Of a stretch of 64,000 nucleotides of DNA, positions 1 through 64,000 are shown piece by piece (positions within the stretch are counted from its first letter, which is position 1; every line of letters starts with the position of its first letter). Under the pieces are notes generated by a model that was not told where the DNA came from, ran no database searches, and saw only the letters and a list, made by a program, of their open reading frames with translations. This stretch comes from Oscillospiraceae bacterium (GTDB lineage Bacteria > Bacillota > Clostridia > Oscillospirales > CAG-272), in NCBI GenBank assembly GCA_015064385.1, contig SVSI01000006.1, positions 29,252 to 93,251 on the forward strand, in the 5' to 3' direction. The position numbers and the translations under genes are program-made.

Positions 1-126
1 TCTTTTGAAAAAGCCGGTACGCTTTGCCGCGCTCAGTCGGTTACTGCCGTATTTTTCTCTTGATAGCTTTACCTGACCTTCGGTAAGGCCTCTGTGTTTT
101 GTATTGCCGTTTATACCGGAGAGCAT
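1..126 (-). CDS. Cation-transporting P-type ATPase, N-terminal fragment (gene runs off the window start)
   Basis: Not in the ORF track because it is open at the edge. Reverse-strand ATG at 126-124 is preceded by AGGA. 42 in-frame codons read MLSGINGNTKHRGLTEGQVKLSREKYGSNRLSAAKRTGFFKR, resembling the GL..EV..R...YG.N.L N-terminus of Ca2+/cation P-type ATPases. Confidence 0.45.
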   Translation of the reverse strand, partial: MLSGINGNTKHRGLTEGQVKLSREKYGSNRLSAAKRTGFFKR

Positions 127-193
127 AGCGATACCGTCCTTTTAATGATTATTTGGTTTAGTATATTCTGCTCGGACGGCTTTAATGACAAAG

Positions 194-224
194 AAAAAAC
201 CATCGGAAAATTCCGATGGTTTTT
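194..224. terminator. Bidirectional intrinsic terminator between the GH5-like gene and the ATPase gene start region
   Basis: Hairpin CCATCGG-aaaatt-CCGATGG (200-219) is flanked by an A-run and a T-run, immediately after the stop of the 228-1328 gene. Confidence 0.6.
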
Positions 225-227
225 ATG

Positions 228-1328
228 TTACCGTTTACTCGGATCGTGGCTGTCCGCGATCTTATTGAACTGCTCGATTATCTCGATCTCGTGCGGATCG
301 TACGGGCGGTAGTTTATTCTGAACAGGTCGTGCTGCCATTTGGTGAAATCGTAGTCAACGTCCTGCTTCGGATCGTAGTAGTTCTTCCAAAGCGACTCCC
401 ACGGCTCGTTGGTCTGAGTTTTACCCGCAACGAATCCCCAGCAGTAGCAAGCGATATTCTCAAGATAGAAGAGAGGATATATCTCTTTTACGTCGTTATG
501 GTTGATGCGGTTGAGCCACTCGGTACACATAAGAGGTCTTTCGAGCTTTCTCATTTCCTCTATCTGAAGAACGGTCTGAATATAGGAGCCGTAATAGTGG
601 AAGCTGATAACGTCCGAGAGTTCGATCGCGTGTTGCTCTTCGGCAAATTTACCCTTTCCGTTTTCAACCTTTCTCCAAACGTCTGCGGTAAGCGGCTGCT
701 TGGGATCGCACGCACGAACGGTCTCAAAAAGAAGGTCAAGAAGGGGGATCGAGCGCTCGCCGATCTGGTTACCGGGCTCGTTATAGACGTTCCAACAGAG
801 GATTCTGTCGTCGTCCTTATATTTAGTCACCGTCTCTCTGACCATTTCGAGGAATTTCGATCTGGTGGGCTCTCTTTCGAGAACGTGCCACGGCTTTTGG
901 GCAAGCTGCTCGGGGCTGAGCGGGAAGCGTCCCTGATGGTAGCCCTTTGCGTATATCTGCTCTCCGAGGGGCTTCGGAACGTACTCGTCCTCGCCTCTTG
1001 GCGGCTCTGCTTCGTGAGCGAGAACGTACATGACGGAAAGTCCGTGAGACGCCGCCATCGAGATATACTCCTCGAGCACGCTCATATAGCTTTCTCTTTC
1101 CTGAAGCCAAACGTCAAAATCGGAGATAAGACGGATGGTGTTAAATCCGATCTTTGCGGCGAGTGCCATTTCTGCGTCTGCCGTCTTCATTCTCTCCTTA
1201 CGTCCGTAGCTCTGCCACTTATCTCGGCGGTTAGCGCAGTCGCTTCCGATAAAATTACAACCTCTTATCCACGGATGAGAATTGTACCACTCCCACGCCT
1301 GTTCTTTTGTCCACTGTACTTTTGCCAT
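228..1328 (-). CDS. Clan GH-A (GH5-like) glycoside hydrolase
   Basis: 366-aa ORF with WNVYNEPG (NEP acid/base motif) and MCTEW (candidate nucleophile Glu). SD AAGGAAGG lies upstream of the ATG. Confidence 0.7.
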   Translation of the reverse strand: MAKVQWTKEQAWEWYNSHPWIRGCNFIGSDCANRRDKWQSYGRKERMKTADAEMALAAKIGFNTIRLISDFDVWLQERESYMSVLEEYISMAASHGLSVMYVLAHEAEPPRGEDEYVPKPLGEQIYAKGYHQGRFPLSPEQLAQKPWHVLEREPTRSKFLEMVRETVTKYKDDDRILCWNVYNEPGNQIGERSIPLLDLLFETVRACDPKQPLTADVWRKVENGKGKFAEEQHAIELSDVISFHYYGSYIQTVLQIEEMRKLERPLMCTEWLNRINHNDVKEIYPLFYLENIACYCWGFVAGKTQTNEPWESLWKNYYDPKQDVDYDFTKWQHDLFRINYRPYDPHEIEIIEQFNKIADSHDPSKR

Positions 1329-1353
1329 TGTTTAGTACCTTCCTTATGTACTT

Positions 1354-2442
1354 TTATTTTTCTGCGATCTTTTTGCAATAGGTTTTCATAAGCTTTTTGA
1401 AATCGCTTTTGTTTTCCGTTTTAGTTTCCGAAAGCATACGCTTTACGCGGTATTTTACCGCGTTTTCCGATATGTAAGCTCTCTCGCTTATCGCGGCGTA
1501 CGGCATCTCGTTTATTATGCCGGAAATTATCTTTATATCGGTGCCGTCACATCTCGTGAGGAAATTTTCGATATTCATAAGCTCGCCAACGTCCGCATCA
1601 CCGTAAAAGTAATTTTCGTCCGCCGCGTGACTTTTCAGCGTCAGCTTTTGCCTTTTGACACTTTTGTGCTCGGTGGTGTCTCCTAAAATAAGCTCGCACG
1701 GTATCGTCATCTGCACGTTTATATCCACCTCGCTTTTTACAAGGTAAGCGTACATAGATACCGACTGACGTCCGAGCTCAACGTCGTTAAGAGTCATCGA
1801 AGTGATCGTATGTGAAAAATATCTTCCTATGAGCAAATTGCCAAAACCGATGATATAAATATCCTCGGGGACTCTTATGCCGTCCGCTTCAAGACGGCGA
1901 ATAAGTGCTACTGCGGCAATATCGTTCGCGCAGATGACAGCATCGTAGTCCGAGATCCTTGCCTTCAAGCGCAAGTAGCACTCGGAAAGCGAGTCGTCAC
2001 TTATATAAACGTCTTTTTCGGAAAGACCGTATTCGATAAAGCTCTTATGCTTGGTGGTATCGGTGATCGAGTTGGGATTTATCGCAAAAAGAGCGATCCG
2101 CTTTTTATCACACGCGTGAAGATACTGTATGCACTCGTAAGTAGCGCAGGCGTAGTCTATGAGGATATAGCTCGTCTCGGGGACGATCTCGGTCGGCTGA
2201 CAGTTAAGCACGACGCCGCGTATAGAATGATCCCAAAGCTCACAAAGAGTTTTGTTTATCCACGAGTTTGCCGTTCCCACGAGTATGGCAACCTTTTTCT
2301 GACCTTCAAAGTCGATATCAAAATCCTTCATCTCGCAGATCTCGTGCTTGAGCTCGGAGGCGCGATGCTTCATTCCGTCCAAAATGGCTTTTCCCCATAC
2401 GGTCTCTGCAAAATCGTCTTCGACAACTATAAATATCTTCAC
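1354..2442 (-). CDS. Transcriptional regulator: LacI/RbsB-type sugar-binding fold with C-terminal LuxR/GerE-like HTH
   Basis: ORF track gives 1354-2451. I prefer the GTG at 2442, which has GGAGG 8 nt upstream. There is no N-terminal LacI HTH. The C-terminus AISERAYISENAVKYRVKRML looks like a LuxR-type HTH. Confidence 0.6.
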   Translation of the reverse strand: MKIFIVVEDDFAETVWGKAILDGMKHRASELKHEICEMKDFDIDFEGQKKVAILVGTANSWINKTLCELWDHSIRGVVLNCQPTEIVPETSYILIDYACATYECIQYLHACDKKRIALFAINPNSITDTTKHKSFIEYGLSEKDVYISDDSLSECYLRLKARISDYDAVICANDIAAVALIRRLEADGIRVPEDIYIIGFGNLLIGRYFSHTITSMTLNDVELGRQSVSMYAYLVKSEVDINVQMTIPCELILGDTTEHKSVKRQKLTLKSHAADENYFYGDADVGELMNIENFLTRCDGTDIKIISGIINEMPYAAISERAYISENAVKYRVKRMLSETKTENKSDFKKLMKTYCKKIAEK

Positions 2443-2607
2443 CGCTTGCACCTCCTTTTTTTATAAGTATATCACTTATTTACCTCAAAATCAAGCGTAT
2501 AAAGTACAAAACGGAACGGATTTTATCCCTTTTTATTTATCTTGACAGATCATTTTGCATCAGTTAAAATAAGGATAAAATGAAAAACCCTTCAAGGAGA
2601 TATTTTT

Positions 2608-5600
2608 ATGAGCGTCACACTAAAAAAAGAAAAACGCATAATACCCACGTACGTTCCCGGCAAGGCGGAAGAGCTTCCCATGTTCTTCGAGAACCGTCCC
2701 TATCAGGGCGCTTCGGGAAAGGTATATCCCATTCCCTACTCCGACTCTGTTTCGGACGAAAAAAGTGACGTTAAATACGACGTATATACTCTTGAAAACG
2801 AGTATGTAAAGACTGACGTTCTTCCCGAAATCGGCGGAAAGATCCTTCGCGCATACGACAAGATCGGCTCCTACGATTTCATTTACTACAATGAGGTAAT
2901 AAAGCCCGCACTCGTCGGTCTTGCAGGTCCCTGGATCTCGGGCGGTATTGAGTTCAACTGGCCTCAGCACCACCGTCCCACGACCTATATGCCTCTCGAG
3001 GCAACCGTTGAAGACGACTCTGACGGAAGCCGTACCGTTTGGGTAGGCGAGGTTGAGCCGATGAACCGTCTCAAGGGTATGGCGGGAGTCACCGTATGCC
3101 CCGGACGCAGCTTTATCAAGGCAAAAATAAAGGTATATAACCGCACAAACGTGCCTCAGCTCTTTATGTGGTGGGCAAACCTTGCCGCTCCCGGAACAAA
3201 GGGCTACCGCACCATATTTCCGCCGGACGTTGAGTGGGTAAACGACCACGACCGCCGCGCGATCCTCTCGTGGCCTATCGCCAAGGGAATATACAAGACC
3301 GCACGTCCCTTTAACTACGGCGAGGGTACGGACATCTCCCGCTACGACGCGATAAAGGTCCCCTCCTCTTTCCTCGTTTCGCAGGGACAGTCCGATCTCG
3401 ATTTCGTTGGCGGATACGACGAAGACCTGAACAAGGGTCTGGTTACCGTTGCAGACCATCACATCTCCCCCGGAAAGAAGCTCTGGCACTGGGGTAAGGG
3501 TGATTTCGGTGATATGTGGTGTTCCAACCTTACCGACGAAAACGGCCCTTACGTTGAGCTTATGACCGGTGTTTACACCGACAACCAGCCCGACTTCACC
3601 TGGCTTGCTCCTTACGAGAGCCGCGAGTTCGAGCAGTACTGGTACCCCATCCGCGACATCGGTGACGTAAAGAACGCAACCATCGACGCGGCGATCAACG
3701 TTGAAAAGCGCGGAGACGACGTTTTCGTAGGTCTCAACGCTACCGGTACCTTTGAGAACGCAAAGGTCATCGTTAAAGACAAAAACGGTGAGATATTCAG
3801 CGAAACTATCACGATTTCTCCCGACAAGGCATATCTCAAAACTATTTCCGCAAAGGATATTGATATAAACGACGTCAGCGCTTCGCTCGTTTGCGAAAAC
3901 GGAAAGGTGCTCGTTTCCCATACTCCCTACATCCGCGGCAACAAGCAGCCCATCGAGGTAAGAAAGCCCGTAAAGCGTCCCTCGGAGATCGAGACCGTCG
4001 AGGAGCTTTACATCAACGGATACCATCTTGAGCAGTACAAGCAGCACAACTACCGCGCTCGCGACTACTATCTTGAAGGTCTTGCAAGAGACAACGGAGA
4101 TATCCGCTGTAACACCTCTATGGCACGTCTTTCCTACCGCGCAGGCGAATACGAAAAGTGCGTAGAGTACGCTGACAAGGCGATCGCCCGTCTGACCTCG
4201 AGAAACCAGCATCCTACCGACACCGAGGCGTTCTACTTAAAGGGACTCTCCCTTAAGGCACTCGGAAAGATATCCGAGGCGTACGATGCCCTCTTCAGAG
4301 CCGCTTGGAACTACTCGCACCGCGCGTGCGCTTATCTTGAGCTTGCGTCCATCGACTGTGCAGACGGAAAGTACGCAGACGCTCTTGAAAAGCTCGATAC
4401 CGTTATCTCGCTCGGCAAAAACAACTCTGTTGCAAACGGACTTAAGGCCGCTATACTCAGAAAGCTCGGTCAGAACGATGCTGCAAAAGAGGTGGCAAAG
4501 GCGGCACGTGCATATGATCCGCTCGACCTGCGCGCAATATTCGAGCTTTCTCACTACGAGAATATGACCGATACCATCGCATATTTCGCAGAAAAGCCCG
4601 AAAATATCCTCGACATCGTCATTGAGTATATATCCGAAGGTCTTTACGATGACGCGCTCTGTGCGCTCGGTTTTGCAGACGAAAGCTATCCTCTCACCTG
4701 CTACTACCGCGCATACCTTCTCTCGCTTATGGGTAAGGACAGTACAGACGAAATAAAGAAGGCAGAAGCGTGCCGTCTCGGATACTGCTTCCCCAACCGT
4801 CTCTCCGATATCGCCGCACTTGAGTACGCTATAAATTCTTGTGACAAGTCGGCAAATGCAAGCTACCTGCTCGGATGTCTCCTTTACGATAAGGAAAGAT
4901 ACGAGGACGCTATTTCCGCTTGGGAAAGATGCGTAGCTATCGACGAAAAACACGCAGAAGCATACCGTGCGCTCGCTCTTGCATACTTTGACAAGAGAGG
5001 AGATGCGGAAAGTGCAAAGATCAGTATGAAGAAGGCACTTGAGACTAAGAAGACCTCTCCGAGAATGCTTATGGAGTACGAGCAGCTTCTCAAGAACTCG
5101 AATGCATCGACCGACGAGCGTCTCGCACTTTACGACGCATATCCCGAGCTTTTGGCACAGCGCGACGACTGCTATCTCGACAAGGTTATCCTTCACACGC
5201 TTAAGGGCGAGTACAAGAAGGCAATAGATATGGCTGCCGCAAAGCGCTTCCATATTTACGAGGGCGGCGAGGGACGTCTCACCAAGCAGCACTCCTGGAT
5301 GTTCCTGCTCTACGCTCTTACCCTTGAAAACGAGGGCAAGATCGAAGAGGCAAAGGAATTCTTTAGACGCGCTACGATAGTTCCGAAGAGCTACGGAGAA
5401 GCAAAGACCTTCTTTAATCAGGAGGCACACGTCTTCTACTATCTCGGTCTTATGCTTGAAAAGCTCGGCGAAAAGGACGAAGCAATGAAAGCGTTCGAGG
5501 AGGCGTCGATATACAAGGCGGCTGTTTCCGAGCTTTCCGCATTCCGTGCGCTTGCTCTTAAGAAGCTTGGACGCACCTCCGAGGCGAACGAGGTAACTGC

Positions 5601-5853
5601 AGAAATGATCGCGGTAGCCGACGACAAGATCAAAAACAGCGATCTTCGTACCTACTACGGAGTAGGATCCCCCTCTCCAATGCCCTTTGAGAACGACATC
5701 GTTAAGAACAATCTTCTCAGCGCCTACATTCTCAAGGCGTTCGCACTTCGTGCAAAGGGAGAAGATGCCGAGGCAGACAAATATATTGCCCTTGCAAGTG
5801 AAATTTCTCCTTACGCATTTGAGATCCACGCTTACAGAGTCGTTTTCGGCTGA
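2608..5853 (+). CDS. DUF5107-like domain protein with C-terminal TPR-like repeats
   Basis: 1081-aa ORF with SD AAGGAG. The N-terminal ~450 aa (GGIEFNWPQHHRP and surrounding) match my recollection of DUF5107. The C-terminal ~600 aa are helical TPR-like repeats. Confidence 0.65.
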   Translation: MSVTLKKEKRIIPTYVPGKAEELPMFFENRPYQGASGKVYPIPYSDSVSDEKSDVKYDVYTLENEYVKTDVLPEIGGKILRAYDKIGSYDFIYYNEVIKPALVGLAGPWISGGIEFNWPQHHRPTTYMPLEATVEDDSDGSRTVWVGEVEPMNRLKGMAGVTVCPGRSFIKAKIKVYNRTNVPQLFMWWANLAAPGTKGYRTIFPPDVEWVNDHDRRAILSWPIAKGIYKTARPFNYGEGTDISRYDAIKVPSSFLVSQGQSDLDFVGGYDEDLNKGLVTVADHHISPGKKLWHWGKGDFGDMWCSNLTDENGPYVELMTGVYTDNQPDFTWLAPYESREFEQYWYPIRDIGDVKNATIDAAINVEKRGDDVFVGLNATGTFENAKVIVKDKNGEIFSETITISPDKAYLKTISAKDIDINDVSASLVCENGKVLVSHTPYIRGNKQPIEVRKPVKRPSEIETVEELYINGYHLEQYKQHNYRARDYYLEGLARDNGDIRCNTSMARLSYRAGEYEKCVEYADKAIARLTSRNQHPTDTEAFYLKGLSLKALGKISEAYDALFRAAWNYSHRACAYLELASIDCADGKYADALEKLDTVISLGKNNSVANGLKAAILRKLGQNDAAKEVAKAARAYDPLDLRAIFELSHYENMTDTIAYFAEKPENILDIVIEYISEGLYDDALCALGFADESYPLTCYYRAYLLSLMGKDSTDEIKKAEACRLGYCFPNRLSDIAALEYAINSCDKSANASYLLGCLLYDKERYEDAISAWERCVAIDEKHAEAYRALALAYFDKRGDAESAKISMKKALETKKTSPRMLMEYEQLLKNSNASTDERLALYDAYPELLAQRDDCYLDKVILHTLKGEYKKAIDMAAAKRFHIYEGGEGRLTKQHSWMFLLYALTLENEGKIEEAKEFFRRATIVPKSYGEAKTFFNQEAHVFYYLGLMLEKLGEKDEAMKAFEEASIYKAAVSELSAFRALALKKLGRTSEANEVTAEMIAVADDKIKNSDLRTYYGVGSPSPMPFENDIVKNNLLSAYILKAFALRAKGEDAEADKYIALASEISPYAFEIHAYRVVFG

Positions 5854-5864
5854 TATAAAAATAA

Positions 5865-5898
5865 TAAAAAAGCAGGAGGATTCTCCTGCTTTTTATTA
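5865..5898. terminator. Bidirectional intrinsic terminator between convergent genes
   Basis: AAAAAA-GCAGGAG-gatt-CTCCTGC-TTTTTATT lies between the two stop codons. Confidence 0.7.
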
Positions 5899-7155
5899 TT
5901 TTACTTTTTCTTGTCCGTGTCTATCTTTGTTACGCTGATCGTTATGTACTCTTGCGCTTGATGCACCGTCGGGAACGATATCTCCCGCCTTGGTGAGCGC
6001 GATCTTCGTGAGCATGGGTCCGATAAGCTCGTAGATGAGAACACCGAAAAGTACTATATTTCTTATAAGCACTCCGTCCGCACCGAGCGCCCCCTCTGCC
6101 TGAAGGGACATTCCGAGTGCAACGCCTGCCTGCGGAAGAAGAGTGACTCCGAGATATTTCTTGATCGTGGGACTTGAGCCGGCGATCATCGAGCTTCCGA
6201 ACGCACCGAAATATTTTCCCGCGGATCTGGCAAGAATATAGAGAACTCCCGCAATTATTACCGATACGCTTCCGAACACCGCAAAGTCAAGCTCCGCACC
6301 GCTGAGAACGAAGAACAGAATAAAGAGAGGTGCCGTCCATTTGTCCGCTCTCTCCATAAGCTCCTCGGAAAAATCGCAGAGGTTGCAGAATATCGTTCCG
6401 AGCATCATACAAACGAGAAGGGGCGAAAATCCGATATGAACGTCGCCGAACTCGAATTTAAGCATTGAGATCGCAACGGTGAGAAGAACGTACGTTATAG
6501 AGATAGAAAGACGCTTACTGTTAGATCTGTAAAACTTTTCGGTGAAGGTGAATATCCAGCCCATAACTGCGCCGAGAACAAGGGATGCAACGATCTCGAT
6601 AAGGGGATTTACCACTACCGAAATTACGTTTATCGCTCCTCCGCCCGCTACTGCCTTTGCAACACCGAACGAGACTGCGAAGATAACGAGTCCGACCGCG
6701 TCGTCAAGTGCAACTACAGGGAGAAGAAGATCGGTGAGCGGTCCCTTTGCCTTATACTGCTTTACGACCATAAGCGTTGCCGCAGGTGCGGTTGCAGACG
6801 CTATTGCGCCCAGAACTATCGCTACGGGAACAGAGATCCATCCGGTCGCAAGAGAAAAGGCGATAAGCACACCGTCCACCACTAAAGTAGTGATAACTGC
6901 CTGAAGGATTCCTATTATAGTTGCCTGTCTTCCCGTATGCTTTAGCTGAGAAAGACGGAATTCGTTTCCTATTGAGAATGCAATGAAGCCGAGTGCAACG
7001 TCCGATATTATTTTAAGAGCGTTAACTGCCTCTATCGAGGGAAATCCGAGTCCCTCAATGCCGAGACGGCCGAGACAAAATGGACCTATAATTATTCCTG
7101 CAACAAGATAAGCTGTAACTGCAGGTAATTTTAGTAGTTTTGCGGGACGCGACAT
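5896..7155 (-). CDS. Cation:proton antiporter (CPA2/Kef-type Na+/H+ exchanger family)
   Basis: 419-aa polytopic membrane ORF with the KLPAVTAYLVAGIIIGPF motif. The N-terminus looks truncated; a likely original start at 7222 is disrupted by a homopolymer frameshift (see findings). Confidence 0.8.
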   Translation of the reverse strand: MSRPAKLLKLPAVTAYLVAGIIIGPFCLGRLGIEGLGFPSIEAVNALKIISDVALGFIAFSIGNEFRLSQLKHTGRQATIIGILQAVITTLVVDGVLIAFSLATGWISVPVAIVLGAIASATAPAATLMVVKQYKAKGPLTDLLLPVVALDDAVGLVIFAVSFGVAKAVAGGGAINVISVVVNPLIEIVASLVLGAVMGWIFTFTEKFYRSNSKRLSISITYVLLTVAISMLKFEFGDVHIGFSPLLVCMMLGTIFCNLCDFSEELMERADKWTAPLFILFFVLSGAELDFAVFGSVSVIIAGVLYILARSAGKYFGAFGSSMIAGSSPTIKKYLGVTLLPQAGVALGMSLQAEGALGADGVLIRNIVLFGVLIYELIGPMLTKIALTKAGDIVPDGASSARVHNDQRNKDRHGQEKVK

Positions 7156-7510
7156 AATAAGTCCTACAAGAAGTGCGATCGCAACGGATAGAATTGTATT
7201 CGTAAAAAACGCCTCTTTTCATAATTATAATAGTGTCAAAATTCAAACCAAGACTTATATTAACACCTATACACCAAAAAGTCAATAGTAAAATTAAATT
7301 TTTTCACTTGAAAGACACCAAAAACTACAAAAATGTGACAACGCCGACAAAAACTCGTCCGTTTTCTTACTTTATTTTTCCACTATTCGGTATTATAATG
7401 ATATTAGTGCAATATGAAAAGCAAATTTCAACGTTTTTTGTTCAAAATGCACATTAAAACTCCGCAATAAACCAACAAAACTACTTTTTCGAGGCGGTGA
7501 ACAATCCAAC

Positions 7511-8386
7511 ATGCACAAAAATCACACTTTATTCCCCGGATCTACTCTTACGGAGTACTGTACTGCGGGAAAATTCCACTCAGAAAAAGACCCTATGACT
7601 CATAAGCGTCGCACTATCGACAGCTTCGTAATTCTTTACGGAGTAAGCGGGAACGTCCATATAACCGATACGGTAAACGAATACCGTCTCTCACGCGACA
7701 ACTACCTCATACTCACCGCAAACCGCGAGCACTACGGAACCAAGGAGTCCCCTCCCGGTGTTTCCTACTATTGGTGCCACTTCTACGTAAACGGCGAATA
7801 CGAGCTTGAGACCGATGCAGAAAATAACGAATATCTCGTTTTCGGCGAAGATCGTTCGTACAGAATTCCCCTTTTCGGAAAGATCGACCAGAGCGAGCAG
7901 ATGCATCTGCTCTTTCAGCAGCTCGTTGATTCTTCACGCTCTCCATCGACATTCTCAAAAACGATATGCGGAAACTTCCTTGAGATAATCCTGCTTGAGC
8001 TTGTATTCGGCGAATGCAACTCGAAAGCTGATTCGTCACATTCACAGGAGGCAACGGTAGCCACTATAATCGAGTGGATAAAGCTCAACGCTGCCGACAT
8101 AAAGCGTGTTTCAGACATTGCTACCTATTTCGGATACAACAGCGAATATCTTACCACGCTGGTCAAAAAGGTAACGTCAAAATCCCTGGTTGACCACATA
8201 ACCGAAAGCAGAATAAGCATCGCGAAAAAGTATCTGCGCACGACCGACATGGATATTGCGGAGATAGCGTACAAGTGCGGATTCTCGGACGATAAGTATT
8301 TCTTCAGAGTATTCAAAAAGCTCTGCAATATGAGTCCGGGAACGTACAGAAAAACCTATTCAAATTACGGACACGGCTCAAAATGA
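7511..8386 (+). CDS. AraC-family transcriptional regulator (cupin N-domain + AraC HTH), likely rhamnose regulator
   Basis: 291 aa with a C-terminal AraC-type HTH (IAYKCGFSDDKYFFRVFKKLCNMSPGTYRK). It lies directly upstream of rhaBAD. Confidence 0.8.
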   Translation: MHKNHTLFPGSTLTEYCTAGKFHSEKDPMTHKRRTIDSFVILYGVSGNVHITDTVNEYRLSRDNYLILTANREHYGTKESPPGVSYYWCHFYVNGEYELETDAENNEYLVFGEDRSYRIPLFGKIDQSEQMHLLFQQLVDSSRSPSTFSKTICGNFLEIILLELVFGECNSKADSSHSQEATVATIIEWIKLNAADIKRVSDIATYFGYNSEYLTTLVKKVTSKSLVDHITESRISIAKKYLRTTDMDIAEIAYKCGFSDDKYFFRVFKKLCNMSPGTYRKTYSNYGHGSK

Positions 8387-8449
8387 TCGCCGGTAGTAAA
8401 ATTTTATCAATATTTACGTTCTCTGATAAGAAAAAGTAAAAAAATACTA

Positions 8450-8478
8450 TTGAAACCTCTTTCACGTTATGTTATAGT
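8450..8478 (+). promoter_or_regulatory. Candidate sigma-A promoter of rhaBAD
   Basis: TTGAAA (8450-8455), 17-nt spacer, TATAGT (8473-8478) with an upstream TGn extended -10. It sits 32 nt before the rhaB start. Confidence 0.5.
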
Positions 8479-8509
8479 AAGCGTAACTAATATGAAAGAG
8501 GTTATTTTT

Positions 8510-9880
8510 ATGTCATACTGTCTTGCAATAGACATCGGCGCTTCGAGCGGACGCCATCTGCTCGGCGAGCTCCGCGACGGAAAGCTAGTTTGCGAGGAGG
8601 TTTACCGTTTTGAAAACGGAATGAAAAAAGAGGGTTCATCTCTTTTGTGGGATACCGACTCGCTTGTATCCAACGTTATAAGCGGACTGCGTCACTGCAA
8701 AGAGATCGGAAAAATACCCGAAACCGTTGCAATAGATACATGGGGCGTTGATTACGTTCTACTTGATAAGCGAGGTAGAGAGATCTCTCCCGCTTACGCT
8801 TATCGCGATAGCCGCACCTCAAAAATTCCCGAAGAAGTGTTCGAAATAATTCCTCAGGAAAAGCTTTACGCCAAAACAGGTATTCAGAAGCAGGACTACA
8901 ACTCTATATTCCAGATTTACTGCGACAAGAAGGCAGGCAGACTTGATTCTGCCAAGAGTCTGCTCTTTATGCCCTGCTATCTTTCCTACAAACTCACAGG
9001 GGTTATGAAAAACGAATACACCATAGCTACCACGAGCGGACTTGTAAATGCCAAGACGAAAACTTGGGACGGCGAGATACTTGAAAAGCTCGGTATAAGC
9101 GAGAGTCTTCTCGGCGAAATAATTTTGCCGTCAACCGAGCTCGGCGAGCTCAGCCAGGAAGTTGCAAAAGAGGTCGGATTTAACTGCAAGGTCGTTCTCT
9201 GCCCCTCGCACGACACCGCATCTGCGGTTGCCGCATGTCCGGTAAACGAAAAGAGCGTATTCATCTCCTCGGGCACGTGGAGTCTTGTCGGAACGGAAAA
9301 TCTTTATCCGGTAACCGACGAGGGCGCAATGAAGGCAAACTTCTCAAACGAGGGTGGAATAAACTACCGTTACAGGTTTCTCAAAAACATTATGGGTATG
9401 TGGCTTTTCCAGAGTATCAGAAAGGATACCGGCAAAAAGTACAGCTACGACGAGATGATGGAAATGGCGATGTCAAGCTCCTTCACCGAGAAAATAGACC
9501 CGACGAGCGAGGCGTTCCTTGCTCCCGACAATATGATCGAGGCAATACGCGCATATCTCGGAAAGCCCGAGCTTCCGCTCGGCGACGTTCTGAGCAGCGT
9601 CTATCACTCGCTTGCCGCAAGCTACGACAAAACCGTAAAGGAGATCGAGGAGATCTCCGGCAAGACCGTTGACACGGTCAGTATCGTCGGCGGCGGCTGC
9701 AAGGACAGATATTTAAACTCGCTTACCAAGAAATATACCGGCAAGCGAGTTACAGCAGGTCCGGTTGAGGGCACCGCACTCGGAAATATGCTTTCTCAGC
9801 TTATGTATACAGATCCGGGGCTCACGCTTGAAGCTGCGAGAAAGATTATTATAAACACATTCGATATTAAAGAGGTATAA
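8510..9880 (+). CDS. rhaB: Rhamnulokinase
   Basis: ORF track starts at 8450. The ATG at 8510 has AAAGAGG upstream and gives MSYCLAIDIGASSGRH, the FGGY kinase N-terminus typical of RhaB. The gene is in the rhaBAD context. Confidence 0.9.
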   Translation: MSYCLAIDIGASSGRHLLGELRDGKLVCEEVYRFENGMKKEGSSLLWDTDSLVSNVISGLRHCKEIGKIPETVAIDTWGVDYVLLDKRGREISPAYAYRDSRTSKIPEEVFEIIPQEKLYAKTGIQKQDYNSIFQIYCDKKAGRLDSAKSLLFMPCYLSYKLTGVMKNEYTIATTSGLVNAKTKTWDGEILEKLGISESLLGEIILPSTELGELSQEVAKEVGFNCKVVLCPSHDTASAVAACPVNEKSVFISSGTWSLVGTENLYPVTDEGAMKANFSNEGGINYRYRFLKNIMGMWLFQSIRKDTGKKYSYDEMMEMAMSSSFTEKIDPTSEAFLAPDNMIEAIRAYLGKPELPLGDVLSSVYHSLAASYDKTVKEIEEISGKTVDTVSIVGGGCKDRYLNSLTKKYTGKRVTAGPVEGTALGNMLSQLMYTDPGLTLEAARKIIINTFDIKEV

Positions 9881-9881
9881 T

Positions 9882-11123
9882 ATGTCACGCTACGAAGAAG
9901 CAAGAAAAATCTACGAGTCTATCGGAGTCGATACCGAAAAGGCCATTGAAAAGCTATCCGACGTTTGCATTTCAGTCCACTGCTGGCAGGGTGACGACGT
10001 AATAGGCTTTGACAACAAGGAAGGGCTTTCAGGAGGTATTCAGACTACCGGCAATTATCCCGGGAAGGCAAGCACGCCCGAAGAGCTTATGCAGGATATC
10101 GACAAAGCTCTTTCGCTCATTCCCTGCAAGAAAAAGCTCAATCTGCATGCAAGCTACGCCATTTTCGAGGAAGGCGAGTGGGTGGATCGCGACAGTATCA
10201 AGCCAAAGCACTTTAAAAAATGGGTGGAATTTGCAAAGGAGCGAAATATCGGTCTTGATTTCAATCCGACCTATTTTTCGCACCCGATGGTAAAGAACGG
10301 ACTCACGCTTTCCTCACCCGATGAGGATGTCCGCCGTTTTTGGATAGAGCACGGCAAGGCGTGTATCCGCATAGCCGAGTCTTTCGCAAACGAAACAGGC
10401 GTTCCCTGCGTTATCAACTTCTGGACTCCCGACGGTTACAAGGACATTCCTGCCGACAGAATAGGTCCGAGATCGCGCTTCAAGGCATCACTGGACGAGA
10501 TACTTTCTATTCCTTACGACAAGAGCAAGGTCTTTGTAACTCTTGAATCAAAGGTATTCGGTATCGGAGTCGAGTCTTACACGGTAGGCTCTGCTGAGTT
10601 CACGCTCTCCTACTCGATCGCAAACGGTCTTACTCCTCTTATGGACAACGGTCATTATCACCCGACCGAGGTGGTATCCGACAAGATCTCTTCGCTGCTC
10701 CTTTTCAGTGACAAGGTCGCGCTTCACGTAACAAGAGGTGTTCGTTGGGATTCGGATCACGTCGTTCTGTTTGACGATGAAACGAGAGAAATCGCCAAGG
10801 AGATCATCCGCTGTGACGCGCTCGACCGCGTTTTCATTGCAACCGACTATTTTGACGCCTCAATAAACAGAATATCCGCATGGATAACAGGCGTCCGCAA
10901 TGTCGCAAAGGCACTTCTCTACGCCCTTCTCGAGCCGAGTAGCGAGCTCAAAAAGCTTCAGGACAGTGGAGATATGACTGCGCTTATGGTAATGCAGGAG
11001 GAGCTTAAAACCGCCCCCTTCGGTGACGTATGGCAGGAATTTCTCAGACGTGAGGGTGTTTCCCCTGAATATCTCAGTGCTGTAAGAGAGTACGAAAGCA
11101 AAATAATGGAGGTCAGAGTATGA
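9882..11123 (+). CDS. rhaA: L-rhamnose isomerase
   Basis: 413 aa with the ISVHCWQGDDV motif region typical of RhaA. The start is tightly coupled to the rhaB stop. Confidence 0.9.
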   Translation: MSRYEEARKIYESIGVDTEKAIEKLSDVCISVHCWQGDDVIGFDNKEGLSGGIQTTGNYPGKASTPEELMQDIDKALSLIPCKKKLNLHASYAIFEEGEWVDRDSIKPKHFKKWVEFAKERNIGLDFNPTYFSHPMVKNGLTLSSPDEDVRRFWIEHGKACIRIAESFANETGVPCVINFWTPDGYKDIPADRIGPRSRFKASLDEILSIPYDKSKVFVTLESKVFGIGVESYTVGSAEFTLSYSIANGLTPLMDNGHYHPTEVVSDKISSLLLFSDKVALHVTRGVRWDSDHVVLFDDETREIAKEIIRCDALDRVFIATDYFDASINRISAWITGVRNVAKALLYALLEPSSELKKLQDSGDMTALMVMQEELKTAPFGDVWQEFLRREGVSPEYLSAVREYESKIMEVRV

Positions 11124-11935
11124 AAGATATTTTTAACGCTCCGTTCATAACGGAAATGAGAAAAACGACCGCCAATATGTACCGACTCGGTTGGGACGAG
11201 CGCAACGGCGGAAATATAAGCTATATGCTTGATGAAAATGAGGTTTACGAGTATCTTGATCAGAGCAACGTGATTCGCACCATTCCGATCGGATTTTCCG
11301 CTCCCACACTTGTCGGAAAGATATTTATCGTTACCGGAACAGGTAAATATTTTAAAAATATTGATGATGATCCCGAAACAAATCTCGGAATTATCCGCAT
11401 TGCGAAGGACGCCTGCACGGCAGAGCTTCTCTGGGGATACCGCGACGGCGGAAAATTCACAAGCGAGCTTCCGGCGCATCTTATGAGCCACATCGCACGC
11501 CTCAAAAAGGATCCCGAAAACCGCGTAATTATGCATACTCACCCGACCGCAACTCTCGCTATGACACATATTCACGAGCTCGACGACAAAAAGTTCACTC
11601 ATACCATATGGGAAATGTGTACCGAATGTATCGTCGTTTTTCCCGACGGTATCGGAGTTCTTCCCTGGATGGTCTGCGGAAACAACGAAATAGGTACCGC
11701 AACCGCCGAAAAAATGAACGATTACCGTCTGGTAGTTTGGGGGCTCCACGGAATTTACGGTGCAGGCAAGACGATGGACGAAACCTTCGGTCTTATCGAA
11801 ACCGTCGAAAAGGCGGCTCAGCTTTATATGATGATAGCTCATCTGCCGCACAAAAACACTATTTTAGACCGTGAACTCGTTGCAGTTGCAGAGGCGTTTG
11901 GACTTGATTACCGAAAGGATTTCTTGAATTTATAA
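11120..11935 (+). CDS. rhaD: Rhamnulose-1-phosphate aldolase
   Basis: 271 aa, class II aldolase/adducin fold (RLGWDERNGGNIS). There is a 4-nt ATGA overlap with rhaA. Confidence 0.9.
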   Translation: MKDIFNAPFITEMRKTTANMYRLGWDERNGGNISYMLDENEVYEYLDQSNVIRTIPIGFSAPTLVGKIFIVTGTGKYFKNIDDDPETNLGIIRIAKDACTAELLWGYRDGGKFTSELPAHLMSHIARLKKDPENRVIMHTHPTATLAMTHIHELDDKKFTHTIWEMCTECIVVFPDGIGVLPWMVCGNNEIGTATAEKMNDYRLVVWGLHGIYGAGKTMDETFGLIETVEKAAQLYMMIAHLPHKNTILDRELVAVAEAFGLDYRKDFLNL

Positions 11936-11943
11936 ACAAAAAA

Positions 11944-11963
11944 ACATCGGCTTTTGCCGATGT
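11944..11963. terminator. Bidirectional intrinsic terminator (rhaD / GH43 convergent)
   Basis: ACATCGGC-tttt-GCCGATGT is flanked by an A-run and a T-run. Confidence 0.7.
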
Positions 11964-11979
11964 TTTTTATATTTATTCG

Positions 11980-13302
11980 TTATTTATCCTCGCCGCTGAC
12001 ACGTCTGAGCATATCAAGCTCTTTATCCTCCTCAATAGGAACGAATATCGCGGTACAAGGACGTCCGCTTGCGGGCTGATCGAGAATGATGTTGGTGGGA
12101 TTATTGGGCGCGTGGATGGAGAGCATAAGCTGTCCCTCGTTTGTCTTAAAGAACGCTCCGTGACCTCCGTCGTACTCCTCGCCGTAGAGCTTGCTGTAAA
12201 GGAGAGGTCTGAGCTGTACCCAAGGTCCTTCCATATTGCCCGAAGCCGATCTCGCCATACCGACGAGGTATCCTGCGCTTCCCTGATTGGACCAGAGCAT
12301 AATAAGTGAGCCGGTCTCGGACATCTTATAGATAAACGGTCCGTCTGTAACTCCGCCCTTTGCCCATACGGGATCCTTTGCCTTGAACACCTCGATGATC
12401 TCTCCGTCAAAGCCGCTGAGATCGTCTTTCATTTTAACTACGCACATACTACCTACTTTATCGGGCATACAGGTCCATTCGTGTACGAAAACGCACCACG
12501 GCTGACCGTTATCGTCAACGTAGAAGGTAGCGTCTATTGCGTCCCAATCCTCGGGAGTCATAAGTCCGTCGGTTACGAGGGTGTAAGGTCCTTCGATATT
12601 ATCCGAGCCGAATACGGCAGAGCCCCTATGAAGAGTCTCGGGATTTTTGAATGTTGCAAACATATAGTATCTGCCCTTATAATAGTGGCACTCGGGTGCC
12701 CAGAAGCATCTCTGCTGGTCGAGGAGATATTTTCCTTCGGGGATCTTGCAGACCGAAACGGGCTCGCTCCAGTGCTCGAGATCGGTGCTCGTGCACATTC
12801 CGTAGTGACTCGCCATGTGGGAGCCGAACATATAATATACGCCGTCTTTAACGAATATCTGAGGATCGCGTACTGCTCTGTCAGATGTTATGATAAGAGA
12901 GGACTCTTTTTCAAGATCTGCGAACTTTTCAACGATTTCTGTCGAAACCTCTGCTTTTCCGCCCGTCTTTTCGTTAAAATACTTACTTATGAAATACTCA
13001 ATACCACTCATAAGAGCGTACTCGGTATTTCCGCAGACGAGGATAGTAGCAAGGTTTCTGCAAGTCTTTACAACTATTTTGAAATGGGAGTTATCAAGTC
13101 CCTTTACGGCTTCTTTATATGCCTTATTAGAAGTGTCGCCAACTATAATGGTTGCGATCTTTTTCTTTCCGTTTATAAATATTTCGGGATTTTCAAAGCG
13201 CTTTAAGAACTCCGCGGTCTCACCCATAGAGATATTAAACGCCTTCGATCTTCCCTCTTCTCCGTAAATATACGAAAGGCCTTCGTTTACAGTTATATTC
13301 AT
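11980..13302 (-). CDS. Glycoside hydrolase family 43-like protein with an N-terminal extra domain
   Basis: ORF track gives 11980-13347. I prefer the ATG at 13302 (MNITVNEG). The C-terminal ~300 aa have five-bladed-propeller GH43-like motifs (DPQIFVKDGVYYMFGSH, FWAPECHYYKGRYYMF). Confidence 0.7.
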   Translation of the reverse strand: MNITVNEGLSYIYGEEGRSKAFNISMGETAEFLKRFENPEIFINGKKKIATIIVGDTSNKAYKEAVKGLDNSHFKIVVKTCRNLATILVCGNTEYALMSGIEYFISKYFNEKTGGKAEVSTEIVEKFADLEKESSLIITSDRAVRDPQIFVKDGVYYMFGSHMASHYGMCTSTDLEHWSEPVSVCKIPEGKYLLDQQRCFWAPECHYYKGRYYMFATFKNPETLHRGSAVFGSDNIEGPYTLVTDGLMTPEDWDAIDATFYVDDNGQPWCVFVHEWTCMPDKVGSMCVVKMKDDLSGFDGEIIEVFKAKDPVWAKGGVTDGPFIYKMSETGSLIMLWSNQGSAGYLVGMARSASGNMEGPWVQLRPLLYSKLYGEEYDGGHGAFFKTNEGQLMLSIHAPNNPTNIILDQPASGRPCTAIFVPIEEDKELDMLRRVSGEDK

Positions 13303-13417
13303 TGTTTTTTCCGCCTTTAAAGAATGAATTTTGACACTGCGTGCCACTTACATAATAGCACACACATTTTATAAAGTCAAGTACAATTTTCCCTTTATTA
13401 TCCAATAAAACACACTA

Positions 13418-13446
13418 TTGACAAAAATAAAAAAAGATTATATAAT
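13418..13446 (+). promoter_or_regulatory. Candidate sigma-A promoter of the second AraC-family gene
   Basis: Perfect TTGACA (13418-13423), 17-nt spacer, TATAAT (13441-13446). Confidence 0.55.
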
Positions 13447-13473
13447 CAATACGTACGAGGAAAGGAGGATACT

Positions 13474-14316
13474 ATGCGAACCTATACGATCGACGAGTGT
13501 ATAAAATACGGCAACATACATCTGTCCAAAAGCACTCTTACGGACAAAGAGCCTATACATACTCACGAATTTATAGAAATAGTATACGTTTTATCCGGTA
13601 AAATGACTCAGATCATCGACGGAAAAAGCTATCAGGTAAAGCGCGGCGACGTACTGTTTATGAACACGCAGTGCACTCATTCCTTTGACTCTGACACCGA
13701 TTATTCTTATATAAACATACTGTTTTCACCCCGTATCGTACAAGAAGAAGACTCGTCTGCCTACGGGATATTCTCTTTTATGTTTCTAAGCACCTTCAAC
13801 GAGCTCTGTGGCGATACGAATTTCGGAAAGATTTCTTTTAGCGGAAAAGAACGCGACGATATAGAGAAAGTTGTTTTTTCAATGCTTCAAGAATACGAGG
13901 AAAAGCTTTCTTCCTGGGAAAACGTCGTAGGAAATTATCTGAACGTATTTATAACCAAGATGCTTCGAAAGGTACAGCTCGGTATTGCCGACGAAGAGAT
14001 AGACGGTATGTGGAGCTCTCTTTCCGAGTACATCGAGAACAATCTTGATTCAAAGCTCTCCCTGTCCCTGCTCGCGCAAAAATGCTTCTACAATCCGTCC
14101 TATTTCAGTAGATTGTTTAAAGAAAAGTTCGGTATGACGCTAAGCGAATACGTCACGCGCAAAAGACTTGGGCACGCGATCACTCTTTTAAAAGAAAGCG
14201 ACCTTTCGATCGAGGAGATAAGTGCAAGATGCGGATTTTCCGACCGATCGAGCCTTTATCACTGCTTCTCGCGCTATCTGAACGCTTCTCCCAACTCATA
14301 CCGAAATAAAAAGTAA
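13474..14316 (+). CDS. AraC-family transcriptional regulator (cupin + HTH)
   Basis: 280 aa with SD AAAGGAGG and a C-terminal AraC HTH (ISARCGFSDRSSLYHCFSRYLNASPNSYR). Confidence 0.8.
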   Translation: MRTYTIDECIKYGNIHLSKSTLTDKEPIHTHEFIEIVYVLSGKMTQIIDGKSYQVKRGDVLFMNTQCTHSFDSDTDYSYINILFSPRIVQEEDSSAYGIFSFMFLSTFNELCGDTNFGKISFSGKERDDIEKVVFSMLQEYEEKLSSWENVVGNYLNVFITKMLRKVQLGIADEEIDGMWSSLSEYIENNLDSKLSLSLLAQKCFYNPSYFSRLFKEKFGMTLSEYVTRKRLGHAITLLKESDLSIEEISARCGFSDRSSLYHCFSRYLNASPNSYRNKK

Positions 14317-14412
14317 AAATCCCCGACAGACGAGGGAAAAAAGTAAAACCGAAACATTTCAAGCACCTGCGCTTTATGGTATTATGTATATATCATAAAC
14401 GGAGGTGTTTTT

Positions 14413-15894
14413 ATGAATTCCGGTGCAAAGATCAAACTTAATTTCGATGCCTACAAGGACAGCGTTCACGCTTGTTGGGTAGGCAAAAATATAGGCGGAA
14501 CTATGGGAGCTCCGTACGAGGGAACGCGCGAAGTGCTCGACATCAAGGGCTTTGCGACACAAAAGGGAGAGATAATCCCGAACGATGACCTCGATCTCCA
14601 GCTCGTATGGCTTCACGCAATGGAGTGGGTAGGTCCCTATCAGCTGAGCGCAAAGGAGCTCGGCGAGTGTTGGCTTAGCTTTATTACCCCTTATTGGCAC
14701 GAATACGGCATATGCAAGACGAATATGCGACTCGGTATGCCTGCGCCTCTCTGCGGAGATTACAATTCCTCTTGGAGAGATTCGAACGGCGCATGGATAA
14801 GAACCGAGATCTGGGCAACTATGGCGCCCGGCGCTCCCGAGCTTGCGGCAAAGTACGCTATCGAGGACGCCTGCGTCGACCACGGATCGGGCGAAGGAAC
14901 TGCCGCAGCAGCGTTCGTTGCCGCTTTGCAGTCCTGTGCATTCGTCGAAAAGGACATCAGAAAATGTATAGACGTAGCGCTTTCCAAGATACCGCTCACC
15001 GCTCGCACCGGTTCGACTGTTAAAAAGGTTATAGAGTGCTACGATAGCGGTATGTCCTGGCTTGACTGCCGAAACACTATTCAGAAAATGAACGCCGACA
15101 TCGGCAACGGCTGGTTCGAGGCTCCGTCCAACATCGGATACACCGTGCTCGGTCTGCTTTACGGCGAGGGTGACTTCAAAAAGTCGATGATCACGGCAAT
15201 AAACTGCGGTGATGATACCGACTGCACCGCAGCTACTCTCGGCGCAACTCTCGGTATTCTGTACGGAACTGCCGGTATTCCCAAGGACTGGGCAGAGCAC
15301 ATCGGCGACTCGATCCAGACGCTTTGCCTTGCGGGCGGAGTAATTTATAATGTGCCCAAGACTTGCAGTGAGCTCACCGATCGCGTTGTGAACATTGCAC
15401 CAACGGTTCTTTTCGCAGGAAAAGCAGACGTCGCCTTCACCAACGGTGAAAACGAAATTCCCGAAGATCCATTCTACATAAAAAAGAGCCTCGTTCTCGA
15501 ACGTCTGAAATCCTTGAAGCCCTATCAGTTTGAGGCGGATATGGGAATGGTAAAGGCAACCTTTACATGGAACCGTTCTCCCGACATCACGCCGAACGAA
15601 GAGATTGATCTGAATATCGCTTTCCAAAACAACGTAGTAACATTCAGCAGTAACGCATTTGGCAACATTTCGCATTTTGTAAATCTGCGTTGGATCCTTC
15701 CCGAAGGCTTTACCGTTGAAGGAAAAACCGGCATATCCGTTGATCAGCTCAATATGCACACAAGCGGAAAGAATTCCACCAAATTCACCATCCGTGCAGG
15801 CGAAAAGGTCGCACCGATCAACCGTCTTATTCTTGAAATGGTCCTCGACGACCGCCCGGGCGTTATATATGTTCCTATGGTACTTATCGGTTAA
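14413..15894 (+). CDS. ADP-ribosylglycohydrolase-fold protein with an extra ~160-aa C-terminal domain
   Basis: 493 aa with GKNIGGTMGAPYEG and NCGDDTDCTAAT motifs characteristic of the ARH/DraG fold. SD GGAGG. Confidence 0.8.
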   Translation: MNSGAKIKLNFDAYKDSVHACWVGKNIGGTMGAPYEGTREVLDIKGFATQKGEIIPNDDLDLQLVWLHAMEWVGPYQLSAKELGECWLSFITPYWHEYGICKTNMRLGMPAPLCGDYNSSWRDSNGAWIRTEIWATMAPGAPELAAKYAIEDACVDHGSGEGTAAAAFVAALQSCAFVEKDIRKCIDVALSKIPLTARTGSTVKKVIECYDSGMSWLDCRNTIQKMNADIGNGWFEAPSNIGYTVLGLLYGEGDFKKSMITAINCGDDTDCTAATLGATLGILYGTAGIPKDWAEHIGDSIQTLCLAGGVIYNVPKTCSELTDRVVNIAPTVLFAGKADVAFTNGENEIPEDPFYIKKSLVLERLKSLKPYQFEADMGMVKATFTWNRSPDITPNEEIDLNIAFQNNVVTFSSNAFGNISHFVNLRWILPEGFTVEGKTGISVDQLNMHTSGKNSTKFTIRAGEKVAPINRLILEMVLDDRPGVIYVPMVLIG

Positions 15895-15949
15895 TTAATC
15901 ATAACCACCCGCTAAGTTGAAGTGGTTTTCTCTAATCAAAAAGTTAAAG

Positions 15950-15974
15950 TGCTTATGATACAATCATAAGCACT
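15950..15974. terminator. Hairpin terminator between convergent genes (overlaps the fucosidase stop)
   Basis: GTGCTTATGA-tacaa-TCATAAGCAC followed by TTTTCT. Confidence 0.5.
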
Positions 15975-17202
15975 TTTCTGTTATTATTTTTGCAACTCTG
16001 ACAACGAGATCGCTGCCGTAATCGTAACGGCTTGGCAGGACCGAAACCATTGAGCTTTCCTGTGAAAATTCAAGATCTTCCATATTATCAAGCCAAAACA
16101 CTTTCTTTACCTTATTATCAAGTGTAAAGCTCCTTGGAGCACACGGCGTGATCCTGTCTGCAACATTGGGATCGCCCTTTATTGAGACGCTGTGAACGAA
16201 CAGATAATAAGCTCCGTCTTCACCTTTTAATATAAAGTCCTTTTCACCGCCATCGACCGATATTCCCGAAGGACGGGGAGCGCGGATCGCCTCATCAAAG
16301 AGCTCTACCCATTCGCCAAGAGTTTCAAGCGTCGCCCTATCAAGCACACGGAGACTTCCGTCTGCTCTCGGACCTACGTTAAGAAGGAAGTTTGAACCGT
16401 ACTTACGGCAAACACAGAGATCCTCAATCAGTGTAGCAAGCGATTTATAATGAAGATCGTTTTTTGCGTATCCCCAATGACTGCCAAAGGTCTGACACAT
16501 CTCGCTCGCAAGATACTTGGGTGCGCCCTCCTGATTTATCGGAGACGGACGTCCTCTTTCAAAGGTGACGCTGTCAAGCTCGATATGGCCGATCTGTCCG
16601 CGTCTGTTAAGTCCGGTATTATTTATTATCATCGTGTCGCCCTGATAGGATCGGATAAGCGAGTAAAGAGCGTCCTCTTCCCAATTTGCATCCCACTTAT
16701 TCCACATTCCGTCGAACCAAAATCCGCCGATCTTACCGTAGTTTTTACAAAGCAGTTCTACACTTGCGCGGAGATATTCCAGATATTTCGGAAAATCGGT
16801 GTTATAGCTTTCCTCTCTCCAGTCGAGCAGTGTGTGATAGAAAAAAGGAATTATCGCATTTTCATTGCAAGCATCCACGAATTCACGAACGAGGTCGCGC
16901 CCGCAAAAATGGGGAGCGTCGTAATCGTTAAGTCCGCAGGTATCGTAAAGTGAAAAGCCGTCGTGATGGCGCGTGGTAAGCGTTATATATTTACATCCCG
17001 CTTTCTTTGCGCTCTTTACAAGATCCTTTGCCCAGTTTTCATTCGGACAAAAATCCTTTGCAAGTTCCTCGTACTCTTTATCGGGAATCCGATGCATAAA
17101 TTTTGACCATTCGCCCTTTCCGAGTACGCTGTACGTACCGAAATGAACAAACATTCCAAATCCGAGCTTTTCGAACGATTTGATATAATCCTTAATTATC
17201 AT
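15964..17202 (-). CDS. Alpha-L-fucosidase (GH29)
   Basis: 412 aa with FGMFVHFGTYS and TTRHHDGFSLYDT motifs typical of GH29. SD GGAGG. Confidence 0.9.
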   Translation of the reverse strand: MIIKDYIKSFEKLGFGMFVHFGTYSVLGKGEWSKFMHRIPDKEYEELAKDFCPNENWAKDLVKSAKKAGCKYITLTTRHHDGFSLYDTCGLNDYDAPHFCGRDLVREFVDACNENAIIPFFYHTLLDWREESYNTDFPKYLEYLRASVELLCKNYGKIGGFWFDGMWNKWDANWEEDALYSLIRSYQGDTMIINNTGLNRRGQIGHIELDSVTFERGRPSPINQEGAPKYLASEMCQTFGSHWGYAKNDLHYKSLATLIEDLCVCRKYGSNFLLNVGPRADGSLRVLDRATLETLGEWVELFDEAIRAPRPSGISVDGGEKDFILKGEDGAYYLFVHSVSIKGDPNVADRITPCAPRSFTLDNKVKKVFWLDNMEDLEFSQESSMVSVLPSRYDYGSDLVVRVAKIITEKCL

Positions 17203-17310
17203 AATATCCTCCGATAGTTACATCTTACCCTTATAATAACACAAAAAACACGCAAATACTACAACAATCTTCACCTTTATTATGTCTATGTTCATTTCGA
17301 AAACAAAAAA

Positions 17311-17329
17311 ACGGGACGTATTGTCCCGT
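17311..17329 (-). terminator. Intrinsic terminator downstream of hydA
   Basis: ACGGGAC-gtatt-GTCCCGT with a T-run on the minus strand (the A-run at 17304-17310 on the plus strand). Confidence 0.7.
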
Positions 17330-17340
17330 TTTTTATTATT

Positions 17341-19080
17341 TTAGAATCCGCGCTTTACGTAGTGAGTATGGAGGATCTCGTGTGCCTTATGGCTGTTGGG
17401 TTCTCCGAAATACTCGTCGTAGAGCTTCTTGACTGCGCTGTTCTCGTGCGACTTACGGAGATCCGCATTCTTGTCGTCGTTGTAAAGAACTGCTGCACGA
17501 AGTGCTCTGAGATCTACTGCGTTACGAACCGATGCGGGCTGGTAGGGCTGTCCGCCACCGTTTACGCATCCGCCGGGGCACGCCATAACCTCGATGAAGT
17601 GAACGTCAACCTTGCCGTCCTGAACGTCACGGAGAAGCTTCTTTGCGTTTGCGGTACCCGAGGTAACTGCAACGTTAAGAGTCATATCGCCGAGCTTGTA
17701 GGAAGCAAACTTGATGCCTTCGGTTCCGCGAACCTCGTTGAACTCGAGCTTCTCAAGGGGTTTGCCCTCGATAACCTCTGCCGCGGTACGGAGTGCTGCC
17801 TCCATAACACCGCCGGTTGCACCGAATATAACGCCTGCTCCCGATCCGATGTCGAAGGGATTATCGAACTCGCCGTCTTCCATAGCGCAGAAATCAATTC
17901 CTGCCTTTTGGATCATTCTGCCGAGCTCACGGGTGGTAATAGCGTAGTCAACGTCGGGAACGCCTGCAGCACTTTGTCCGTCTCTGCCTACCTCGAACTT
18001 CTTTGCGGTACAAGGAATTGCAGATACGAATACGATATCCTTGGGATCGAGTCCGACCTTCTGTGCGTAGTATGTCTTATACATCGCGCCGAACATCTGC
18101 TGAGGAGACTTACAGGTCGAGAGATTCTCGGTCATTTCGGGGAAATAGTGCTCGCAGAACTTGATCCATCCGGGCGAGCAGGAGGTGATCATGGGAAGCT
18201 TGCCGCCGTTCTTAACTCTGCCGAGGAACTCGGTTGCCTCTTCCATAATGGTGAGGTCAGCGGTAAGGTTCATATCGTAAACGCCGTCAAATCCGAGCGC
18301 CTTGATAGCCGAGATCATCTTGCCTTCGGTGTCCGTTCCGGGAGCGTAGCCGAAGCATTCGCCGATCTGCGCGCGAACAGAGGGAGCGCAGCAGATAGCA
18401 ACGTGCTTGGTGGGATCGGAAAGCGCTTCAAATACCTTTTCGGTATGGTCAACCTCGTAAAGAGCGCCGGTGGGACATGCAACTATACACTGTCCGCAGT
18501 TGATACAGGAGGTCTCTCCGAGAGGTCCGTCGAAGGTGCATCCGATGTGAGTATCGAATCCACGGTCGTTAGCGCCGATTACGCCGATTCCCTGTACCTT
18601 ATTACATACTGCAGAGCAGCGGCGGCAAAGCACGCACTTGCTCGAATCGCGTACGATAGCTGCAGAAGAGGTATCAACGTACTTGGGAGTCTTGTCTCCT
18701 GCAAAGTACTCTTCGTCAACACCGTAATCGTTGCAGAGCTTCTGGAGCTCGCAGGTGGTGGAGCGTACGCAGGAGAGACACTTTCTCTCGTGGTTGGAAA
18801 GAAGAAGCTCGAGGTTCATCTTTCTCGATCTCATAATTGCGGGAGAGTTCGTAACGATCTCCATTCCCTCACGGTCCACGGGATATACGCAAGCGGTAAC
18901 GAGACCTCTTGCACCCTTAACCTCTACAAGACAGAGACGGCAAGCGCCGATCTCGTTGATGTCCTTGAGGTAGCAGAGGGTGGGGATATCAATATTTGCC
19001 ATTCTTGCGGCTTCGAGAACAGAAATTCCCTTCGGAACGCTGTAATCTTTACCGTTTATTTTAATGTTAATCATTTCCAT
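17341..19080 (-). CDS. hydA: [FeFe] hydrogenase catalytic subunit (HydA, multimeric/bifurcating type)
   Basis: 579 aa with an N-terminal 2Fe-2S domain plus 4Fe-4S domains. H-cluster motifs are IPCTAKKFE and EVMACPGGCVNGGGQP. Motif 1 reads TSCSPGW (see finding). SD GGAGGAG. Confidence 0.9.
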   Translation of the reverse strand: MEMINIKINGKDYSVPKGISVLEAARMANIDIPTLCYLKDINEIGACRLCLVEVKGARGLVTACVYPVDREGMEIVTNSPAIMRSRKMNLELLLSNHERKCLSCVRSTTCELQKLCNDYGVDEEYFAGDKTPKYVDTSSAAIVRDSSKCVLCRRCSAVCNKVQGIGVIGANDRGFDTHIGCTFDGPLGETSCINCGQCIVACPTGALYEVDHTEKVFEALSDPTKHVAICCAPSVRAQIGECFGYAPGTDTEGKMISAIKALGFDGVYDMNLTADLTIMEEATEFLGRVKNGGKLPMITSCSPGWIKFCEHYFPEMTENLSTCKSPQQMFGAMYKTYYAQKVGLDPKDIVFVSAIPCTAKKFEVGRDGQSAAGVPDVDYAITTRELGRMIQKAGIDFCAMEDGEFDNPFDIGSGAGVIFGATGGVMEAALRTAAEVIEGKPLEKLEFNEVRGTEGIKFASYKLGDMTLNVAVTSGTANAKKLLRDVQDGKVDVHFIEVMACPGGCVNGGGQPYQPASVRNAVDLRALRAAVLYNDDKNADLRKSHENSAVKKLYDEYFGEPNSHKAHEILHTHYVKRGF

Positions 19081-19097
19081 AATCGTCCGTCTCCTCC

Positions 19098-20891
19098 TTA
19101 CTGTTTGCTTATTGCGCCGAACTTACAAGTGGACATACATACTCCGCACTTGACGCACTTGGAGGCGTCTATAACGTGGGGCTGCTTTACGGTACCCGAA
19201 ATTGCGTTTACGGGGCACTTTCTTGCACAAAGCGTACATCCCTTACACTTGTCTGCGTCGATCACGTACTGAAGAAGGTTCTTACATACGCCTGCAGGAC
19301 ACTTCTTATCTACAACGTGAGCAACGTACTCTTCTCTGAAATTGCGGAGAGTAGAAAGTACGGGGTTAGGAGCGGTCTGTCCGAGTCCGCAAAGGGATGC
19401 GGACTTGATGTAGTTTGCGAGCTCTTCGAGGCGGTCAAGGTCCTCAAGAGTGCCGTTTCCTGCGATGATCTTATCGAGGATCTCGAGCATTCTCTTGGTT
19501 CCTACGCGGCAAGGAGTACATTTTCCGCACGACTCGTCAACGGTGAAGTCGAGGAAGAAACGTGCGATGTCAACCATACAGTTGTCCTCGTCCATAACGA
19601 TAAGTCCGCCCGATCCCATCATAGAGCCGAGAGCGATAAGGTTATCGTAGTCGATAGGAGTGTCGAGGTTTTCTGCAGTAATACATCCGCCGGAAGGTCC
19701 TCCGGTCTGAGCTGCCTTGAATTTCTTTCCGCCGGGGATACCGCCGCCGATCTCTTCAACGACCTCGCGAAGAGTGGTTCCCATAGGAACCTCAACGAGT
19801 CCGGTATTGGTAATGTTTCCGCCGAGTGCGAAAACCTTGGTTCCCTTGGATTTCTCGGTTCCCATTGCGGTGAACCATTCTACACCGTTAAGGATGATCT
19901 GAGGAACGTTTGCATAGGTCTCAACGTTGTTAAGAACGGTGGGCTGTCCAAAAAGTCCCTTAACTGCGGGGAACGGGGGACGAGGTCTGGGCTCGCCGCG
20001 ATGTCCCTCGATAGAAGTCATAAGAGCGGTCTCTTCTCCGCAAACGAAAGCGCCTGCGCCGAAACGGATCTTAAGATCGAAGTTGAAGCCGGTACCGAAG
20101 ATGTTCTCTCCGAGGAGTCCGTACTCTTTTGCCTGCTTGATAGCGATCTCGAGACGGTGAATTGCGATCGGGTACTCTGCACGAACGTAAACGTATCCTT
20201 CGTCTGCGCCGATAGCGTAGCCGGCAATAGCCATTGCCTCGATAACTGCGTGGGGGTCACCCTCGAGTATCGAACGGTCCATGAACGCTCCGGGGTCACC
20301 CTCGTCTGCGTTACATGCAACGTATTTCTTGACGTTTCCTCTGTTGCCCGAAGCGAATTTCCACTTGAGTCCGGTAGGGAATCCGCCGCCGCCGCGTCCG
20401 CGGAGTCCGGAATCGAGGATAGTCTGAATAACGTCGTCGGGAGTCATCTCGGTAAGAACCTTACCAAGTGCTCTGTATCCGTCAACTGCTATGTATTCGT
20501 CAATATTTTCGGGGTTGATAACTCCGCAGTTACGGAGTGCAACTCTCTTCTGCTTCTTATAGAATGCGGTATCGCTGAGCGAGGTAGCAACGCTTGCATC
20601 CGCTTCCTTCTCGTGATATACGAGACGGGCAACGGGACGTCCCTTGAGGAAGTGCTCCTCAACGATCTCTGCAATGTCCTCTGCCTTTACGCTGTGATAG
20701 AAGGTACCTTCGGGGTAAACGATCATGATCGGGCCAAGAGCGCAAAGTCCGAAGCAACCGGTCTGAACGACCTTTATTTCATCTGCAAGTCCTTTTGCGG
20801 CGATCTCGGTATTGAGCGCTTCGATTACCTTTGCGCTTCCCGAAGAAGTACAACCTGTTCCACCGCAAACCAGTACATGTGAACGTATCAT
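19098..20891 (-). CDS. hydB: NuoF-like NAD(P)H-binding flavoprotein subunit of the hydrogenase (HydB)
   Basis: 597 aa with an N-terminal thioredoxin-like 2Fe-2S domain, a GRGGGGFPTG FMN/NADH site and a C-terminal 2x[4Fe-4S] ferredoxin domain. Confidence 0.9.
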   Translation of the reverse strand: MIRSHVLVCGGTGCTSSGSAKVIEALNTEIAAKGLADEIKVVQTGCFGLCALGPIMIVYPEGTFYHSVKAEDIAEIVEEHFLKGRPVARLVYHEKEADASVATSLSDTAFYKKQKRVALRNCGVINPENIDEYIAVDGYRALGKVLTEMTPDDVIQTILDSGLRGRGGGGFPTGLKWKFASGNRGNVKKYVACNADEGDPGAFMDRSILEGDPHAVIEAMAIAGYAIGADEGYVYVRAEYPIAIHRLEIAIKQAKEYGLLGENIFGTGFNFDLKIRFGAGAFVCGEETALMTSIEGHRGEPRPRPPFPAVKGLFGQPTVLNNVETYANVPQIILNGVEWFTAMGTEKSKGTKVFALGGNITNTGLVEVPMGTTLREVVEEIGGGIPGGKKFKAAQTGGPSGGCITAENLDTPIDYDNLIALGSMMGSGGLIVMDEDNCMVDIARFFLDFTVDESCGKCTPCRVGTKRMLEILDKIIAGNGTLEDLDRLEELANYIKSASLCGLGQTAPNPVLSTLRNFREEYVAHVVDKKCPAGVCKNLLQYVIDADKCKGCTLCARKCPVNAISGTVKQPHVIDASKCVKCGVCMSTCKFGAISKQ

Positions 20892-20919
20892 CTTTAGTTA
20901 ATTATCCTTTCTGTCTGAA

Positions 20920-21288
20920 TTACGCCTTAGCGCCGATAGTATATTCGGTAACTACTTTTCCGCCTATAAGGTGATCCTTGATTATCTTTTCCGCCTTTTC
21001 AGCGTCAACCTTTACGTAGGTGATCTTTTCCTTACCGCCCTCGTAAACCTCTACGATGGGCTCGTACTGACAAAGTCCTACGCAGCCGGTCTGCGAAACG
21101 GTAACCTTATCGGAAAGTCCTTCCTTTGCAACACCGTCAACGAATGCGTTGAGAACCGGTCTTGCGCCTGCCGCTATTCCGCAGGTAGCCATTCCTACGA
21201 CTACTCTCGTAGAAGCGGAACCCTCGCGTATAACGACCTTATCCTTCATTTTTTCTCTTATTGCTGCAAGTTCTTCGAGAGATATCAT
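20920..21288 (-). CDS. Thioredoxin-like (2Fe-2S) ferredoxin-domain protein
   Basis: ORF track extends to 21354. The ATG at 21288 has GGAGG 7 nt upstream (MISLEELAAIREK). Cys pattern: ATCGIAAGA ... GCVGLCQYEP. Confidence 0.7.
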   Translation of the reverse strand: MISLEELAAIREKMKDKVVIREGSASTRVVVGMATCGIAAGARPVLNAFVDGVAKEGLSDKVTVSQTGCVGLCQYEPIVEVYEGGKEKITYVKVDAEKAEKIIKDHLIGGKVVTEYTIGAKA

Positions 21289-21311
21289 TTCTGTTCCTCC
21301 GTATTTATACT

Positions 21312-21854
21312 TTAATTTTTTTCGTACTGTGAATGTAGGTATTTCCGTATCCACTCTATGACCTCGTACTCTGCAAGTGAAACGTCACCGAGCACGGCTC
21401 TTAGCTCTTTGGTGTCGAGCGTAACACGTCTTTCGGGTGTTTCGTCGAGAAAAACGAAATCTATATCGGGATTTCCGGAAATCAAAACGCATATACTCGA
21501 CACGATGTCTCCGACGGGCGAAAAATCAATATGGCGGGTATCAAAGGTAGCGGTCACTACCGTCCCGTGATCCTTTTCATCCTTCGAAGATCTTACCGTG
21601 AGAGCGCCTCCCGTCTGCTCTGCGGCAAGACGGAGAAGGGGCAGTCCCATTCCCACCTTTCTCGTTTTGCGGGTGGTGTAGAAGGGATCGGAAACTCTTT
21701 TCAGCGTTTCTGAGTCCATTCCGCAGCCGTTATCCGCGATCGTAAGGGTGAGTATTCCCTGCGCGTCGGTAACGAGTGAGATATTTATCTCGGTCGCTTT
21801 CGCGGCAGTGGAATTTTTGGCAATATCGAGTACGTTAAGCGAAAGCTCTTTCAT
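21312..21854 (-). CDS. Histidine-kinase-like ATPase (HATPase_c) domain protein
   Basis: 180 aa. LNVLDIAKNS (N-box-like) and DNGCGMD..GMGLPLL (G-boxes) are present. There is no sensor or DHp region. Confidence 0.7.
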   Translation of the reverse strand: MKELSLNVLDIAKNSTAAKATEINISLVTDAQGILTLTIADNGCGMDSETLKRVSDPFYTTRKTRKVGMGLPLLRLAAEQTGGALTVRSSKDEKDHGTVVTATFDTRHIDFSPVGDIVSSICVLISGNPDIDFVFLDETPERRVTLDTKELRAVLGDVSLAEYEVIEWIRKYLHSQYEKN

Positions 21855-21869
21855 TGCGCTTTGACAAAA

Positions 21870-22364
21870 TTACATATACTTTTCGAGAATGCCTGGCATA
21901 TCTGCGGGGACAAGACGTCCGTAAACCTCGTTATTGATGGTAAGAACGGGTGCAAGTCCGCAAGCACCGATGCAACGGGTTGCTTCTACAGAATACTTAC
22001 CGTCGGGAGAGGTGGATCCCGCCTCAACACCGATTATCTCGGTGATCTTCTCTACGAGCTTTGCGCTTCCCTTTACGTAGCAAGCCGTACCGAGGCAGAC
22101 CGCGATAGCAACTTCACCCTTGGGATTAAGAGCAAACTGCGAATAGAAGGTAGCAACGCCGTAAACCTCTTCGTAAGAAACGTCGAGACCCTTGGCAATG
22201 ATCTTCTGAACCTCGATGGGCAGGTAGCCGTATATCTCCTGCGCTTCCTGAAGCACGGGCATCAGTGCGCCTGGAACGTCGCGATTCTTCTCGATTGCCG
22301 CAAGAAGCTGCTTTTCCTGCTCGGGGGTTCCCTGAAACTTAACTGTTGTTGTTGGTTTTTTCAT
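21870..22364 (-). CDS. hydC: NuoE-like 2Fe-2S subunit of the hydrogenase (HydC)
   Basis: 164 aa with CLGTACYVKG ... CIGACGLAP, the typical NuoE/HydC cysteine pattern. Confidence 0.85.
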   Translation of the reverse strand: MKKPTTTVKFQGTPEQEKQLLAAIEKNRDVPGALMPVLQEAQEIYGYLPIEVQKIIAKGLDVSYEEVYGVATFYSQFALNPKGEVAIAVCLGTACYVKGSAKLVEKITEIIGVEAGSTSPDGKYSVEATRCIGACGLAPVLTINNEVYGRLVPADMPGILEKYM

Positions 22365-22406
22365 TTTGGAAAACTCCTTCTGAACTTAATTAAAATCACA
22401 AGTATC

Positions 22407-22435
22407 ATTATACAACTTTCACTTTGATTTTTCAA
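22407..22435 (-). promoter_or_regulatory. Candidate sigma-A promoter for hydC-(HATPase)-(Fdx)-hydB-hydA
   Basis: On the minus strand: TTGAAA (22435-22430), 17 nt, TATAAT (22412-22407), about 40 nt upstream of the hydC start. Confidence 0.5.
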
Positions 22436-22473
22436 TAGGTTTTTATCAAAAAAACGCAAAGTTTGTTATTTTT

Positions 22474-23202
22474 TTAACTTTTTGATATATATGCAAATAT
22501 TTTTTCTCTTATTTTGTTAATTTCGGTAATATTTTCGGGTATTTCAAGTGCGTTTTCTGCCTCGGATATGTCTCCGAGCGTGTGCGCGTCCGACGAGACG
22601 AGCACTTTTTTGCCATTTATACTTGGATACGACGAAAAGTAAGCGTCCAGGTTTTTGATCTCGCGAAATTCAACGCAGTCAAAGCCGTACTCGCTCGGCA
22701 CGTCTCCGAGCATAGTTATGATCCCGTTTGCTTCCCTGTCGATATGCGCGGGATAGACCGCCGCACCGAACGAGCGCGCAAGAGAGACCGCGTCCCCCAT
22801 CCAGAGGTCGGTCGCGGCAATAAGCAGCTTATCAAACTCGCCCGCCACGCTATCGTTTTCATCCATTATTATTTGACTTCCGAATCTTTCGGGACGGTTG
22901 TCTATTTTCGCTCTGTGCTTATCAAGCTCTTTATCAAACATAAGTGCCGCTTCAAGAGTCGGAAAAAGGCAGACGAGGTGCACGTCCTCCGACGTGGAGA
23001 GCTCAACTCCCGCTATCGGAACTATACCGAACCTTTCGCACGCCGCAAAAAAAGCAGGACAGTTTTTGCAGGTATTATGATCGGTAAGCGCCATAGCACC
23101 AAGACCTTTTATGTATCCCATTCCCGCTATGTTATGCGGCGTCATATCGTCATCTGCACACGGTGACAGACACGAATGTATATGAAAATCGTAATAGATC
23201 AT
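22474..23202 (-). CDS. PHP (polymerase/histidinol phosphatase) domain protein
   Basis: ORF track extends to 23241, but that extension translates a repeat element. The ATG at 23202 gives MIYYDFHIHSCLSPCADDD, a typical PHP N-terminus. Confidence 0.75.
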   Translation of the reverse strand: MIYYDFHIHSCLSPCADDDMTPHNIAGMGYIKGLGAMALTDHNTCKNCPAFFAACERFGIVPIAGVELSTSEDVHLVCLFPTLEAALMFDKELDKHRAKIDNRPERFGSQIIMDENDSVAGEFDKLLIAATDLWMGDAVSLARSFGAAVYPAHIDREANGIITMLGDVPSEYGFDCVEFREIKNLDAYFSSYPSINGKKVLVSSDAHTLGDISEAENALEIPENITEINKIREKIFAYISKS

Positions 23203-23210
23203 TTTTTCTT

Positions 23211-23261
23211 TGGGAAACCTTTTTGAAAAAAGGTTTCCCAAGCCCTTCCAAAAACTTTACT
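23211..23261. repeat. Intergenic hairpin-plus-tail repeat element, copy 1
   Basis: 30-nt palindrome TGGGAAACCTTTTTGAAAAAAGGTTTCCCA followed by TCCAAAAACTTTACT. The same tail and an analogous hairpin recur at 32074-32121. Confidence 0.6.
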
Positions 23262-23269
23262 AAAAAGGA

Positions 23270-23596
23270 CTACATAACCTTTGATATTTCCGAGCAAAGC
23301 GCATAGACCGTCTTTTCGCTCGTGTAGATATTTATTCCTTTTTCTCTCGCCCTGTCGATGACCTCGCCGTCTATCTCCGCCTTTTCGGCGATAATTATAC
23401 AACTGACGTCGGTCAGGCAAGCAACGGCAACGATATTTACGTTAGTCATTATCGTCACCCAGACGTTGTCCGCCTCGGCACGTCCCATTACCCAGCTGAG
23501 CAGATCTCCCGCATAGCAGCCGTTTACATCTCTTTGCGTGTCGCTCTCGACCAGTGCCTTAAGCGAAAGCTTTTCTGAAAGTTCCTTTACCGTCAT
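23270..23596 (-). CDS. DRTGG domain protein
   Basis: 108 aa. The pattern GDLLSWVM...VWVTIMTNVNIVAVA resembles DRTGG-domain proteins found in hydrogenase regulatory clusters. Confidence 0.65.
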   Translation of the reverse strand: MTVKELSEKLSLKALVESDTQRDVNGCYAGDLLSWVMGRAEADNVWVTIMTNVNIVAVACLTDVSCIIIAEKAEIDGEVIDRAREKGINIYTSEKTVYALCSEISKVM

Positions 23597-23613
23597 ATAT
23601 CCTTCGTCCTTTT

Positions 23614-24966
23614 TCAGTTTTCTTTATCGGGAGCAGTCTCGCCGAGCGTATCCGAAAATCCGAGCTCGTCGGGATCTATTTCGCTGTGCTTACGGCAGAA
23701 TTGTGCAAGACGGTTTTTCATTACTATAACGCAGTTTTCCATTCTTGCACTGCCCTTGACTATATCCTCCGCAAGTGCGCGGCAGGAGGGTGCTCCACAC
23801 GATCCGCAGTCTATCTGCGGCAGAGACGACCATATAGCTTCTATATCGCGCATCTTTTGCATCGCTTCTTTTCTGTCGCTTGCAAGACCGCCCGCGTGCT
23901 CGTACGCTATCTCTTCTTCCCAGTCGTATTTCTCACTTCCGAGCTTATCTCGGTTCATAGAGACGGGCAGATAACGTCTGAGCGTCTGGAGACGCGCTTT
24001 TGCGATATACGGATTTTCAATGTTAAGTACTCCGCCGACACAGCCGCCGCTACACGCGTTGAGCTCCACGAAATCAACGTTTCGTATGTTTCCGTTATCT
24101 ATTTCGTCAAGAACCTTGATCACGTTTTCAATTCCGTCCGCAGCAAGATATTTGTCATTGAAGAGTGCCTTTGCCTCTCCGCCCGTGCTTGCCCAGCTTA
24201 CACCGATAATTCCCGATTTTGAATTTACGTACGGCTCCTTTATAGCGTTTATCTTGGAACGGAGCTTGAAATAGAGGTCGCTTATCGAAAGAGCGCCGTC
24301 AACTGCGCTTTTGCCTATTCCGAGCGGACTTCTTACGTAGCTTATCTTTGCGGGACAGGGCGAAATAAAGAGAACGCATATATCCTCATCCGAAAGCTCA
24401 GGATGCTTTTCAAGCGCTTCTTTTCTTGCGAGCCGAGCCGCTATTTCTATCGGAGCGAGCACGGGAAGCACCTGATCGCGAAGAAGAGGATATCTTATTG
24501 CTATAAGCCGCGCTATTACGGGGCATGCGGACGATATTACCGGTCTTGGGAAATCGGTATTTTCCTCAAGAAATCTTCTCGTATAGTCGGACGCTATCTC
24601 CGCTGCTCTTGCGACCTCAAAAACCTCGTCAAAGCCGTACTCTATAAGCGCGGTTAAAAGATAATCCATATCGGTAAGCTCTTCAAACTGACCGTAGAGT
24701 GCGGGTGCGGGAAGCGCTATTTTGTATTTATAATCGGCAAAATCGTCAAACTTATCGTAGGTCGCTTTTTTTGCCTTATACGGACAGGTCCTTATACATT
24801 CTCCGCAGTCGATACAAAGCTTATTTTCTATCTGCGCGTGTCCGTTTCGGACTCTTATTGCCTCCGTGGGGCATCTTTTTATACAGTTAGTACACCCCTT
24901 ACACTTGTCTATATCAAGCATTACCGAGTGTCTTACATTTTCGTTTCTGTATTCGGTTTCCTTCAT
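23614..24966 (-). CDS. [FeFe]-hydrogenase-like protein, putative sensory type (HydS-like, no PAS domain)
   Basis: ORF track extends to 25005 (TTG). The ATG at 24966 has AAAGGAG upstream. It has an N-terminal 2x[4Fe-4S], degenerate H-cluster motifs SSACPV / SPCPAK / ELNACSGGCVGG, and a C-terminal CGSCGAPSC Fe-S motif. Confidence 0.8.
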   Translation of the reverse strand: MKETEYRNENVRHSVMLDIDKCKGCTNCIKRCPTEAIRVRNGHAQIENKLCIDCGECIRTCPYKAKKATYDKFDDFADYKYKIALPAPALYGQFEELTDMDYLLTALIEYGFDEVFEVARAAEIASDYTRRFLEENTDFPRPVISSACPVIARLIAIRYPLLRDQVLPVLAPIEIAARLARKEALEKHPELSDEDICVLFISPCPAKISYVRSPLGIGKSAVDGALSISDLYFKLRSKINAIKEPYVNSKSGIIGVSWASTGGEAKALFNDKYLAADGIENVIKVLDEIDNGNIRNVDFVELNACSGGCVGGVLNIENPYIAKARLQTLRRYLPVSMNRDKLGSEKYDWEEEIAYEHAGGLASDRKEAMQKMRDIEAIWSSLPQIDCGSCGAPSCRALAEDIVKGSARMENCVIVMKNRLAQFCRKHSEIDPDELGFSDTLGETAPDKEN

Positions 24967-25001
24967 TTCTTGCTCCTTTCGTGAGCTTTTCAAAATGGGG
25001 A

Positions 25002-25423
25002 TCAAACGTAAACGGTCATAGTAACGGTCGTTCCCTTTCCGATGACAGTATCTATGTGCATCTCATCGGTATATTTTCTCATATTCGGAAGTCCCATACC
25101 TGCTCCAAATCCGAGCGAACGGATATTTTCGGGCGCCGTTGAATATCCCGCCTGCATAGCAAGATCTATATCGGGAATACCGGGGCCCTCATCCGCAAGG
25201 ACTATAACTATCTTGTCCTCGTATATATCAACGGTCGCCTTCCGCCGTTTGCGTGTATGACCATATTTATCTCGCCCTCGTACATAGAGACCGAGACCTT
25301 TCTTATTATCTCGGGATCAAATCCCATCTGCCTTAGCGAGCGCTTGACCATAGTCGATGCCTCGCCCGCAGACGTGAAATTCTCTCCGTCTATATCGTAG
25401 CTGAGCCGAACGAAGTCACACAT
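25002..25423 (-). pseudogene. Anti-sigma-factor-like Ser/Thr kinase (HATPase) gene with a 1-nt frameshift
   Basis: The frame of ORF 25208-25423 ends ...INMVIHANGGRRPLIYTRTR*. Shifting one nt at about 25240 restores KATVDIYEDKIVIVLADEGPGIPDIDLAMQAGYSTAPENIRSLGFGAGMGLPNMRKYTDEMHIDTVIGKGTTVTMTVYV*. Total length is 422 nt, which is not a multiple of 3. Confidence 0.75.
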
Positions 25424-25772
25424 TTGCTACACTTCCTCCCGAAAGACCGCGCGCATAAAGCTTTCCGCACGCGCCGTACATTCTTTCAGTCGTTGCAAGC
25501 AGAGTGATCCCCTCCTCGCGCGCCATTTCGATAACCTCTGCGGGAGGTATCTTTCCTCTTACGAAAATAATACATATCATATCCATCATCTGTACGGTAC
25601 GTACTACCTGCGGATTACACAGACCGGTGAGAAGCACGCCCTGCTCTTTTACGAATGCAAGCACGTCACTCATCATATCGCACGCGAACGCAGATTTTAC
25701 GTCTCTATCCATCAGATCCTCTCCGCAAAGTACCTTGGCATCAAGAAGTTCTGCCATTTCCCTTATTTTCAT
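25416..25772 (-). CDS. DRTGG domain protein
   Basis: ORF track extends to 25790. The ATG at 25772 has GGAGG upstream (MKIREMAELLDAKVL). The sequence DMMSDVLAF...LLTGL is typical of the DRTGG family. Confidence 0.7.
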   Translation of the reverse strand: MKIREMAELLDAKVLCGEDLMDRDVKSAFACDMMSDVLAFVKEQGVLLTGLCNPQVVRTVQMMDMICIIFVRGKIPPAEVIEMAREEGITLLATTERMYGACGKLYARGLSGGSVANV

Positions 25773-25966
25773 ATTTACCTCCGAGGTCATCTCTGTGACC
25801 GTTTTTTAATTTCGGCACTACCGTTTGTGTACATTATATAACAAAAATCAAAAAATGTCTATACTTTTTTCCTCTTTGTTAAATTTTTCTTTAATACTTG
25901 AAAAATATTTTTTTAGTGATATACTATAGGAGTAGTCTATTAACGTAATTTGAAAGGAAATATAAA

Positions 25967-26827
25967 ATGGCAGACAATGAAAACATGACTGCTCCCGAGG
26001 GTTGCACACACGACTGTTCGACCTGCGGAGCCAACTGCCCTTCAAAAAAAGACCCCGCAAGTCTTATCGAAGCGCAGAATCAACTCAGTAACGTAAAAAA
26101 AGTTATCGCGGTAGTAAGCGGTAAGGGAGGCGTCGGAAAATCTCTGGTCTCCTCTATGCTCGCGGTAATGAGTGCAAGACGCGGAAACGCCACCGCTATA
26201 CTCGACGCGGATATCACCGGCCCTTCCATTCCGAAGATCTTCGGTGTAAAGGGCGAGGTCTCGGGATGTGAGTACGGAATGTTCCCTCTTCAGTCCAAGA
26301 CCGGTATAAGAGTAATGAGCATAAACCTTCTTCTCGACAGCGAGACATCTCCCGTAGTATGGAGAGGTCCCGTTATCGCAGGAACCGTAAAGCAGTTCTG
26401 GACCGACGTTTGCTGGGGCGACGTTGACTATATGTACGTTGATATGCCTCCGGGAACGGGCGACGTTCCGCTCACCGTATTCCAGTCTCTTCCCGTGGCG
26501 GGCATCGTTATCGTCGCTTCTCCTCAGGAGCTCGTTTCGATGATCGTTGCAAAGGCGGTCGAGATGGCAGAGATGATGAACATTCCGATCATCGGACTTA
26601 TTGAAAATATGAGCTATATGGAATGCCCCGACTGCAAAAAGAAGCTCTATCCCTTCGGAGAGAGTCACATCGACGCAGTAGCGGAGAAGTACGGTCTTCC
26701 CGTGCTTGCAAAGATACCGATCGACCACCGTCTCGCTGCTCTCTGCGATAAGGGTGCGCTCGAGCTGATGGAAAACTATTATCTCGAAAAAGCTTCGGAA
26801 GCAATCGAGAATTTCTGCGAGAAATAA
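25967..26827 (+). CDS. Mrp/NBP35-family Fe-S cluster carrier ATPase
   Basis: 286 aa with the deviant Walker A VVSGKGGVGKS and an N-terminal Cys-rich stretch CTHDCSTCGANC. Confidence 0.85.
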   Translation: MADNENMTAPEGCTHDCSTCGANCPSKKDPASLIEAQNQLSNVKKVIAVVSGKGGVGKSLVSSMLAVMSARRGNATAILDADITGPSIPKIFGVKGEVSGCEYGMFPLQSKTGIRVMSINLLLDSETSPVVWRGPVIAGTVKQFWTDVCWGDVDYMYVDMPPGTGDVPLTVFQSLPVAGIVIVASPQELVSMIVAKAVEMAEMMNIPIIGLIENMSYMECPDCKKKLYPFGESHIDAVAEKYGLPVLAKIPIDHRLAALCDKGALELMENYYLEKASEAIENFCEK

Positions 26828-26841
26828 TACGAGGTGATCTT

Positions 26842-27699
26842 ATGAAAGCGGGAGTAAGTCTTTATAGCTTTCACGGATATAAAAACAGCGACTTGCTTGG
26901 CACAAAGGGTTGTATCGAAAAGGCGAAAGAGCTTGGATTTTCCGGTCTTGATTTTATAGAGTTCGGAAACTTTTCCTCGCGCGCCGAGTATATCTCCTAT
27001 GCCTCCGATATAGGAAGCTTTTGTAAGGATATCGGCATGGAAGCGGTTTGTTTTTGCGTAGGCGCGGACTTTATAAATAACAGTGCCAAGGAAGAAACCG
27101 ATCGCGTTAAATTCCTCGCAGAGGTTGCCGCAAATCTTGGCTGTATCTATATGCGTCACGATGCGACGAGAGGCCCAAAAAACGGTGACAGATCGGACGA
27201 AAGCTTTGAAAACGTCCTTCCTGCGCTCGCCGAAGCGTATGCCGAGGTGACCCGATATGCAAAAGAGCTCGGAGTGAAGACCTGTATAGAAAATCACGGA
27301 TTTTTCGTACAGGAAGCAAAGCGAGTCAAAAGCATAATCGATGCGGTAGGTGACGATAATTTCGGCGCTCTTATCGACATCGGAAACTTTATGTGTGCCG
27401 ACAAGGAACCAACCGAAGAGATGAAGATTCTTACACCGCACGTCTTTCACGCTCACGCGAAGGACTTTCATTTCCGTGACGGCACGCTCGGAGCTCCCGA
27501 AAAGGGATATTTCAAAACTCTTGCAGGAAATTATCTGTGCGGAGCGATTCTCGGACAGGGATGCGTTGACGTTGAGAAATGCACAAACATTCTCAAGGAA
27601 AGCGGATACGACGGGTATATCACCCTTGAATTTGAGGGTATGGAGGATCCGCTTTTAGCCATAGAGATGGGCAAAAACGATCTATCCAAATATATATGA
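26842..27699 (+). CDS. Sugar phosphate isomerase/epimerase (xylose-isomerase-like TIM barrel)
   Basis: 285 aa with the IENHG motif and typical AP-endonuclease-2/TIM family layout. Confidence 0.7.
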   Translation: MKAGVSLYSFHGYKNSDLLGTKGCIEKAKELGFSGLDFIEFGNFSSRAEYISYASDIGSFCKDIGMEAVCFCVGADFINNSAKEETDRVKFLAEVAANLGCIYMRHDATRGPKNGDRSDESFENVLPALAEAYAEVTRYAKELGVKTCIENHGFFVQEAKRVKSIIDAVGDDNFGALIDIGNFMCADKEPTEEMKILTPHVFHAHAKDFHFRDGTLGAPEKGYFKTLAGNYLCGAILGQGCVDVEKCTNILKESGYDGYITLEFEGMEDPLLAIEMGKNDLSKYI

Positions 27700-27721
27700 A
27701 AACAAAAAGGAGTTGCAAGCG

Positions 27722-29035
27722 ATGACGAGATATATTCTTCTCAAAAACGCGCGGATAATAAACGTCGCCGAAAAGTCGCTTTGCGACTCCGATATTCTTA
27801 TCCGCCAAAAGGACGCTCAAAGCGACAGCGAGATAGTAGCTGTCGGAAGCGGCATTTCCCTGCCCGACACGTCCGACTCTATGATCAAAACTCTTGATCT
27901 TCACGGACAGTTCGTATGTCCGTCCTTTACAGATATGAGGTGCGATATATGTGAGCCGGGAAACCGCAACAGAGAGGACTTTGAGTCTCTCGGAGCGGCG
28001 GCGGCGCTCGGCGGATTCGGAGCGGTATGCTCGATACCGATCGACGGTATAGACGCAAGTGACCAGACGGTTCTTGACTACATCTTTGAAAACGAGCATC
28101 GCACGGGCGGTATAAAGATCCTTCCCTGCGTTAATCTTGTATCGTCAGACGGGGAAATAAACGATATAGAATCCCTTGCCAAAGGCGGCGTAGTTGCCTT
28201 TTACGACGACGGACGTGCCCCTCTCTCCGTTTTGAAAAAAGCGATGGAGGTCTGTGCGAAAAACGGTCTTTTAGTGATAGTTCACTGTCAGGAAAACGCT
28301 CTCGTCGGAAAGGGCGTTATGAACGAGGGCAATACAAGCAAAATGCTCGGTCTTAACGGCATTTCCGCCTCGTGTGAGGAGATCGCGGTAGCAAAAAACC
28401 TCCTTCTCGCCGCAGAAACTAACTGTCGCCTGCACGTGTCCCACGTCAGCACGGCACGCTCGGTCGAGATGATCAGAAAAGCAAAGGCGGACGGCGTACG
28501 CGTCAGCTGTGACACGTCGGTACAGTATTTCGCGCTGACCGACTCGGACATCCCATTTTACAGTGCAAACGCAAAGGTAATGCCCCCGCTTCGCACCGAA
28601 AAGGACAGAGTGGCTATAACCGAGGCGATAGAAGACGGCACGATCGACTGCATCTGCTCGGATCACTCGCCAAAGACCGTACGCGAAAAGCCAAACGATC
28701 TTGAAAAAGCGCTCCCCGGAATGATCGGACTTCAGACGGCGTTCACCGTCTCGCTCGACCGTCTCGTTATGGGAGGTCATATCGATATTTTCCGTCTCGT
28801 GGAGCTTTTCACCTCGTCATGTGCATCCATAATCGGATTCGGATATGATATAAAGATCGGTCAAAAAGCGTACTTGAACGTCTTTTCGCTTGAGGCAGAT
28901 ACCTTTTTTCAGAGCGAAAATTCAAGGAGCAAGTCCAAAAACTCTCCATTTCTCGAAACGGGATTCCGCGGTTGTCTTACCCACACGGTAACGGACGGAG
29001 TTCTGAACACAAATCCCGATATAAGTGTATTTTAA
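27722..29035 (+). CDS. Dihydroorotase-like amidohydrolase lacking the N-terminal HxH metal site
   Basis: ORF track starts at the TTG at 27713. The ATG at 27722 has AAAGGAG upstream. HVSHVSTARSVEMIRKAKADG and SDHSP resemble PyrC, but the expected D-x-H-V-H-x-R-E-P-G reads TDMRCDICEPG. Confidence 0.7.
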   Translation: MTRYILLKNARIINVAEKSLCDSDILIRQKDAQSDSEIVAVGSGISLPDTSDSMIKTLDLHGQFVCPSFTDMRCDICEPGNRNREDFESLGAAAALGGFGAVCSIPIDGIDASDQTVLDYIFENEHRTGGIKILPCVNLVSSDGEINDIESLAKGGVVAFYDDGRAPLSVLKKAMEVCAKNGLLVIVHCQENALVGKGVMNEGNTSKMLGLNGISASCEEIAVAKNLLLAAETNCRLHVSHVSTARSVEMIRKAKADGVRVSCDTSVQYFALTDSDIPFYSANAKVMPPLRTEKDRVAITEAIEDGTIDCICSDHSPKTVREKPNDLEKALPGMIGLQTAFTVSLDRLVMGGHIDIFRLVELFTSSCASIIGFGYDIKIGQKAYLNVFSLEADTFFQSENSRSKSKNSPFLETGFRGCLTHTVTDGVLNTNPDISVF

Positions 29036-29046
29036 GGTGCTGACAT

Positions 29047-29082
29047 CATTGCGTTGATGTTAGCACTTTTTTGTATTAAATT
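29047..29082 (+). terminator. Intrinsic terminator
   Basis: GTGCTGACATCA-ttgcg-TTGATGTTAGCAC followed by TTTTTT. Confidence 0.65.
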
Positions 29083-29171
29083 TTTCTGCAAATATTGAAT
29101 GTCGATAATTTTTCTGTTATAATAATATGGAAAATAGACATGTCTTTACAAATATATAAGGAGAAGATCCT

Positions 29172-31460
29172 ATGAAGAACACATTAAAATCTATAATAGC
29201 TCTCACACTCTGCCTTATTGCTCTCGTTGCCTGCAAAAAAAAACACACGCATGAAAACTGCGAGTGGATAGCCGACAATCTCGGGCATTATCTAAGCTGC
29301 TCGGGTGAAAATGAAAGAATAAACGGCGGAGAACATACCGTCGACAAAGATCACATCTGCACGGTATGCGGTGCTGAGGTAATAGCTTTTTCACCCAAAA
29401 ATCTTGAAATTACTGTCTTCAACGAGTTCGGATTCAGAAAGACTTACACGTCTTACTACGGTTCGAATATTGTATATCGTGAGGAAACGAAATTTGAGAA
29501 AAGCGAAAACGATTATACCGGCTACAAAATATACAGCGGCGAAAACCTTGTTGAAGAAGGAAAATTCGCTTCTGTCGGCAAAGATGAGTACGTTTTATCT
29601 CAGAAAATAACGTATGACGCTGACGGCGAGTACAGTATATATCTTTACAACGAGCACGGCGATTACACCAAATGCACCGATTACAATAAAAACGGCAGTG
29701 AGATAAGCGTCACAGAGCGCGAGTTAGTTTACGACGAAAACGGTGTTTGTATTCAAAGAAAGTTTTACGACGACGGCGTTTTATACAGAGATATCATCTA
29801 TGAGGCAACCCCCAGCGGAGAAAGCAGAAAGAAAATCGATACCTATTATTATCCCGACGACACCAAAGAGGTAACATCCTTCAACGAAAAAGAGCTGACA
29901 ACTCTTTCTGCCTTTTATAACGCCGACGGAGATATAATTGAAGAGGTAACCTACGAGTACACCTATGACAAAGACGGAAACGTTATCCTTATAAAAGAGT
30001 ATGAAGGTCCATCTTTGACCGGAGAAAAGGTATTTTCATACACGAGCTATAAATACGCGGATAGTGCCACCTACATATCAAAAGATACCAGATATTACGG
30101 CGAAGAAAAATACGTTTATTTGTATGACGAAAACAACGACGATATCAGCATTACTCAATACGACGCAAACGGCGAGATCGTGCGTCTCAGTGAGTTTGAA
30201 CACACCTACGACGACATCGGAAACCGCATACACGAGAAAGAATTCGTAAACGGCAACCTGACACATGAGTACGAATATTCTTGCCGCGCTGACGATCCCA
30301 CTCATACTTACAGGTCAAAACACGTATATTACGATAAAGACGGATATAAGTACGTTACTTTCTATAACGAACAAGGTCACGTCACAAAGGAGATATACTA
30401 CGATAACGACGGCGAGATAGATTACGAGAGAAATCACGAGTACACCTTCGATAACAAGGGTAATATACTCTCCCAAAAGGAATACATTGACGGCAAACTG
30501 AGCATCGAGTACGAATATTCTTACAAAACAAGCCATCCAAGCGAAACCTATCAGTCAAAGCGCATCGACTACCGCGGCGATTCTACAAAGCGCGTTGAGA
30601 TCTACAATGAGAACCGAGAGACCGTAAGCGCGACCGAATACGACGCCGAAGGAAACGTCACCTACAACTGCACCTTCGAATATGAATACGACGGCAACGG
30701 CAAACTGCTGAAAAGACGTGAGTATGAAAACGGAAGACTTGTCGAGACAAGTGAATACGCTTATTATCCCGACGGTTCGGGAGACACATATTTTAACAAG
30801 CTCATTATGTACTACGAGGATTCCTCCTACCGAATCGTCGTTTACAATACCCGCGGAAGTATTGATTCCGATACCCATTATTTTGCCGACTTCACGAAAC
30901 ATGAAACTATTTACGACGGCAATGGCAATGAGCTTAGCGAAACGTATTACGATGCCGATGGAAATATAAGTGAAAAATACACTTACGAGTACACGCTCGA
31001 TGACAAGAACAATGTTGTATTTGAAAAAGAATACAGGGACGGCAAACTTTATTCAGAAACCGAATATTCATACCGAACCGATGACCCAGATAACGTTTAT
31101 GCATCGCAAAGGATATACTACTATAACGACTTATCAAAAGAAATCGTCAAATACGATGAATACAGTGCAACGGTAAGCGAGGTCGTCTACGACGCTCAAG
31201 GAAACGTAACATTTTCTGCCACGTACGAGAATGAATACGACAACGAGGGCAATTTTCTAAATGAAAAAAAATACGAAGACGGCGTGCTCACCTGCTGGTG
31301 GGAGTATTCGTATTATACAAACGGATACTCGGGAACCTACGTATCAAGGCGTACCGAATATTATGATAACGGAGAGAAGATCGTAACGCTATATTCCGAT
31401 GATAACGAAATTATAAGCAAAACCCATTACGACAAAGACGGGAACGTTATTACCAAATGA
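29172..31460 (+). CDS. Repeat lipoprotein (YD/MORN-variant-like beta-hairpin repeats)
   Basis: 762 aa with signal peptide and lipobox LVAC. A ~90-aa super-repeat is rich in E-Y-x-Y-D-x-x-G-N motifs (FEYEYDGNGKLLKRREYENGRL and similar). Confidence 0.7.
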   Translation: MKNTLKSIIALTLCLIALVACKKKHTHENCEWIADNLGHYLSCSGENERINGGEHTVDKDHICTVCGAEVIAFSPKNLEITVFNEFGFRKTYTSYYGSNIVYREETKFEKSENDYTGYKIYSGENLVEEGKFASVGKDEYVLSQKITYDADGEYSIYLYNEHGDYTKCTDYNKNGSEISVTERELVYDENGVCIQRKFYDDGVLYRDIIYEATPSGESRKKIDTYYYPDDTKEVTSFNEKELTTLSAFYNADGDIIEEVTYEYTYDKDGNVILIKEYEGPSLTGEKVFSYTSYKYADSATYISKDTRYYGEEKYVYLYDENNDDISITQYDANGEIVRLSEFEHTYDDIGNRIHEKEFVNGNLTHEYEYSCRADDPTHTYRSKHVYYDKDGYKYVTFYNEQGHVTKEIYYDNDGEIDYERNHEYTFDNKGNILSQKEYIDGKLSIEYEYSYKTSHPSETYQSKRIDYRGDSTKRVEIYNENRETVSATEYDAEGNVTYNCTFEYEYDGNGKLLKRREYENGRLVETSEYAYYPDGSGDTYFNKLIMYYEDSSYRIVVYNTRGSIDSDTHYFADFTKHETIYDGNGNELSETYYDADGNISEKYTYEYTLDDKNNVVFEKEYRDGKLYSETEYSYRTDDPDNVYASQRIYYYNDLSKEIVKYDEYSATVSEVVYDAQGNVTFSATYENEYDNEGNFLNEKKYEDGVLTCWWEYSYYTNGYSGTYVSRRTEYYDNGEKIVTLYSDDNEIISKTHYDKDGNVITK

Positions 31461-31465
31461 CAAAA

Positions 31466-31489
31466 AACGGAACACTTGCGTGTTCCGTT
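31466..31489. terminator. Bidirectional intrinsic terminator
   Basis: AACGGAACAC-ttgc-GTGTTCCGTT flanked by A/T runs between convergent genes. Confidence 0.7.
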
Positions 31490-31493
31490 TTTG

Positions 31494-32033
31494 TTATTTA
31501 ATATAATACCCACAACCGCGTCTGGTGTAAATGATACGCTCTCCGAAGCGAAAATCCAGTTTCTTTCTGAGATAGCGAACGTAAACGTCAATGACATTAC
31601 TTTCCGACGATTCCACGCCCCAAAGCGCACTGAATATCTCCTCGCGTGAAAGAGTCATTCCTCTTCTCGCAAGAAGAAGTCCGAGAACGTCTCTTTCTTT
31701 CGCCGTGAGCGGGACAAATACGTCGCGGTAGGTAACTCCGTCGCTGCTTAATGTAAATTCGGCGGTGCGCGCTTCCCTCTTGGGTATCTCAACGCTTTCG
31801 GCAAAGCGTTCGACGACCGCCTCTGCAAGGTCGGTCATAATAAAAGGACGCACGAGATCGGGATATTTATTCTCGTCTCTCGAAAAGGTTACCGTCTTCT
31901 CGCTTGGCATTTCCGACGAAAAGTCAAGATCGACTATAACGCATCTATCAAGTATCTGCGGCTCTATATGAAGATCCTCGAGATATTCCTTTATTGCCGC
32001 AGAAAATATCTCATCTCCCGAAACTATCAGCAT
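31494..32033 (-). CDS. OmpR/PhoB-type winged-helix regulator with a short, degenerate receiver-like N-domain
   Basis: ORF track extends to 32174 across a repeat element. The ATG at 32033 has AAAGGA upstream. The C-terminus NVIDVYVRYLRKKL...RRGCGYYI is a Trans_reg_C-type wHTH. Confidence 0.65.
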   Translation of the reverse strand: MLIVSGDEIFSAAIKEYLEDLHIEPQILDRCVIVDLDFSSEMPSEKTVTFSRDENKYPDLVRPFIMTDLAEAVVERFAESVEIPKREARTAEFTLSSDGVTYRDVFVPLTAKERDVLGLLLARRGMTLSREEIFSALWGVESSESNVIDVYVRYLRKKLDFRFGERIIYTRRGCGYYIK

Positions 32034-32062
32034 TTTTCGTCCTTTCTCCAAGGTCTTTGCCC

Positions 32063-32193
32063 TTGGAAACCCACTTAGAACCTTTTTAAAAAAAGGTTCT
32101 AAGAACTCCAAAAACTTTACTTGAGCGAGACAACTTTTTTTGCTAGACAACTTTTTGAAAAAAAGTTTTCTCACACTCTTTCAAAAACTTTTC
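32063..32193. repeat. Intergenic hairpin-plus-tail repeat element, copies 2a and 2b (tandem)
   Basis: Copy 2a is CTTAGAACCTTTTTAAAAAAAGGTTCTAAG (32074-32103) plus TCCAAAAACTTTACT (32107-32121). Copy 2b is a degenerate unit AGACAACTTTTTGAAAAAAAGTTTTCT plus TTCAAAAACTTTT (32145-32192). Confidence 0.55.
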
Positions 32194-32201
32194 TTAATAT
32201 T

Positions 32202-32924
32202 TTATTTGATGTTTTCCAGTAGCATTTCGACGTCAAGAGAATGCTTTCCGTCTTCCTTTACGGCGCAGAAATAATCGAGTCCGTCGCTGTTTGTATGATA
32301 AATATCAAGCTTTTCGCGAAGCTTACTCTCGGTAAGATAGTTTATGGTAAACGAGCGTATCTTCTTGTTTTCGACCTCTGGCAAAAAGTCGCAGACCATA
32401 TCAACGTATCTGGTATTATTCATGTGATCGTTTCTGTCGATATCGCTATAAACCACAGTCTTTTCGCCTACTTTTACGTGCTCGCCATCGGGCATTTTTA
32501 CCTTTTCGGGAATACCTATTTCGGGAAGCTCATCGAGGGTGCCGAGTCCGATCTCGGCGTCCTTGACCCTTATGAGTCGCTTCTCGTTTATATCAACGAG
32601 CGCCCAGGTTGTGACGATATCAGCCGCAAGCACGCCGTCTCTGAAGATCTGTGCGCTGCGCACGAAGGTCGCACCCTTACTCGTATTTGCCCAAGTTGTG
32701 ACCTCGATCTCGTCGTAAACCGAAAGATCTGCATAGAGCTTCATTCCCGTGCGGCTCAAGATAAACGCCTGTCCGCGCTCGAAAAGATCCTCCGTTGAGG
32801 GAGGATTATCGTGCATCTGGAGATTTATCGCCTCCTGAAAATAGCGCAAAAGCGCGCCCGGTCTCACCGCACCGTTCGGAGCTATATCCATTGCGGTAAG
32901 ACGGTATTTTACACTGTATTTCAT
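32202..32924 (-). CDS. Acyl-ACP thioesterase
   Basis: ORF track extends to 33053, overlapping fba. The ATG at 32924 has AAAGGAA upstream. Double hot-dog layout, with DIDRNDHMNNTRY typical of the family. Confidence 0.8.
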   Translation of the reverse strand: MKYSVKYRLTAMDIAPNGAVRPGALLRYFQEAINLQMHDNPPSTEDLFERGQAFILSRTGMKLYADLSVYDEIEVTTWANTSKGATFVRSAQIFRDGVLAADIVTTWALVDINEKRLIRVKDAEIGLGTLDELPEIGIPEKVKMPDGEHVKVGEKTVVYSDIDRNDHMNNTRYVDMVCDFLPEVENKKIRSFTINYLTESKLREKLDIYHTNSDGLDYFCAVKEDGKHSLDVEMLLENIK

Positions 32925-32943
32925 ATTTTTATTCCTTTGCAAA

Positions 32944-32972
32944 ATCAAGGGAGCCGAAAAGGGCTCCCTTGA
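32944..32972 (-). terminator. Intrinsic terminator downstream of fba
   Basis: TCAAGGGAGCC ... GGCTCCCTTGA hairpin followed by TTTT on the minus strand. Confidence 0.6.
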
Positions 32973-32979
32973 TGTCTTA

Positions 32980-33939
32980 TTAAAGAGTGTTCTGCGAGCC
33001 GAGAACGTTGATGATCTTATGCTTAACCATTTCCTTAACCTCGTTTCTCGCAACCGAGAGATAAGTACGGGGGTCGAAAGCAGAGGGATCTTCTACGAAC
33101 TTTCTGCGGATTCCAGCGGTGAGAGCAAGACGGATATCGGAGTCGATATTGATCTTACATACAGCCATCTTTGCTGCCTTGCGGAGCTGCTCTTCGGGAA
33201 TGCCTACTGCGTCGGGAAGTGCTCCGCCGCAAGCGTTGATCTCCTTAACGTGTGCCTGCGATACCGAGGATGCGCCGTGAAGAACGATCGGGAATCCGGG
33301 GAGACGCTTTTCGACCTCCTCGAGAATGTCGAAACGGAGCGGCGGGGGAATAAGGATTCCCTCCTCGTTTCTCGTGCACTGTGCGGGAGTGAACTTATAT
33401 GCACCGTGAGAGGTTCCTATCGAGATAGCAAGCGAGTCAACGCCCGTGCGACCTACAAACTCTTCAACCTCCTCGGGTCTTGTGTAAGAGGAGTGCTCTG
33501 CTACTACGTCGTCCTCAACGCCTGCGAGAACGCCGAGCTCACCCTCAACGACAACTCCGTGAGCGTGTGCGTATTCAACTACCTTCTTGGTAACTGCTAT
33601 ATTGTCCTCGAAGCTATGGTGCGATCCGTCGATCATTACAGAGGTAAAGCCGCCGTCGATACACGCCTTGCAGATCTCGAAATCTGCGCCGTGGTCGAGG
33701 TGAAGTGCAAGGTCGATGCCCGAATCCTCGATAGCTGCCTTTGCAAGAGCGAGGAGGTATGCCTGCTTAGCGTACTTTCTTGCGCCTGCCGAAACCTGAA
33801 GGATAACGGGAGACTTGGTCTCGCCTGCTGCCTCGGCGATCGCCTGAATGATCTCCATATTGTTGATATTGAACGCGCCTATTGCGTATCCGCCTGCATA
33901 GGCCTTTTTGAACATTTCTTTCGTAGTAACGAGTGCCAT
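32980..33939 (-). CDS. fba: Class II fructose-1,6-bisphosphate aldolase
   Basis: 319 aa. MALVTTKEMFKKAYAGGYAIGAFNINNME and LHLDHG motifs. Confidence 0.92.
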   Translation of the reverse strand: MALVTTKEMFKKAYAGGYAIGAFNINNMEIIQAIAEAAGETKSPVILQVSAGARKYAKQAYLLALAKAAIEDSGIDLALHLDHGADFEICKACIDGGFTSVMIDGSHHSFEDNIAVTKKVVEYAHAHGVVVEGELGVLAGVEDDVVAEHSSYTRPEEVEEFVGRTGVDSLAISIGTSHGAYKFTPAQCTRNEEGILIPPPLRFDILEEVEKRLPGFPIVLHGASSVSQAHVKEINACGGALPDAVGIPEEQLRKAAKMAVCKINIDSDIRLALTAGIRRKFVEDPSAFDPRTYLSVARNEVKEMVKHKIINVLGSQNTL

Positions 33940-34054
33940 TGTGTGTTCTCCTTGAGTAATAATATTTTACTGTTATATTCTACACTCTTTTTCGTCAAAA
34001 ATCAAGTGCTTTTGATATTTTTTTGGCAAAGACTTGAATTTTTGTAAAAATACT

Positions 34055-34086
34055 ATACGGGAGAGGCGTTTTAACCTCTCCCGTAT
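34055..34086 (-). terminator. Intrinsic terminator downstream of mazF
   Basis: ATACGGGAGAGG-cgttttaa-CCTCTCCCGTAT with a T-rich tail on the minus strand. Confidence 0.55.
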
Positions 34087-34097
34087 GTACGCTTTTA

Positions 34098-34559
34098 TCA
34101 TTTATTTTCCGATTTTTCCTTATCGAACGTCTCTTTTACCGTACCCGATACGGGTGCAGATGCGGGGATCGCGCTCGGCATAGGGCTGTCACAAAGTCCG
34201 AAGCTGACGCTTATCGCATCGTTGACCTGCTTCATAACTCTCTCGTCGAGATGCCCCATTTTTTCTTTAAGACGGCGCTTATCGAGCGTTCTTATCTGCT
34301 CAAGAAGTATTACTGAATTTCTTGACAGACCGTAATTTTCGGCGTCTCCCGTATCGTCACGGCAGACGTCTATATGGGTGGGAAGTCGGTTTTTACCGAG
34401 ACGGCTCGTTATAGCCGCCGCAATAACGGTCGGACTGTATTTATTGCCAACGTCATTTTGTATTATAAGCACAGGGCGAAGTCCTCCCTGCTCCGAGCCG
34501 ATCACAGGGCTGAGATCTGCATAGTATATATCACCGCGTTTTACCGTCACTTTATTCAC
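34098..34559 (-). CDS. mazF: MazF/PemK-family endoribonuclease toxin with a ~35-aa C-terminal extension
   Basis: [31 protein letters not shown] is the canonical MazF N-terminus. The likely start is the GTG at 34550, with GGAG 10 nt upstream. The track start at 34559 is also a GTG. Confidence 0.85.
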
Positions 34560-34714
34560 TCTCCGTATATTTTGTTTTCCGATATTATTTTTTCCACCGA
34601 TCGCATTTCTTAAACGCAGATATTAAAAGTTGCAAGAAAAAGAAATCGACCGCTTGTTACATAATATGCACAAGGCGGTCTTTCGACATTATACGCAAAT
34701 TACTTCGGACATAC

Positions 34715-34749
34715 AAAAAAGCTCCGCGGCATTGCCGCGAAGCTCTTTT
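34715..34749 (-). terminator. Intrinsic terminator downstream of the DUF1963-like gene
   Basis: On the minus strand: GAGCTTCGCGGC-aat-GCCGCGGAGC followed by TTTTTT. Confidence 0.6.
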
Positions 34750-34764
34750 ATACTATTATCACTG

Positions 34765-35298
34765 TCAAATAAGCTTTGCCTGGTCAAAGCAGAGCTTTGA
34801 GAGAGCTTTTTTAGATATTACTATCTTCTTTTTATCTCCGAGGAATCCGAAGATCTTTGGATCGGCATTTGTAAAATCAAACAGCACCAGATCGTCTCCC
34901 GCGTCCTCCGCGCTCGATATAAACGATCCTATGACGCCAGACTCACCGTCTTTGTAAAAACGAACGCTGTATTCTTTTTTAGGCAGGTCAAAATCCACGC
35001 TTTCGTTGAAATCCTCGACTACCGTGTCGGGATCCTCGCCGAAAAATCTTATTCTCAAAGGATTTTCGCCGTCCTGAGTATCGAAAAAGAAATAGATATA
35101 TCCGTCAGTCGGGAAAAGTCCGTAGCCGCCAAAATCGGTATAATCGGCAAGAGCTATCTGACACACGAATACCTCGCTCTCCGAAAAGAGCTCCTCGTCA
35201 AACCATTCTCCCGGCACGGTCGGTGAGCCGAAAAATCTGCTGACCGCTTCGTTTTTGCATTTATCCTCTGAAAGAGAGATTATCACTTTATTATTCAT
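34765..35298 (-). CDS. YwqG/DUF1963-like protein (short)
   Basis: 177 aa. SRFFGSPTVPGEW ... FVCQIALADY ... GYIYFFFD resembles the DUF1963 signature. Confidence 0.55.
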   Translation of the reverse strand: MNNKVIISLSEDKCKNEAVSRFFGSPTVPGEWFDEELFSESEVFVCQIALADYTDFGGYGLFPTDGYIYFFFDTQDGENPLRIRFFGEDPDTVVEDFNESVDFDLPKKEYSVRFYKDGESGVIGSFISSAEDAGDDLVLFDFTNADPKIFGFLGDKKKIVISKKALSKLCFDQAKLI

Positions 35299-36761
35299 TT
35301 CGATCTACCTTTTCTCTCTGCAATAAGTTTTTGAACGAATATCGCTATAACTCCCAGGCAGGCAAAGCACATAAGCACGAGAGTCATATTGACTATAAGC
35401 ACCGTTCTTCCCGACATCTTCCCGAGATCACTCGGACTCGTAATATCGAGATCGCTCTCCCACGCGTTCTCGCCTGACGTACCTCCCATAGGAAGCACTT
35501 GCGGTCTTGACGCGCCGCACTCTGTACAAACGCTTGTGGTTATGATCTCGGAGCCGTCCCCTATCTGAGTGTAGTTATGCTCGAGCATAGGGATCTCCTC
35601 AACGTACGAATCCCCGCAGACACAGGTGAATTTCTTTCGTCCGCTCGAGGTGCAGTCTGCTTTTTTCTCGATAACCTCGGTATAAAAATGCTCGGTCTTG
35701 GCAACGTGATGTTCTCTGCGTTCAACGTGACATTCGCGACATTTTCTGTAAGTATATCCGGGCACGGTACACGTCGGCTCTATAACCGTATCCTCAAAGT
35801 CGTGCGGAACGAGCTCAAGAGAGATCTCGCTCATAAGAAAGCCGCACTGCGTACAGTAAACGCTTTCGCTTCCGTGCTTCTGGCAGGTGGATTCAATAAC
35901 CGTTTTTTCTCCTGCCGTATGGGGTACGGTATCGGTATAGTCTCTGCGCTCGGTAAAGTCACAGCCGTCACGCAGACATTTATATTCGGTATATCCCCTC
36001 TGTGAGCAGGTGGGCTCAACGATATTTATTCCATCAAGTCCCGGCTCGTGCCCGAGCGGTGCCTCACCCTCCACTATACTCGGGAGATGGCATCTTTTAC
36101 ACTCGTATATCTCGTATCCGTACTGAGTACAGTCGGGCTCTACCGTACGCACGAGCTCGTTGTCGTGACCGAGAGCATCGTCCTTTTTATTCCTAGTATA
36201 TTCGCCGCACTTAGTACATTTTTCGACCGTGTATCCGTTTTCGGTACAGGTGGGGGACACCGTGCTTTCAACCTTGTAGTCGTGATCGCACGTAACGCTT
36301 ATCATACCCGTGGTAACGCTTGCGGAAACGCCGGTAACGGTAGCGTTTATCATATTATCGGATACCGCAACCGTTCCCTGACTCTTGAAATAAACGGTGC
36401 ATACCGTTCCGCTGAGCTTCAGCGAGCTGCTGCCCGCCTTTATCTTGATATTGTACGGGTTTCCCGCGGTAACGCTTCCGTAGCTTTTTACCGAGCTTGC
36501 AAACTCGGTCTTTTCTATTGCAAATCGGATATTGTTATAGGTGAGCGATATATCTATGCTCTTTCCCGCGGAAAGCGTTACGCCCGATATATCTATCGGT
36601 ATTTTATAATAACCCGAGCTATCGGTGCTTTGCGCGCTTCCGATAACTACGCTTGCGCCCGCCGCGTGCGACGGAAGGATCGCCAGAGTGAGTGCAACAA
36701 CGATAACTGCGAGCGAAAGGACCGCCATAAGCGTCCGCTTTATGCCGCGCATTTTGTTCAT
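35295..36761 (-). CDS. Membrane-anchored secreted protein: N-terminal beta-sandwich (cohesin-like?) domain + ~7 His/Cys3 modules + C-terminal TM helix
   Basis: ORF track extends to 36767 (GTG). The ATG at 36761 has GGAGG 9 nt upstream. A signal peptide is present. Repeated modules include SPTCTENGYTVEKCTKCG, PDCTQYGYEIYECKRC and PTCTVPGYTYRKCREC. The C-terminal hydrophobic anchor is followed by KLIAERKGRSK. Confidence 0.7.
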   Translation of the reverse strand: MNKMRGIKRTLMAVLSLAVIVVALTLAILPSHAAGASVVIGSAQSTDSSGYYKIPIDISGVTLSAGKSIDISLTYNNIRFAIEKTEFASSVKSYGSVTAGNPYNIKIKAGSSSLKLSGTVCTVYFKSQGTVAVSDNMINATVTGVSASVTTGMISVTCDHDYKVESTVSPTCTENGYTVEKCTKCGEYTRNKKDDALGHDNELVRTVEPDCTQYGYEIYECKRCHLPSIVEGEAPLGHEPGLDGINIVEPTCSQRGYTEYKCLRDGCDFTERRDYTDTVPHTAGEKTVIESTCQKHGSESVYCTQCGFLMSEISLELVPHDFEDTVIEPTCTVPGYTYRKCRECHVERREHHVAKTEHFYTEVIEKKADCTSSGRKKFTCVCGDSYVEEIPMLEHNYTQIGDGSEIITTSVCTECGASRPQVLPMGGTSGENAWESDLDITSPSDLGKMSGRTVLIVNMTLVLMCFACLGVIAIFVQKLIAERKGRSK

Positions 36762-36836
36762 ACACACTCACCTCCGTAATTTTATATAAAAATTATAACA
36801 TACATACCCTGAAATTGCAATAGTGCAAAAGAGTTT

Positions 36837-37766
36837 TTACAAATTATTCTTTGACTGTATTTTTTTGAAAAATCGGAAGGTCATAGGCCAGACCACGCCC
36901 GCAAATATTACGAGCACGAAATATCTTATCGCGTGAGCGATATTATGTCCCGAAAAAATAGCGTTCAGGGGTGCTTTCAGAACGCTTTTGAGCGCAAGTG
37001 CGATCGCAAGTCCGAGAGAAAGCTTTATTATCTGAACCGAAACCGTCGCTTTCGTATCAAATTTTACGTACTTTTTATCAAAAAAGTATATAAGCGGAAA
37101 AGCGAGCACCGCGCCGAGGAGCGAGTACGCGTTTTTGAGTCCCGACTTATAGTTCTCGGGATCTATATCGGCAGGAAAACTATAAAACTCAACGTAGCAA
37201 AGGTATGCCGAAACGATAGCTATCGTGATAAAGGTCAGAATATACATTGCCTTTTCGTTTTCAAACGCCTTTGAAATTATCGGATATACCAAAAAAACGA
37301 GCAGTATTCCGAGAGCGATCGAAACGAGGACGTCAAGCGGAGTATGAACGCCGAGATACATTCTCGATACCGCGGTAAGCAGTATCGCAGACAGCGACAG
37401 ACAGACCACCCATATCTTTTTTCTGAAAAAGAGTCCTATCGAGCCGAATATTCCGACTGCGTTCTGAGTGTGCCCGCTCGGGAAAGAGTATCCGCCCGCG
37501 TCCGCTCTTGCAGACTCGACTATCGTAAAATTTTTATCCCTTACCCAAGGGCGCTCTACTTTGAAGGCGAGCTTCAAAAACTGATTTAAGGTTATACCGA
37601 GAAATCCGGTAAAAAGCAAATAATAGCCCGCTTTTTTATTCACGCACCAGTATATAAAAAGAGCTATTGCGAGAAACGCCGCTTCACTGCCGAGGTGAGT
37701 TATAAACGAAAAAAATGCGTCTAGCACGGGATTTCTTATCGACTCAAAAAAATAAAGAAGCTTCAT
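36837..37766 (-). CDS. PAP2-family phosphatase (membrane) with extra C-terminal TM segments
   Basis: 309 aa with KxxxxxxRP-like (FKVERPW), SFPSGHT and SRMYLGVHTPLD motifs. Confidence 0.75.
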   Translation of the reverse strand: MKLLYFFESIRNPVLDAFFSFITHLGSEAAFLAIALFIYWCVNKKAGYYLLFTGFLGITLNQFLKLAFKVERPWVRDKNFTIVESARADAGGYSFPSGHTQNAVGIFGSIGLFFRKKIWVVCLSLSAILLTAVSRMYLGVHTPLDVLVSIALGILLVFLVYPIISKAFENEKAMYILTFITIAIVSAYLCYVEFYSFPADIDPENYKSGLKNAYSLLGAVLAFPLIYFFDKKYVKFDTKATVSVQIIKLSLGLAIALALKSVLKAPLNAIFSGHNIAHAIRYFVLVIFAGVVWPMTFRFFKKIQSKNNL

Positions 37767-37773
37767 ATACGGT

Positions 37774-38619
37774 CTATCTCCTTATAACTGCGCCGAGAAG
37801 TGAAAATATCGCGTAAACAGCTATATTTACCGCAACGATCGTCGCGCCCGCTGGAGTGGATGCCATTATGGTTATTAAAAGTCCGACCAGCACGCAGAAG
37901 ACCGATATTGCCGCCGCACAGATCGTTACCGCCCTAAAGCTCTTGAACACTCGCATAGCGGAGATGGAGGGAAAAACGATAAGTGCGGACACGAGCAGCG
38001 CTCCGACGAGGTTCATTGCAAGAACTATCACGACGGCACCGATCACCGCTATAAAAGTATTGTATAAGGAGACCTTTACACCCGTTGCCGAGGAGAAATC
38101 CTCGTCAAAGGTAACTGCGAAGATCTTATTGTAAAACAGGATAAATACCCCGATCACGACCAGCGAGAGCAGTGCGCAGAGTATGACGTCAAAGCCGGTG
38201 AGAGATATTATCTTGACCGAGCCGAAAAGCGTTCCGCACACGTCGCCGCTCACGTTCGACGAGGTCGAGAAAATGCTGGTGAGCAAATATCCGACGGCAA
38301 GCGCGCCGACCGAGATCATAGCGATAGCCGCGTCCGATTTTACCTTTGAATTTTTACTGAGGCGGAGCAGTATCACCGCCGCCGCAACGGTAACGGGCAA
38401 AACCACAACCATCTCGCTTACTACTCCGAGAACTGCCGCCACGGTCATTGCACCGAAGGCGACGTGTGAAAGTCCGTCCCCTATCATAGAATACCGCTTG
38501 AGCACGAGAACAACCCCGAGAAGCGAGGAGGAAAGCGCTATCAGAACACCCGCTATGAGTGCGTAGCGCACGAAATCCATTTCGAGATAAAGAGAGATCT
38601 TACCGAAAAATTCACTCAT
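37774..38619 (-). CDS. znuB: Metal (zinc) ABC transporter permease
   Basis: 281-aa polytopic ABC-3 family permease in the operon with znuC and znuA. Confidence 0.75.
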   Translation of the reverse strand: MSEFFGKISLYLEMDFVRYALIAGVLIALSSSLLGVVLVLKRYSMIGDGLSHVAFGAMTVAAVLGVVSEMVVVLPVTVAAAVILLRLSKNSKVKSDAAIAMISVGALAVGYLLTSIFSTSSNVSGDVCGTLFGSVKIISLTGFDVILCALLSLVVIGVFILFYNKIFAVTFDEDFSSATGVKVSLYNTFIAVIGAVVIVLAMNLVGALLVSALIVFPSISAMRVFKSFRAVTICAAAISVFCVLVGLLITIMASTPAGATIVAVNIAVYAIFSLLGAVIRR

Positions 38620-39337
38620 TCTCGCCCGACCTCCTTTCGTTTTTGCCTATAAAACGGATTGCGGTCTCGGAGGTTATATAGTCACTCGTTTTGCCGAAAA
38701 ACAGGGGCTTTTCGCCAAGGTGAAGTATGTGCGTTGAATATTTCAGTGCCGCCTCTATATCGTGAGATATCATAACCACGGTTATTTTACAGTTTTTGCT
38801 GAGATCCTCGATAAGAGCGTACATCTCGGCACTTACCTTCGGATCAAGTCCGGCTACCGGCTCGTCCAGAAGGAGCATCTGCCCTGTTGCACAGAGCGCT
38901 CTTGCAAGCAGAACTCTCTGCTGCTGTCCGCCCGAGAGCTCTCTGTAACATCTTGACGAGAGATCCTTTATTCCGAGGCGCTCCATATTCACAGCCGCGC
39001 GCTGTTTTTCCCTTGCACCGTAAAAGGGACGCGCTCCGCAGTCGCCAAGACATCCCGAAAGCACGATCTCCTTGACGGTAGCGGGAAAATCCCTTTGACT
39101 CGTGCTCTGCTGAGGGAGATATCCGATAGACCTTTGAGAAAGTCCGTCCGAAAAGATCACTTCCCCGCTGTGCGGCTTTTTAAGACCGAGGAGCGTTTTC
39201 ATTAGCGTAGTCTTTCCCGAGCCGTTTTCACCGATAATGCAAAGATAGTCACCGCGCTCTACGCTGAAGCTCAGATCACTTACTATCGTTTTGCCCTCGT
39301 AGGCAAGAGATACGTTTTTACATTCAAGCAGTGCCAT
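38612..39337 (-). CDS. znuC: Metal (zinc) ABC transporter ATP-binding protein
   Basis: Walker A GENGSGKTT, signature LSGGQQQR, Walker B LLLDEP. Confidence 0.85.
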   Translation of the reverse strand: MALLECKNVSLAYEGKTIVSDLSFSVERGDYLCIIGENGSGKTTLMKTLLGLKKPHSGEVIFSDGLSQRSIGYLPQQSTSQRDFPATVKEIVLSGCLGDCGARPFYGAREKQRAAVNMERLGIKDLSSRCYRELSGGQQQRVLLARALCATGQMLLLDEPVAGLDPKVSAEMYALIEDLSKNCKITVVMISHDIEAALKYSTHILHLGEKPLFFGKTSDYITSETAIRFIGKNERRSGENE

Positions 39338-39338
39338 A

Positions 39339-40298
39339 TTACACCATCGCCTTTCTGAACGCCTCGAGATTTTTGCGCATTGCAGAAAGATAGGTAAGAC
39401 CGCCGTCTATATCCTTTCTGCTCACGCTTTGCAGTGAATTTACGCTTTCCGAGGTTATCTGCGTATCGCCCACCTCGTTTTTAAGGGTATCTATTATATT
39501 TACTCCGCTTTTTTCAAGAGTGAGAAGGACCTTCGTGCCGCTACTCTTTATATCGGACGCAAGGCGTCTTACCGTTTCAAAGGACGCTCCCGTTTCTGTG
39601 GAGCAGCCGTCAAAGGCAGCAGAGTAATTTATACCGTAGTCGTTTGTCATATAGAGAAACGGAAATCTGTCGGCAAAAACGAGATAATTGATTTTTGCCG
39701 AATTTACCGTTTCTTCGTAATCTTCATCAAGCTCGGAGAGCTTTTCCTTATACGCTTTTGCGTTTTCTCTGTAAACCTCGGCAGCGTCGGGATCGATCAC
39801 GCAAAGCTCCTTACAGATCGCATCGCACATAAGAGACGCTCTTTTGGGAGAGAGCCATATATGCTCGTCACACTCGTGTGAGTTATCCTCCCCGTGCGTG
39901 TGTCCGTCACCTTCGTGACAAAGAGTTTCGCCCACCTCGTTTATAAGGCGCAAAACGCGTATATTTTCGGCATTCTTATCGTCGAGCATCTCGTCAACCC
40001 ATTTTTCCGACTCGCCTCCGATACAGATAAAGAGTTCACTCGAGAGTATATTGAGCTTATCCGACGCACTTACAGAATTTGCATAGCTGTGCATATCGCT
40101 TCCGTTTTCGAGAAGGTATATGACGTCGAAATCTTCAGCTTTTTCGCCGAGTATATTGAGTGTAAAATCGTACTGTGCAAAAGCACTGCAAACTATTTTT
40201 CTTTTGCCGCTCCTACCGTCCGAGCACGATACAAGGCAAGTAAGTCCTGCGACGAGTGCGAGCAGCAAAACGTATGATATATATTTTCTTATCTTCAT
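39339..40298 (-). CDS. znuA: Zinc ABC transporter substrate-binding lipoprotein
   Basis: ORF track extends to 40385, overlapping zur. The ATG at 40298 has AAAGGAAA upstream. Lipobox LVSC. The His/acidic-rich loop HEGDGHTHGEDNSHECDEH is typical of ZnuA. Confidence 0.8.
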   Translation of the reverse strand: MKIRKYISYVLLLALVAGLTCLVSCSDGRSGKRKIVCSAFAQYDFTLNILGEKAEDFDVIYLLENGSDMHSYANSVSASDKLNILSSELFICIGGESEKWVDEMLDDKNAENIRVLRLINEVGETLCHEGDGHTHGEDNSHECDEHIWLSPKRASLMCDAICKELCVIDPDAAEVYRENAKAYKEKLSELDEDYEETVNSAKINYLVFADRFPFLYMTNDYGINYSAAFDGCSTETGASFETVRRLASDIKSSGTKVLLTLEKSGVNIIDTLKNEVGDTQITSESVNSLQSVSRKDIDGGLTYLSAMRKNLEAFRKAMV

Positions 40299-40318
40299 AA
40301 ATTTTTCCTTTTGAGTTC

Positions 40319-40723
40319 TCAAAGCGAGCATTTTTCGCAGACACCGACGATGGTCGGTCTTTTTTCGTCTATATTGAAGTGGCACCTTTTCACCATTTCA
40401 AAAATGCTTTTTTCCGCCTCCTCGTCCTCAAGATGGCATATCTGACCGCATTTCGTACACTTTATATGGATATGCTCTGCGCACGAGCACTCTCCCGTGT
40501 ATCTGTAAACGAGAAAGCGTCCGTCGGGAGACGCGGAGCGCTCCGCCTTGCCCGCTTCAACGAGTCGGGAAAGAATACGGTAAACGGTACTTTCGTTTAT
40601 TTTGAGAGCGGGATTTTTATTTACGCAAAGCTCGGTCAGCTCTCTAGCGGAAAACTGTCTGTCCGGCTCATTTTCAAGAATTTTTATAAGGGTCCTTCTC
40701 TGCTCGGTATCGTAGGTCTTCAC
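40319..40723 (-). CDS. zur: Fur-family metalloregulator, probably Zur
   Basis: 134 aa, GTG start, N-terminal wHTH, and CxxC...CxxC pairs (CTKCG ... CEKC). It sits directly upstream of znuACB. Confidence 0.7.
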   Translation of the reverse strand: MKTYDTEQRRTLIKILENEPDRQFSARELTELCVNKNPALKINESTVYRILSRLVEAGKAERSASPDGRFLVYRYTGECSCAEHIHIKCTKCGQICHLEDEEAEKSIFEMVKRCHFNIDEKRPTIVGVCEKCSL

Positions 40724-40743
40724 TTGACTATCATCCTTTGTCG

Positions 40744-40766
40744 AATTTGCAAATCATTTGCAAATT
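40744..40766. promoter_or_regulatory. Candidate Zur/Fur-family operator (23-bp perfect palindrome)
   Basis: AATTTGCAAAT-C-ATTTGCAAATT lies immediately downstream of the predicted -10 of the zur promoter. Confidence 0.5.
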
Positions 40767-40795
40767 ATAATAACATTTTACAGAGCTTTTGTCAA
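40767..40795 (-). promoter_or_regulatory. Candidate sigma-A promoter of zur-znuACB
   Basis: On the minus strand: TTGACA (40795-40790), 17 nt, TATTAT (40772-40767). Confidence 0.45.
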
Positions 40796-40804
40796 GGCCT
40801 TTTA

Positions 40805-40833
40805 TTGACTTTCATACATCAAAATGCTATAAT
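40805..40833 (+). promoter_or_regulatory. Candidate sigma-A promoter of the MBL-fold gene
   Basis: TTGACT (40805-40810), 17 nt, TATAAT (40828-40833). Confidence 0.5.
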
Positions 40834-40859
40834 AGTGAAAAAAAGGGAGGAAAATACGT

Positions 40860-41615
40860 ATGAAAATAAAATATCTCGGGCAATGCGGTTTTTTAATAAC
40901 GTCGCAAAATACTCGTGCGGTCACCGATCCGTATCTTTCTTACGGAGTTGACGAGAACCATTACAGCGAAAAAACGCCGTGGAAGCGTCTCTACCCGCCG
41001 CCCTGCACTCTGTCTGAGCTTTCTCCCGATATCATCGTCATATCTCACGCACACGACGATCATCTTGACCCAATAACTGTAAGAAAATATCTTGAATCGG
41101 GAGGCGATGCGTTCTTTATTGCGCCCGCGCCTATCTGCGATATTCTCGCAGAGCTGGGCGTGAAAAAAGAAAGATTAATTCGCGCGTATGCCGAAAACGA
41201 GATAATTTTCAACGACCTTGCGGTTCTCCCCATCCCCTGCGCACACACCGAGCTTCACACCGATAAAAACGGGGATTATCTTGAACTCAGCTATTTTATA
41301 AAATCGGGCGGAAAAACCGTCTTTTTCGGAGGAGATATGTCTCTGTACGACGGTATTTGCGAGCGAATTTCAAGAGAAGATCCCGATCTTCTGCTTCTTC
41401 CCTGCAACGGCCGTGACGAGGAGCGGACCGCAAACGGAATAATCGGAAATATCACCGAGGTCGAAGCGGCAGAGCTCGCAGCGCGTCTCAAAGCTCCGTT
41501 TGTCCCGATGCACCACGATCTGTACGAGATAAACGGCTGTCCCGAGGAAAACATAGCTGCGGCGGCAAGGGCTTTCGGAGCCACGTTGATAACAAAAAAA
41601 GAATTTACGATATAA
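40860..41615 (+). CDS. MBL-fold metallo-hydrolase
   Basis: 251 aa with the VISHAHDDHLD (HxHxDH) motif. SD GGGAGG. Confidence 0.75.
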   Translation: MKIKYLGQCGFLITSQNTRAVTDPYLSYGVDENHYSEKTPWKRLYPPPCTLSELSPDIIVISHAHDDHLDPITVRKYLESGGDAFFIAPAPICDILAELGVKKERLIRAYAENEIIFNDLAVLPIPCAHTELHTDKNGDYLELSYFIKSGGKTVFFGGDMSLYDGICERISREDPDLLLLPCNGRDEERTANGIIGNITEVEAAELAARLKAPFVPMHHDLYEINGCPEENIAAAARAFGATLITKKEFTI

Positions 41616-41619
41616 AACA

Positions 41620-41645
41620 AAAGCGACCGCAAATGCGGTCGCTTT
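41620..41645 (+). terminator. Intrinsic terminator
   Basis: AAAGCGACCGC-aaat-GCGGTCGCTTT followed by a T-rich tail. Confidence 0.65.
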
Positions 41646-41715
41646 TGCCTTATACAAATGCTCGGGTTCGGAAAGCATGAAAAGAGCCCGAGCTTAAATG
41701 AAAGGCGCTATTTAA

Positions 41716-43401
41716 TTATTCGCCGAATTGGTTTCTTTCTCTTGCTTTAATAACAAGGAAAAGCGCTATACCCGAAAGTATCAGAACAATACCGGCTATC
41801 AAGAATACAACGAGAAGCGTGTTAGACTCTACTTTAGGGATCTCATTTCTCTCTGTGTGACCACATTCGGAGCATTCCCTAATTTTCATACCGGTCTCCT
41901 TTTTTGTTGCTTCCTTTTCGGTAGTCCATTCGCCGTAAACGTGTTCTCTTACCTTTCTTTCGTCACCGCAAACGTTACATTCCGTATCGCAGTCGTTATC
42001 GTAGGTGTGCGAGATTGCCTTAATTATCTCCTGTGCCTCGACCACCTCACCGCAAACGGTACATTTTTTACCGTCGGTAAGTCCGTCCTCGGTACACGTT
42101 GCGGCTTTGCCGTCAATTATTTCTTCAGTATGTGCTATCTTATCGATCACCTTCTGCTCAAGCGTGATCTGCTGGCAGACGGTGCATTTCTTTCCGTCGC
42201 TGAGGCCTTCCTCGGTACAGCTTGCCGCCTTTCCGGGAATGGTCTCTTCTGTATGAGCAACAGTCTCAACGACCTTTTGCTCTACGGTCATTTTTCCGCA
42301 AACAGAGCATTTCTTTCCTTCGGTAAGACCGGTCTCGGTGCAGGTCGCTTCCTTGGCGGCAACAACCTCTTCAATGTGATCTATCATCGGAATCGTGTCT
42401 TGCTTAACGGTAACAACGCCGCAAGTACGGCATTTCTTACCCGCGGTAAGACCGGTGGAGCTACAAGTAGCTTCCTTTGCGGAAAGAGTTTTTTCGTTGT
42501 GTCCCTTTGCGGGTACTACGTTTTGGGCAAGAGACGCATCGCATCTCGAGCAATGCCAGCCCTCTGTAAGGCCGGTCTCGGTGCAGGTCGCGGAAAGTGC
42601 CGCATCGACTATCTTATCGTGTCCCTTTGCAGGTACTACGTTCTGGGCAAGAGACGCATCACATCTCGAGCAATGCCAGCCCTCTGTAAGGCCGGTCTCG
42701 GTGCAGGTCGCTTCCTTTGCGTTTTCCACTATCTTATCGTGTCCCTTCGCGGGTACAACTTCTTGCTTAACGAGTATTTTCTCACACATCGAGCAATGCT
42801 TGCCTTCGGTAAGTCCCGTATCAAGACAAGACGGCTCTACCGCACTGTCAATGACCTCGGTATGCTTATGAGTAGCCCAATCTATGGATTTTATCTTCAG
42901 GGCGCTTCCCGTAATGGTAAAATCTTCCGATTCGTCGGGCATCATAGTATTCTTCTTGTTGGTCTCTACGGATACGTTAACTTCGCCTTCATAACCCGTA
43001 GCTGCCTTAAACTTAAGAACAACTACCGTGCCGCTCTTTGAATATACGGGAGGATTCTTTCCCATAGCCGTCATGGGATCGCCTACGGTAACCTTTACAA
43101 AGTTTTCGTTTGCACGCTTGTTGACGGTCACGTCATCCTCGGCAAACACACTTGTATCTTTAGAACATCCTTCGTAAGAAACCTGACTCGGATCAAAGGC
43201 AACGTTCACGATCGAAAGCACAAAACCCGAATTTTCAGAAAGAGAAACGGTAACATCAAAGGTCTCCCCCGCTCCCACGATGGAGTCTTTCGACTCCACC
43301 GTGTAAGCGATATTATTTCCACTTGCAAATACCGACAAAGAAAGACAGAACAACAATTGCACAATGAAAAGTATCAGTAAAAATCTTTTGCTTTTCATCA
43401 T
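41716..43401 (-). CDS. Membrane-anchored secreted protein: cohesin-like domain + ~7 His/Cys3 modules + C-terminal TM helix
   Basis: 561 aa with signal peptide. Cohesin-like sequence: [34 protein letters not shown]. Module example: [42 protein letters not shown] anchor: [33 protein letters not shown], 21 nt after the upstream gene. Confidence 0.75.
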
Positions 43402-43422
43402 CTATTCCTCCTTTGGTCGAAA

Positions 43423-46400
43423 TTAAGCTACGAGATCTTCCCAACCGAGATCAAGCATATCGTCGTAACCCTTGCTACCTACGATATATTCGCATATAGC
43501 TTTAAGGTCAGCTACGGTGATCTCTCCGTCCTTATCAACGTCAACGGTAACGTCATAGCTGGGCTCGATCTCGCCGGTTATGATCTTGCTGACCATAAGA
43601 GCGTCTGCCATATTTACGTCGCCGTCGTTATCAACGTCCATATACTTAACGATATCTATCGACTCGATCTCGCCTGCGCTACCGATAAGATCGCCTGCGT
43701 TGTTGCGCGCCTCGCAGTTAACGAAGCTGAACTCTGCGTTTATGATCTTAGTGTTGGTACCGTCATTGTTGTAGTTCTCGATCTCTGCATTATCAATGCG
43801 GAAGTAGAGCTCTACGAAAGCTTCGGAACCGTCAATGGTAACGTTCTGGGTTGCTTTATTCTCGTCGTTAGGAACACTTGCAAGAACGTTTACGACACCG
43901 TTCTTGGCGTGTGCCATAGGATTGGTGGTAAAGTTTGTGCTGATGAACTTAGCTTCAACGAAGGACATAACCTTTTCGTCGTAATCAAGTCCGAAGTTAA
44001 TACCCCAAACGTCAACTGCCTCTTCAAGAGACTCGATGGAGATCTTAACTACAACGATAGAGGAATCGGAATAGTCTGCGCCGCTTACGACAGCGTTGTC
44101 GATATCAAGAACGTACTTGATCTTGATCTCTTCAACAACTCTCTGTTCCGTTTCGCCGCAGATGATGCACTCGCGCTCTTCCATGATCTCGTTGTCATAC
44201 TCGTCAGAGGGGATCTCTATCCACTGACCCCAGGTATGGTCTGCAAGGTATTGGTCGTTTACGTTGGTAACCTTGCTCCACTCGCAGTTAACGCAAACTA
44301 CGAGGTCGTATCCGTATTCGTGACAAGTAGCGTCAACGTGGATAGGTCCTACGGTCTCGTGAGTATCGCCAACTTCTCCGCAGAGAATGTCATTACCGCT
44401 TGCATCCTTGCCTACAACAGCTACGCAGAAACGATCCTCAGTATCGCACTTGATCAGCTCGCCTGCCGCATTTTTGTGTCCGATTGCGGGAACCTCTTCC
44501 TGAGGAACGGTGAATACATCGCACACGCTACACTGCTTTCCGGCGGTAAGTCCGGTATTTTCGCAGTCGGGAGCAACTGCGGGTACGTCAACTTCAGTAT
44601 GTCCGAGGGCAGGAACATATCTGTTTATGTACTCGTAGTCGCAGTCAGGGCATTCCCAGTGCTGGTAACCGTATCCGAGACAGTCTGCTTCATCCCCGTC
44701 TGTAGCACCCATATATTTATGGTTGAGGGCGGATCTTACGGTTTTCTGCTCGTCGCCGCAAACCTTACAAATTCTATGGTTTTCATATCCTGCTTCTTCG
44801 CAAGTGGGGGCAAGGTTAAGGGGGTCCTGATCCTCGTAGTCATGCTCTGCTACGATCGTTGCGCCATCGTATTCGTCGTGAATTATGCCGCAAACACTGT
44901 TCTTACATACCCAAAGAGCTTTGGTTCCGTCAGTACCGGTCTTGCAGTCTGCGGGAACCTCTGCGGTCTTATCCCAGTCGTGATCAAGGTAGTAATCGAT
45001 GAGCTCGCCACACTTGGTGCACTTGAAAACACCCTTGGTGGTCTCGCCGTCGCCGCAAACAGTATCTTCAACCTCTCCGGTCTGATCATATTTTTCGTCG
45101 TCAATGTGTCCGTCACCGGTACCTTCAATAACGATGAGAACGTTCTTACCGCAGTCAGCACATTCGTGGCTATAGTAGCCGTTTAATGCGCAGCTTCCCT
45201 CACGGAAGATTTCCTTATTAGCGGTATTAAGGTTTACGTGATCCTTGAGGGCATCTTCAATGCTCATATAATACTTATCTTCTGTATCGACCTTGGGAAG
45301 CTCGTCCTTTTTGCCCATTGCTCCGCAGTTGTCGCACTTGGTTTCGGTGTATCCGCCTGCAATACAGTTGGGGGCAACTACTACTCCGGTCTCGAGATAG
45401 TTGTGTCCGAGAGCTTTCTTTTCGGTGGTCTGATCCTCGGTCACGTCACAACGGGAGCACTTAACGGTAATGACCTCGTCGTTTTCGCAATCCTGAGGAG
45501 TCTTGATCGTAACGTTTGCCGCGATCGAAGCATCAAAATCATGTCCAAGAGGATCTATGACAACAAGAGCTTCGTGCTCGTTACAGTCCACGCAGAAACC
45601 GATCGCGTTACCGGGTTCCGTGCAGGTAGGTGCATTTACTTTTCCGCTAATTATGTTATGGTTGTTTTTGTCATAAGAACTTCCAACCTCGCACTTTATA
45701 AGCTTAACGCTTGCGCCGTTAACGGTAACGTCGTAAGAAACCCCGTCCTTTACATACTCGGACTTAGCACCAAGAGGACAGTTATCGTCAGAGCAGTAAA
45801 CGAAGGTATATCCGTATTTCGAGCAGGTAGGATCAACAGTTACGGAAACCTCGGTGTGTCCGGTTGCGAGAAGAACTTCCTCGCGAGCAGCACCACAATC
45901 GCCGCAGTTCCAGGTTACAAGACCGTTAGTGGTGCAGTTTGCATCCTGCTTTACAACGTTTTTGCTCTTTGCGTTACGCGCCTTTTCGGCATCACTTGCA
46001 TCGTCGCTGCTCGTCCAGTTGGTATGGCCGAGAGGAGCAACGGGGTTGGTCTGCTTTACGTGTCCGCAAACGGTACAAGCATAAACGTCAAAACCCCAAG
46101 CGGTACAGGTGGGAGCGATAGTGACCGGTTTATCGTCCTCAAAGGAATGTCCGGTGGGTTCAACGGTAACCTGAACCTTTTCTCCGCAACGTCCGCACTT
46201 TACCTTTTTCCAGCCCTCTCCGGTACAGGTGGAGGGGAATTCTTCTACAACTTCAATGTTGCTACCCTCGGTAACGTGTCCGAGAGCTTCAACGGTAATA
46301 ATATAATTGCCGTTCTCATCCTTTGCAACCTCTACGGTTGCGTTTACGTCTGCATAGTAGTTTTCGCAGTCAGCACAGCTCCAGTAAGCGATCTTGCCGG

Positions 46401-47091
46401 CGGTGGTGCAGGTAGCTTCTACCGCCTTGTGCTCGGTAAGACCGTGTATGTGCATACACTCGGGAAGGATGGTAACGTTCTTGGTCGCGCCGCATTTTTT
46501 GCACGCGTAAACTGCAATTCCGGGCTCACCGGTAACGAAATCGGGCTCTTTGTCAATCTTAACGGGGCTATCGGACCAGGTATGTCCCTGTCCTTTAAGT
46601 TCCTCTTCAACGTTATAGTCGCATCTCGAGCAGGTAGTGATCTTTACGCCGCCTTCTTCGCAGTCATAATCTTCGTTGACCTGGTAGTCGTGATCGAGCG
46701 CAGGAATATCACTTCCGTCGTTTTCGGGATCAACTTTATTACAGATCGAGCAAACTATCAGCGCTTTTTGACCTTTTTCGGTACAAGTAGCCGGTTTTGC
46801 CTCTTCTTTGGTTTCCCAATCGTGGCTTCCCTCTATTTTGTTGAAATTAGCAGCAAAATAGTCGTCACAGTCGGGACACTGATAAAGGGTGTAGCCGTAT
46901 TCGCCGCATACGCTGGGTACGACCTCCACCTTCATTTTCTCGATCTCAGCTTCAGTGAAGAGACCAAGAGTGTGTTCTTCGCCCTGTCCGGGGCAATTCG
47001 TCTCACCTGCTTCTGCAGCAAGCACCGACATCGGCAGAACAGAAGCGATCATAAGACATGCGAGAAAAATAGCTAAAATTCTCTTCTTCAT
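43423..47091 (-). CDS. Large secreted protein: ~20 His/Cys3 modules + cohesin-like domain + C-terminal dockerin
   Basis: 1222 aa with signal peptide MKKRILAIFLACLMIASVLPMSVLA. Modules include PTCTAWGFDVYACTVCG and STCTGEGWKKVKCGRCG. The C-terminal duplicated Ca-binding loops DVDNDGDVNMAD and DVDKDGEITVAD match dockerin type. Confidence 0.75.
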   Translation of the reverse strand: MKKRILAIFLACLMIASVLPMSVLAAEAGETNCPGQGEEHTLGLFTEAEIEKMKVEVVPSVCGEYGYTLYQCPDCDDYFAANFNKIEGSHDWETKEEAKPATCTEKGQKALIVCSICNKVDPENDGSDIPALDHDYQVNEDYDCEEGGVKITTCSRCDYNVEEELKGQGHTWSDSPVKIDKEPDFVTGEPGIAVYACKKCGATKNVTILPECMHIHGLTEHKAVEATCTTAGKIAYWSCADCENYYADVNATVEVAKDENGNYIITVEALGHVTEGSNIEVVEEFPSTCTGEGWKKVKCGRCGEKVQVTVEPTGHSFEDDKPVTIAPTCTAWGFDVYACTVCGHVKQTNPVAPLGHTNWTSSDDASDAEKARNAKSKNVVKQDANCTTNGLVTWNCGDCGAAREEVLLATGHTEVSVTVDPTCSKYGYTFVYCSDDNCPLGAKSEYVKDGVSYDVTVNGASVKLIKCEVGSSYDKNNHNIISGKVNAPTCTEPGNAIGFCVDCNEHEALVVIDPLGHDFDASIAANVTIKTPQDCENDEVITVKCSRCDVTEDQTTEKKALGHNYLETGVVVAPNCIAGGYTETKCDNCGAMGKKDELPKVDTEDKYYMSIEDALKDHVNLNTANKEIFREGSCALNGYYSHECADCGKNVLIVIEGTGDGHIDDEKYDQTGEVEDTVCGDGETTKGVFKCTKCGELIDYYLDHDWDKTAEVPADCKTGTDGTKALWVCKNSVCGIIHDEYDGATIVAEHDYEDQDPLNLAPTCEEAGYENHRICKVCGDEQKTVRSALNHKYMGATDGDEADCLGYGYQHWECPDCDYEYINRYVPALGHTEVDVPAVAPDCENTGLTAGKQCSVCDVFTVPQEEVPAIGHKNAAGELIKCDTEDRFCVAVVGKDASGNDILCGEVGDTHETVGPIHVDATCHEYGYDLVVCVNCEWSKVTNVNDQYLADHTWGQWIEIPSDEYDNEIMEERECIICGETEQRVVEEIKIKYVLDIDNAVVSGADYSDSSIVVVKISIESLEEAVDVWGINFGLDYDEKVMSFVEAKFISTNFTTNPMAHAKNGVVNVLASVPNDENKATQNVTIDGSEAFVELYFRIDNAEIENYNNDGTNTKIINAEFSFVNCEARNNAGDLIGSAGEIESIDIVKYMDVDNDGDVNMADALMVSKIITGEIEPSYDVTVDVDKDGEITVADLKAICEYIVGSKGYDDMLDLGWEDLVA

Positions 47092-47236
47092 TGTTTTTTT
47101 CCTTTCATTATTAAATATTGTAATTTCCTGAGTTGTTTTTCAAACGCAGCTACGGTGGCCGTATTCTTTTTGACTTTTTTTTGAGCATTTCCATCTAAAC
47201 CTTCCCTCTCTTATATAATCAACCGTGAGAAAATTA

Positions 47237-47258
47237 CCACATAATCGATATTATGTGG
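47237..47258. repeat. Left inverted repeat (IRL) / putative recombinase core site
   Basis: CCACATAA-TCGATA-TTATGTGG. This is the exact reverse complement of the site at 47511-47532. Confidence 0.85.
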
Positions 47259-47510
47259 TAGAAACGGCAGGCAATGAAGAATACGACCGCTTTTACAAAC
47301 AAAAAAGGCATAACGACAAAACCAATGAAAAAAGGGGAACTGCTCATTGGTTTTTTAGTCATGCTCAAATTAAAGTAAATTTTATGTGTTTGTGGGTTTT
47401 ATGTGAAGATTTGCCAAAAAATATGTTTTTTCACTACATATATCTGTATTATTTTTTTCAAAAAGGTATTGACAAAACACAATTTATAGTGTATAATCCA
47501 TAGTGAGTTT
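47259..47510. other. Putative invertible DNA segment (252 bp, AT-rich) carrying a consensus promoter
   Basis: Bounded by exact 22-bp inverted repeats, contains TTGACA-17-TATAAT, and is adjacent to a tyrosine recombinase gene. The 92-aa ORF inside (47225-47503) has no SD and is low-complexity. Confidence 0.6.
47469..47497 (+). promoter_or_regulatory. Consensus sigma-A promoter inside the invertible segment (currently pointing away from the surface-protein operon)
   Basis: TTGACA (47469-47474), exactly 17 nt, TATAAT (47492-47497). Confidence 0.65.
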
Positions 47511-47532
47511 CCACATAATATCGATTATGTGG
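47511..47532. repeat. Right inverted repeat (IRR) / putative recombinase core site
   Basis: CCACATAA-TATCGA-TTATGTGG. It abuts the recombinase stop codon (47533-47535). Confidence 0.85.
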
Positions 47533-48372
47533 TTAACACCTCAAAAGCCCGAGCTTTTGTATCTGTTTGCGGTGTATTTCTCCGCTTTCAACGGTATATA
47601 TGCGGGTGGTATTAACACTTGAATGACCAAGGATATCGGCTAAACGCACGATATCCTTTTGTATTGTATAATAGGTTCGTGCAAAAAGGTGCCTGAGATT
47701 ATGCGGAAACACCTTCTTTTCGGAGACGTTCGCCTTTTTGCAGAGCTTTTTCATCTCACTCCATATATTCGATCTATCGAGCGCTTTTCCGTTTTTGGTA
47801 ACAAAAACGGATCCGCTCGTTATTTTTTGCTCTTTCAGATATCTTTTCAGGATCACGCAAAGCTGATTGGGCAAAAACACCGTCCGCCTCTTGCCCTTAC
47901 ATCTTATCTCTGCGCGCTTTGATTCTATTGAGGAGACCGTTATATACTTAAGCTCTGAAACCCGTATTCCGGTAGAACAGATCGTCTGCATAACGAAATA
48001 AATACGCTTGTTTTTAGAGTGCTCCGCTACGCTGAGAAGTCTTTCATATTCGGACTTTGTAAGCTCCTTTTCGCTCGTTGAAAACATTTGTCTTTGTACT
48101 TTCACCGTCTTTATTTTCAGATCGTACCATCCGTTAAAGCTAAAAAAGCTGTTCAGTGAAGATATTATGGAATTAACGCTGGCACAAGAATATTCCGAAA
48201 TAATCTTTTCTTTATATTTCAGCACCGTGTCCTTGGTCAGGCAAGCGTCCGGTATCCACAAGCAAAATTCACGCAGATCGCGAAAATATTTTTCAAGTGT
48301 TGCAGGAGATTTTTCTTCATTGATCAGATGTCTCTTATAGTCGGCTATAATTTTGTCTGTGATTCTTTTCAT
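47533..48372 (-). CDS. Tyrosine site-specific recombinase (XerC/D-like, candidate invertase)
   Basis: 279 aa. Catalytic pattern: STGIRVSEL (Arg), KGKRR (Lys), HNLRHLFA (HxxR), GHSSVNTTRIY (His...Tyr). The gene is visibly more AT-rich than its neighbours. Confidence 0.85.
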   Translation of the reverse strand: MKRITDKIIADYKRHLINEEKSPATLEKYFRDLREFCLWIPDACLTKDTVLKYKEKIISEYSCASVNSIISSLNSFFSFNGWYDLKIKTVKVQRQMFSTSEKELTKSEYERLLSVAEHSKNKRIYFVMQTICSTGIRVSELKYITVSSIESKRAEIRCKGKRRTVFLPNQLCVILKRYLKEQKITSGSVFVTKNGKALDRSNIWSEMKKLCKKANVSEKKVFPHNLRHLFARTYYTIQKDIVRLADILGHSSVNTTRIYTVESGEIHRKQIQKLGLLRC

Positions 48373-48470
48373 TTTTTATCCTTTCTTTTTTACTGTCCTT
48401 TTTTATACATTCTGAAAACGGCAGGCATATATTAACAGAATTATAAAAACTATCCTGTAAAAAAACAAAA

Positions 48471-48486
48471 GCACGGACATCCGTGC
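48471..48486 (-). terminator. Intrinsic terminator downstream of glmS
   Basis: GCACGG-acat-CCGTGC. On the minus strand it is followed by TTTTGTTTTTTT. Confidence 0.65.
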
Positions 48487-48508
48487 TTTCGTCTTTTTAT
48501 TTTAACAT

Positions 48509-50350
48509 TTATTCAACGGTTACCGACTTTGCGAGGTTTCTCGGGCAGTCAACGTCGCATCCCTTGATTATTGCCGCTCTGTACGCCATTAACTGAAGTA
48601 CGGTAGCAGCCGCTATCGGGAGAAATTCTCCGCTCTCGCTCGGCAGGTTTATTACCCTTTCGGATACTGCATCTATCTGAGCGTCGGGTGTAGTTATAGA
48701 AATAACGTACGCGCCGCGTGACATTACCTCTCTTATATTACCTACCATCTTCTGTCTTACGCTTTCGTCGGTAGAGAGCACGATTACCGGGGTTCCCTTT
48801 TCAATAAGGGAGATCGTTCCGTGCTTAAGCTCTCCTGCCGCATACGCTTCGCTGTGAATGTAGGACACCTCTTTTATCTTGAGCGATGCCTCTATCATAG
48901 CGTAGTAGTCGATTCCGCGTCCAAGGCAGAACATATCGGTCTTATCCGAAAGATAGCCGACCGCGTCGAAGATCTCATCCTGCATTGCGAGTATTTTGGA
49001 AACGTCTTTGGGAAGAGCGTATCTCAGCTTTTCGGTGAGTACCCTTACCTTTTGCTCATCCATGGTGTTTCTCTCAAGTGCAAGACCGAGCGATAGAAGC
49101 ACCATAAGCGCAGACTGAACGACGTACGCCTTCGTGCTTGCAACCGCGATCTCGGGGCCCGCCCAGGTATAGATCGTTGCGTTTGACTCTCTTGCGATAG
49201 TCGAGCCGACGACGTTTACTATCGAGGTAACGAAAGCGCCCTTTTCCTTTGCGAGGCGGAGTGCGGCAAGCGTATCTGCCGTCTCTCCCGACTGGGAGAT
49301 AACGATGACAGCGTCGTTTTCGTCGATTATCATATCGGCGTATCTCATTTCGGACGCTATCTCAACGTTTACAGGGATTCTTGCGTATTTTTCGATAAAA
49401 TACTTAGCCATAAAACCGGCGTGCATTGCCGTACCGCAAGCGGTGATGATGATTCTTCTCGCCTTTGCAAGACGCTTTATATCAAAGTTTTCGTCACTGA
49501 ATGCGGGAAGTCCGTTTGCTCCGATACGGGGCGCGAGAGTTTTTTCGATTACCTCGGGCTCCTCGTGAATCTCTTTTAACATAAAGTGATCGTATCCGCC
49601 TCTTTGTGCCGATTTTACGTCCCAAAGTGCTTTTTCGATCTTCTTATCGCAGGTATTTCCGTTCTCGTCGATTACCTTTACAAGGTCGGGTGTGAGAATA
49701 GCTATCTCGTTTTCCTCAAGGCGAATATAGTCCTTGGTGTAAGGAAGGATGGCTGTAATATCGGAGGCAATGAAGTTTTTTCCCTCTCCTATACCGATGA
49801 TAAGCGGATTATCCTTTCTTATGGAGTATATCTCACCCGGTCTGTCTGCAAAGATTATTCCCATAGCGTACGAGCCGTCAAAGAGTGCTCTCGCTTCCGA
49901 GATTGCTTTTACAGCGTCGCCGCCGTTCGTTTTATAGCAGTAATCAATGGTAAGAGCTGCCGTTTCGGTGTCCGTTTCTGACGTGAAGGTATAGCCCTTT
50001 GCGGTGAGATTTTCGGCAAGAGCACGGTAATTTTCGATAATTCCGTTATGTACTATGCGTACTCTCTCGTTGCCGTGAGGGTGAGCGTTACGCTCGGTGG
50101 GCTCTCCGTGAGTTGCCCAGCGCGTATGTCCGATTCCGCACGACGATCTTTTCTCGCTCTCGCTCATTTTTCCGAGCTTTTCGTCGAGATTTACTATCTT
50201 TCCCGTTGCTTTTACGGTGATTATTTCGGAGCTTTCGTTAAAAAACGAAACTCCCGCGGAGTCGTATCCGCGATATTCGAGTGCATGAAGGCCGCTACTG
50301 AGCACGTCAAGTGCCTTTTCGCCGCCAACGCATCCAATTATTCCACACAT
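48509..50350 (-). CDS. glmS: Glutamine--fructose-6-phosphate aminotransferase
   Basis: 613 aa with the MCGIIGCVG N-terminal nucleophile Cys, two SIS domains and C-terminal KSVTVE. Confidence 0.95.
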   Translation of the reverse strand: MCGIIGCVGGEKALDVLSSGLHALEYRGYDSAGVSFFNESSEIITVKATGKIVNLDEKLGKMSESEKRSSCGIGHTRWATHGEPTERNAHPHGNERVRIVHNGIIENYRALAENLTAKGYTFTSETDTETAALTIDYCYKTNGGDAVKAISEARALFDGSYAMGIIFADRPGEIYSIRKDNPLIIGIGEGKNFIASDITAILPYTKDYIRLEENEIAILTPDLVKVIDENGNTCDKKIEKALWDVKSAQRGGYDHFMLKEIHEEPEVIEKTLAPRIGANGLPAFSDENFDIKRLAKARRIIITACGTAMHAGFMAKYFIEKYARIPVNVEIASEMRYADMIIDENDAVIVISQSGETADTLAALRLAKEKGAFVTSIVNVVGSTIARESNATIYTWAGPEIAVASTKAYVVQSALMVLLSLGLALERNTMDEQKVRVLTEKLRYALPKDVSKILAMQDEIFDAVGYLSDKTDMFCLGRGIDYYAMIEASLKIKEVSYIHSEAYAAGELKHGTISLIEKGTPVIVLSTDESVRQKMVGNIREVMSRGAYVISITTPDAQIDAVSERVINLPSESGEFLPIAAATVLQLMAYRAAIIKGCDVDCPRNLAKSVTVE

Positions 50351-50361
50351 ATTTTATATAT

Positions 50362-50404
50362 GTATCTCTAATATACAGGGTTCTGCCCTGTATATTAGAG
50401 ATAC
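50362..50404 (-). promoter_or_regulatory. Perfect 19-bp stem / 5-nt loop hairpin between the SD-like sequence and the glmS AUG
   Basis: GTATCTCTAATATACAGGG-ttctg-CCCTGTATATTAGAGATAC, 11 nt upstream of the ATG. Confidence 0.7.
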
Positions 50405-50577
50405 TTCCCTTTCATTATAAAAATAAAACATTTTCCGTCGCAGAGCTTTTGTGCGGCGATTACCCGCCGTTTTGTTATCTGCGTTTTGCACCGGAAAAAG
50501 GGGTACAGGAAGACACCCGCCGAACACTTCGATTCTTCTTCCACCTCGTTAACCGCATTTAGGCACGGTCTGGCGCT
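50405..50577 (-). ncRNA. glmS: glmS ribozyme (GlcN6P-dependent self-cleaving leader)
   Basis: The minus strand reads A-GCGCCAGACC...UUAACGAGGUGGAAGAAGAAUCGAAGUGUUCGGCGGGUGUCUUCC. This matches the conserved AGCGCCAGA / ACGAGG / AUCGAA..UUCGGCGG.UG core as I recall it, and it is in the expected position upstream of glmS. The 3' boundary is approximate. Confidence 0.75.
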
Positions 50578-50598
50578 TTTGGGGATTTTCGGTCTGTC

Positions 50599-51966
50599 TT
50601 ACGACAGTCCGTATCCCTCGGATTTTATGGTATTGATTATCTCGTCAACACAGTCGTTGCACTTTGCCTCGTCGCTTGCCTCTACCATTATTCTGATAAG
50701 GGGCTCGGTTCCGCTCTTACGAACGAGAACGCGTCCGCTGTCTCCGAGTCTTGCACCGACTTCGTCGATCTTTGCTTTCACGTTTTCATCGTTTACCGCC
50801 GCATCGAGATCTGTAACTCTTATGTTTTTGAGTACCTGAGGATACACGATAAATCCCTCCGACATCTTGCTTGCGGGAAGCTTGCTTTCAAGAAGCGTTT
50901 CCATAAGCATAATGGACGTAAGAATACCGTCTCCCGTCGTTGCGTATTTGCTCATTATGATATGTCCGCTCTGCTCTCCGCCGAGTCGGTATCCCTTTTC
51001 AAGCATACGCTCGTAAACGTATTTGTCTCCTACCGCCGTTTGCTCGTAAGCTATGCCCAGAGAGTCAAACGCCTTGTAAAGTCCCAAATTAGACATTACG
51101 GTAGTGACTACCGTGTTACCCTTGAGCTTGCCTTCGTTTGCAAAGCTCTTTCCGAGGATATAAAGTATGTGGTCTCCGGTTATGACGTTGCCCTTTTCGT
51201 CAACGGCGATACAGCGGTCTGCGTCTCCGTCGTAAGCAAAGCCAATGTCAAGTCCGTTTTCAACGACCACGTTTCTAAGCACTTCGATATGCGTTGATCC
51301 CGCGTTTACGTTGATGTTAACGCCGCTGGGCTCCGCATTGATAACAAAAGTTTTTGCGCCAAGTGCTTCGAATACGCTTTTCGCTATCATCCACGAGCTT
51401 CCGTTTGCACAGTCGAGTCCTACGTTTACGTTTCTGTAGGAATGCGATGCAAGCGATATGAGGTATCCAACGTAGCGGTTTCTTCCTGCCATATAGTCAA
51501 CGATACGTCCTATCGACGTCTCGGTAGCAAAAGGAAGCACTCCGTTTTCGCCAAGCTCTCCCGCATCTCCGTCGAGATATTTTTCAAGAAGCTCGATTAC
51601 CTCGTCTTCCATCTTCTCGCCGCGGCTGTTTATCAGCTTTATTCCGTTATCGCTGTACGGATTGTGGCTTGCGGATATCATGATTCCGCAGTCAAACTCG
51701 TCAACTCTGGTGACGTAAGATACGCCGGGGGTGGTGACAACGTGAAGCATATATGCATCCGCGCCCGAAGCAGTAAGTCCCGCAACTATGGCATATTCGA
51801 ACATATAGCTTGAGCGTCTCGGGTCCTTTCCGACTACCGCACGGCATCTGTGACCGTCTTTGCCGAAATATCTGCCGAGAAATCTGCCTATTTTGTAGGC
51901 GTGATCTGCATTAAGATTTACGTTTGCTTCTCCTCTGAAGCCGTCAGTTCCAAAATACTTTCCCAT
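50599..51966 (-). CDS. glmM: Phosphoglucosamine mutase
   Basis: 455 aa with MGKYFGTDGFRG and the active-site SASHNP motif. Confidence 0.92.
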   Translation of the reverse strand: MGKYFGTDGFRGEANVNLNADHAYKIGRFLGRYFGKDGHRCRAVVGKDPRRSSYMFEYAIVAGLTASGADAYMLHVVTTPGVSYVTRVDEFDCGIMISASHNPYSDNGIKLINSRGEKMEDEVIELLEKYLDGDAGELGENGVLPFATETSIGRIVDYMAGRNRYVGYLISLASHSYRNVNVGLDCANGSSWMIAKSVFEALGAKTFVINAEPSGVNINVNAGSTHIEVLRNVVVENGLDIGFAYDGDADRCIAVDEKGNVITGDHILYILGKSFANEGKLKGNTVVTTVMSNLGLYKAFDSLGIAYEQTAVGDKYVYERMLEKGYRLGGEQSGHIIMSKYATTGDGILTSIMLMETLLESKLPASKMSEGFIVYPQVLKNIRVTDLDAAVNDENVKAKIDEVGARLGDSGRVLVRKSGTEPLIRIMVEASDEAKCNDCVDEIINTIKSEGYGLS

Positions 51967-51981
51967 TTACCATTTTTCCTT

Positions 51982-52671
51982 TCAGTTGTTCTCTGTCTTG
52001 CGCTGTGATACCGTTCCGTCCGGTCTTACGATCTTATCGCTTTCGATAACTCCGCGTACTCCGCTGAGCGGATATACGAGACATCTTCTGCCGATCACCG
52101 TACCCGGATAGAGCACGCTGTTACAGCCAACCTCTGAAAAGTCTCCGAGAATGACTCCCATCTTACGCAGTCCGGTGGATATTTTTCCGTCTGAACATTT
52201 TACGTTTATCGTCTTTTTATCAAGACGGAAATTTGATGCGACTGCTCCTGCGCCCATGTGAGACTTATATCCTAAGATACTGTCGCCGACGTAGTTATAA
52301 TGGGGAATCTGTACGCCGTCCGAAATAATTGCATTCTTGACCTCGCACGAGTTGCCTACTACGGCGCCGTCTCCGATAAGTGCGTTTCCGCGTATGTACG
52401 CACAGTGTCTGATCTCTGCGTTTTCGCCGATGACGGTCGGTCCGCAAATGAGTGCGCTCGGTGCTACGCTCGCGCTTTTGGCAATATAGACGTTGTCTCC
52501 TACGCAGTCGTATTTATCCTCGTCGAGATTTTCAATGATCTCCTTTATGCACTCTCCTATCTTAGGAAGCGCTTCCCAAGGGTACGTGCACTGCGAAAGC
52601 ATCTTTCCCGCAAGAGTGTGCGTGAAGTCGATAAGCTCTGACGTTTTGATAGCGTTTTCGATTTTTTCCAT
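51982..52671 (-). CDS. Left-handed beta-helix (hexapeptide-repeat) acyltransferase, GlmU C-terminal-domain-like
   Basis: 229 aa. Hexapeptide repeats run through residues ~70-200. There is no nucleotidyltransferase domain. It is clustered with glmM and glmS. Confidence 0.6.
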   Translation of the reverse strand: MEKIENAIKTSELIDFTHTLAGKMLSQCTYPWEALPKIGECIKEIIENLDEDKYDCVGDNVYIAKSASVAPSALICGPTVIGENAEIRHCAYIRGNALIGDGAVVGNSCEVKNAIISDGVQIPHYNYVGDSILGYKSHMGAGAVASNFRLDKKTINVKCSDGKISTGLRKMGVILGDFSEVGCNSVLYPGTVIGRRCLVYPLSGVRGVIESDKIVRPDGTVSQRKTENN

Positions 52672-52936
52672 TCTCCTGATCTTCCTCCTTTCTTAACAAT
52701 TTTCAGCTACACATAGCTATTATCTATTATAATACTTAATTTCGGTTTTGTCAACCGAGAATACGGTGAAACGTATTATTTAATATATAAAACTTATATA
52801 AAACCCGTTTTTGGAGTTTGATTTGGATTTTTGCGTCTTTATACTTGATTTTATCTTCAGTTTATGATAAAATAAGTTTTAAGTATTTTTAAGTCACGGA
52901 CGTTTTGTCCGTCACACTACGGAAGGATTTTCAAAA

Positions 52937-53491
52937 ATGAAAAAAATAATATCGCTTATTCTTATTGTCATAACGGCACTTACACTCTTCTCCTGCTCTC
53001 GCGAGGAAGGAGAAGCTCCTTATGGAATGAAGGTCGCTTCAAGCGAGCTTTCCGAGTATTATCTCTACGTCCCGAAGGACTGGGAGGTAACGACCGAAGA
53101 AGACTCTCTCATGGCGTCCGCACGCGCATCCGAGAGCGATCCGAGCAACGTAACGATGATCGGATTCGAGGACGGAAGCGACGAGTACGAAACGATAGAC
53201 GATTTCTGGGCCTACTGTAAAAACGAGTATTCTACCCGTATCTTCGATTTTGCGGACGGCACGACTACCTTTACATTGACAAACGAGGGCGAAGCGACCA
53301 CCGTCGGCGGACTTGCCGCTAAAAAGTACGAATATCGCGGCAAAATAGCAGACAGCGATTTTTGCTATACTACCGTTCTTATCAAGAGAGATTCGATATT
53401 CTATATCTTCACCTATACCTCAACTCCCTCGCTTTACGACAAGCATCTTGAGGACGTTGGATTTATGCTCTCCTACGTTGAGTTCAAATAA
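52937..53491 (+). CDS. Lipoprotein, function unknown
   Basis: 184 aa with signal peptide and lipobox LFSC. Confidence 0.65.
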   Translation: MKKIISLILIVITALTLFSCSREEGEAPYGMKVASSELSEYYLYVPKDWEVTTEEDSLMASARASESDPSNVTMIGFEDGSDEYETIDDFWAYCKNEYSTRIFDFADGTTTFTLTNEGEATTVGGLAAKKYEYRGKIADSDFCYTTVLIKRDSIFYIFTYTSTPSLYDKHLEDVGFMLSYVEFK

Positions 53492-53514
53492 TCGCGAAAG
53501 GACAGTTTTCTGTT

Positions 53515-54678
53515 TTGGAACACGAAATATATCTTGACAACAGTGCAACGACACCCCTTTGTGACGATGCCAAGCTCGCCATTCAAAAGGCAATAGAGAT
53601 CTACGCCAATCCTTCGTCAATGCACGCGGCAGGTCACGAGGCGCAAAAGCTCATAGACGCGTCCCGCGCAAACCTTTTATCCGCGCTCGGTCTCGGTGCG
53701 GACAGAAACCGCAAGGTGATATTCACCTCGGGTGGAACGGAGGCAAACAACCTCGCAGTTACGGGAGTTATTTCGGCAAAGAATTTCAAATTTCTGCCAC
53801 AGGTGATAACTACCGACAGTGAGCATCCTTCCCTGCTTGAACCTATACACGAGCTTGAAAGAAAAGGTCTTATCGAAGCAGTAAAGCTACCCACGAAAAA
53901 CGGCGAGATCGACCTTGACCTGCTTGAAAAAACAGTCTGCTCACGCACCGTTTTGGTATCAATAATGAGCGTAAACAACGAAACGGGCGCTCTTTACAAC
54001 GTAAAAGACGCGTTTGACATAGTAAAGCGCATAAATACGAATGCGGTAACTCACACCGATGCAGTTCAGGCGTTCCTTAAAACGTCTGTCAATTTCAGAA
54101 CGCTGAAAGCCGACCTTATAAGCATAAGCGGTCACAAAATAAACGCACCCAAGGGCGTTGGCGCACTTATCGTCTCGTCCGATATTTTGAAGGCAAAGAA
54201 GCTCGTACCCATAATGCTCGGCGGCGGTCAGGAGGGCGGACTCCGCTCGGGAACCGAGAACGTCCCCGGCATCTGCGCACTTGGTGCGGCGGCAAAATAC
54301 AACAAGGAAAAGCTTTCCTCATTTATCGAAAAAACCACCGAGCTTACCGAGTTTTTCGTATCTTCCCTGCCGAGCGGTATAAGAGTGAACGCGCCCTTAA
54401 AAAAAGCTCCGCACATAATCAGCATAACTCTGCCCCGAATAAAGAGCGAGACCGCTCTGCATTTTCTCTCGGGAAATGGCATCTACGTTTCAAGCGGCTC
54501 TGCGTGTGCCTCGAACGGCAAGCACAAGAGCTACGTTTTGTCGGCGTTCGGACTCTCCGATACCGATGTTGACTGCACGCTCCGAATAAGCATTTCGGAC
54601 TCAACGTCAAAGGAAGATCTCCTATACACGGCAAACGCTCTGTCAAAAGCGCTTGACACTCTCGTACGGATCCCGTAA
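53515..54678 (+). CDS. Cysteine desulfurase (NifS/IscS class V aminotransferase)
   Basis: 387 aa with a TTG start. IYLDNSATTP, SGHKINAPKGVG (PLP Lys) and SSGSACAS (active Cys) motifs. Confidence 0.85.
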   Translation: MEHEIYLDNSATTPLCDDAKLAIQKAIEIYANPSSMHAAGHEAQKLIDASRANLLSALGLGADRNRKVIFTSGGTEANNLAVTGVISAKNFKFLPQVITTDSEHPSLLEPIHELERKGLIEAVKLPTKNGEIDLDLLEKTVCSRTVLVSIMSVNNETGALYNVKDAFDIVKRINTNAVTHTDAVQAFLKTSVNFRTLKADLISISGHKINAPKGVGALIVSSDILKAKKLVPIMLGGGQEGGLRSGTENVPGICALGAAAKYNKEKLSSFIEKTTELTEFFVSSLPSGIRVNAPLKKAPHIISITLPRIKSETALHFLSGNGIYVSSGSACASNGKHKSYVLSAFGLSDTDVDCTLRISISDSTSKEDLLYTANALSKALDTLVRIP

Positions 54679-54704
54679 TTTTTCAAATTAAAGAGAATTT
54701 TGAT

Positions 54705-56240
54705 ATGAAAGCTTCTACTGCGATCTTACTCGCTTTTTTGCTTGCGTTTTTCCTGTTTTCGTGTAAAAACTCTCAAAACGAAGCTCCTTCTCTGCCCGCT
54801 GTCACCTCTCCGGAGGAGAATGTGCCCGAAAACGGAGAAAAGATGTTTTTCGACGAAAACGGAAACCTTCAAAAAATAATAAGATACGAAAACGGAAAGA
54901 TCTTATCTATCCGAGAATACTCGCCCGAGGGTGTTTATCTGCGATACACCGAGTACACCGATTACGGTCATTTTACCGAGGAAAAGCAGGATGGCGACGT
55001 TACCTCAAAGATAAGCTTCTTTGATAAAAATTCACTCCTTACCGAGGTGATTTCTTATTTCTACCACGATAACGGAGTTATCTCGCGTGAAATGGCGTAT
55101 GCCTCTGACGGATCACTCAAGGGAGTGTGGTATTTCGACGTCACAGGAGTCAACAACGAAACCGACTTCTACCGCCTTGAAAACGGAAAATACGTTTTCG
55201 ATGAAAAGGCAAAATATTTCTGCACCGAGGACGGTGCTCCCGAGAAAACTCTTTTCTATACGGAAAATCAGCTCCTCACCTCTGAGATACGCTATAATGC
55301 CGCAGGTGATATTGAAAAAGTCGTTTATTACGGTAGTGATGGAGAAATTTCAAGCTACACCATTTTCGTATATTCGGAAAGCGGCTTGCTTACGGGCGAG
55401 AGCTCATACAGCGGACTTGACGTCATAACGTCACAGCTTCTCTATAACGAAAACGGCGAAAAGCTCTCCTTTACGAGCTATTTTGAAAGCGGACTGCCCG
55501 CCCTTATTTATAATTACAGCGGCGGCATACTTTCAGAAATACTGCGCTGCGACGACAGCGGAAACGTCACCTGCACAGAATTTTTTGATGAAAATTCCAC
55601 ACGCACGGGCGTGACCTTCTACAATAGTGACGGCTCTTTCCTTATCTGCGATGCAAGCTACAATCCGATAAGCGGCACGAAATACACTACGGATTTGTAC
55701 GGCGGATATACAAAGACGGTCTATAAGGACTCGGAAATTTGCGAGGAGACCGTCTCTCGGGACGGAATAAATATCGACAGTATCCGTACCTTTGACGAGC
55801 TTGGCTTCGTTTCGCAGGAAATACTATACACCGGCGGACGATTTGACGTAAAGATAAATTATGAGAGAGACACGCAGGGCGAGGTCCTGAGCTACACGGA
55901 ATACTCCTTAAACGGAACAACCCTCACCTACTCGCCCGACGGAAATATAATTTCGGGAACGAAATACGTTTACTCCAAGGGCACGCTGTACAAGGTCGTC
56001 GAGTACGAAAACTCGGTAGTATCCAAGGAAACGATGTACTCTTCGGGCGCTATCGTACTGATATCGCTCTACGACGAAAACGGCGAGATCTCCAAGGAGA
56101 GCTTCTACTCTGCCGCGGGTAAGCTGAGCCGCGTGAGAGAATACGACGAAAACGGCGTGTTGAGAAAAGACACGTTATATAACGAGAGAGGAAAAGTCTC
56201 GTCGGTTACAAAATACGATGAAAAAGGAAACAAAATATAA
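54705..56240 (+). CDS. Repeat lipoprotein (MORN-variant/YD-like repeats), paralogous in style to 29172-31460
   Basis: 511 aa with lipobox LFSC. Contains repeated Y-x-E-N-G / Y-D-E-N-G beta-hairpin-type motifs. Confidence 0.7.
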   Translation: MKASTAILLAFLLAFFLFSCKNSQNEAPSLPAVTSPEENVPENGEKMFFDENGNLQKIIRYENGKILSIREYSPEGVYLRYTEYTDYGHFTEEKQDGDVTSKISFFDKNSLLTEVISYFYHDNGVISREMAYASDGSLKGVWYFDVTGVNNETDFYRLENGKYVFDEKAKYFCTEDGAPEKTLFYTENQLLTSEIRYNAAGDIEKVVYYGSDGEISSYTIFVYSESGLLTGESSYSGLDVITSQLLYNENGEKLSFTSYFESGLPALIYNYSGGILSEILRCDDSGNVTCTEFFDENSTRTGVTFYNSDGSFLICDASYNPISGTKYTTDLYGGYTKTVYKDSEICEETVSRDGINIDSIRTFDELGFVSQEILYTGGRFDVKINYERDTQGEVLSYTEYSLNGTTLTYSPDGNIISGTKYVYSKGTLYKVVEYENSVVSKETMYSSGAIVLISLYDENGEISKESFYSAAGKLSRVREYDENGVLRKDTLYNERGKVSSVTKYDEKGNKI

Positions 56241-56243
56241 AAA

Positions 56244-56265
56244 GCAGAACTCGATCGAGTTCTGC
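56244..56265. terminator. Bidirectional intrinsic terminator
   Basis: Perfect palindrome GCAGAACTCGA/TCGAGTTCTGC flanked by A and T runs. Confidence 0.7.
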
Positions 56266-56273
56266 TTTTTGGT

Positions 56274-57239
56274 TTAGTTTACGGTAATTTTTATATCTCC
56301 GGTATCGGTTTCTATCTCGCATCTGCCGCCGCTCGTCGTCTTCGGCACGTCGATCTTACCGGTATCGGTCTTTGTAAAGAATATCTTATCCGAGTTGAGC
56401 GTTCCGCGAACGTCACCCGTGTCCGTTTCTACGTATATCTCTGCAGCATCACATTTATCAAATTTGACGTCTCCCGTATCGGCGGAAATATTGAATTTAC
56501 CCTCGGCGATAACTCTTTCAAGATCTATATCTCCCGTGTCGCTTTGGGCGTCAAGATCCTTGCAGATAACGTCCGAAAGCTTTATTTTACCGGTATTTAC
56601 TTCAGCAGCGAGCTTTTCCGATACCTTTACGTTCTTTATATTTATATTTCCGGTATCGCAGGAAATATCGGCACTACCGAGCGAAATATCCTCTAAAGTA
56701 ACCTTTCCCGTATCGGATTTGATTCTTGCCCCGTCCGTAACGCTTGCGCGCACAGTGACGTCTGACGTATTGACGGATATATCAAGATCTCCGAAGGTAA
56801 AATCCTTGGAAACGTCAATTTTTCCCGTGTGTGCTTTGACGTTCAGCGAGAGATATTCCTCGTTTGGAAGATATACCGTGATCTTGGAACTTTTGAAGGA
56901 AAACAGAGATATATGATCCCACCATTTTCTCGTATCGTCCGTCTTTATTTTAAGCTCTTTGCCATCAACGGTGACGTCGTGTTTTACTTTTTCCCGCTCG
57001 TAGCATTCGACCTTGCACTTTCCGTCCTCTGAAAGCTTGAACAGAACGTCCTCCGTCTTCACGTTTACCGATATTTTATCAAAGTTTTCCTCTACCTCGT
57101 ATATATTCGTTTCGTAATTCATAGTATCAAGTCTCCCAAAATCAAAATCAAGTACCGCAAAAGCGGCAAGGAATACTATCATTCCAATTGCCACGAGAAC
57201 AAGTGCAGCTATGAGCCATATTTTTAACGATCTCTTCAT
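56274..57239 (-). CDS. DUF4097-family beta-repeat protein (N-terminal TM anchor)
   Basis: 321 aa with repeated D-T-G-x-I/V motifs (SDTGKVTL, CDTGNINI, TDTGDVRG and similar). Confidence 0.75.
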   Translation of the reverse strand: MKRSLKIWLIAALVLVAIGMIVFLAAFAVLDFDFGRLDTMNYETNIYEVEENFDKISVNVKTEDVLFKLSEDGKCKVECYEREKVKHDVTVDGKELKIKTDDTRKWWDHISLFSFKSSKITVYLPNEEYLSLNVKAHTGKIDVSKDFTFGDLDISVNTSDVTVRASVTDGARIKSDTGKVTLEDISLGSADISCDTGNINIKNVKVSEKLAAEVNTGKIKLSDVICKDLDAQSDTGDIDLERVIAEGKFNISADTGDVKFDKCDAAEIYVETDTGDVRGTLNSDKIFFTKTDTGKIDVPKTTSGGRCEIETDTGDIKITVN

Positions 57240-57240
57240 T

Positions 57241-57840
57241 TTACTTTTTCTCCTTTCCCACGAAGCAGTATTTTATGCCGAGCACGATCTTCTTGGTAAG
57301 TATGCACATTCCGACGGTCGCCGCACGACAGGCAAAGAAAAACAGTATCGAAAGTCCTGCACAGACGAGAGATGCACCAAAAAGCGAAAGACCGACGGGA
57401 GCGCTTTCGATAAAGGCAAGTGCTATGCCGCCTACCGTACCGCCAAGTGCCGTTCCCACGATCGCTCCAAAGCCCGCCCAAAGCGAGATTATACCCGACC
57501 AGAGCGACGCGTACACGGAAAGTAGTATCGAAAAAGCGGCAACGAGAAGAGGAAACCACAGCGGAAATCCGAGTATCAAAAGCACGATAGTCATATTGCT
57601 CGGCCTTTTGGTCTCCTTAACGCGCTTTTTGACTATTTTCGTAAGCGGTACCTCCGAAACTATCTGCGAAACGATATCGTCCATATTTCCGAGACGCTCT
57701 ATCGACTGCTCTTCAGAGAGTCCGTCCTCAACGCAGTCGTCTATCATTTCGCCATAATATTCAAGAGATCTTTTTATGTCTTCCTCGGGAAGCGACGATA
57801 TTCTGTTGCTCAGCTCTTCAATAAATTTCTGCTTATTCAT
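57241..57840 (-). CDS. DUF1700-family membrane protein
   Basis: 199 aa. N-terminus FIEELSNRISSLPEEDIKRSLEYYGEMI followed by a Gly-rich TM region. Confidence 0.75.
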   Translation of the reverse strand: MNKQKFIEELSNRISSLPEEDIKRSLEYYGEMIDDCVEDGLSEEQSIERLGNMDDIVSQIVSEVPLTKIVKKRVKETKRPSNMTIVLLILGFPLWFPLLVAAFSILLSVYASLWSGIISLWAGFGAIVGTALGGTVGGIALAFIESAPVGLSLFGASLVCAGLSILFFFACRAATVGMCILTKKIVLGIKYCFVGKEKK

Positions 57841-58153
57841 ATTCCTCCTCCTTATTTACAAATTTGTATATTGCGATCATTTCTTTCCATTCACGGTTGA
57901 AATTCTCTATTCTTTCAAGTCCGAGTTTGGTTATATGATAATATTTGCGAAGCCGCCCTCCGTGCTCTGCACTCCTTACGGTAAGCAGTTTTGACGCCTC
58001 GAGACGGCGCAGTATCGGATAAAGCGTTGACTCGGATATTTCAACGTATGGCTTCATGTCCTTTATTATTTTATATCCGTACGAATCCTCGTCCTTTATC
58101 GCGGCAAGAACACATACGTCCAGAAGTCCTCTTTTAAGCTGTACGTCCATCAT
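57833..58153 (-). CDS. PadR-family transcriptional regulator
   Basis: ORF track extends to 58201. ATG-ATG at 58153/58150 has GGGAGG upstream. LLDVCVLAAIKDEDSYGYKIIKDM is a typical PadR wHTH. Confidence 0.8.
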   Translation of the reverse strand: MMDVQLKRGLLDVCVLAAIKDEDSYGYKIIKDMKPYVEISESTLYPILRRLEASKLLTVRSAEHGGRLRKYYHITKLGLERIENFNREWKEMIAIYKFVNKEEEYE

Positions 58154-58254
58154 ATACCTCCCTTCACGCAATACTATATCACACATAGTATTGTTTGTCA
58201 ATAGATTTTACCAAAAAAACAGAGCCGAATGATCGGCTCTGCCATGTTATTTAC

Positions 58255-59652
58255 TTAAAACTCAAGCTTCTTTGCGATATAGTCCTTAACGTCGGTCATC
58301 GGGATACGGATCTGCTCCATAGTATCTCTGTCACGAACGGTTACGCAGCCGTCCTCCTGCGAATCAAAGTCGTAGGTAATGCAGAAGGGTGTTCCGATCT
58401 CGTCCTGACGGCGATATCTCTTACCGATAGAGCCCGCGTCGTCAAAATCAACGCTGAAGTCCTTTGCAAGCTCCGCAAAGAGCTTTTCTGCGTCGGGAGT
58501 GAGCTTCTTCGAGAGAGGAAGAATTGCTGCCTTGAAGGGCGCAAGTGCGGGGTGCAGGTGAAGAACGACACGGATATCGTTCTTTTCGGCGTCAACGACC
58601 TCCTCGTCGTAAGCATCGCAAAGGAATGCGAGAAGTACTCTGTCTGCGCCGAGCGAGGGCTCGACAACGTAAGGAATATACTTTTCGTTGGTCTCGGGAT
58701 CGAAATACTCAAGAGACTGACCGCTCGTATTCATGTGCTGAGTGAGGTCGTAATCGGTTCTGTCGGCAACGCCCCAAAGCTCGCCCCATCCGAACGGGAA
58801 AAGGAATTCAAAGTCGGTGGTCGCCTTCGAGTAGAAGCAAAGCTCTTCGGGAGAGTGGTCGCGGAGACGGAGGTTCTCCTCCTTCATACCGAGGTTGAGA
58901 AGGAAGTTCTTGCAGTAGGAACGCCAATACTCGAACCACTCAAGGTCGGTTCCCGGCTTGCAGAAGAACTCGAGCTCCATCTGCTCAAACTCACGGGTAC
59001 GGAAAACGAAGTTTCCGGGGGTGATCTCGTTTCTGAACGACTTACCTATCTGTGCAACTCCGAAAGGAACCTTTTTACGGGAGGAACGCTGGATATTCTT
59101 GAAGTTTACGAATATTCCCTGCGCGGTCTCGGGGCGAAGATAAACCTCGTTTGCGCTATCCTCGGTAACTCCGATAAAGGTCTTGAACATAAGATTAAAC
59201 TTACGGATAGGGGTAAAATCGCCGCTTCCGCAGTCGGGACAGCAGATGTGATTTTCCTTTATATAAGCGCTCATCTGGTCGCTGTTCCAGCCGTTGGGGT
59301 TGATATCGAGTCCCTTTTCGTTTATATAGTCCTCAATAAGCTTATCCGCACGGTGACGGCTGCGGCAGACCTTACAGTCCATAAGAGGATCGGAAAACCC
59401 CGCAAGGTGTCCCGAAGCCACCCACGTCTGGGGGTTCATAATGATAGCACTGTCAAGTCCTACGTTGTAGGGAGACTCCTGGACGAACTTCTTCCACCAC
59501 GCCTTTTTGACGTTGTTTTTGAGCTCAACTCCGAGAGGACCGTAGTCCCACGAGTTGGAAAGTCCGCCGTAGATCTCGCTTCCCGCATATATTATGCCGC
59601 GATTTTTACAAAGTGCGACTATTTTGTCCATTGTCTTTTCGCTGTTGTTCAT
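58255..59652 (-). CDS. glyQS: Glycine--tRNA ligase (homodimeric GlyQS type)
   Basis: 465 aa. [23 protein letters not shown] and class II aaRS motifs. Confidence 0.93.
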
Positions 59653-59683
59653 TTCTTTTTCCTTTCAGAATCTTATACTGATT

Positions 59684-60943
59684 TTAATTTAGATACTCTT
59701 TGAATTTATTGACACTTCCGAGATAGTTGGGATTAAACAGTATCTCGTCTCCGAAGCGCTCGTACGCTCCGAGAAGGGGAACGCAGTTCTTCTGACTGCC
59801 CTCGTAACTGAAGAAGATCTCGGAAACTCTTACCATATCCTCGGGTGTAAAGTCGGTCTTTACGAACTCGAGCATATCTCTGACCTTTGCGATTATATTC
59901 GGGCGGAATTTAGCGCAAACGCCGTCAAGCATTCCCTTGGCAACGTCTATAAGCGCCTGAGACGGTCCGTATCTGTTGCCGAACGCCTCGTACTCGAGAA
60001 GTGCGCTGAGCATCTCGCCGTTAAGGGTAAGATCGCCTGCGGGAAGAATTATTTCGCTTCCGTCCGATTTTTTAACGGTGTTTATCGTGCCTGCAAGCGA
60101 GTACGGAACACCGCCAAGCTCGTCCGCAAGTGTGACGAAATCGTCTATATCAACAAATCCGTGATAATTTGGGATAACGCCCGTGGTTGCCGTGACCGTG
60201 GAGGCAATAAAGTTCGGGAGCTTCATTTCGGGGATCTCCGAAAGGTGATAAACGTAGCTGAGATTCAGATCTACTTCACCTATGGGGATCATAGTATCTC
60301 CCGGAATAACGGTAATGAGCGTTTTGCGTGCAGTCTTATTTATCGAAACGACGCATATAAACTTTATCTCAACGTCAACGGTCTTGCCGTACTGTGCGAG
60401 AAGCTCGTCGAATTCTTTGAAGTACTCGGGGATCTCCGGTTCTTCGGGTTCCTCCGGAGTGTCGGGGTTCTCGGGATTTTCGGGATCAGTTCCGTCAGGG
60501 TTAGTCCCATCAGGATTAGTTCCGTCAGGGTCAGTACCGTCCGGTGTTCCGGTGCCGCCCGGCGTAGTGTTTCCACCGTCCGTGCCGCCTCCCTCTTCCT
60601 CGTTAACGGTAACTCTGGCTACGGGACCGATCTCGGGCTCCTGCTCGGTGCCTTCGTTCCCTTCTCCGTTTTCTCCGCCTTCTTCACCCTCACCGTTCTC
60701 CTCGTCCTCGGGGAGAGGGATCTCGTCCGTTATGACGAGCGCGAAAGAAAAGGTTTCGTGCGTTGTATATACCGGATTTGACGATGAAGGACCGTCTTCG
60801 ACGTTTTCCTGCTCATCCTCAAGCTGTGCTGCATCTTTTTCTTTAATAAGCGTAAGTGCAAACGAGCCGCCATACAGAATAATTACGGCGAAAGCCAGAA
60901 AGCAAAGTACGAAAGAGACAAGAAAACCCTTTGCAAACGACAT
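59684..60943 (-). CDS. Divergent LCP (LytR-CpsA-Psr)-like membrane protein with an acidic Pro/Gly/Thr-rich insert
   Basis: ORF track extends to 60985. The ATG at 60943 has GGAGG upstream. An N-terminal TM is present. VVSINKTARKTLITVIPGDT and GFVDIDDFVTLADELGGV resemble LCP core motifs. Insert: GTDPDGTNPDGTNPDGTDPENPENP. Confidence 0.5.
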   Translation of the reverse strand: MSFAKGFLVSFVLCFLAFAVIILYGGSFALTLIKEKDAAQLEDEQENVEDGPSSSNPVYTTHETFSFALVITDEIPLPEDEENGEGEEGGENGEGNEGTEQEPEIGPVARVTVNEEEGGGTDGGNTTPGGTGTPDGTDPDGTNPDGTNPDGTDPENPENPDTPEEPEEPEIPEYFKEFDELLAQYGKTVDVEIKFICVVSINKTARKTLITVIPGDTMIPIGEVDLNLSYVYHLSEIPEMKLPNFIASTVTATTGVIPNYHGFVDIDDFVTLADELGGVPYSLAGTINTVKKSDGSEIILPAGDLTLNGEMLSALLEYEAFGNRYGPSQALIDVAKGMLDGVCAKFRPNIIAKVRDMLEFVKTDFTPEDMVRVSEIFFSYEGSQKNCVPLLGAYERFGDEILFNPNYLGSVNKFKEYLN

Positions 60944-61093
60944 AGCGGTACCTCCAAAAAGATTTGTTTTGAACGAAAATTCCAAACCAACTTATTATAT
61001 AACATATCTTGAAAAATTTCAAGTGCTAAACCCTGCCATTTTTATGAATTTTTAAACATTTAACAATAAAACGCAAAAAAGAGCGTAAAGCCC

Positions 61094-61122
61094 TTGAAAT
61101 TTCGCCGATTTTGTGGTATAGT
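61094..61122 (+). promoter_or_regulatory. Candidate sigma-A promoter of tRNA-Arg
   Basis: TTGAAA (61094-61099), 17 nt, TATAGT (61117-61122), 16 nt before the tRNA 5' end. Confidence 0.5.
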
Positions 61123-61138
61123 ATGTGGGTAAATATAC

Positions 61139-61210
61139 GCCTGCATAGTTAAATGGATATAACAAACCCCTCCTAAGGGTTAGTTGTGAGTTCGATTCTC
61201 GCTGCGGGTG
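61139..61210 (+). tRNA. tRNA-Arg (anticodon CCT)
   Basis: Hand-folded cloverleaf. Acceptor GCCTGCA/TGCGGGT (2 G-U pairs), D arm GTTA-AATGGATA-TAAC, anticodon arm AACCC-CTCCTAA-GGGTT, variable AGTT, T arm GTGAG-TTCGATT-CTCGC, discriminator G. No encoded CCA. Confidence 0.8.
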
Positions 61211-61212
61211 TA

Positions 61213-61250
61213 AAATACTCGCACCCACTCTGTGGGTACGAGTATTTTCT
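61213..61250 (+). terminator. Hairpin terminator after tRNA-Arg
   Basis: AAATACTCGCACCCAC-tct-GTGGGTACGAGTATTT (one mismatch) ending in TTTT. Confidence 0.55.
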
Positions 61251-61373
61251 GTTCTAAATTGAATCGAACTCCGCATTTGCGCAGCAAATGCTTGGTCTGC
61301 GCTTTGCTCGGTTTGGGTAAAACGGAAACTTTGACGCAGATCTTGGGTTCAAATTCCTGTTAGGGGGTGCAAA

Positions 61374-61398
61374 GTACGCCAAAAGGGCGTGCTTTTTT
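61374..61398 (+). terminator. Intrinsic terminator closing a ~140-nt structured segment
   Basis: GTACGCC-aaaag-GGCGTGC (7 bp, one G-U pair) followed by TTTTTT. Confidence 0.55.
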
Positions 61399-61544
61399 CG
61401 TTCTCGCAAGGTGGGTATCCCACTTGCGAAACTTTCGGGGAGGGGTTAAATTGTCGGAGTGATGGCAATTTGACCCCTCTCCTTATCCTGTTCCCTAAAA
61501 TTGCATTTTTAGGGAATGGGATCCCTTAAATTTGTGTATTCCAA

Positions 61545-61573
61545 TTGACTTTTTTCGCTGGTTGTGTTATAAT
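61545..61573 (+). promoter_or_regulatory. Candidate strong sigma-A promoter (extended -10) of the structured leader
   Basis: TTGACT (61545-61550), 17 nt, TGtTATAAT (61565-61573). Confidence 0.55.
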
Positions 61574-61580
61574 TACAATT

Positions 61581-61796
61581 GCGAAACAAACTTAATAACA
61601 GAACTAGGGGTATTTGCTTTTTATGGGAATACTATACCCTTTTTTCGTCTACCCTACTTTTATGAATTTGGCAAAAATGCAAATTCCATTTAGTAGGGTG
61701 ACACGGATTTATATCCCCATTCTGTTAAAGTTTGTTTCGCAGCAATCGGGGTTTGCGTTTTTCGGTGCGTATGACTTCGGTTGTGCGCACTTTTTT
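61581..61796 (+). promoter_or_regulatory. Structured 5' leader with long closing helix and intrinsic terminator (unassigned riboswitch/attenuator or IR-flanked element)
   Basis: GCGAAACAAACTT(aa)TAACAG (61581-61601) pairs with CTGTTAAAGTTTGTTTCGC (61722-61740). Internal hairpins lie between. The terminator is GTGCGTATGAC-ttcg-GTTGTGCGCAC plus TTTTTTATTTT (61765-61800), just before the SD GAGGAGG. Confidence 0.4.
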
Positions 61797-61813
61797 ATTT
61801 TGAGGAGGATATA

Positions 61814-62404
61814 ATGAAAAAAATTCTTTTAACTTTGTTGTGTACGTGTATTCTATTGGCTTTTGTTGGTTGCGATTTGTCGACAGAGGCACCACTTGCT
61901 GAAAAGAATAATCAGACAAATCAAACAGAGGATAAAAATAACACTTTGGACAACAATGATGAAAAAGAGTTGTCGCCAACACCTTACGTAGAAATAAATT
62001 CTTTTGACGAAAAAATGACATCACATTTTGGTAGCAAAAAACCGACAATTACGCAAGGCAGAGGATCTAATGTTTGGATATACAATTTTGGCGATTTTGA
62101 GCTTGAGGTGGGGGTCAATTCTTATGAGCAATCTCCACGTACACTTAGTTTGGAATTGGCTGAAACCGACTTTACAAATGAAAGTTTCTTAACGCAAGCA
62201 AAGGAAATATTTGATATCCTGTTAGGAAATATAACTGATGAAGATTTTCAAGCAATGATGGAGTACGCAGATGGAACTTATGTGTTAAGCGATCCTGGAT
62301 TTACAGGAAAACTATCTTCAATTACAGGTGTAATGTATCTCGAACGAAAGATGAACTCAACAGAAACACATTACACCATTAAATGCACTTATAAGGAGAA
62401 CTAA
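61814..62404 (+). CDS. Lipoprotein, function unknown
   Basis: ORF track starts at 61781. The ATG at 61814 has GAGGAGG upstream. MKKILLTLLCTCILLAFVGC contains the lipobox. The gene is AT-rich. Confidence 0.65.
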   Translation: MKKILLTLLCTCILLAFVGCDLSTEAPLAEKNNQTNQTEDKNNTLDNNDEKELSPTPYVEINSFDEKMTSHFGSKKPTITQGRGSNVWIYNFGDFELEVGVNSYEQSPRTLSLELAETDFTNESFLTQAKEIFDILLGNITDEDFQAMMEYADGTYVLSDPGFTGKLSSITGVMYLERKMNSTETHYTIKCTYKEN

Positions 62405-62406
62405 CA

Positions 62407-62676
62407 ATGGGCTTTAGACTTGGTTTTCATAAAACATTAGTTAAAATGGGCAAATGGCGTTTTGGCATTGGTTATAGCATGCATGGTGCTACAGGCATAG
62501 TTATGCTCTGTATTTATGGTTTAATGAATCTTATGTGGTATATGCTTTTAGGTTGTTGTTGGATAACTTATGGCGTGATTTGGCTCTGCTTTGTACTACC
62601 CATTAAGGGAATAATCAAACTCTGTAAAAGCAAAAAATACAACCCAACAAACACTTTTGAACAAGGAAATACATAG
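62407..62676 (+). CDS. Small membrane protein (2 TM helices), function unknown
   Basis: 89 aa with SD AAGGAG. It starts 3 nt after the upstream stop. Confidence 0.5.
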   Translation: MGFRLGFHKTLVKMGKWRFGIGYSMHGATGIVMLCIYGLMNLMWYMLLGCCWITYGVIWLCFVLPIKGIIKLCKSKKYNPTNTFEQGNT

Positions 62677-62829
62677 TTTCTTTTTTATTAACCTGTCCAC
62701 CCCCTTGTACACCCGCACGATACGAAGCACTATAAAAACCACACATAAAAACACAACCTACCAAGCGTAAAATCTGCCTTTTCGGTGGGTTTTACGCTTA
62801 TTTTGCAAGAAAATCACCTATTCTCAGAC

Positions 62830-62852
62830 AAGGGTTAGTTATGAGTTTCGTT
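62830..62852 (+). repeat. Partial direct copy of the tRNA-Arg 3' half (possible att remnant)
   Basis: AAGGGTTAGTTaTGAGTTtCG here versus AAGGGTTAGTTgTGAGTT-CG in the tRNA at 61175-61194. Confidence 0.5.
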
Positions 62853-62879
62853 AAGGCATGTTGCGCTCATGTAAATCTC

Positions 62880-62908
62880 TTGAAAAGTTATCAAATTCAT
62901 GATATAAT
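62880..62908 (+). promoter_or_regulatory. Candidate sigma-A promoter of the YjbR-like gene
   Basis: TTGAAA (62880-62885), 17 nt, TATAAT (62903-62908). Confidence 0.5.
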
Positions 62909-62937
62909 ATAACAAATCCCACAAAGGAGGTCTCGGA

Positions 62938-63315
62938 GTGACAAAGCAGGAATTCTTAAATATGTGTTTAGATTCATACGGCACGTCGCCGGACTACCCT
63001 TTCGAAGATGATTTGGAGACGGCGGTACTGCGTCACGGGGACAACCGCAAGTGGTATGCGATCGTAATGCGGGTATCCCGCCGAAAGTTCGGTCTTGACA
63101 GCGACGAGGTCATCGACGTTGCGAACCTCAAATTACCGATCGAAATGTTCGGCTCGTTCAGCGCATCAGATGGAGTCTATCCCGCGTATCACATGAACAA
63201 GCTCCATTGGATCTCGGTGCTTCTGCCCGACGCTCCTGAAGATGTGGTTCAGTTCCTCGTGAACGTGAGCTTTGAGGCAACGAAAAATAAGCGGAAAGGA
63301 AAAACGAATGAGTAG
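62938..63315 (+). CDS. MmcQ/YjbR-family protein
   Basis: 125 aa, GTG start with AAAGGAGG 7 nt upstream. YPFEDDLETAVLRHGDNRKWYAIVM...YHMNKLHWISV is typical of the YjbR fold family. Confidence 0.75.
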   Translation: MTKQEFLNMCLDSYGTSPDYPFEDDLETAVLRHGDNRKWYAIVMRVSRRKFGLDSDEVIDVANLKLPIEMFGSFSASDGVYPAYHMNKLHWISVLLPDAPEDVVQFLVNVSFEATKNKRKGKTNE

Positions 63316-63757
63316 TCATACTGATAAATCGATAACGGAAATAATACAGGATTTGTTTGAAACCGTCCGTGAATTGGAATTGCGCTATCCCGGAAGGAAG
63401 TTCAGCATTGATGGACATCTTCTCGGAAGTCTTGGAGAGGTTATTGCCGCCGAGCATTATGGCTTAACATTGCTCAAAAATTCGTTTGAGAAACATGATG
63501 CCGTAGATAAGCAAAACCGAATGGTGCAGATTAAGGCGACACAGATCAATCGAATCGCTATATCATCCGAACCGGATTACCTCATCGTTATTCAGATTGC
63601 TCCCGATGGAAACTGGTCTGAGATATATAACGGAGCTGGTTCTCGCGTGTGGAATAACGCGGGTAAAATGCAGAAGAACGGACAGCGCCCCGTTTCGGTT
63701 GAAAAGTTGAAAATGTTGATGGAAAGTGTTCAGGAAAATGAAAAAATCGGTCTATGA
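63308..63757 (+). CDS. Hypothetical protein (possible PD-(D/E)xK-like motif D-x11-Q-I-K; weak)
   Basis: ORF track starts at 63272. The ATG at 63308 has AAAGGA upstream and overlaps the upstream stop by 8 nt. Confidence 0.45.
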   Translation: MSSHTDKSITEIIQDLFETVRELELRYPGRKFSIDGHLLGSLGEVIAAEHYGLTLLKNSFEKHDAVDKQNRMVQIKATQINRIAISSEPDYLIVIQIAPDGNWSEIYNGAGSRVWNNAGKMQKNGQRPVSVEKLKMLMESVQENEKIGL

Positions 63758-63850
63758 TATGTTACTTAATTGATAACTAATCGCTATTGGTCTGGACTTT
63801 CGCGCCTTTCTGTGATATTGTGTGTGCTACCAACAAAGGAGGTAGTGCAT

Positions 63851-64000
63851 ATGACACGGAAAAAACAAGTTAATAACGAAAACGGAGCGGTTCTGAATCG
63901 GGATTTCCCGAGGCGGGACCGCTCTCTCGTTATGGTGCCGGAGGAGCTAAAGAGGCTTTATCCCAACGCTAAGCCCGAGCACATCGAAATGGTGCTGGAG
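63851..64000 (+). CDS. Hypothetical protein, N-terminal fragment (runs off the window end)
   Basis: Not in the ORF track because it is open-ended. The ATG at 63851 has AAAGGAGG upstream. 50 open codons read MTRKKQVNNENGAVLNRDFPRRDRSLVMVPEELKRLYPNAKPEHIEMVLE. Confidence 0.4.
   Translation, partial: MTRKKQVNNENGAVLNRDFPRRDRSLVMVPEELKRLYPNAKPEHIEMVLE

Follow-up and report, generated by a model that had tools for sequence, protein, structure and literature searches.

Organization of the gene pair

The window, by which we mean the whole 64-kb stretch of DNA analysed here, comes from an uncultured bacterium of the gut Clostridia and carries two adjacent genes on the reverse strand: a fibre gene, called the cargo gene in the earlier note (43423..47091; 1222 aa), and, directly downstream of it, an anchor gene (41716..43401; 561 aa). 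In the fibre protein, a signal peptide is followed by Cys3His repeats, at least 16 in number, and then by a cohesin and a dockerin. In the anchor protein, the signal peptide precedes a cohesin and seven Cys3His repeats; Cys modules come next, and the chain ends with a membrane helix and basic residues. The TAA stop codon of the fibre gene (43423-43425) and the ATG of the anchor gene at 43401 are separated by an intergenic spacer of 21 nt on the same strand (43402..43422; tttcgaccAAGGAGGaataga), which includes an AAGGAGG ribosome-binding site and in which no terminator was predicted.

The anchor protein

The N-terminal part of the anchor protein is occupied by a cohesin-like domain (residues 29-173), whose modelled strands span 42883..43317 on the reverse strand. 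Searching the PDB with this domain by phmmer gave no match, and Pfam Cohesin (PF00963) did not match, at E ≤ 0.1, the window's own domains in any of the three proteins considered here, namely the anchor, the fibre and a 490-aa protein described below. An alignment, A1, was composed of the anchor cohesin of the window and 24 homologues of the same architecture (25 members). PF00963 matched 17 of these members, with a best E-value of 3.2e-10, and the A1 profile retrieved cohesins at the head of the list of PDB matches (3l8q, 5.6e-6; 4uyp_A, 4.2e-5). The AF2 model of the domain reached a pLDDT of 92, and its top 45 Foldseek matches were cohesins only, with E-values down to 7e-9 and TM scores on the target of up to 0.72. 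According to the profile and the model, the N-terminal domain is a divergent cohesin.

Downstream of the cohesin lies a stalk (residues 192 to ~520; 41842..42828, reverse strand) made of seven 40-41-residue Cys3His repeats and two Cys-rich units, the repeat being common to more than 7000 database proteins. The protein is closed by a transmembrane helix (residues 529-551; 41749..41817, reverse strand) with a Kyte-Doolittle 19-residue mean of 3.06, followed by a 10-residue basic tail, and all 26 anchor relatives likewise end in a membrane helix and a basic tail. A classical anchoring scaffoldin, which bears an SLH or sortase LPXTG signal, does not describe this protein: LPXTG was present in 0 of the 26 relatives and SLH gave no match in the anchor, a membrane helix being found instead. 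The sequence thus predicts a type I membrane topology for the anchor protein, the cohesin lying at the outer tip. These results agree with the earlier note, which had placed the next gene 21 nt downstream with its own SD, and had given it a cohesin-like N-terminal domain at about 42891-43320 and a C-terminal TM helix in place of an SLH or sortase signal.

The fibre protein

The fibre family comprises 83 cluster representatives, mostly of ~1000-1500 aa, which share the C-terminal module. A C-terminal membrane helix was found in 0 of 73 full-length fibre relatives. The repeat region of the fibre protein (residues 62-983; 44143..46908, reverse strand) contains, according to a motif listing, at least 16 units of the form C-x4-G-x4-5-C-x2-C-x12-20-[GD]-H, and it matched the region of the zinc-binding domain (ZBD) ZBD1 in the Thomasclavelia ramosa IgA protease (9qa6_A) with an E-value of 2.6e-6. 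In that protease, structural zinc is predicted at the subdomain interfaces of ZBD1 and ZBD2, with Cys and His as ligands (PMC12237041), and the ZBDs contain no disulfides and adjoin the cell-surface anchor (PMC12237041; PDB 9qa6). The repeat units of the two systems are thus related in sequence, and zinc is a prediction in both. They differ in extent, since the IgA protease has two to three subdomains per ZBD beside a protease, whereas the proteins described here consist mostly of such units, from seven to more than 16 of them. Neither the fibre nor the anchor protein matched a glycoside-hydrolase or other enzyme domain, or a CBM.

At its C-terminal end, the fibre protein carries a dockerin (residues 1150-1203; 43483..43644, reverse strand) with two F-hand Ca-binding segments, followed by a conserved C-terminal tail that runs to 43426 on the same strand. 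Pfam Dockerin_1 (PF00404), for which the curated cut-off is 22.9 bits, matched the full fibre protein with 36.5 bits (E 5.6e-9) and its C-terminal fragment with 39.6 bits. Direct reading of the sequence showed D at positions 1, 3, 5 and 12 in both 12-residue loops (DVDNDGDVNMAD and DVDKDGEITVAD), and AF2 placed helices after the loops at fragment residues 177-188 and 209-219, which correspond to residues 1161-1172 and 1193-1203 of the protein. Moreover, PDB dockerins were among the sequence matches of the C-terminal module. Judged by the profile match and the loop residues, the C-terminus of the fibre is a type I-like dockerin.

Dockerin_1 matched 33 of the 35 fibre family members, and some members of the family have a degenerate first segment. 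Such degeneration would suit a reading in which the cohesin and dockerin folds no longer interact, the dockerin acting as a Ca-binding stabiliser and the cohesins as beta-sandwich spacers or ligand binders, with the adjacency of the genes stemming from shared repeat ancestry. Outside cellulosomes, dockerins and cohesins of unknown function are reportedly widespread, as Peer and colleagues are said to have described in 2009, and we counted this in its favour. We nevertheless consider it very improbable, given that both Ca loops are intact in the fibre protein of the window, that a Pfam-significant dockerin is retained by nearly all of these relatives, and that the gene pair is strictly conserved with one anchored and one unanchored partner, as described below.

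Directly before the dockerin, with no linker in between, lies a domain predicted to have a cohesin fold (residues ~991-1148; 43648..44121, reverse strand). PF00963 matched 14 of the 35 fibre family members, with a best E-value of 3.6e-7. When the fibre cohesin family was compared with the anchor cohesin family by hhalign, the probability was 94% (E 1e-7) at 13% identity in the profile alignment; in pairwise comparison, the similarity between the two cohesins was not significant. The AF2 model of the fibre cohesin and dockerin had a pLDDT of 93.3 and a pTM of 0.89, and the two domains formed a rigid unit. The top 35 Foldseek matches of the cohesin model in the PDB were all cohesins, with TM scores on the target of up to 0.82, and cohesins were also found in the PDB with the fibre-fragment profile, ranked below the dockerin matches. 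As modelled, the pre-dockerin domain is a cohesin fold. An Ig-like X module, as found before the dockerin in X-dockerins of type II/III, was considered for this position and rejected, the tight fusion being the only feature alike.

The description of the fibre protein in the earlier note was borne out: the 1222-aa protein does end in a canonical duplicated dockerin, it carries a cohesin-like domain of its own just before that dockerin, and no glycoside hydrolase modules occur in the gene pair. The earlier note had also made its proposal depend on the jelly-roll fold, and in the AF2 models the cohesin-like domains of fibre and anchor both adopt the nine-stranded beta jelly-roll of cohesins.

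Possible functions of the fibre cohesin

Since the fusion to the dockerin is linker-free and the two-domain model is rigid, the fibre cohesin may be mainly a structural support. Taken to its end, this view would make it an X-module-like rigid support that keeps the dockerin stable and widens its interface with the anchor cohesin, leaving one fibre per anchor and no chaining, which we regard as possible but doubtful. The start of the domain is fixed ~206-262 residues ahead of the C-terminus throughout the family, and the X-dockerin entries 4wi0_B, 4u3s_B and 2b59_B were among the sequence matches of the C-terminal module, both of which are consistent with a supporting role. The fold itself, however, is that of a cohesin, homologous to the cohesin of the anchor, and single cohesin-dockerin adaptors such as R. 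flavefaciens ScaC (5lxv, among the best structural matches of the window cohesins) do use their cohesin (PMC13463774).

On the other side, the presence of both intact modules in one chain would allow the fibre to polymerise through its own cohesin and dockerin, with the anchor only nucleating or capping the polymer; this is the chaining that the earlier note had in mind. We think this rather unlikely. The cohesins of fibre and anchor are very divergent, which suggests that their specificities differ, and dockerins usually recognise a single cognate type of cohesin; in addition, the geometry would be that of a spine with side arms and not of an end-to-end fibre. Non-cellulosomal cohesins have a precedent in 2xdh of Archaeoglobus fulgidus, from a protein with cohesin and dockerin in one chain. 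Monovalent adaptors have been proposed as builders of fibre-like structures (PMC13463774). We prefer the reading in which the fibre dockerin is taken up by the anchor cohesin.

Cohesin and dockerin content of the window

The third candidate domain lies at the N-terminus of a 490-aa protein (35295-36767). Using hhalign, this domain was aligned to the anchor cohesin family with a probability of 42% (E 2.6e-4) over 69 columns, and to the fibre cohesin family with a probability of 0.8%; it had no PDB or Pfam match. Within the 64-kb window, the local cohesin and dockerin HMMs found no other match. A cellulosome or amylosome, in which dockerin-bearing GHs are assembled on a scaffoldin, is thus absent from the 64-kb window, the pair itself being without GH or CBM. 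For the two genes and the 64-kb window, the use of cohesin and dockerin is non-cellulosomal, as the earlier note had put it. A Zur-ZnuABC operon neighbours the cassette.

Conservation of the gene pair

In all of the 11 independent loci analysed with the local HMMs, the fibre gene, encoding cohesin and dockerin, lies directly upstream of the anchor gene; the intergenic gap is 13-61 nt in the ten loci other than the window. The modules of these loci share 22 to 87% identity with those of the window, and the genes on either side of the pair vary widely. The fibre and anchor families also look co-distributed. Strict conservation of the pair, together with the split into an anchored and an unanchored protein, is hard to explain without an interaction, and the comparative evidence supports fibre and anchor as a putative cognate pair.

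A mirror-tree comparison gave correlations of dockerin distances with the anchor cohesin of r = 0.75 and with the fibre cohesin of r = 0.74, both partial correlations being 0.35. This lack of a specific signal is compatible with another reading, in which the two genes are co-regulated and are not partners: the anchor would dock dockerin proteins, possibly enzymes, encoded elsewhere, the fibre would bind a different scaffoldin, and the locus would be one piece of a larger system of the cellulosome or amylosome type. Our view covers 64 kb of the genome, and in ruminococcal relatives dockerin proteins can number in the dozens and occur alongside cohesins anchored by a membrane helix (PMC13463774). 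We still judge co-regulation of non-partners to be quite improbable, because it has to account for an adjacency kept in all 11 loci while every surrounding gene changes, for families that look co-distributed and have complementary topologies, and for a window with no further dockerin or cohesin.

The predicted upstream phase switch

A tyrosine site-specific recombinase gene (47533..48372, reverse strand; 279 aa) lies directly upstream of the switch, and its product matched Pfam Phage_integrase with 102 bits and Phage_int_SAM_1 with 32.6 bits. A recombinase occupies the same position in loci L001, L012 and L016. In L008 and L009, the corresponding ORFs, of 279 and 312 aa, were assigned by position. 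Two arms of an inverted repeat, each of 23 nt, 100% complementary and 252 nt apart, were found between the recombinase gene and the fibre gene. The recombinase-proximal arm (47511..47533; CCACATAATATCGATTATGTGGT) abuts the recombinase stop codon, and the fibre-gene-proximal arm is located at 47236..47258. The arm motif occurs in only these two places in the 64-kb window; by chance, 0 occurrences would be expected. Both the arm core and the arrangement of recombinase and repeats are kept in L001, L003, L008 and L009, the putative recombinase gene of L003 being cut by the contig end.

The arms enclose an invertible segment of 252 bp (47259..47510), which carries a predicted internal sigma-70-type promoter on the forward strand (47469-47497; TTGACA-17-TATAAT, 12/12 consensus) that points away from the fibre gene, corresponding to the OFF state. 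In L001, the same promoter points toward the fibre gene (ON), and in L003, L008 and L009, a promoter with 11/12 consensus positions points away from the genes (OFF). In the window and its relatives, the strong promoter always adjoins one arm and fires outward. The segment of the window aligns with that of L001 only when inverted (score 111.5 vs 5.0), and the flank outside the switch is collinear between the two and has the same orientation. The same-strain contig L016 was OFF, and the two orientations were seen between species only; scans of metagenomes for either switch junction returned no match. From the recombinase, the inverted repeats, the internal consensus promoter and the opposite orientations in relatives, we conclude that the predicted upstream phase switch is very probably real, as the earlier note had supposed in placing the pair under it.

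Discussion

We propose, with a probability of roughly two in three, that the locus is a phase-variable surface-display cassette of four parts, namely a recombinase, an invertible promoter, a fibre gene and an anchor gene, in which the fibre docks on the anchor. The two-gene assembly of anchor and fibre that the earlier note had suggested is supported by the computational evidence. By its predicted domains it looks like a plug-and-socket, enzyme-free surface structure, and because a DNA-inversion switch precedes the two genes, this structure looks switchable on and off by the cell. In such a cassette, the C-terminal helix of the anchor would sit in the membrane, and the stalk of Cys3His beads, which are probably zinc-stabilised, would lift the single cohesin out through the cell wall. 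The secreted fibre, having no anchor of its own, would plug its C-terminal dockerin into the anchor cohesin in a Ca-dependent manner, and the cell would thereby show a non-enzymatic arm of ~950 residues composed of the same bead repeats. Both genes would be transcribed, presumably together, from the promoter within the 252-bp segment, and they would be switched ON together once the adjacent tyrosine recombinase had inverted this segment, the window representing the OFF state. The structure may function in adhesion, in aggregation, or in varying a target of phages or of the immune system.

The fibre cohesin, rigidly fused to the dockerin, would be free at the junction for another dockerin, either that of a second fibre or that of another protein, and chaining through it would lead to a C-terminal daisy chain or brush. 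Because cohesin and dockerin share one C-terminal end, a chain of this kind would be a C-terminal spine with side arms of ~950 residues rather than an end-to-end array. The head-to-tail chaining suggested in the earlier note is therefore inexact in its geometry; from the domain order, any chaining would run via the C-terminal ends.

Among known systems, the arrangement resembles that of ruminococcal cellulosomes with the anchoring scaffoldin ScaE and the monovalent adaptor scaffoldin ScaC of R. flavefaciens (ScaE/ScaC), in which a cell-bound single cohesin takes the dockerin of a protein with one cohesin and one dockerin. Unlike in ScaE/ScaC, the anchor here uses a C-terminal membrane helix instead of sortase/LPXTG, the adaptor bears a Cys3His arm of ~950 residues with no GH in the pair, the cohesin-dockerin fusion is linker-free, and the operon stands under an invertible promoter. 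Single cohesins with a C-terminal membrane helix, from Lachnoclostridium sp. MSJ-17, H. luporum, C. cibarium, R. difficilis and R. sp. HUN007, have been proposed as scaffoldins that tie dockerin proteins to the bilayer, their partners being mostly unknown and several of the hosts presumed non-cellulolytic (PMC11557425 and PMC13463774). In contrast to these surveyed cohesins, a specific partner is indicated here by the strictly conserved adjacent gene. The passages of PMC11557425 and PMC13463774 located by keyword mention neither a Cys3His stalk nor a phase switch.

A further parallel is provided by the NagJ cohesin and NagH dockerin from the toxin complexes of Clostridium perfringens (2jh2, 2o4e, 2ozn), a gut Clostridium with a non-cellulosomal cohesin-dockerin system. 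The cohesin of NagJ was the top structural match for the anchor domain, and among the matches of the fibre domain it had the highest TM score. The C. perfringens pairs join secreted glycoside hydrolases, whereas the pair described here would link a fibre of non-enzymatic repeats to a stalk in the membrane. With regard to regulation, the cell-wall protein CwpV of Clostridioides difficile, which is phase-variable, has an inverted-repeat switch, controlled by RecV, upstream of a large repetitive surface protein, and forms ON and OFF subpopulations. CwpV is a single protein attached via CWB2 domains, and its switch works through a terminator in the leader. Our locus shares with it the tyrosine recombinase and the short inverted-repeat element upstream of a large repetitive surface protein, but here the switch carries the promoter itself, and attachment would use a separate, cohesin-bearing membrane protein.

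A bolder version of the proposal, which as a whole we hold to be unlikely, is that the locus encodes a self-contained and previously undescribed surface organelle of uncultured gut Clostridia. In this organelle, the anchor stalk would nucleate a Ca-dependent daisy chain of cohesin-dockerin dyads, each with a rigid arm of ~950 residues composed of zinc-stabilised Cys3His beads, forming a brush-like, enzyme-free coat that is switched by the invertible promoter and receives its zinc from Zur-ZnuABC. If this were true, the switchable brush coat would serve in adhesion, in aggregation, or in evading phage or IgA.

Dockerin and topology of the gene pair

The earlier note described a 1222-aa cargo protein, here called the fibre, which is encoded at 43423-47091 on the minus strand, as ending in a dockerin. 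Fibre residues 1150-1203 scored 36.5 bits for Pfam Dockerin_1 (cut-off 22.9), both Ca-binding loops (DVDNDGDVNMAD and DVDKDGEITVAD) were intact, and the best PDB sequence matches were solved dockerins; these results confirm the dockerin at the position claimed. The stop codon of the fibre gene (43423-43425) is separated by 21 nt from the start, at 43401, of the anchor gene (41716-43401, minus strand, 561 aa). AAGGAGG was found within this gap, in agreement with the proposed spacing and independent Shine-Dalgarno sequence, and no terminator-like site was predicted there.

Signal-peptide-like sequences were found at the start of both proteins. At its C-terminus, the anchor has a hydrophobic helix of 23 residues and then ten further residues. 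A C-terminal helix with a basic tail was present in all 26 members of the anchor family and an LPXTG signal in none of them (0/26), bearing out the proposal of a membrane helix in place of a sortase signal. By these topology features, the anchor is a membrane protein of type I whose cohesin lies at the distal end of a repeat stalk. None of the 73 full-length relatives of the fibre had a C-terminal membrane helix, and the fibre itself lacks an anchor.

Identification of two divergent cohesins

The N-terminal domain of the anchor gave no match in direct Pfam or NCBIfam scans, including the Pfam cohesin model, and neither a PDB search with the single sequence nor a word-indexed search for homologues of the domain alone returned anything. 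The full-length anchor as query retrieved more than 7000 matches, driven by Cys-rich repeats; among the 120 matches listed, 26 proteins (the anchor itself included) had the same N-terminal domain and a common overall architecture. The N-termini of 25 of these 26 proteins were aligned (alignment A1). PF00963 was matched by 17 of the 25 members (best E 3.2e-10), the A1 profile retrieved cohesins from the PDB (3l8q, 5.6e-6; 4uyp_A, 4.2e-5), and an AF2 model built on A1 had a mean pLDDT of 92, with cohesins as all of its first 45 Foldseek matches in the PDB. The family profile, the model and the structural search thus upheld the cohesin-like assignment, and residues 29-173 (DNA 42883-43317) are, by profile and predicted fold, a divergent but genuine cohesin.

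For the domain ahead of the fibre dockerin, likewise called cohesin-like in the earlier note, direct Pfam/NCBIfam scans and single-sequence PDB searches gave nothing, and a word-indexed search with the fibre C-terminus returned one fragment only. An exhaustive HMMER search with fibre residues 985-1150 yielded 83 cluster representatives, most of about 1000-1500 aa, and the domain began about 206-262 residues ahead of the C-terminus in 73 of 82. Homologues of both cohesins were therefore obtained only through the full-length (anchor) and exhaustive (fibre) searches. Among 35 aligned C-terminal regions of the fibre family (alignment A2), Dockerin_1 was matched by 33 and Cohesin by 14 (best E 3.6e-7); the A2 profile retrieved dockerins from the PDB, plus cohesins across profile positions 26-149, and hhalign of A2 against A1 gave a probability of 94% (E 1e-7). 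The AF2 model of fibre residues 985-1222 (pLDDT 93.3, pTM 0.89) had only cohesins among its top 35 Foldseek matches, with a TM on target of up to 0.82. The second assignment was thus corroborated, and both domains of the gene pair were modelled as the cohesin fold, the outcome on which the earlier note had made its cohesin reading depend.

The last cohesin strand of the fibre passes directly into the dockerin, and the two therefore form a rigid, linker-less dyad. An X-module identity of the pre-dockerin domain was ruled out by its fold, the Foldseek matches being cohesins. The functional rival is that this cohesin serves solely as an X-module-like support of the dockerin.

The 490-aa protein (35295-36767) was the third to which a cohesin-like domain had been ascribed. 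Its N-terminal domain had no PDB or Pfam matches, hhalign gave probabilities of 42% (E 2.6e-4) against the anchor family and 0.8% against the fibre family, and the domain stays a putative cohesin. When the three candidate domains (fibre, anchor and 490-aa protein) were compared with one another by BLASTP, no similarity was significant.

Conservation of the pair and its probable partners

HMMs built locally for three modules (fibre cohesin, dockerin and anchor cohesin) were run against all ORFs of the window and of each retrieved locus. The results showed that a gene ending in cohesin-dockerin was followed directly by an anchor gene in 11 of 11 independent loci with upstream DNA present, namely the window and the related loci L001, L002, L003, L004, L008, L009, L010, L012, L013 and L014; one of the locus searches, with a narrower alignment, yielded three loci. 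The intergenic gaps ranged from 13 to 61 nt and the identity of the modules to those of the window from 22 to 87%, and the genes flanking the pair varied widely from locus to locus. No further match to the cohesin or dockerin HMMs was found in the 64-kb window. Two other large proteins, of 762 aa (29172-31460, plus strand; faint RHS_repeat match) and 511 aa (54705-56240, plus strand; sub-threshold MORN_2 and DUF2963 matches), showed no relation to these HMMs.

Mainly because of this strict linkage and the split into an anchored and an unanchored protein, we argue that the receptor of the fibre dockerin is the adjacent anchor cohesin, the binding being predicted. A mirror-tree test did not discriminate between the two candidate cohesins (r = 0.75 vs. 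0.74 with the dockerin distances), and a self-capping contact in cis between the fibre dockerin and its neighbouring cohesin was considered as a further reading.

Cys3His repeats and zinc

Three Cys-rich proteins of the window are built of units of about 40 residues, C-x4-G-x4-5-C-x2-C-x12-20-[GD]-H, for which Pfam holds no model: seven in the anchor (41842-42828), at least 16 in the fibre (44143-46908) and at least four in the 490-aa protein (35295-36767). The fibre repeat region matched residues 852-979 of PDB chain 9qa6_A, the Thomasclavelia ramosa IgA protease (E 2.6e-6). This region is the zinc-binding domain ZBD1, termed a possibly novel metal-binding fold by its authors, in which structural zinc at subdomain interfaces is predicted, though experimentally unresolved, to be held by Cys and His ligands and would stiffen the chain without disulfides (PMC12237041). 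By analogy with this predicted domain, we infer that the repeats are best read as zinc-stabilised stalk beads.

More than 7000 proteins in databases contain the repeat, alongside cohesin, dockerin, SLH, LRR_5, Big_2 and other surface domains, and only the predicted ZBD1/ZBD2 of the T. ramosa protease give it a structural context; it appears to be a stalk module, widespread and so far undescribed, of surface proteins in Clostridia. An uninterrupted same-strand string of seven genes (34765-40723, minus strand), in the same order in L001 (9748-15725), lies directly downstream of the pair and encodes a Fur/Zur-family regulator, ZnuA, an ABC ATPase, an ABC-3 permease, a PAP2 phosphatase, the 490-aa repeat membrane protein and a protein of 177 aa that lacks Pfam matches. 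The location of a zinc-uptake operon beside proteins perhaps requiring dozens of structural zinc ions could be a functional link; the association is absent in more distant loci.

A predicted invertible promoter upstream of the pair

Upstream of the fibre gene, a tyrosine recombinase of 279 aa is encoded at 47533-48372. Between the two genes, perfect 23-nt inverted repeats (47236-47258 and 47511-47533), with no further copy of the motif in the window, bracket 252 nt. Within this segment, a consensus promoter (TTGACA-17-TATAAT, 12/12; 47469-47497, plus strand) adjoins the recombinase-side arm and faces away from the fibre gene (OFF). In L001, a syntenic relative, this promoter adjoins the gene-side arm and is aimed into the fibre gene (ON); the inner segments of the two loci aligned only if inverted (score 111.5 vs. 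5.0), and the outside flank was collinear. In L003, L008 and L009, inverted repeats with the same core beside an upstream ORF precede the pair, with the promoter OFF in all three, and in L012 a recombinase was present and inverted repeats were not detected. The contig of the same strain, L016, was identical to the window and OFF. Scans of a metagenome collection for this strain's two junctions, ON and OFF, returned zero matches each and so carry no information on switching. Reads across CCGTGAGAAAATT, the arm and AAACTCACTATGG, if present, would demonstrate within-population switching.

Several other elements were noted here. A 92-aa ORF (47225-47503, plus strand), annotated as an 82-aa gene in L016, fills the segment and is probably spurious. 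A 21-nt imperfect hairpin (GCATAACGACAAAACCAATGA / TCATTGGTTTTTTAGTCATGC; 47308-47364) inside the segment is kept in L001 (3992-4046), with a similar one in L008 (3835-3909), and may belong to the switch as its terminator or as a binding site. L001 also has, at 15833-17031, a second tyrosine recombinase and then a second pair of 24-nt inverted repeats (16728-16751 and 17008-17031, 256 nt apart) ahead of another gene; the corresponding place in the window holds a MazF/PemK toxin gene (34098-34559).

Discussion

The cohesin-dockerin interaction is the textbook plug-and-socket of cellulosomes. To our knowledge, its roles beyond polysaccharide degradation are poorly understood, and most membrane-helix-anchored "orphan" cohesins are without a known partner. 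Non-cellulosomal pairs are established, such as NagJ/NagH of C. perfringens, whose cohesin was among the best structural matches of the window cohesins. Passages of two genome surveys record single membrane-helix-anchored cohesins, mostly without partners (PMC11557425, PMC13463774), and a passage of the latter proposes monovalent cohesin-dockerin adaptors as builders of fibre-like extensions (PMC13463774). Four features appear to be new: the module of two strictly linked genes, a fibre and a stalk made of Cys3His repeats, the dyad without a linker, and the invertible-promoter control. A full-text literature search returned no paper on dockerins or cohesins that also deals with phase variation or invertible elements.

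We propose that flipping of the promoter toward the genes would lead to expression of both fibre and anchor. The anchor would be inserted by its C-terminal helix, its cohesin held outward on the zinc-bead stalk, and the secreted fibre would dock on it via the dockerin, showing a roughly 950-residue arm free of enzymes. At the junction, the cohesin carried by the fibre might accept a second dockerin, which leaves room for the chaining suggested earlier, but not head-to-tail: because both fibre modules lie at the C-terminal end, the product would be a spine bearing lateral arms rather than a fibre extended end to end. A 915-aa relative, P0003, combines in a single chain a Pfam cohesin at the N-terminus, a long series of Cys3His repeats and a C-terminal dockerin, an architecture that, judged by its domain order, could permit head-to-tail chaining, unlike the window fibre. 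Adhesion, aggregation and the variation of a target for phages or antibodies are candidate biological roles. PADLOC found no defence-system match for the fibre, anchor, recombinase, 490-aa and 177-aa proteins.

The locus represents a minimal, genetically linked cohesin-dockerin pair, in which the partner assignment is directly testable with two recombinant domains; if confirmed, the pair could be used as a compact and orthogonal system for display in Gram-positive anaerobes. It also supplies a context for a very widespread Cys3His repeat, noted before only as predicted zinc-binding domains of an IgA protease, and connects cohesin-dockerin display with phase variation.

Follow-up and report, generated by a model that had tools for sequence, protein, structure and literature searches.

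A probable promoter inversion switch, OFF as sequenced, ahead of a dockerin operon in an Oscillospiraceae bacterium

Organization of the locus

The window, i.e. the whole 64-kb stretch of DNA analysed here, carries on its minus strand the gene of a tyrosine recombinase followed, in the direction of transcription, by a short AT-rich segment lying between two inverted repeats (IRR and IRL) and by two genes that encode a secreted dockerin protein and a membrane-anchored protein. By increasing coordinates, the features are:

41716-43401, minus strand: cargo gene 2, 561 aa, starting 21 nt downstream of gene 1 (from its translation)
43423-47091, minus strand: cargo gene 1, 1222 aa, whose secreted product combines a signal peptide and at least 14 CxxC...[GD]H modules with a type I dockerin at its C terminus
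47092-47235, minus strand: fixed leader, 144 nt from IRL to the cargo start codon, collinear and conserved in loci L089 and L090
47114-47143, minus strand: weak fixed promoter-like site, TTGAAA-18-AATATT, 9/12 match
47150-47194, minus strand: leader ORF of 14 codons, MEMLKKKSKRIRPP-stop, with a Shine-Dalgarno-like GAGGGAAGG ahead of it
47236-47258: IRL, putative cargo-side recombination site, (A)CCACATAAT-CGAT-ATTATGTGG, an asymmetric centre between two 9-bp inverted arms
47259-47510: predicted invertible segment, 252 bp, AT-rich (29.8% G+C), bounded by IRL and IRR
47318-47354: internal palindrome or stem-loop, AAAACCAATGA-N15-TCATTGGTTTT, a perfect 11-bp stem with A and T runs on either side
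47469-47497, plus strand: putative switch promoter, TTGACA-17-TATAAT, sigma-70-type, outward-facing, 12/12 consensus match
47511-47533: IRR, putative recombinase-side recombination site, CCACATAAT-ATCG-ATTATGTGG(T), with a centre reverse-complementary to that of IRL
47533-48372, minus strand: Xer-like tyrosine recombinase, presumed invertase, 279 aa (PF00589, E 3.7e-29; PF02899)
48440-48468, minus strand: weak candidate recombinase promoter, TTGTTT-17-TATAAT, 9/12, a consensus match only, overlapping the glmS terminator tail

IRL and IRR form an inverted repeat of 23 nt, 100% complementary, whose copies are 252 nt apart. A preliminary description of this DNA had given them as two 22-bp sites, exact reverse complements of each other; the match is indeed perfect, but the repeat is one base longer. 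The division of each site into 8-bp arms and a 6-bp core made in that description is equivalent to the 9+4+9 layout used here, the outer core bases being fixed as T...A, and its view that the cores are oppositely oriented, predicting inversion, agrees with the centres CGAT and ATCG and with the natural inversions in related genome pairs described below. When searched with up to 2 mismatches, CACATAATNNNNATTATGTG occurs exactly twice in the 64-kb window, against 0.01 matches expected from 100 dinucleotide shuffles, none of which gave two or more. Both sites are also individually palindromic (9-11 bp, with RNA folds of -11 to -13 kcal/mol), and IRL alone makes an 11-bp hairpin (-13 kcal/mol) behind which the cargo strand is U-rich; this could attenuate ON-state transcripts. 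The segment between them contains an ORF of 82 aa whose product is identical in either orientation. A 12-nt direct repeat, AAACGGCAGGCA, at 47262 and 48416 is probably due to chance, since we estimate that ~0.2 such repeats are expected in 2.5 kb; no copy of this 12-mer lies beside the first site in the L089 switch sequence.

The end of the -10 hexamer of the switch promoter lies 13 nt short of IRR, as first described, and all 12 positions of the two hexamers match the consensus. As sequenced, the promoter is aimed into the 3' end of the recombinase gene, which is the OFF state for the cargo; TTGACA-17-TATAAT within this segment is predicted to read outward to the cargo in one orientation only. 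The position calculated for it after inversion, 47272-47300 on the minus strand with a leader of ~175 nt, is arithmetically correct. The hairpin with A/T-run flanks earlier placed at 47321-47351 exists as well, although 47318-47354 describes it better. This palindrome extends to 47308-47364 and folds stably as RNA from either strand (-19.6 kcal/mol for the plus and -21.5 kcal/mol for the minus strand, z about -4.9).

IRR abuts the recombinase gene, sharing one base with its TAA stop codon. The 279-aa reading frame is intact and matches PF00589, and the residues R136, K160, H223, R226, H249 and Y258, i.e. the catalytic R, K, HxxR, H and Y, are invariant among 20 homologues, which bears out the initial account of the gene. 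Its best NCBIfam scores are for XerA (148.3 bits) and XerD (121.3 bits), yet both are under the cut-offs of 220 and 329.6 bits, respectively; XerC (112.1 for a cut-off of 335) and XerS (72.7 for 267) follow. We rejected an assignment to the XerC, XerD or XerS chromosome-dimer resolvases, as the equivalog cut-offs are missed and two inverted sites flank a promoter in place of a single dif. A FimB/FimE-type tyrosine DNA invertase was likewise discarded, the protein scoring 33.5 bits for PRK09870 (cut-off 221) and 18.3 for PRK09871 (cut-off 222), as was a serine invertase such as Hin, Gin or Mpi, because tyrosine-recombinase domains alone were found in the protein. Searching the 64-kb window with the recombinase protein gave no further recombinase-like match. 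The G+C content is 40% for the recombinase gene and 30% for the segment, for a window average of 47%.

On the other side of the segment, the fixed leader carries the short ORF ending in IRPP-stop. In L089, L090 and L017, this ORF has the same length, keeps the IRPP-stop end and shows synonymous codon changes. We considered a RAPP-like arrest peptide; because RPP-stop does not fit the published R-[AG]-P-[PG], membership in that group is not claimed. The leader also overlaps the weak promoter-like site, which could provide switch-independent basal expression of the dockerin operon. A minus-strand candidate had been noted at 47143-47115, and a 9/12 site is present there, but as TTGAAA-18-AATATT at 47114-47143; inspection of the L089 leader sequence revealed no clear counterpart.

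Cargo gene 1 is, as had been stated, a His/Cys-module dockerin gene of 1222 aa: the type I dockerin occupies residues 1150-1203, behind at least 14 CxxC...[GD]H modules, and an orthologue stands behind the switch of L089. The product of cargo gene 2 starts with a signal peptide and a beta-rich domain, contains ~8 Cys/His modules and ends in a transmembrane anchor. The earlier designation as a cohesin anchor agrees with this anchor, but a cohesin identity is not supported by our searches, which gave no Pfam match at E up to 10, no NCBIfam match and no PDB match; a single-sequence AlphaFold model was poor (pLDDT 40).

Related loci in Clostridia

The arrangement recurs widely. Among 185,579 species-representative genomes, at least 588 loci were confirmed by tblastn, some genomes having several copies. 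Their common layout is a recombinase gene, a CCACATAAT-N4-ATTATGTGG site, a promoter segment of ~200-310 bp, a second site and a co-oriented cargo gene. In the 80 loci kept for analysis, the first site begins 0-30 nt past the recombinase stop codon and the second lies ~210-350 nt beyond. The site consensus across the family consists of 9-bp arms and a variable 4-nt centre, and the consensus of the window's sites recurs in ~70 related loci. In each of the 50 loci with exactly two sites (50 of 50), the two N4 are exact reverse complements of each other, with 33 different N4 sequences and conserved arms. Matched centres of this kind between conserved arms read as the signature of the crossover region in inverted sites.

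A promoter match of at least 11/12 is found in 50 of 64 family segments, compared to 2.7% of shuffled segments, and it is always near one end. The promoter faces the recombinase in 43 of these 64 segments and the other way in 15, and is ambiguous in 6; 74% of the determinable family loci are OFF. Of 64 non-redundant loci, 60 have a co-oriented ORF, at least 60 aa long and opening with ATG, whose start lies no more than 700 nt past site 2. The cargo genes encode TetR regulators, BspA-type LRR proteins, SLH proteins, cohesin and dockerin proteins, and GGDEF/EAL enzymes, which is the kind of cargo that is typically phase-varied.

The internal palindrome of the window is the local form of a family motif, AGACCAATG-N(9-18)-CATTGGTCT, present with symmetric changes in 39 of 58 oriented family segments and, as AGACC(A/G)(A/G)T...A(T/C)(T/C)GGTCT, commonly ~59 nt upstream of the -35 hexamer. 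A covariation count on this palindrome was positive, but partly circular because the loci had been selected by requiring a perfect Watson-Crick stem, and an RNA hairpin and a symmetric DNA site are indistinguishable by such a count. The window's palindrome has U-tracts on both strands, whereas most family members lack a clear one. A role as a canonical intrinsic terminator is plausible in the window strain, and the element probably serves either as a terminator/insulator in both directions or as a binding site of an accessory protein.

The same sites appear in a published catalogue of invertons from the hCom2 community, obtained with PhaseFinderDC (Microbiome 2025;13:71, PMC11892184; bioRxiv 10.1101/2024.06.01.596983). 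Inverton group 139 of this survey has 33 members, of which 32 are from Clostridia, and is associated with tyrosine-recombinase group 35 (PMC11892184). Its repeats are given as ACATAATGATGATTATGTGGTAA ... TTACCACATAATCATCATTATGT and ACAACATAATATTAGTTATGTTGTA, and for Clostridium sp. D5 one sample has 102 forward and 254 reverse reads (bioRxiv 10.1101/2024.06.01.596983, supplementary files 15 and 16). As listed there, the repeats hold ACATAAT-N4-ATTATGTGG or CAACATAAT-N4-GTTATGTTG, the consensus of the window and of the 70 related loci, so that the window's switch shares the repeat motif of group 139. According to the same files, the segments of group 139 measure 206-228 bp, compared with 252 bp in the window; the hosts are Clostridia with a tyrosine recombinase within 5 kb, as in the window, where the recombinase adjoins the switch; and one member has an internal palindrome too (AGGCCGG-N16-CCGGCCT). 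The group was catalogued statistically, and in the available parts of the survey we did not find a description of the site anatomy, the adjacency to the recombinase stop codon, the palindrome or the cargo spectrum; the members listed there are human-gut isolates, none of them linked to dockerin or cohesin proteins. A literature search by the sequence strings CCACATAAT and ATTATGTGG returned primer coincidences only.

Segment orientation and competing explanations

Related genomes contain the segment in opposite orientations. The flanks of loci L062 and L065 are collinear and 97-99% identical, with the 301-nt piece from one repeat to the other inverted at 99.7%. L089 and L090 represent an orthologous glmS-recombinase-switch-dockerin locus with collinear flanks at 93-95% identity; here a 298-nt piece is inverted at 95%, L089 being ON and L090 OFF. 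The window's segment itself aligns to that of L089 in inverted orientation (77.8% over 302 nt) between collinear flanks, and across species whose recombinases are 77% identical the locus stays syntenic and retains its cargo. Both orientations thus occur naturally at the orthologous locus.

In the window strain, 11/11 independent metagenome contigs, from at least 10 samples, are OFF with a segment 100% identical, and none of them terminates at the repeats. The strain was found in SRR7031455 and SRR7031456 (Logan/SRA), in ENA ERZ27248436 and in the JGI samples 3300032167, 3300029705, 3300018495, 3300024272, 3300018878, 3300018475 and 3300024268. Contigs encoding the exact dockerin protein gave two loci with the layout of L001 (OFF), and a look-up of the 82-aa internal ORF gave one further contig, OFF too. 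A scan of metagenome_contigs for the cargo-side junction, whose sequence does not depend on orientation, gave 0 hits, but this set lacks the strain in the known orientation as well and thus says nothing about flipping. As all 11 contigs are OFF, we can only infer flipping for this strain, which may invert its segment rarely or with a strong bias.

Such uniformity, over 11 identical contigs, would also be expected if the family inverts but this element is fixed OFF, the operon being transcribed from a fixed promoter, for instance the weak promoter-like site present at 47114-47143, and the switch promoter acting only antisense to the recombinase. However, the repeats match at 23/23 positions, and the recombinase has an uninterrupted ORF and every catalytic residue; assemblies show only the majority orientation, the prevalence of OFF among family loci (74% of those determinable) is what an OFF-biased switch would give, and the sister lineage has both states. 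We hold such a fixed element to be unlikely. A different reading takes the sites for RNA hairpins, a terminator or stabiliser of the recombinase transcript on one side and a structure of the cargo leader on the other, with the promoter as a fixed antisense regulator of the recombinase. Each site is indeed a 9-11-bp palindrome of -11 to -13 kcal/mol, and IRL was flagged as terminator-like, but hairpins leave unexplained why the 4-nt centres are reverse complements over 33 different sequences, and they are contradicted by the inverted segment between near-identical genomes and by the read-level flipping of the same motif, which makes this reading barely tenable.

The features might instead belong to an integration or resolution module of a mobile element, in which the sites would serve as Xer sites of the dif type, as att sites or as terminal repeats bounding a small transposable cassette rather than as parts of a gene switch. 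The Xer-like recombinase, the site arms, which we take to resemble dif arms (ATAA/TTAT), the G+C content of the recombinase gene and segment below the window average (40% and 30% for 47%) and the several copies in some genomes all point in this direction. The sites are nonetheless inverted rather than direct, the short stretch of ~250 bp between them comprises a promoter and a palindrome and nothing else, the cut-offs of the NCBIfam XerC, XerD and XerS models are missed by a wide margin, and the syntenic locus (77% recombinase identity) keeps its cargo between species. We consider this origin very improbable as a replacement for a promoter switch; spreading of a cassette between loci is compatible with one.

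Overall, we conclude with high confidence that region 47236-47533 is a promoter inversion switch (inverton) belonging to a Clostridia-wide family. The proposal of the preliminary description, an invertible promoter, OFF as sequenced, for the dockerin operon, is upheld by the family layout, the matched centres, the inverted genome pairs and the published flipping of the motif.

Proposed mechanism and comparison with known systems

In the mechanism that we propose, recombinase dimers would bind the two 22-bp dif-like sites, CCACATAAT-N4-ATTATGTGG, the sites would synapse, and strand exchange would take place inside the short asymmetric centre (CGAT versus ATCG). As the centres are oppositely oriented, recombination would invert the 252-bp segment, and the flipped junction would read ...GAGAAAATTA-IR-AAACTCACTATGG. 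That the adjacent 279-aa recombinase operates the switch is suggested by their co-occurrence. In the OFF state, the switch promoter would fire antisense into the recombinase gene, and the stem-loop at 47318-47354 probably halts read-through from that gene. In the ON state, the promoter, now at 47272-47300 on the minus strand, would transcribe IRL and then the 144-nt leader with its IRPP-stop ORF, and the transcript would go on to cover both cargo genes, for the 1222-aa Cys-module dockerin protein and for the membrane-anchored 561-aa protein. Cargo transcription would thus depend on the orientation of the switch, a dependence deduced from the layout of the DNA, as are the roles assigned to the palindrome and the leader ORF.

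A broader scheme, which we advance tentatively and regard as possible but rather doubtful, is that the Xer-like invertase, the dif-like sites, the promoter and the palindrome make up a self-contained cassette that could be placed before almost any gene and has spread over hundreds of Clostridia species, ahead of unrelated genes. The palindrome would be more than a terminator, binding either the recombinase or another factor that gives flipping its direction or ties it to a signal. In the window's lineage, the leader ORF would in addition stall ribosomes, so that the surface system would combine phase variation with a translational gate.

Switches of this family had been catalogued before; the new part is a dockerin/Cys-module surface operon as cargo. 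Surface assemblies of the cellulosome type (dockerin/cohesin) are generally considered to be controlled by the sensing of substrates, and our full-text literature search found no paper linking such assemblies to DNA inversion. If the interpretation is correct, rumen Oscillospiraceae would diversify their surface display within clonal populations, with a bearing on phage and host-immune evasion, on adhesion and on the cost of fibre degradation, and metagenome assemblies would show only one of two expression states. The analysis also turns a catalogued repeat motif into a testable mechanistic model, in which defined arms and a crossover centre are combined with a dedicated Xer-like invertase and with an internal palindrome, and reveals the range of genes under such switches in gut Clostridia.

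Promoter inversion is well known from fimS of E. coli (FimB/FimE, 314 bp) and mrp of Proteus mirabilis (MrpI, ~250 bp), in which the promoter of a surface structure lies between short inverted repeats and the recombinase gene(s) stand immediately upstream, transcribed toward the switch. Populations are OFF-biased, and recombinase expression can in turn be influenced by how the switch is oriented. The window's switch is alike in being a short promoter inverton before surface-protein gene(s) with a recombinase gene upstream. The fimS-like logic that had been suggested thus stands as far as a promoter inverton with a neighbouring tyrosine recombinase is concerned, but the recombinase is Xer-like and not FimB/E-like, and the sites are 22-bp dif-like palindromes where fimS and mrp have 9-bp repeats with flanking half-sites. 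The host is moreover a Gram-positive anaerobe, and the cargo a dockerin protein instead of fimbriae.

In Clostridioides difficile, the segments inverted by the tyrosine recombinase RecV are 150-200 bp long, with inverted repeats of ~21 bp and with cell-wall, surface and c-di-GMP cargo; the RecV gene is far from its several switches, and those of cwpV and flgB act after initiation, via a terminator or leader. RecV-dependent switches include cwpV, flgB, cmrRST and pdcB (PMC2784873, PMC5914908). The window's switch shares with them a Clostridia host and a tyrosine recombinase, and the cargo of its family also includes GGDEF/EAL enzymes. The family is set apart from the RecV switches by its layout, in which the recombinase is linked in cis, one per switch, and the promoter itself is inverted.

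The site build is closest to that of the Xer/dif systems (XerC/XerD, XerS, XerH), and the Xer models are the best recombinase profiles. In dif-type sites, a short central region lies between inverted arms that contain ...CATAA / TTATG..., and the window's sites have the same inverted-arm build. Unlike in these systems, the sites here form an inverted pair ~250 bp apart around a promoter, they are found at hundreds of loci with several in some genomes, and the predicted outcome is inversion, not dimer resolution.

The switch locus and its cargo

The preliminary description had proposed a promoter segment (47259-47510) bounded by lox-like inverted repeats, with a consensus promoter inside it and a tyrosine recombinase of intact catalytic pattern beside it. 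Each of these elements is present, and we annotate the locus as follows, with IRL and IRR denoting the recombination sites on the cargo and recombinase sides, respectively.

Features of the switch locus in the window
41716-43401, minus strand: cargo gene 2, 561 aa, 21 nt beyond gene 1; beta-rich N-terminal domain and C-terminal transmembrane anchor
43423-47091, minus strand: cargo gene 1, 1222 aa; C-terminal type I dockerin and at least 14 CxxC...[GD]H modules
47150-47194, minus strand: leader ORF of 14 codons, MEMLKKKSKRIRPP-stop, behind a good Shine-Dalgarno sequence
47236-47258 (IRL) and 47511-47533 (IRR): 23-nt inverted repeat, 100% complementary, 252 nt between the arms (inverted-repeat search)
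47318-47354: palindrome AAAACCAATGA-N15-TCATTGGTTTT, with U-tracts on both strands, folding at ~-20 kcal/mol
47469-47497, plus strand: promoter TTGACA-17-TATAAT, the sole 12/12 match in the region (promoter scan)
47533-48372, minus strand: recombinase ORF, 279 aa; Phage_integrase (E 3.7e-29) and SAM-like N-terminal domains
Upstream of the switch locus: glmS, glmM and a hexapeptide transferase (domain search)

With up to two mismatches permitted, exactly two matches to the degenerate site pattern CACATAATNNNNATTATGTG occur in the 64 kb, versus 0.01 expected from shuffles, and IRR shares one base with the recombinase stop codon. Aligned with 19 homologues (67-78% identity), the recombinase shows no variation at R136, K160, H223, R226, H249 and Y258. 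Its best NCBIfam matches are the XerA and XerD models, both far below cut-offs, and the FimB/E-type invertase model gives it a score of only 33 bits. The G+C content of the recombinase gene (40.4%) and of the switch segment (29.8%), versus 46.9% for the window average and 49.1% for the cargo gene, is compatible with horizontal acquisition of the cassette. The 12-nt sequence AAACGGCAGGCA occurs twice as an exact direct repeat, close to the inner edge of IRL (47262-47273) and upstream of the recombinase start codon (48416-48427), with ~0.2 such matches expected by chance by our own estimate; no copy of the 12-mer was found beside the first site in the switch sequence of L089, a related locus from another genome.

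Both cargo proteins carry repeated ~40-residue modules of the form ATCTxxGLTEGxxCxxCG...GH, for which Pfam, NCBIfam and PDB returned no match. The second gene had been taken to encode a cohesin anchor. For its putative cohesin identity, no Pfam match was obtained at E up to 10, and the AF2 single-sequence model reached a pLDDT of only 40.

A widespread family of recombinase-switch loci

Scanning one genome per GTDB species by pattern and tblastn, we found at least 588 loci encoding recombinase relatives, in Oscillospiraceae, 'Clostridia', Eubacteriales, Lachnospiraceae and related MAGs, with two or three copies in some genomes among the matches listed. In the 80 loci retained, a site CCACATAAT-N4-ATTATGTGG starts 0-30 nt after the recombinase stop codon, or in a few cases overlaps it, with a second site ~210-350 nt beyond the first. 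Exactly two sites are present in 50 loci, and in every one of these the N4 of site 2 is the exact reverse complement of that of site 1; N4 takes 33 distinct sequences, whereas the 9-bp arms are conserved. Conserved arms around a free but pairwise-matched centre are as expected of recombinase-binding arms flanking a crossover region, and the opposite orientation of the centres predicts inversion. The arms (...CATAA / TTATG...) resemble dif-type Xer sites. In about a dozen related switches (L013, L018, L019, L040, L045, L048, L051, L060, L068, L069, L072 and L084) there is a third recombinase-type site whose centre is the same, mostly 32-33 nt outside one of the two main sites. This extra site, which the window lacks, may serve as an alternative crossover point or for accessory binding. 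Another family locus, L075 (2998-4307), has tandem recombinase-like reading frames, one full and the second partial (71% identity), with the switch after the second, which may reflect a duplication or a pseudogene.

Sigma-70 promoter matches of at least 11/12 occur in 50 of 64 non-redundant segments and perfect matches in 21 of 64, versus 2.7% and 0.1% of shuffled segments, respectively. The match always lies near one segment end and faces outward, its -10 ending ~13-50 nt short of the repeat in most loci; it points toward the recombinase in 43 loci and away in 15, and is ambiguous in 6. L068 (sites ~3935 and ~4187) bears 12/12 promoters at both segment ends, outward both ways, as well as three sites, and may toggle between two outputs rather than act as an ON/OFF switch. 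A co-oriented ORF begins shortly beyond site 2 in 60 of the 64 loci. These 60 cargoes are diverse, including TetR regulators (12), YpsA/SLOG (5), BspA-type LRR (3), SPFH (3), GGDEF/EAL (2), cohesin (2) and dockerin (2) proteins, as well as SLH, collagen repeats, an acyltransferase and a TIR effector.

The window element belongs to a kind of switch that is known and already catalogued. In a human-gut defined community, a PhaseFinder-based survey describes 'inverton group 139' (33 invertons, 32 from Clostridia, in 17 strains), which of all groups shows the most significant link to a tyrosine recombinase group encoded nearby, 'group 35' (PMC11892184). The group-139 repeats in the preprint supplement, ACATAATGATGATTATGTGGTAA...TTACCACATAATCATCATTATGT and ACAACATAATATTAGTTATGTTGTA, match the site motif of the window and the family, and read orientations are reported there as mixed within single samples, e.g. 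102 forward and 254 reverse reads in Clostridium sp. D5, with a ratio that shifted over passages (bioRxiv 10.1101/2024.06.01.596983). Given the shared motif and these mixed reads, flipping has already been shown for the family by sequencing. A full-text literature search found no paper joining dockerin or cellulosome components to DNA inversion. New here are the cargo, a secreted dockerin/Cys-module protein with a membrane-anchored partner, and the explicit site model, family breadth, internal palindrome and IRPP-stop leader ORF.

Inversion between relatives and orientation in the window's strain

Two family loci from separate MAGs, L062 and L065, have collinear flanks (97-99% identity) and a 301-nt IR-to-IR piece that is inverted at 99.7% identity. 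The relatives closest to the window, L089 (GCA_045605765.1) and L090 (SRR30535870; recombinases 77-78% identical), behave alike: their flanks are collinear (93-95% identity) and the 298-nt switch is inverted (95% identity). L089 shares the window's synteny (hexapeptide transferase, glmM, glmS, recombinase, switch, 1210-aa dockerin protein), and the shorter L090 contig covers recombinase, switch and downstream gene. The 12/12 promoter of L089 points toward the dockerin gene (ON) and that of L090 toward the recombinase (OFF). Window positions 47236-47533 align with L089 in reverse (77.8%) with both flanks forward, and the window is wholly collinear with L090. These comparisons support the earlier reading of an invertible promoter, flanked by its recombinase and OFF for the dockerin operon as sequenced. 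In a third relative, L091 (recombinase 70% identical), the gene behind the switch encodes a product that combines S8 peptidase and dockerin domains.

Eleven public contigs encode this exact recombinase protein. Eight same-strain loci were retrieved, and in each the 252-bp segment matches the window at 100% identity and in the same orientation. Further same-strain samples came from contigs matched by the dockerin protein and by an ORF internal to the segment, the latter contig being OFF, and none of the same-strain contigs breaks at the repeats. As every same-strain locus examined has the window's orientation, assemblies show only the promoter pointing into the recombinase gene for this strain. 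One same-strain contig, L008, passes at its end (2160-2191) from minus-strand sequence down to window position ~47104 into plus-strand sequence from 46972. A fold-back artefact of assembly or library is the most likely cause; alternatively, a second inversion breakpoint may lie around the start codon of the cargo gene.

Proposed mechanism, internal palindrome and leader ORF

We propose that the Xer-like recombinase would bind both 22-bp sites and exchange strands in their central region, inverting the 252-bp segment. In the OFF state the promoter and the recombinase gene are convergent, which may reduce expression of the recombinase and stabilise OFF; such feedback would fit the OFF share of 74% in assemblies whose state could be determined. 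In the ON state, transcription is predicted to begin ~6 nt before the repeat and to cross IRL, which would form an 11-bp hairpin at the RNA 5' end, before covering the leader ORF and both cargo genes.

The segment had also been suggested to contain an insulating hairpin. With U-tracts on both strands and a stable fold, the window palindrome does look like a bidirectional terminator, which in either orientation would stop recombinase read-through before the cargo. Since clear U-tracts are absent from the palindrome of most relatives, the element may equally be a protein-binding site. The ~33-bp motif, AGACC(A/G)(A/G)T..-N(9-18)-..A(T/C)(T/C)GGTCT, is carried by 39 of 58 oriented family segments, commonly with ~59 nt between it and the downstream -35 (~92 nt when counted from the first base of the palindrome to the first base of the -35). 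Its arms change symmetrically (CCAAT/ATTGG, CCGAT/ATCGG, CCGGT/ACCGG, CTAAT/ATTAG), with 32 double-sided changes versus 9.9 in shuffles, a test that is partly circular as loci were selected for perfect stems. One published group-139 inverton also carries such a palindrome, AGGCCGG-N16-CCGGCCT (bioRxiv 10.1101/2024.06.01.596983).

The leader ORF precedes the Cys-module dockerin gene by 50-60 nt. It reads MELHKRKTKRIRPP-stop in L089 (~6172-6216) and L090 (~1660-1704), and MTTYEEELSIIRPP-stop in L017 (~4175-4219), a locus with a 64% identical recombinase and homologous cargo. The published RAPP-like motif is not matched by the IRPP-stop ending. The ending I-R-P-P-stop is kept in three diverged lineages with synonymous differences at each position (I ATA/ATC; R CGG/AGA/CGT; P CCA/CCT/CCC; P CCG/CCT/CCC; stop TAG/TAA), a pattern that points to selection at the peptide level and makes the leader peptide a candidate for regulation through ribosome stalling.
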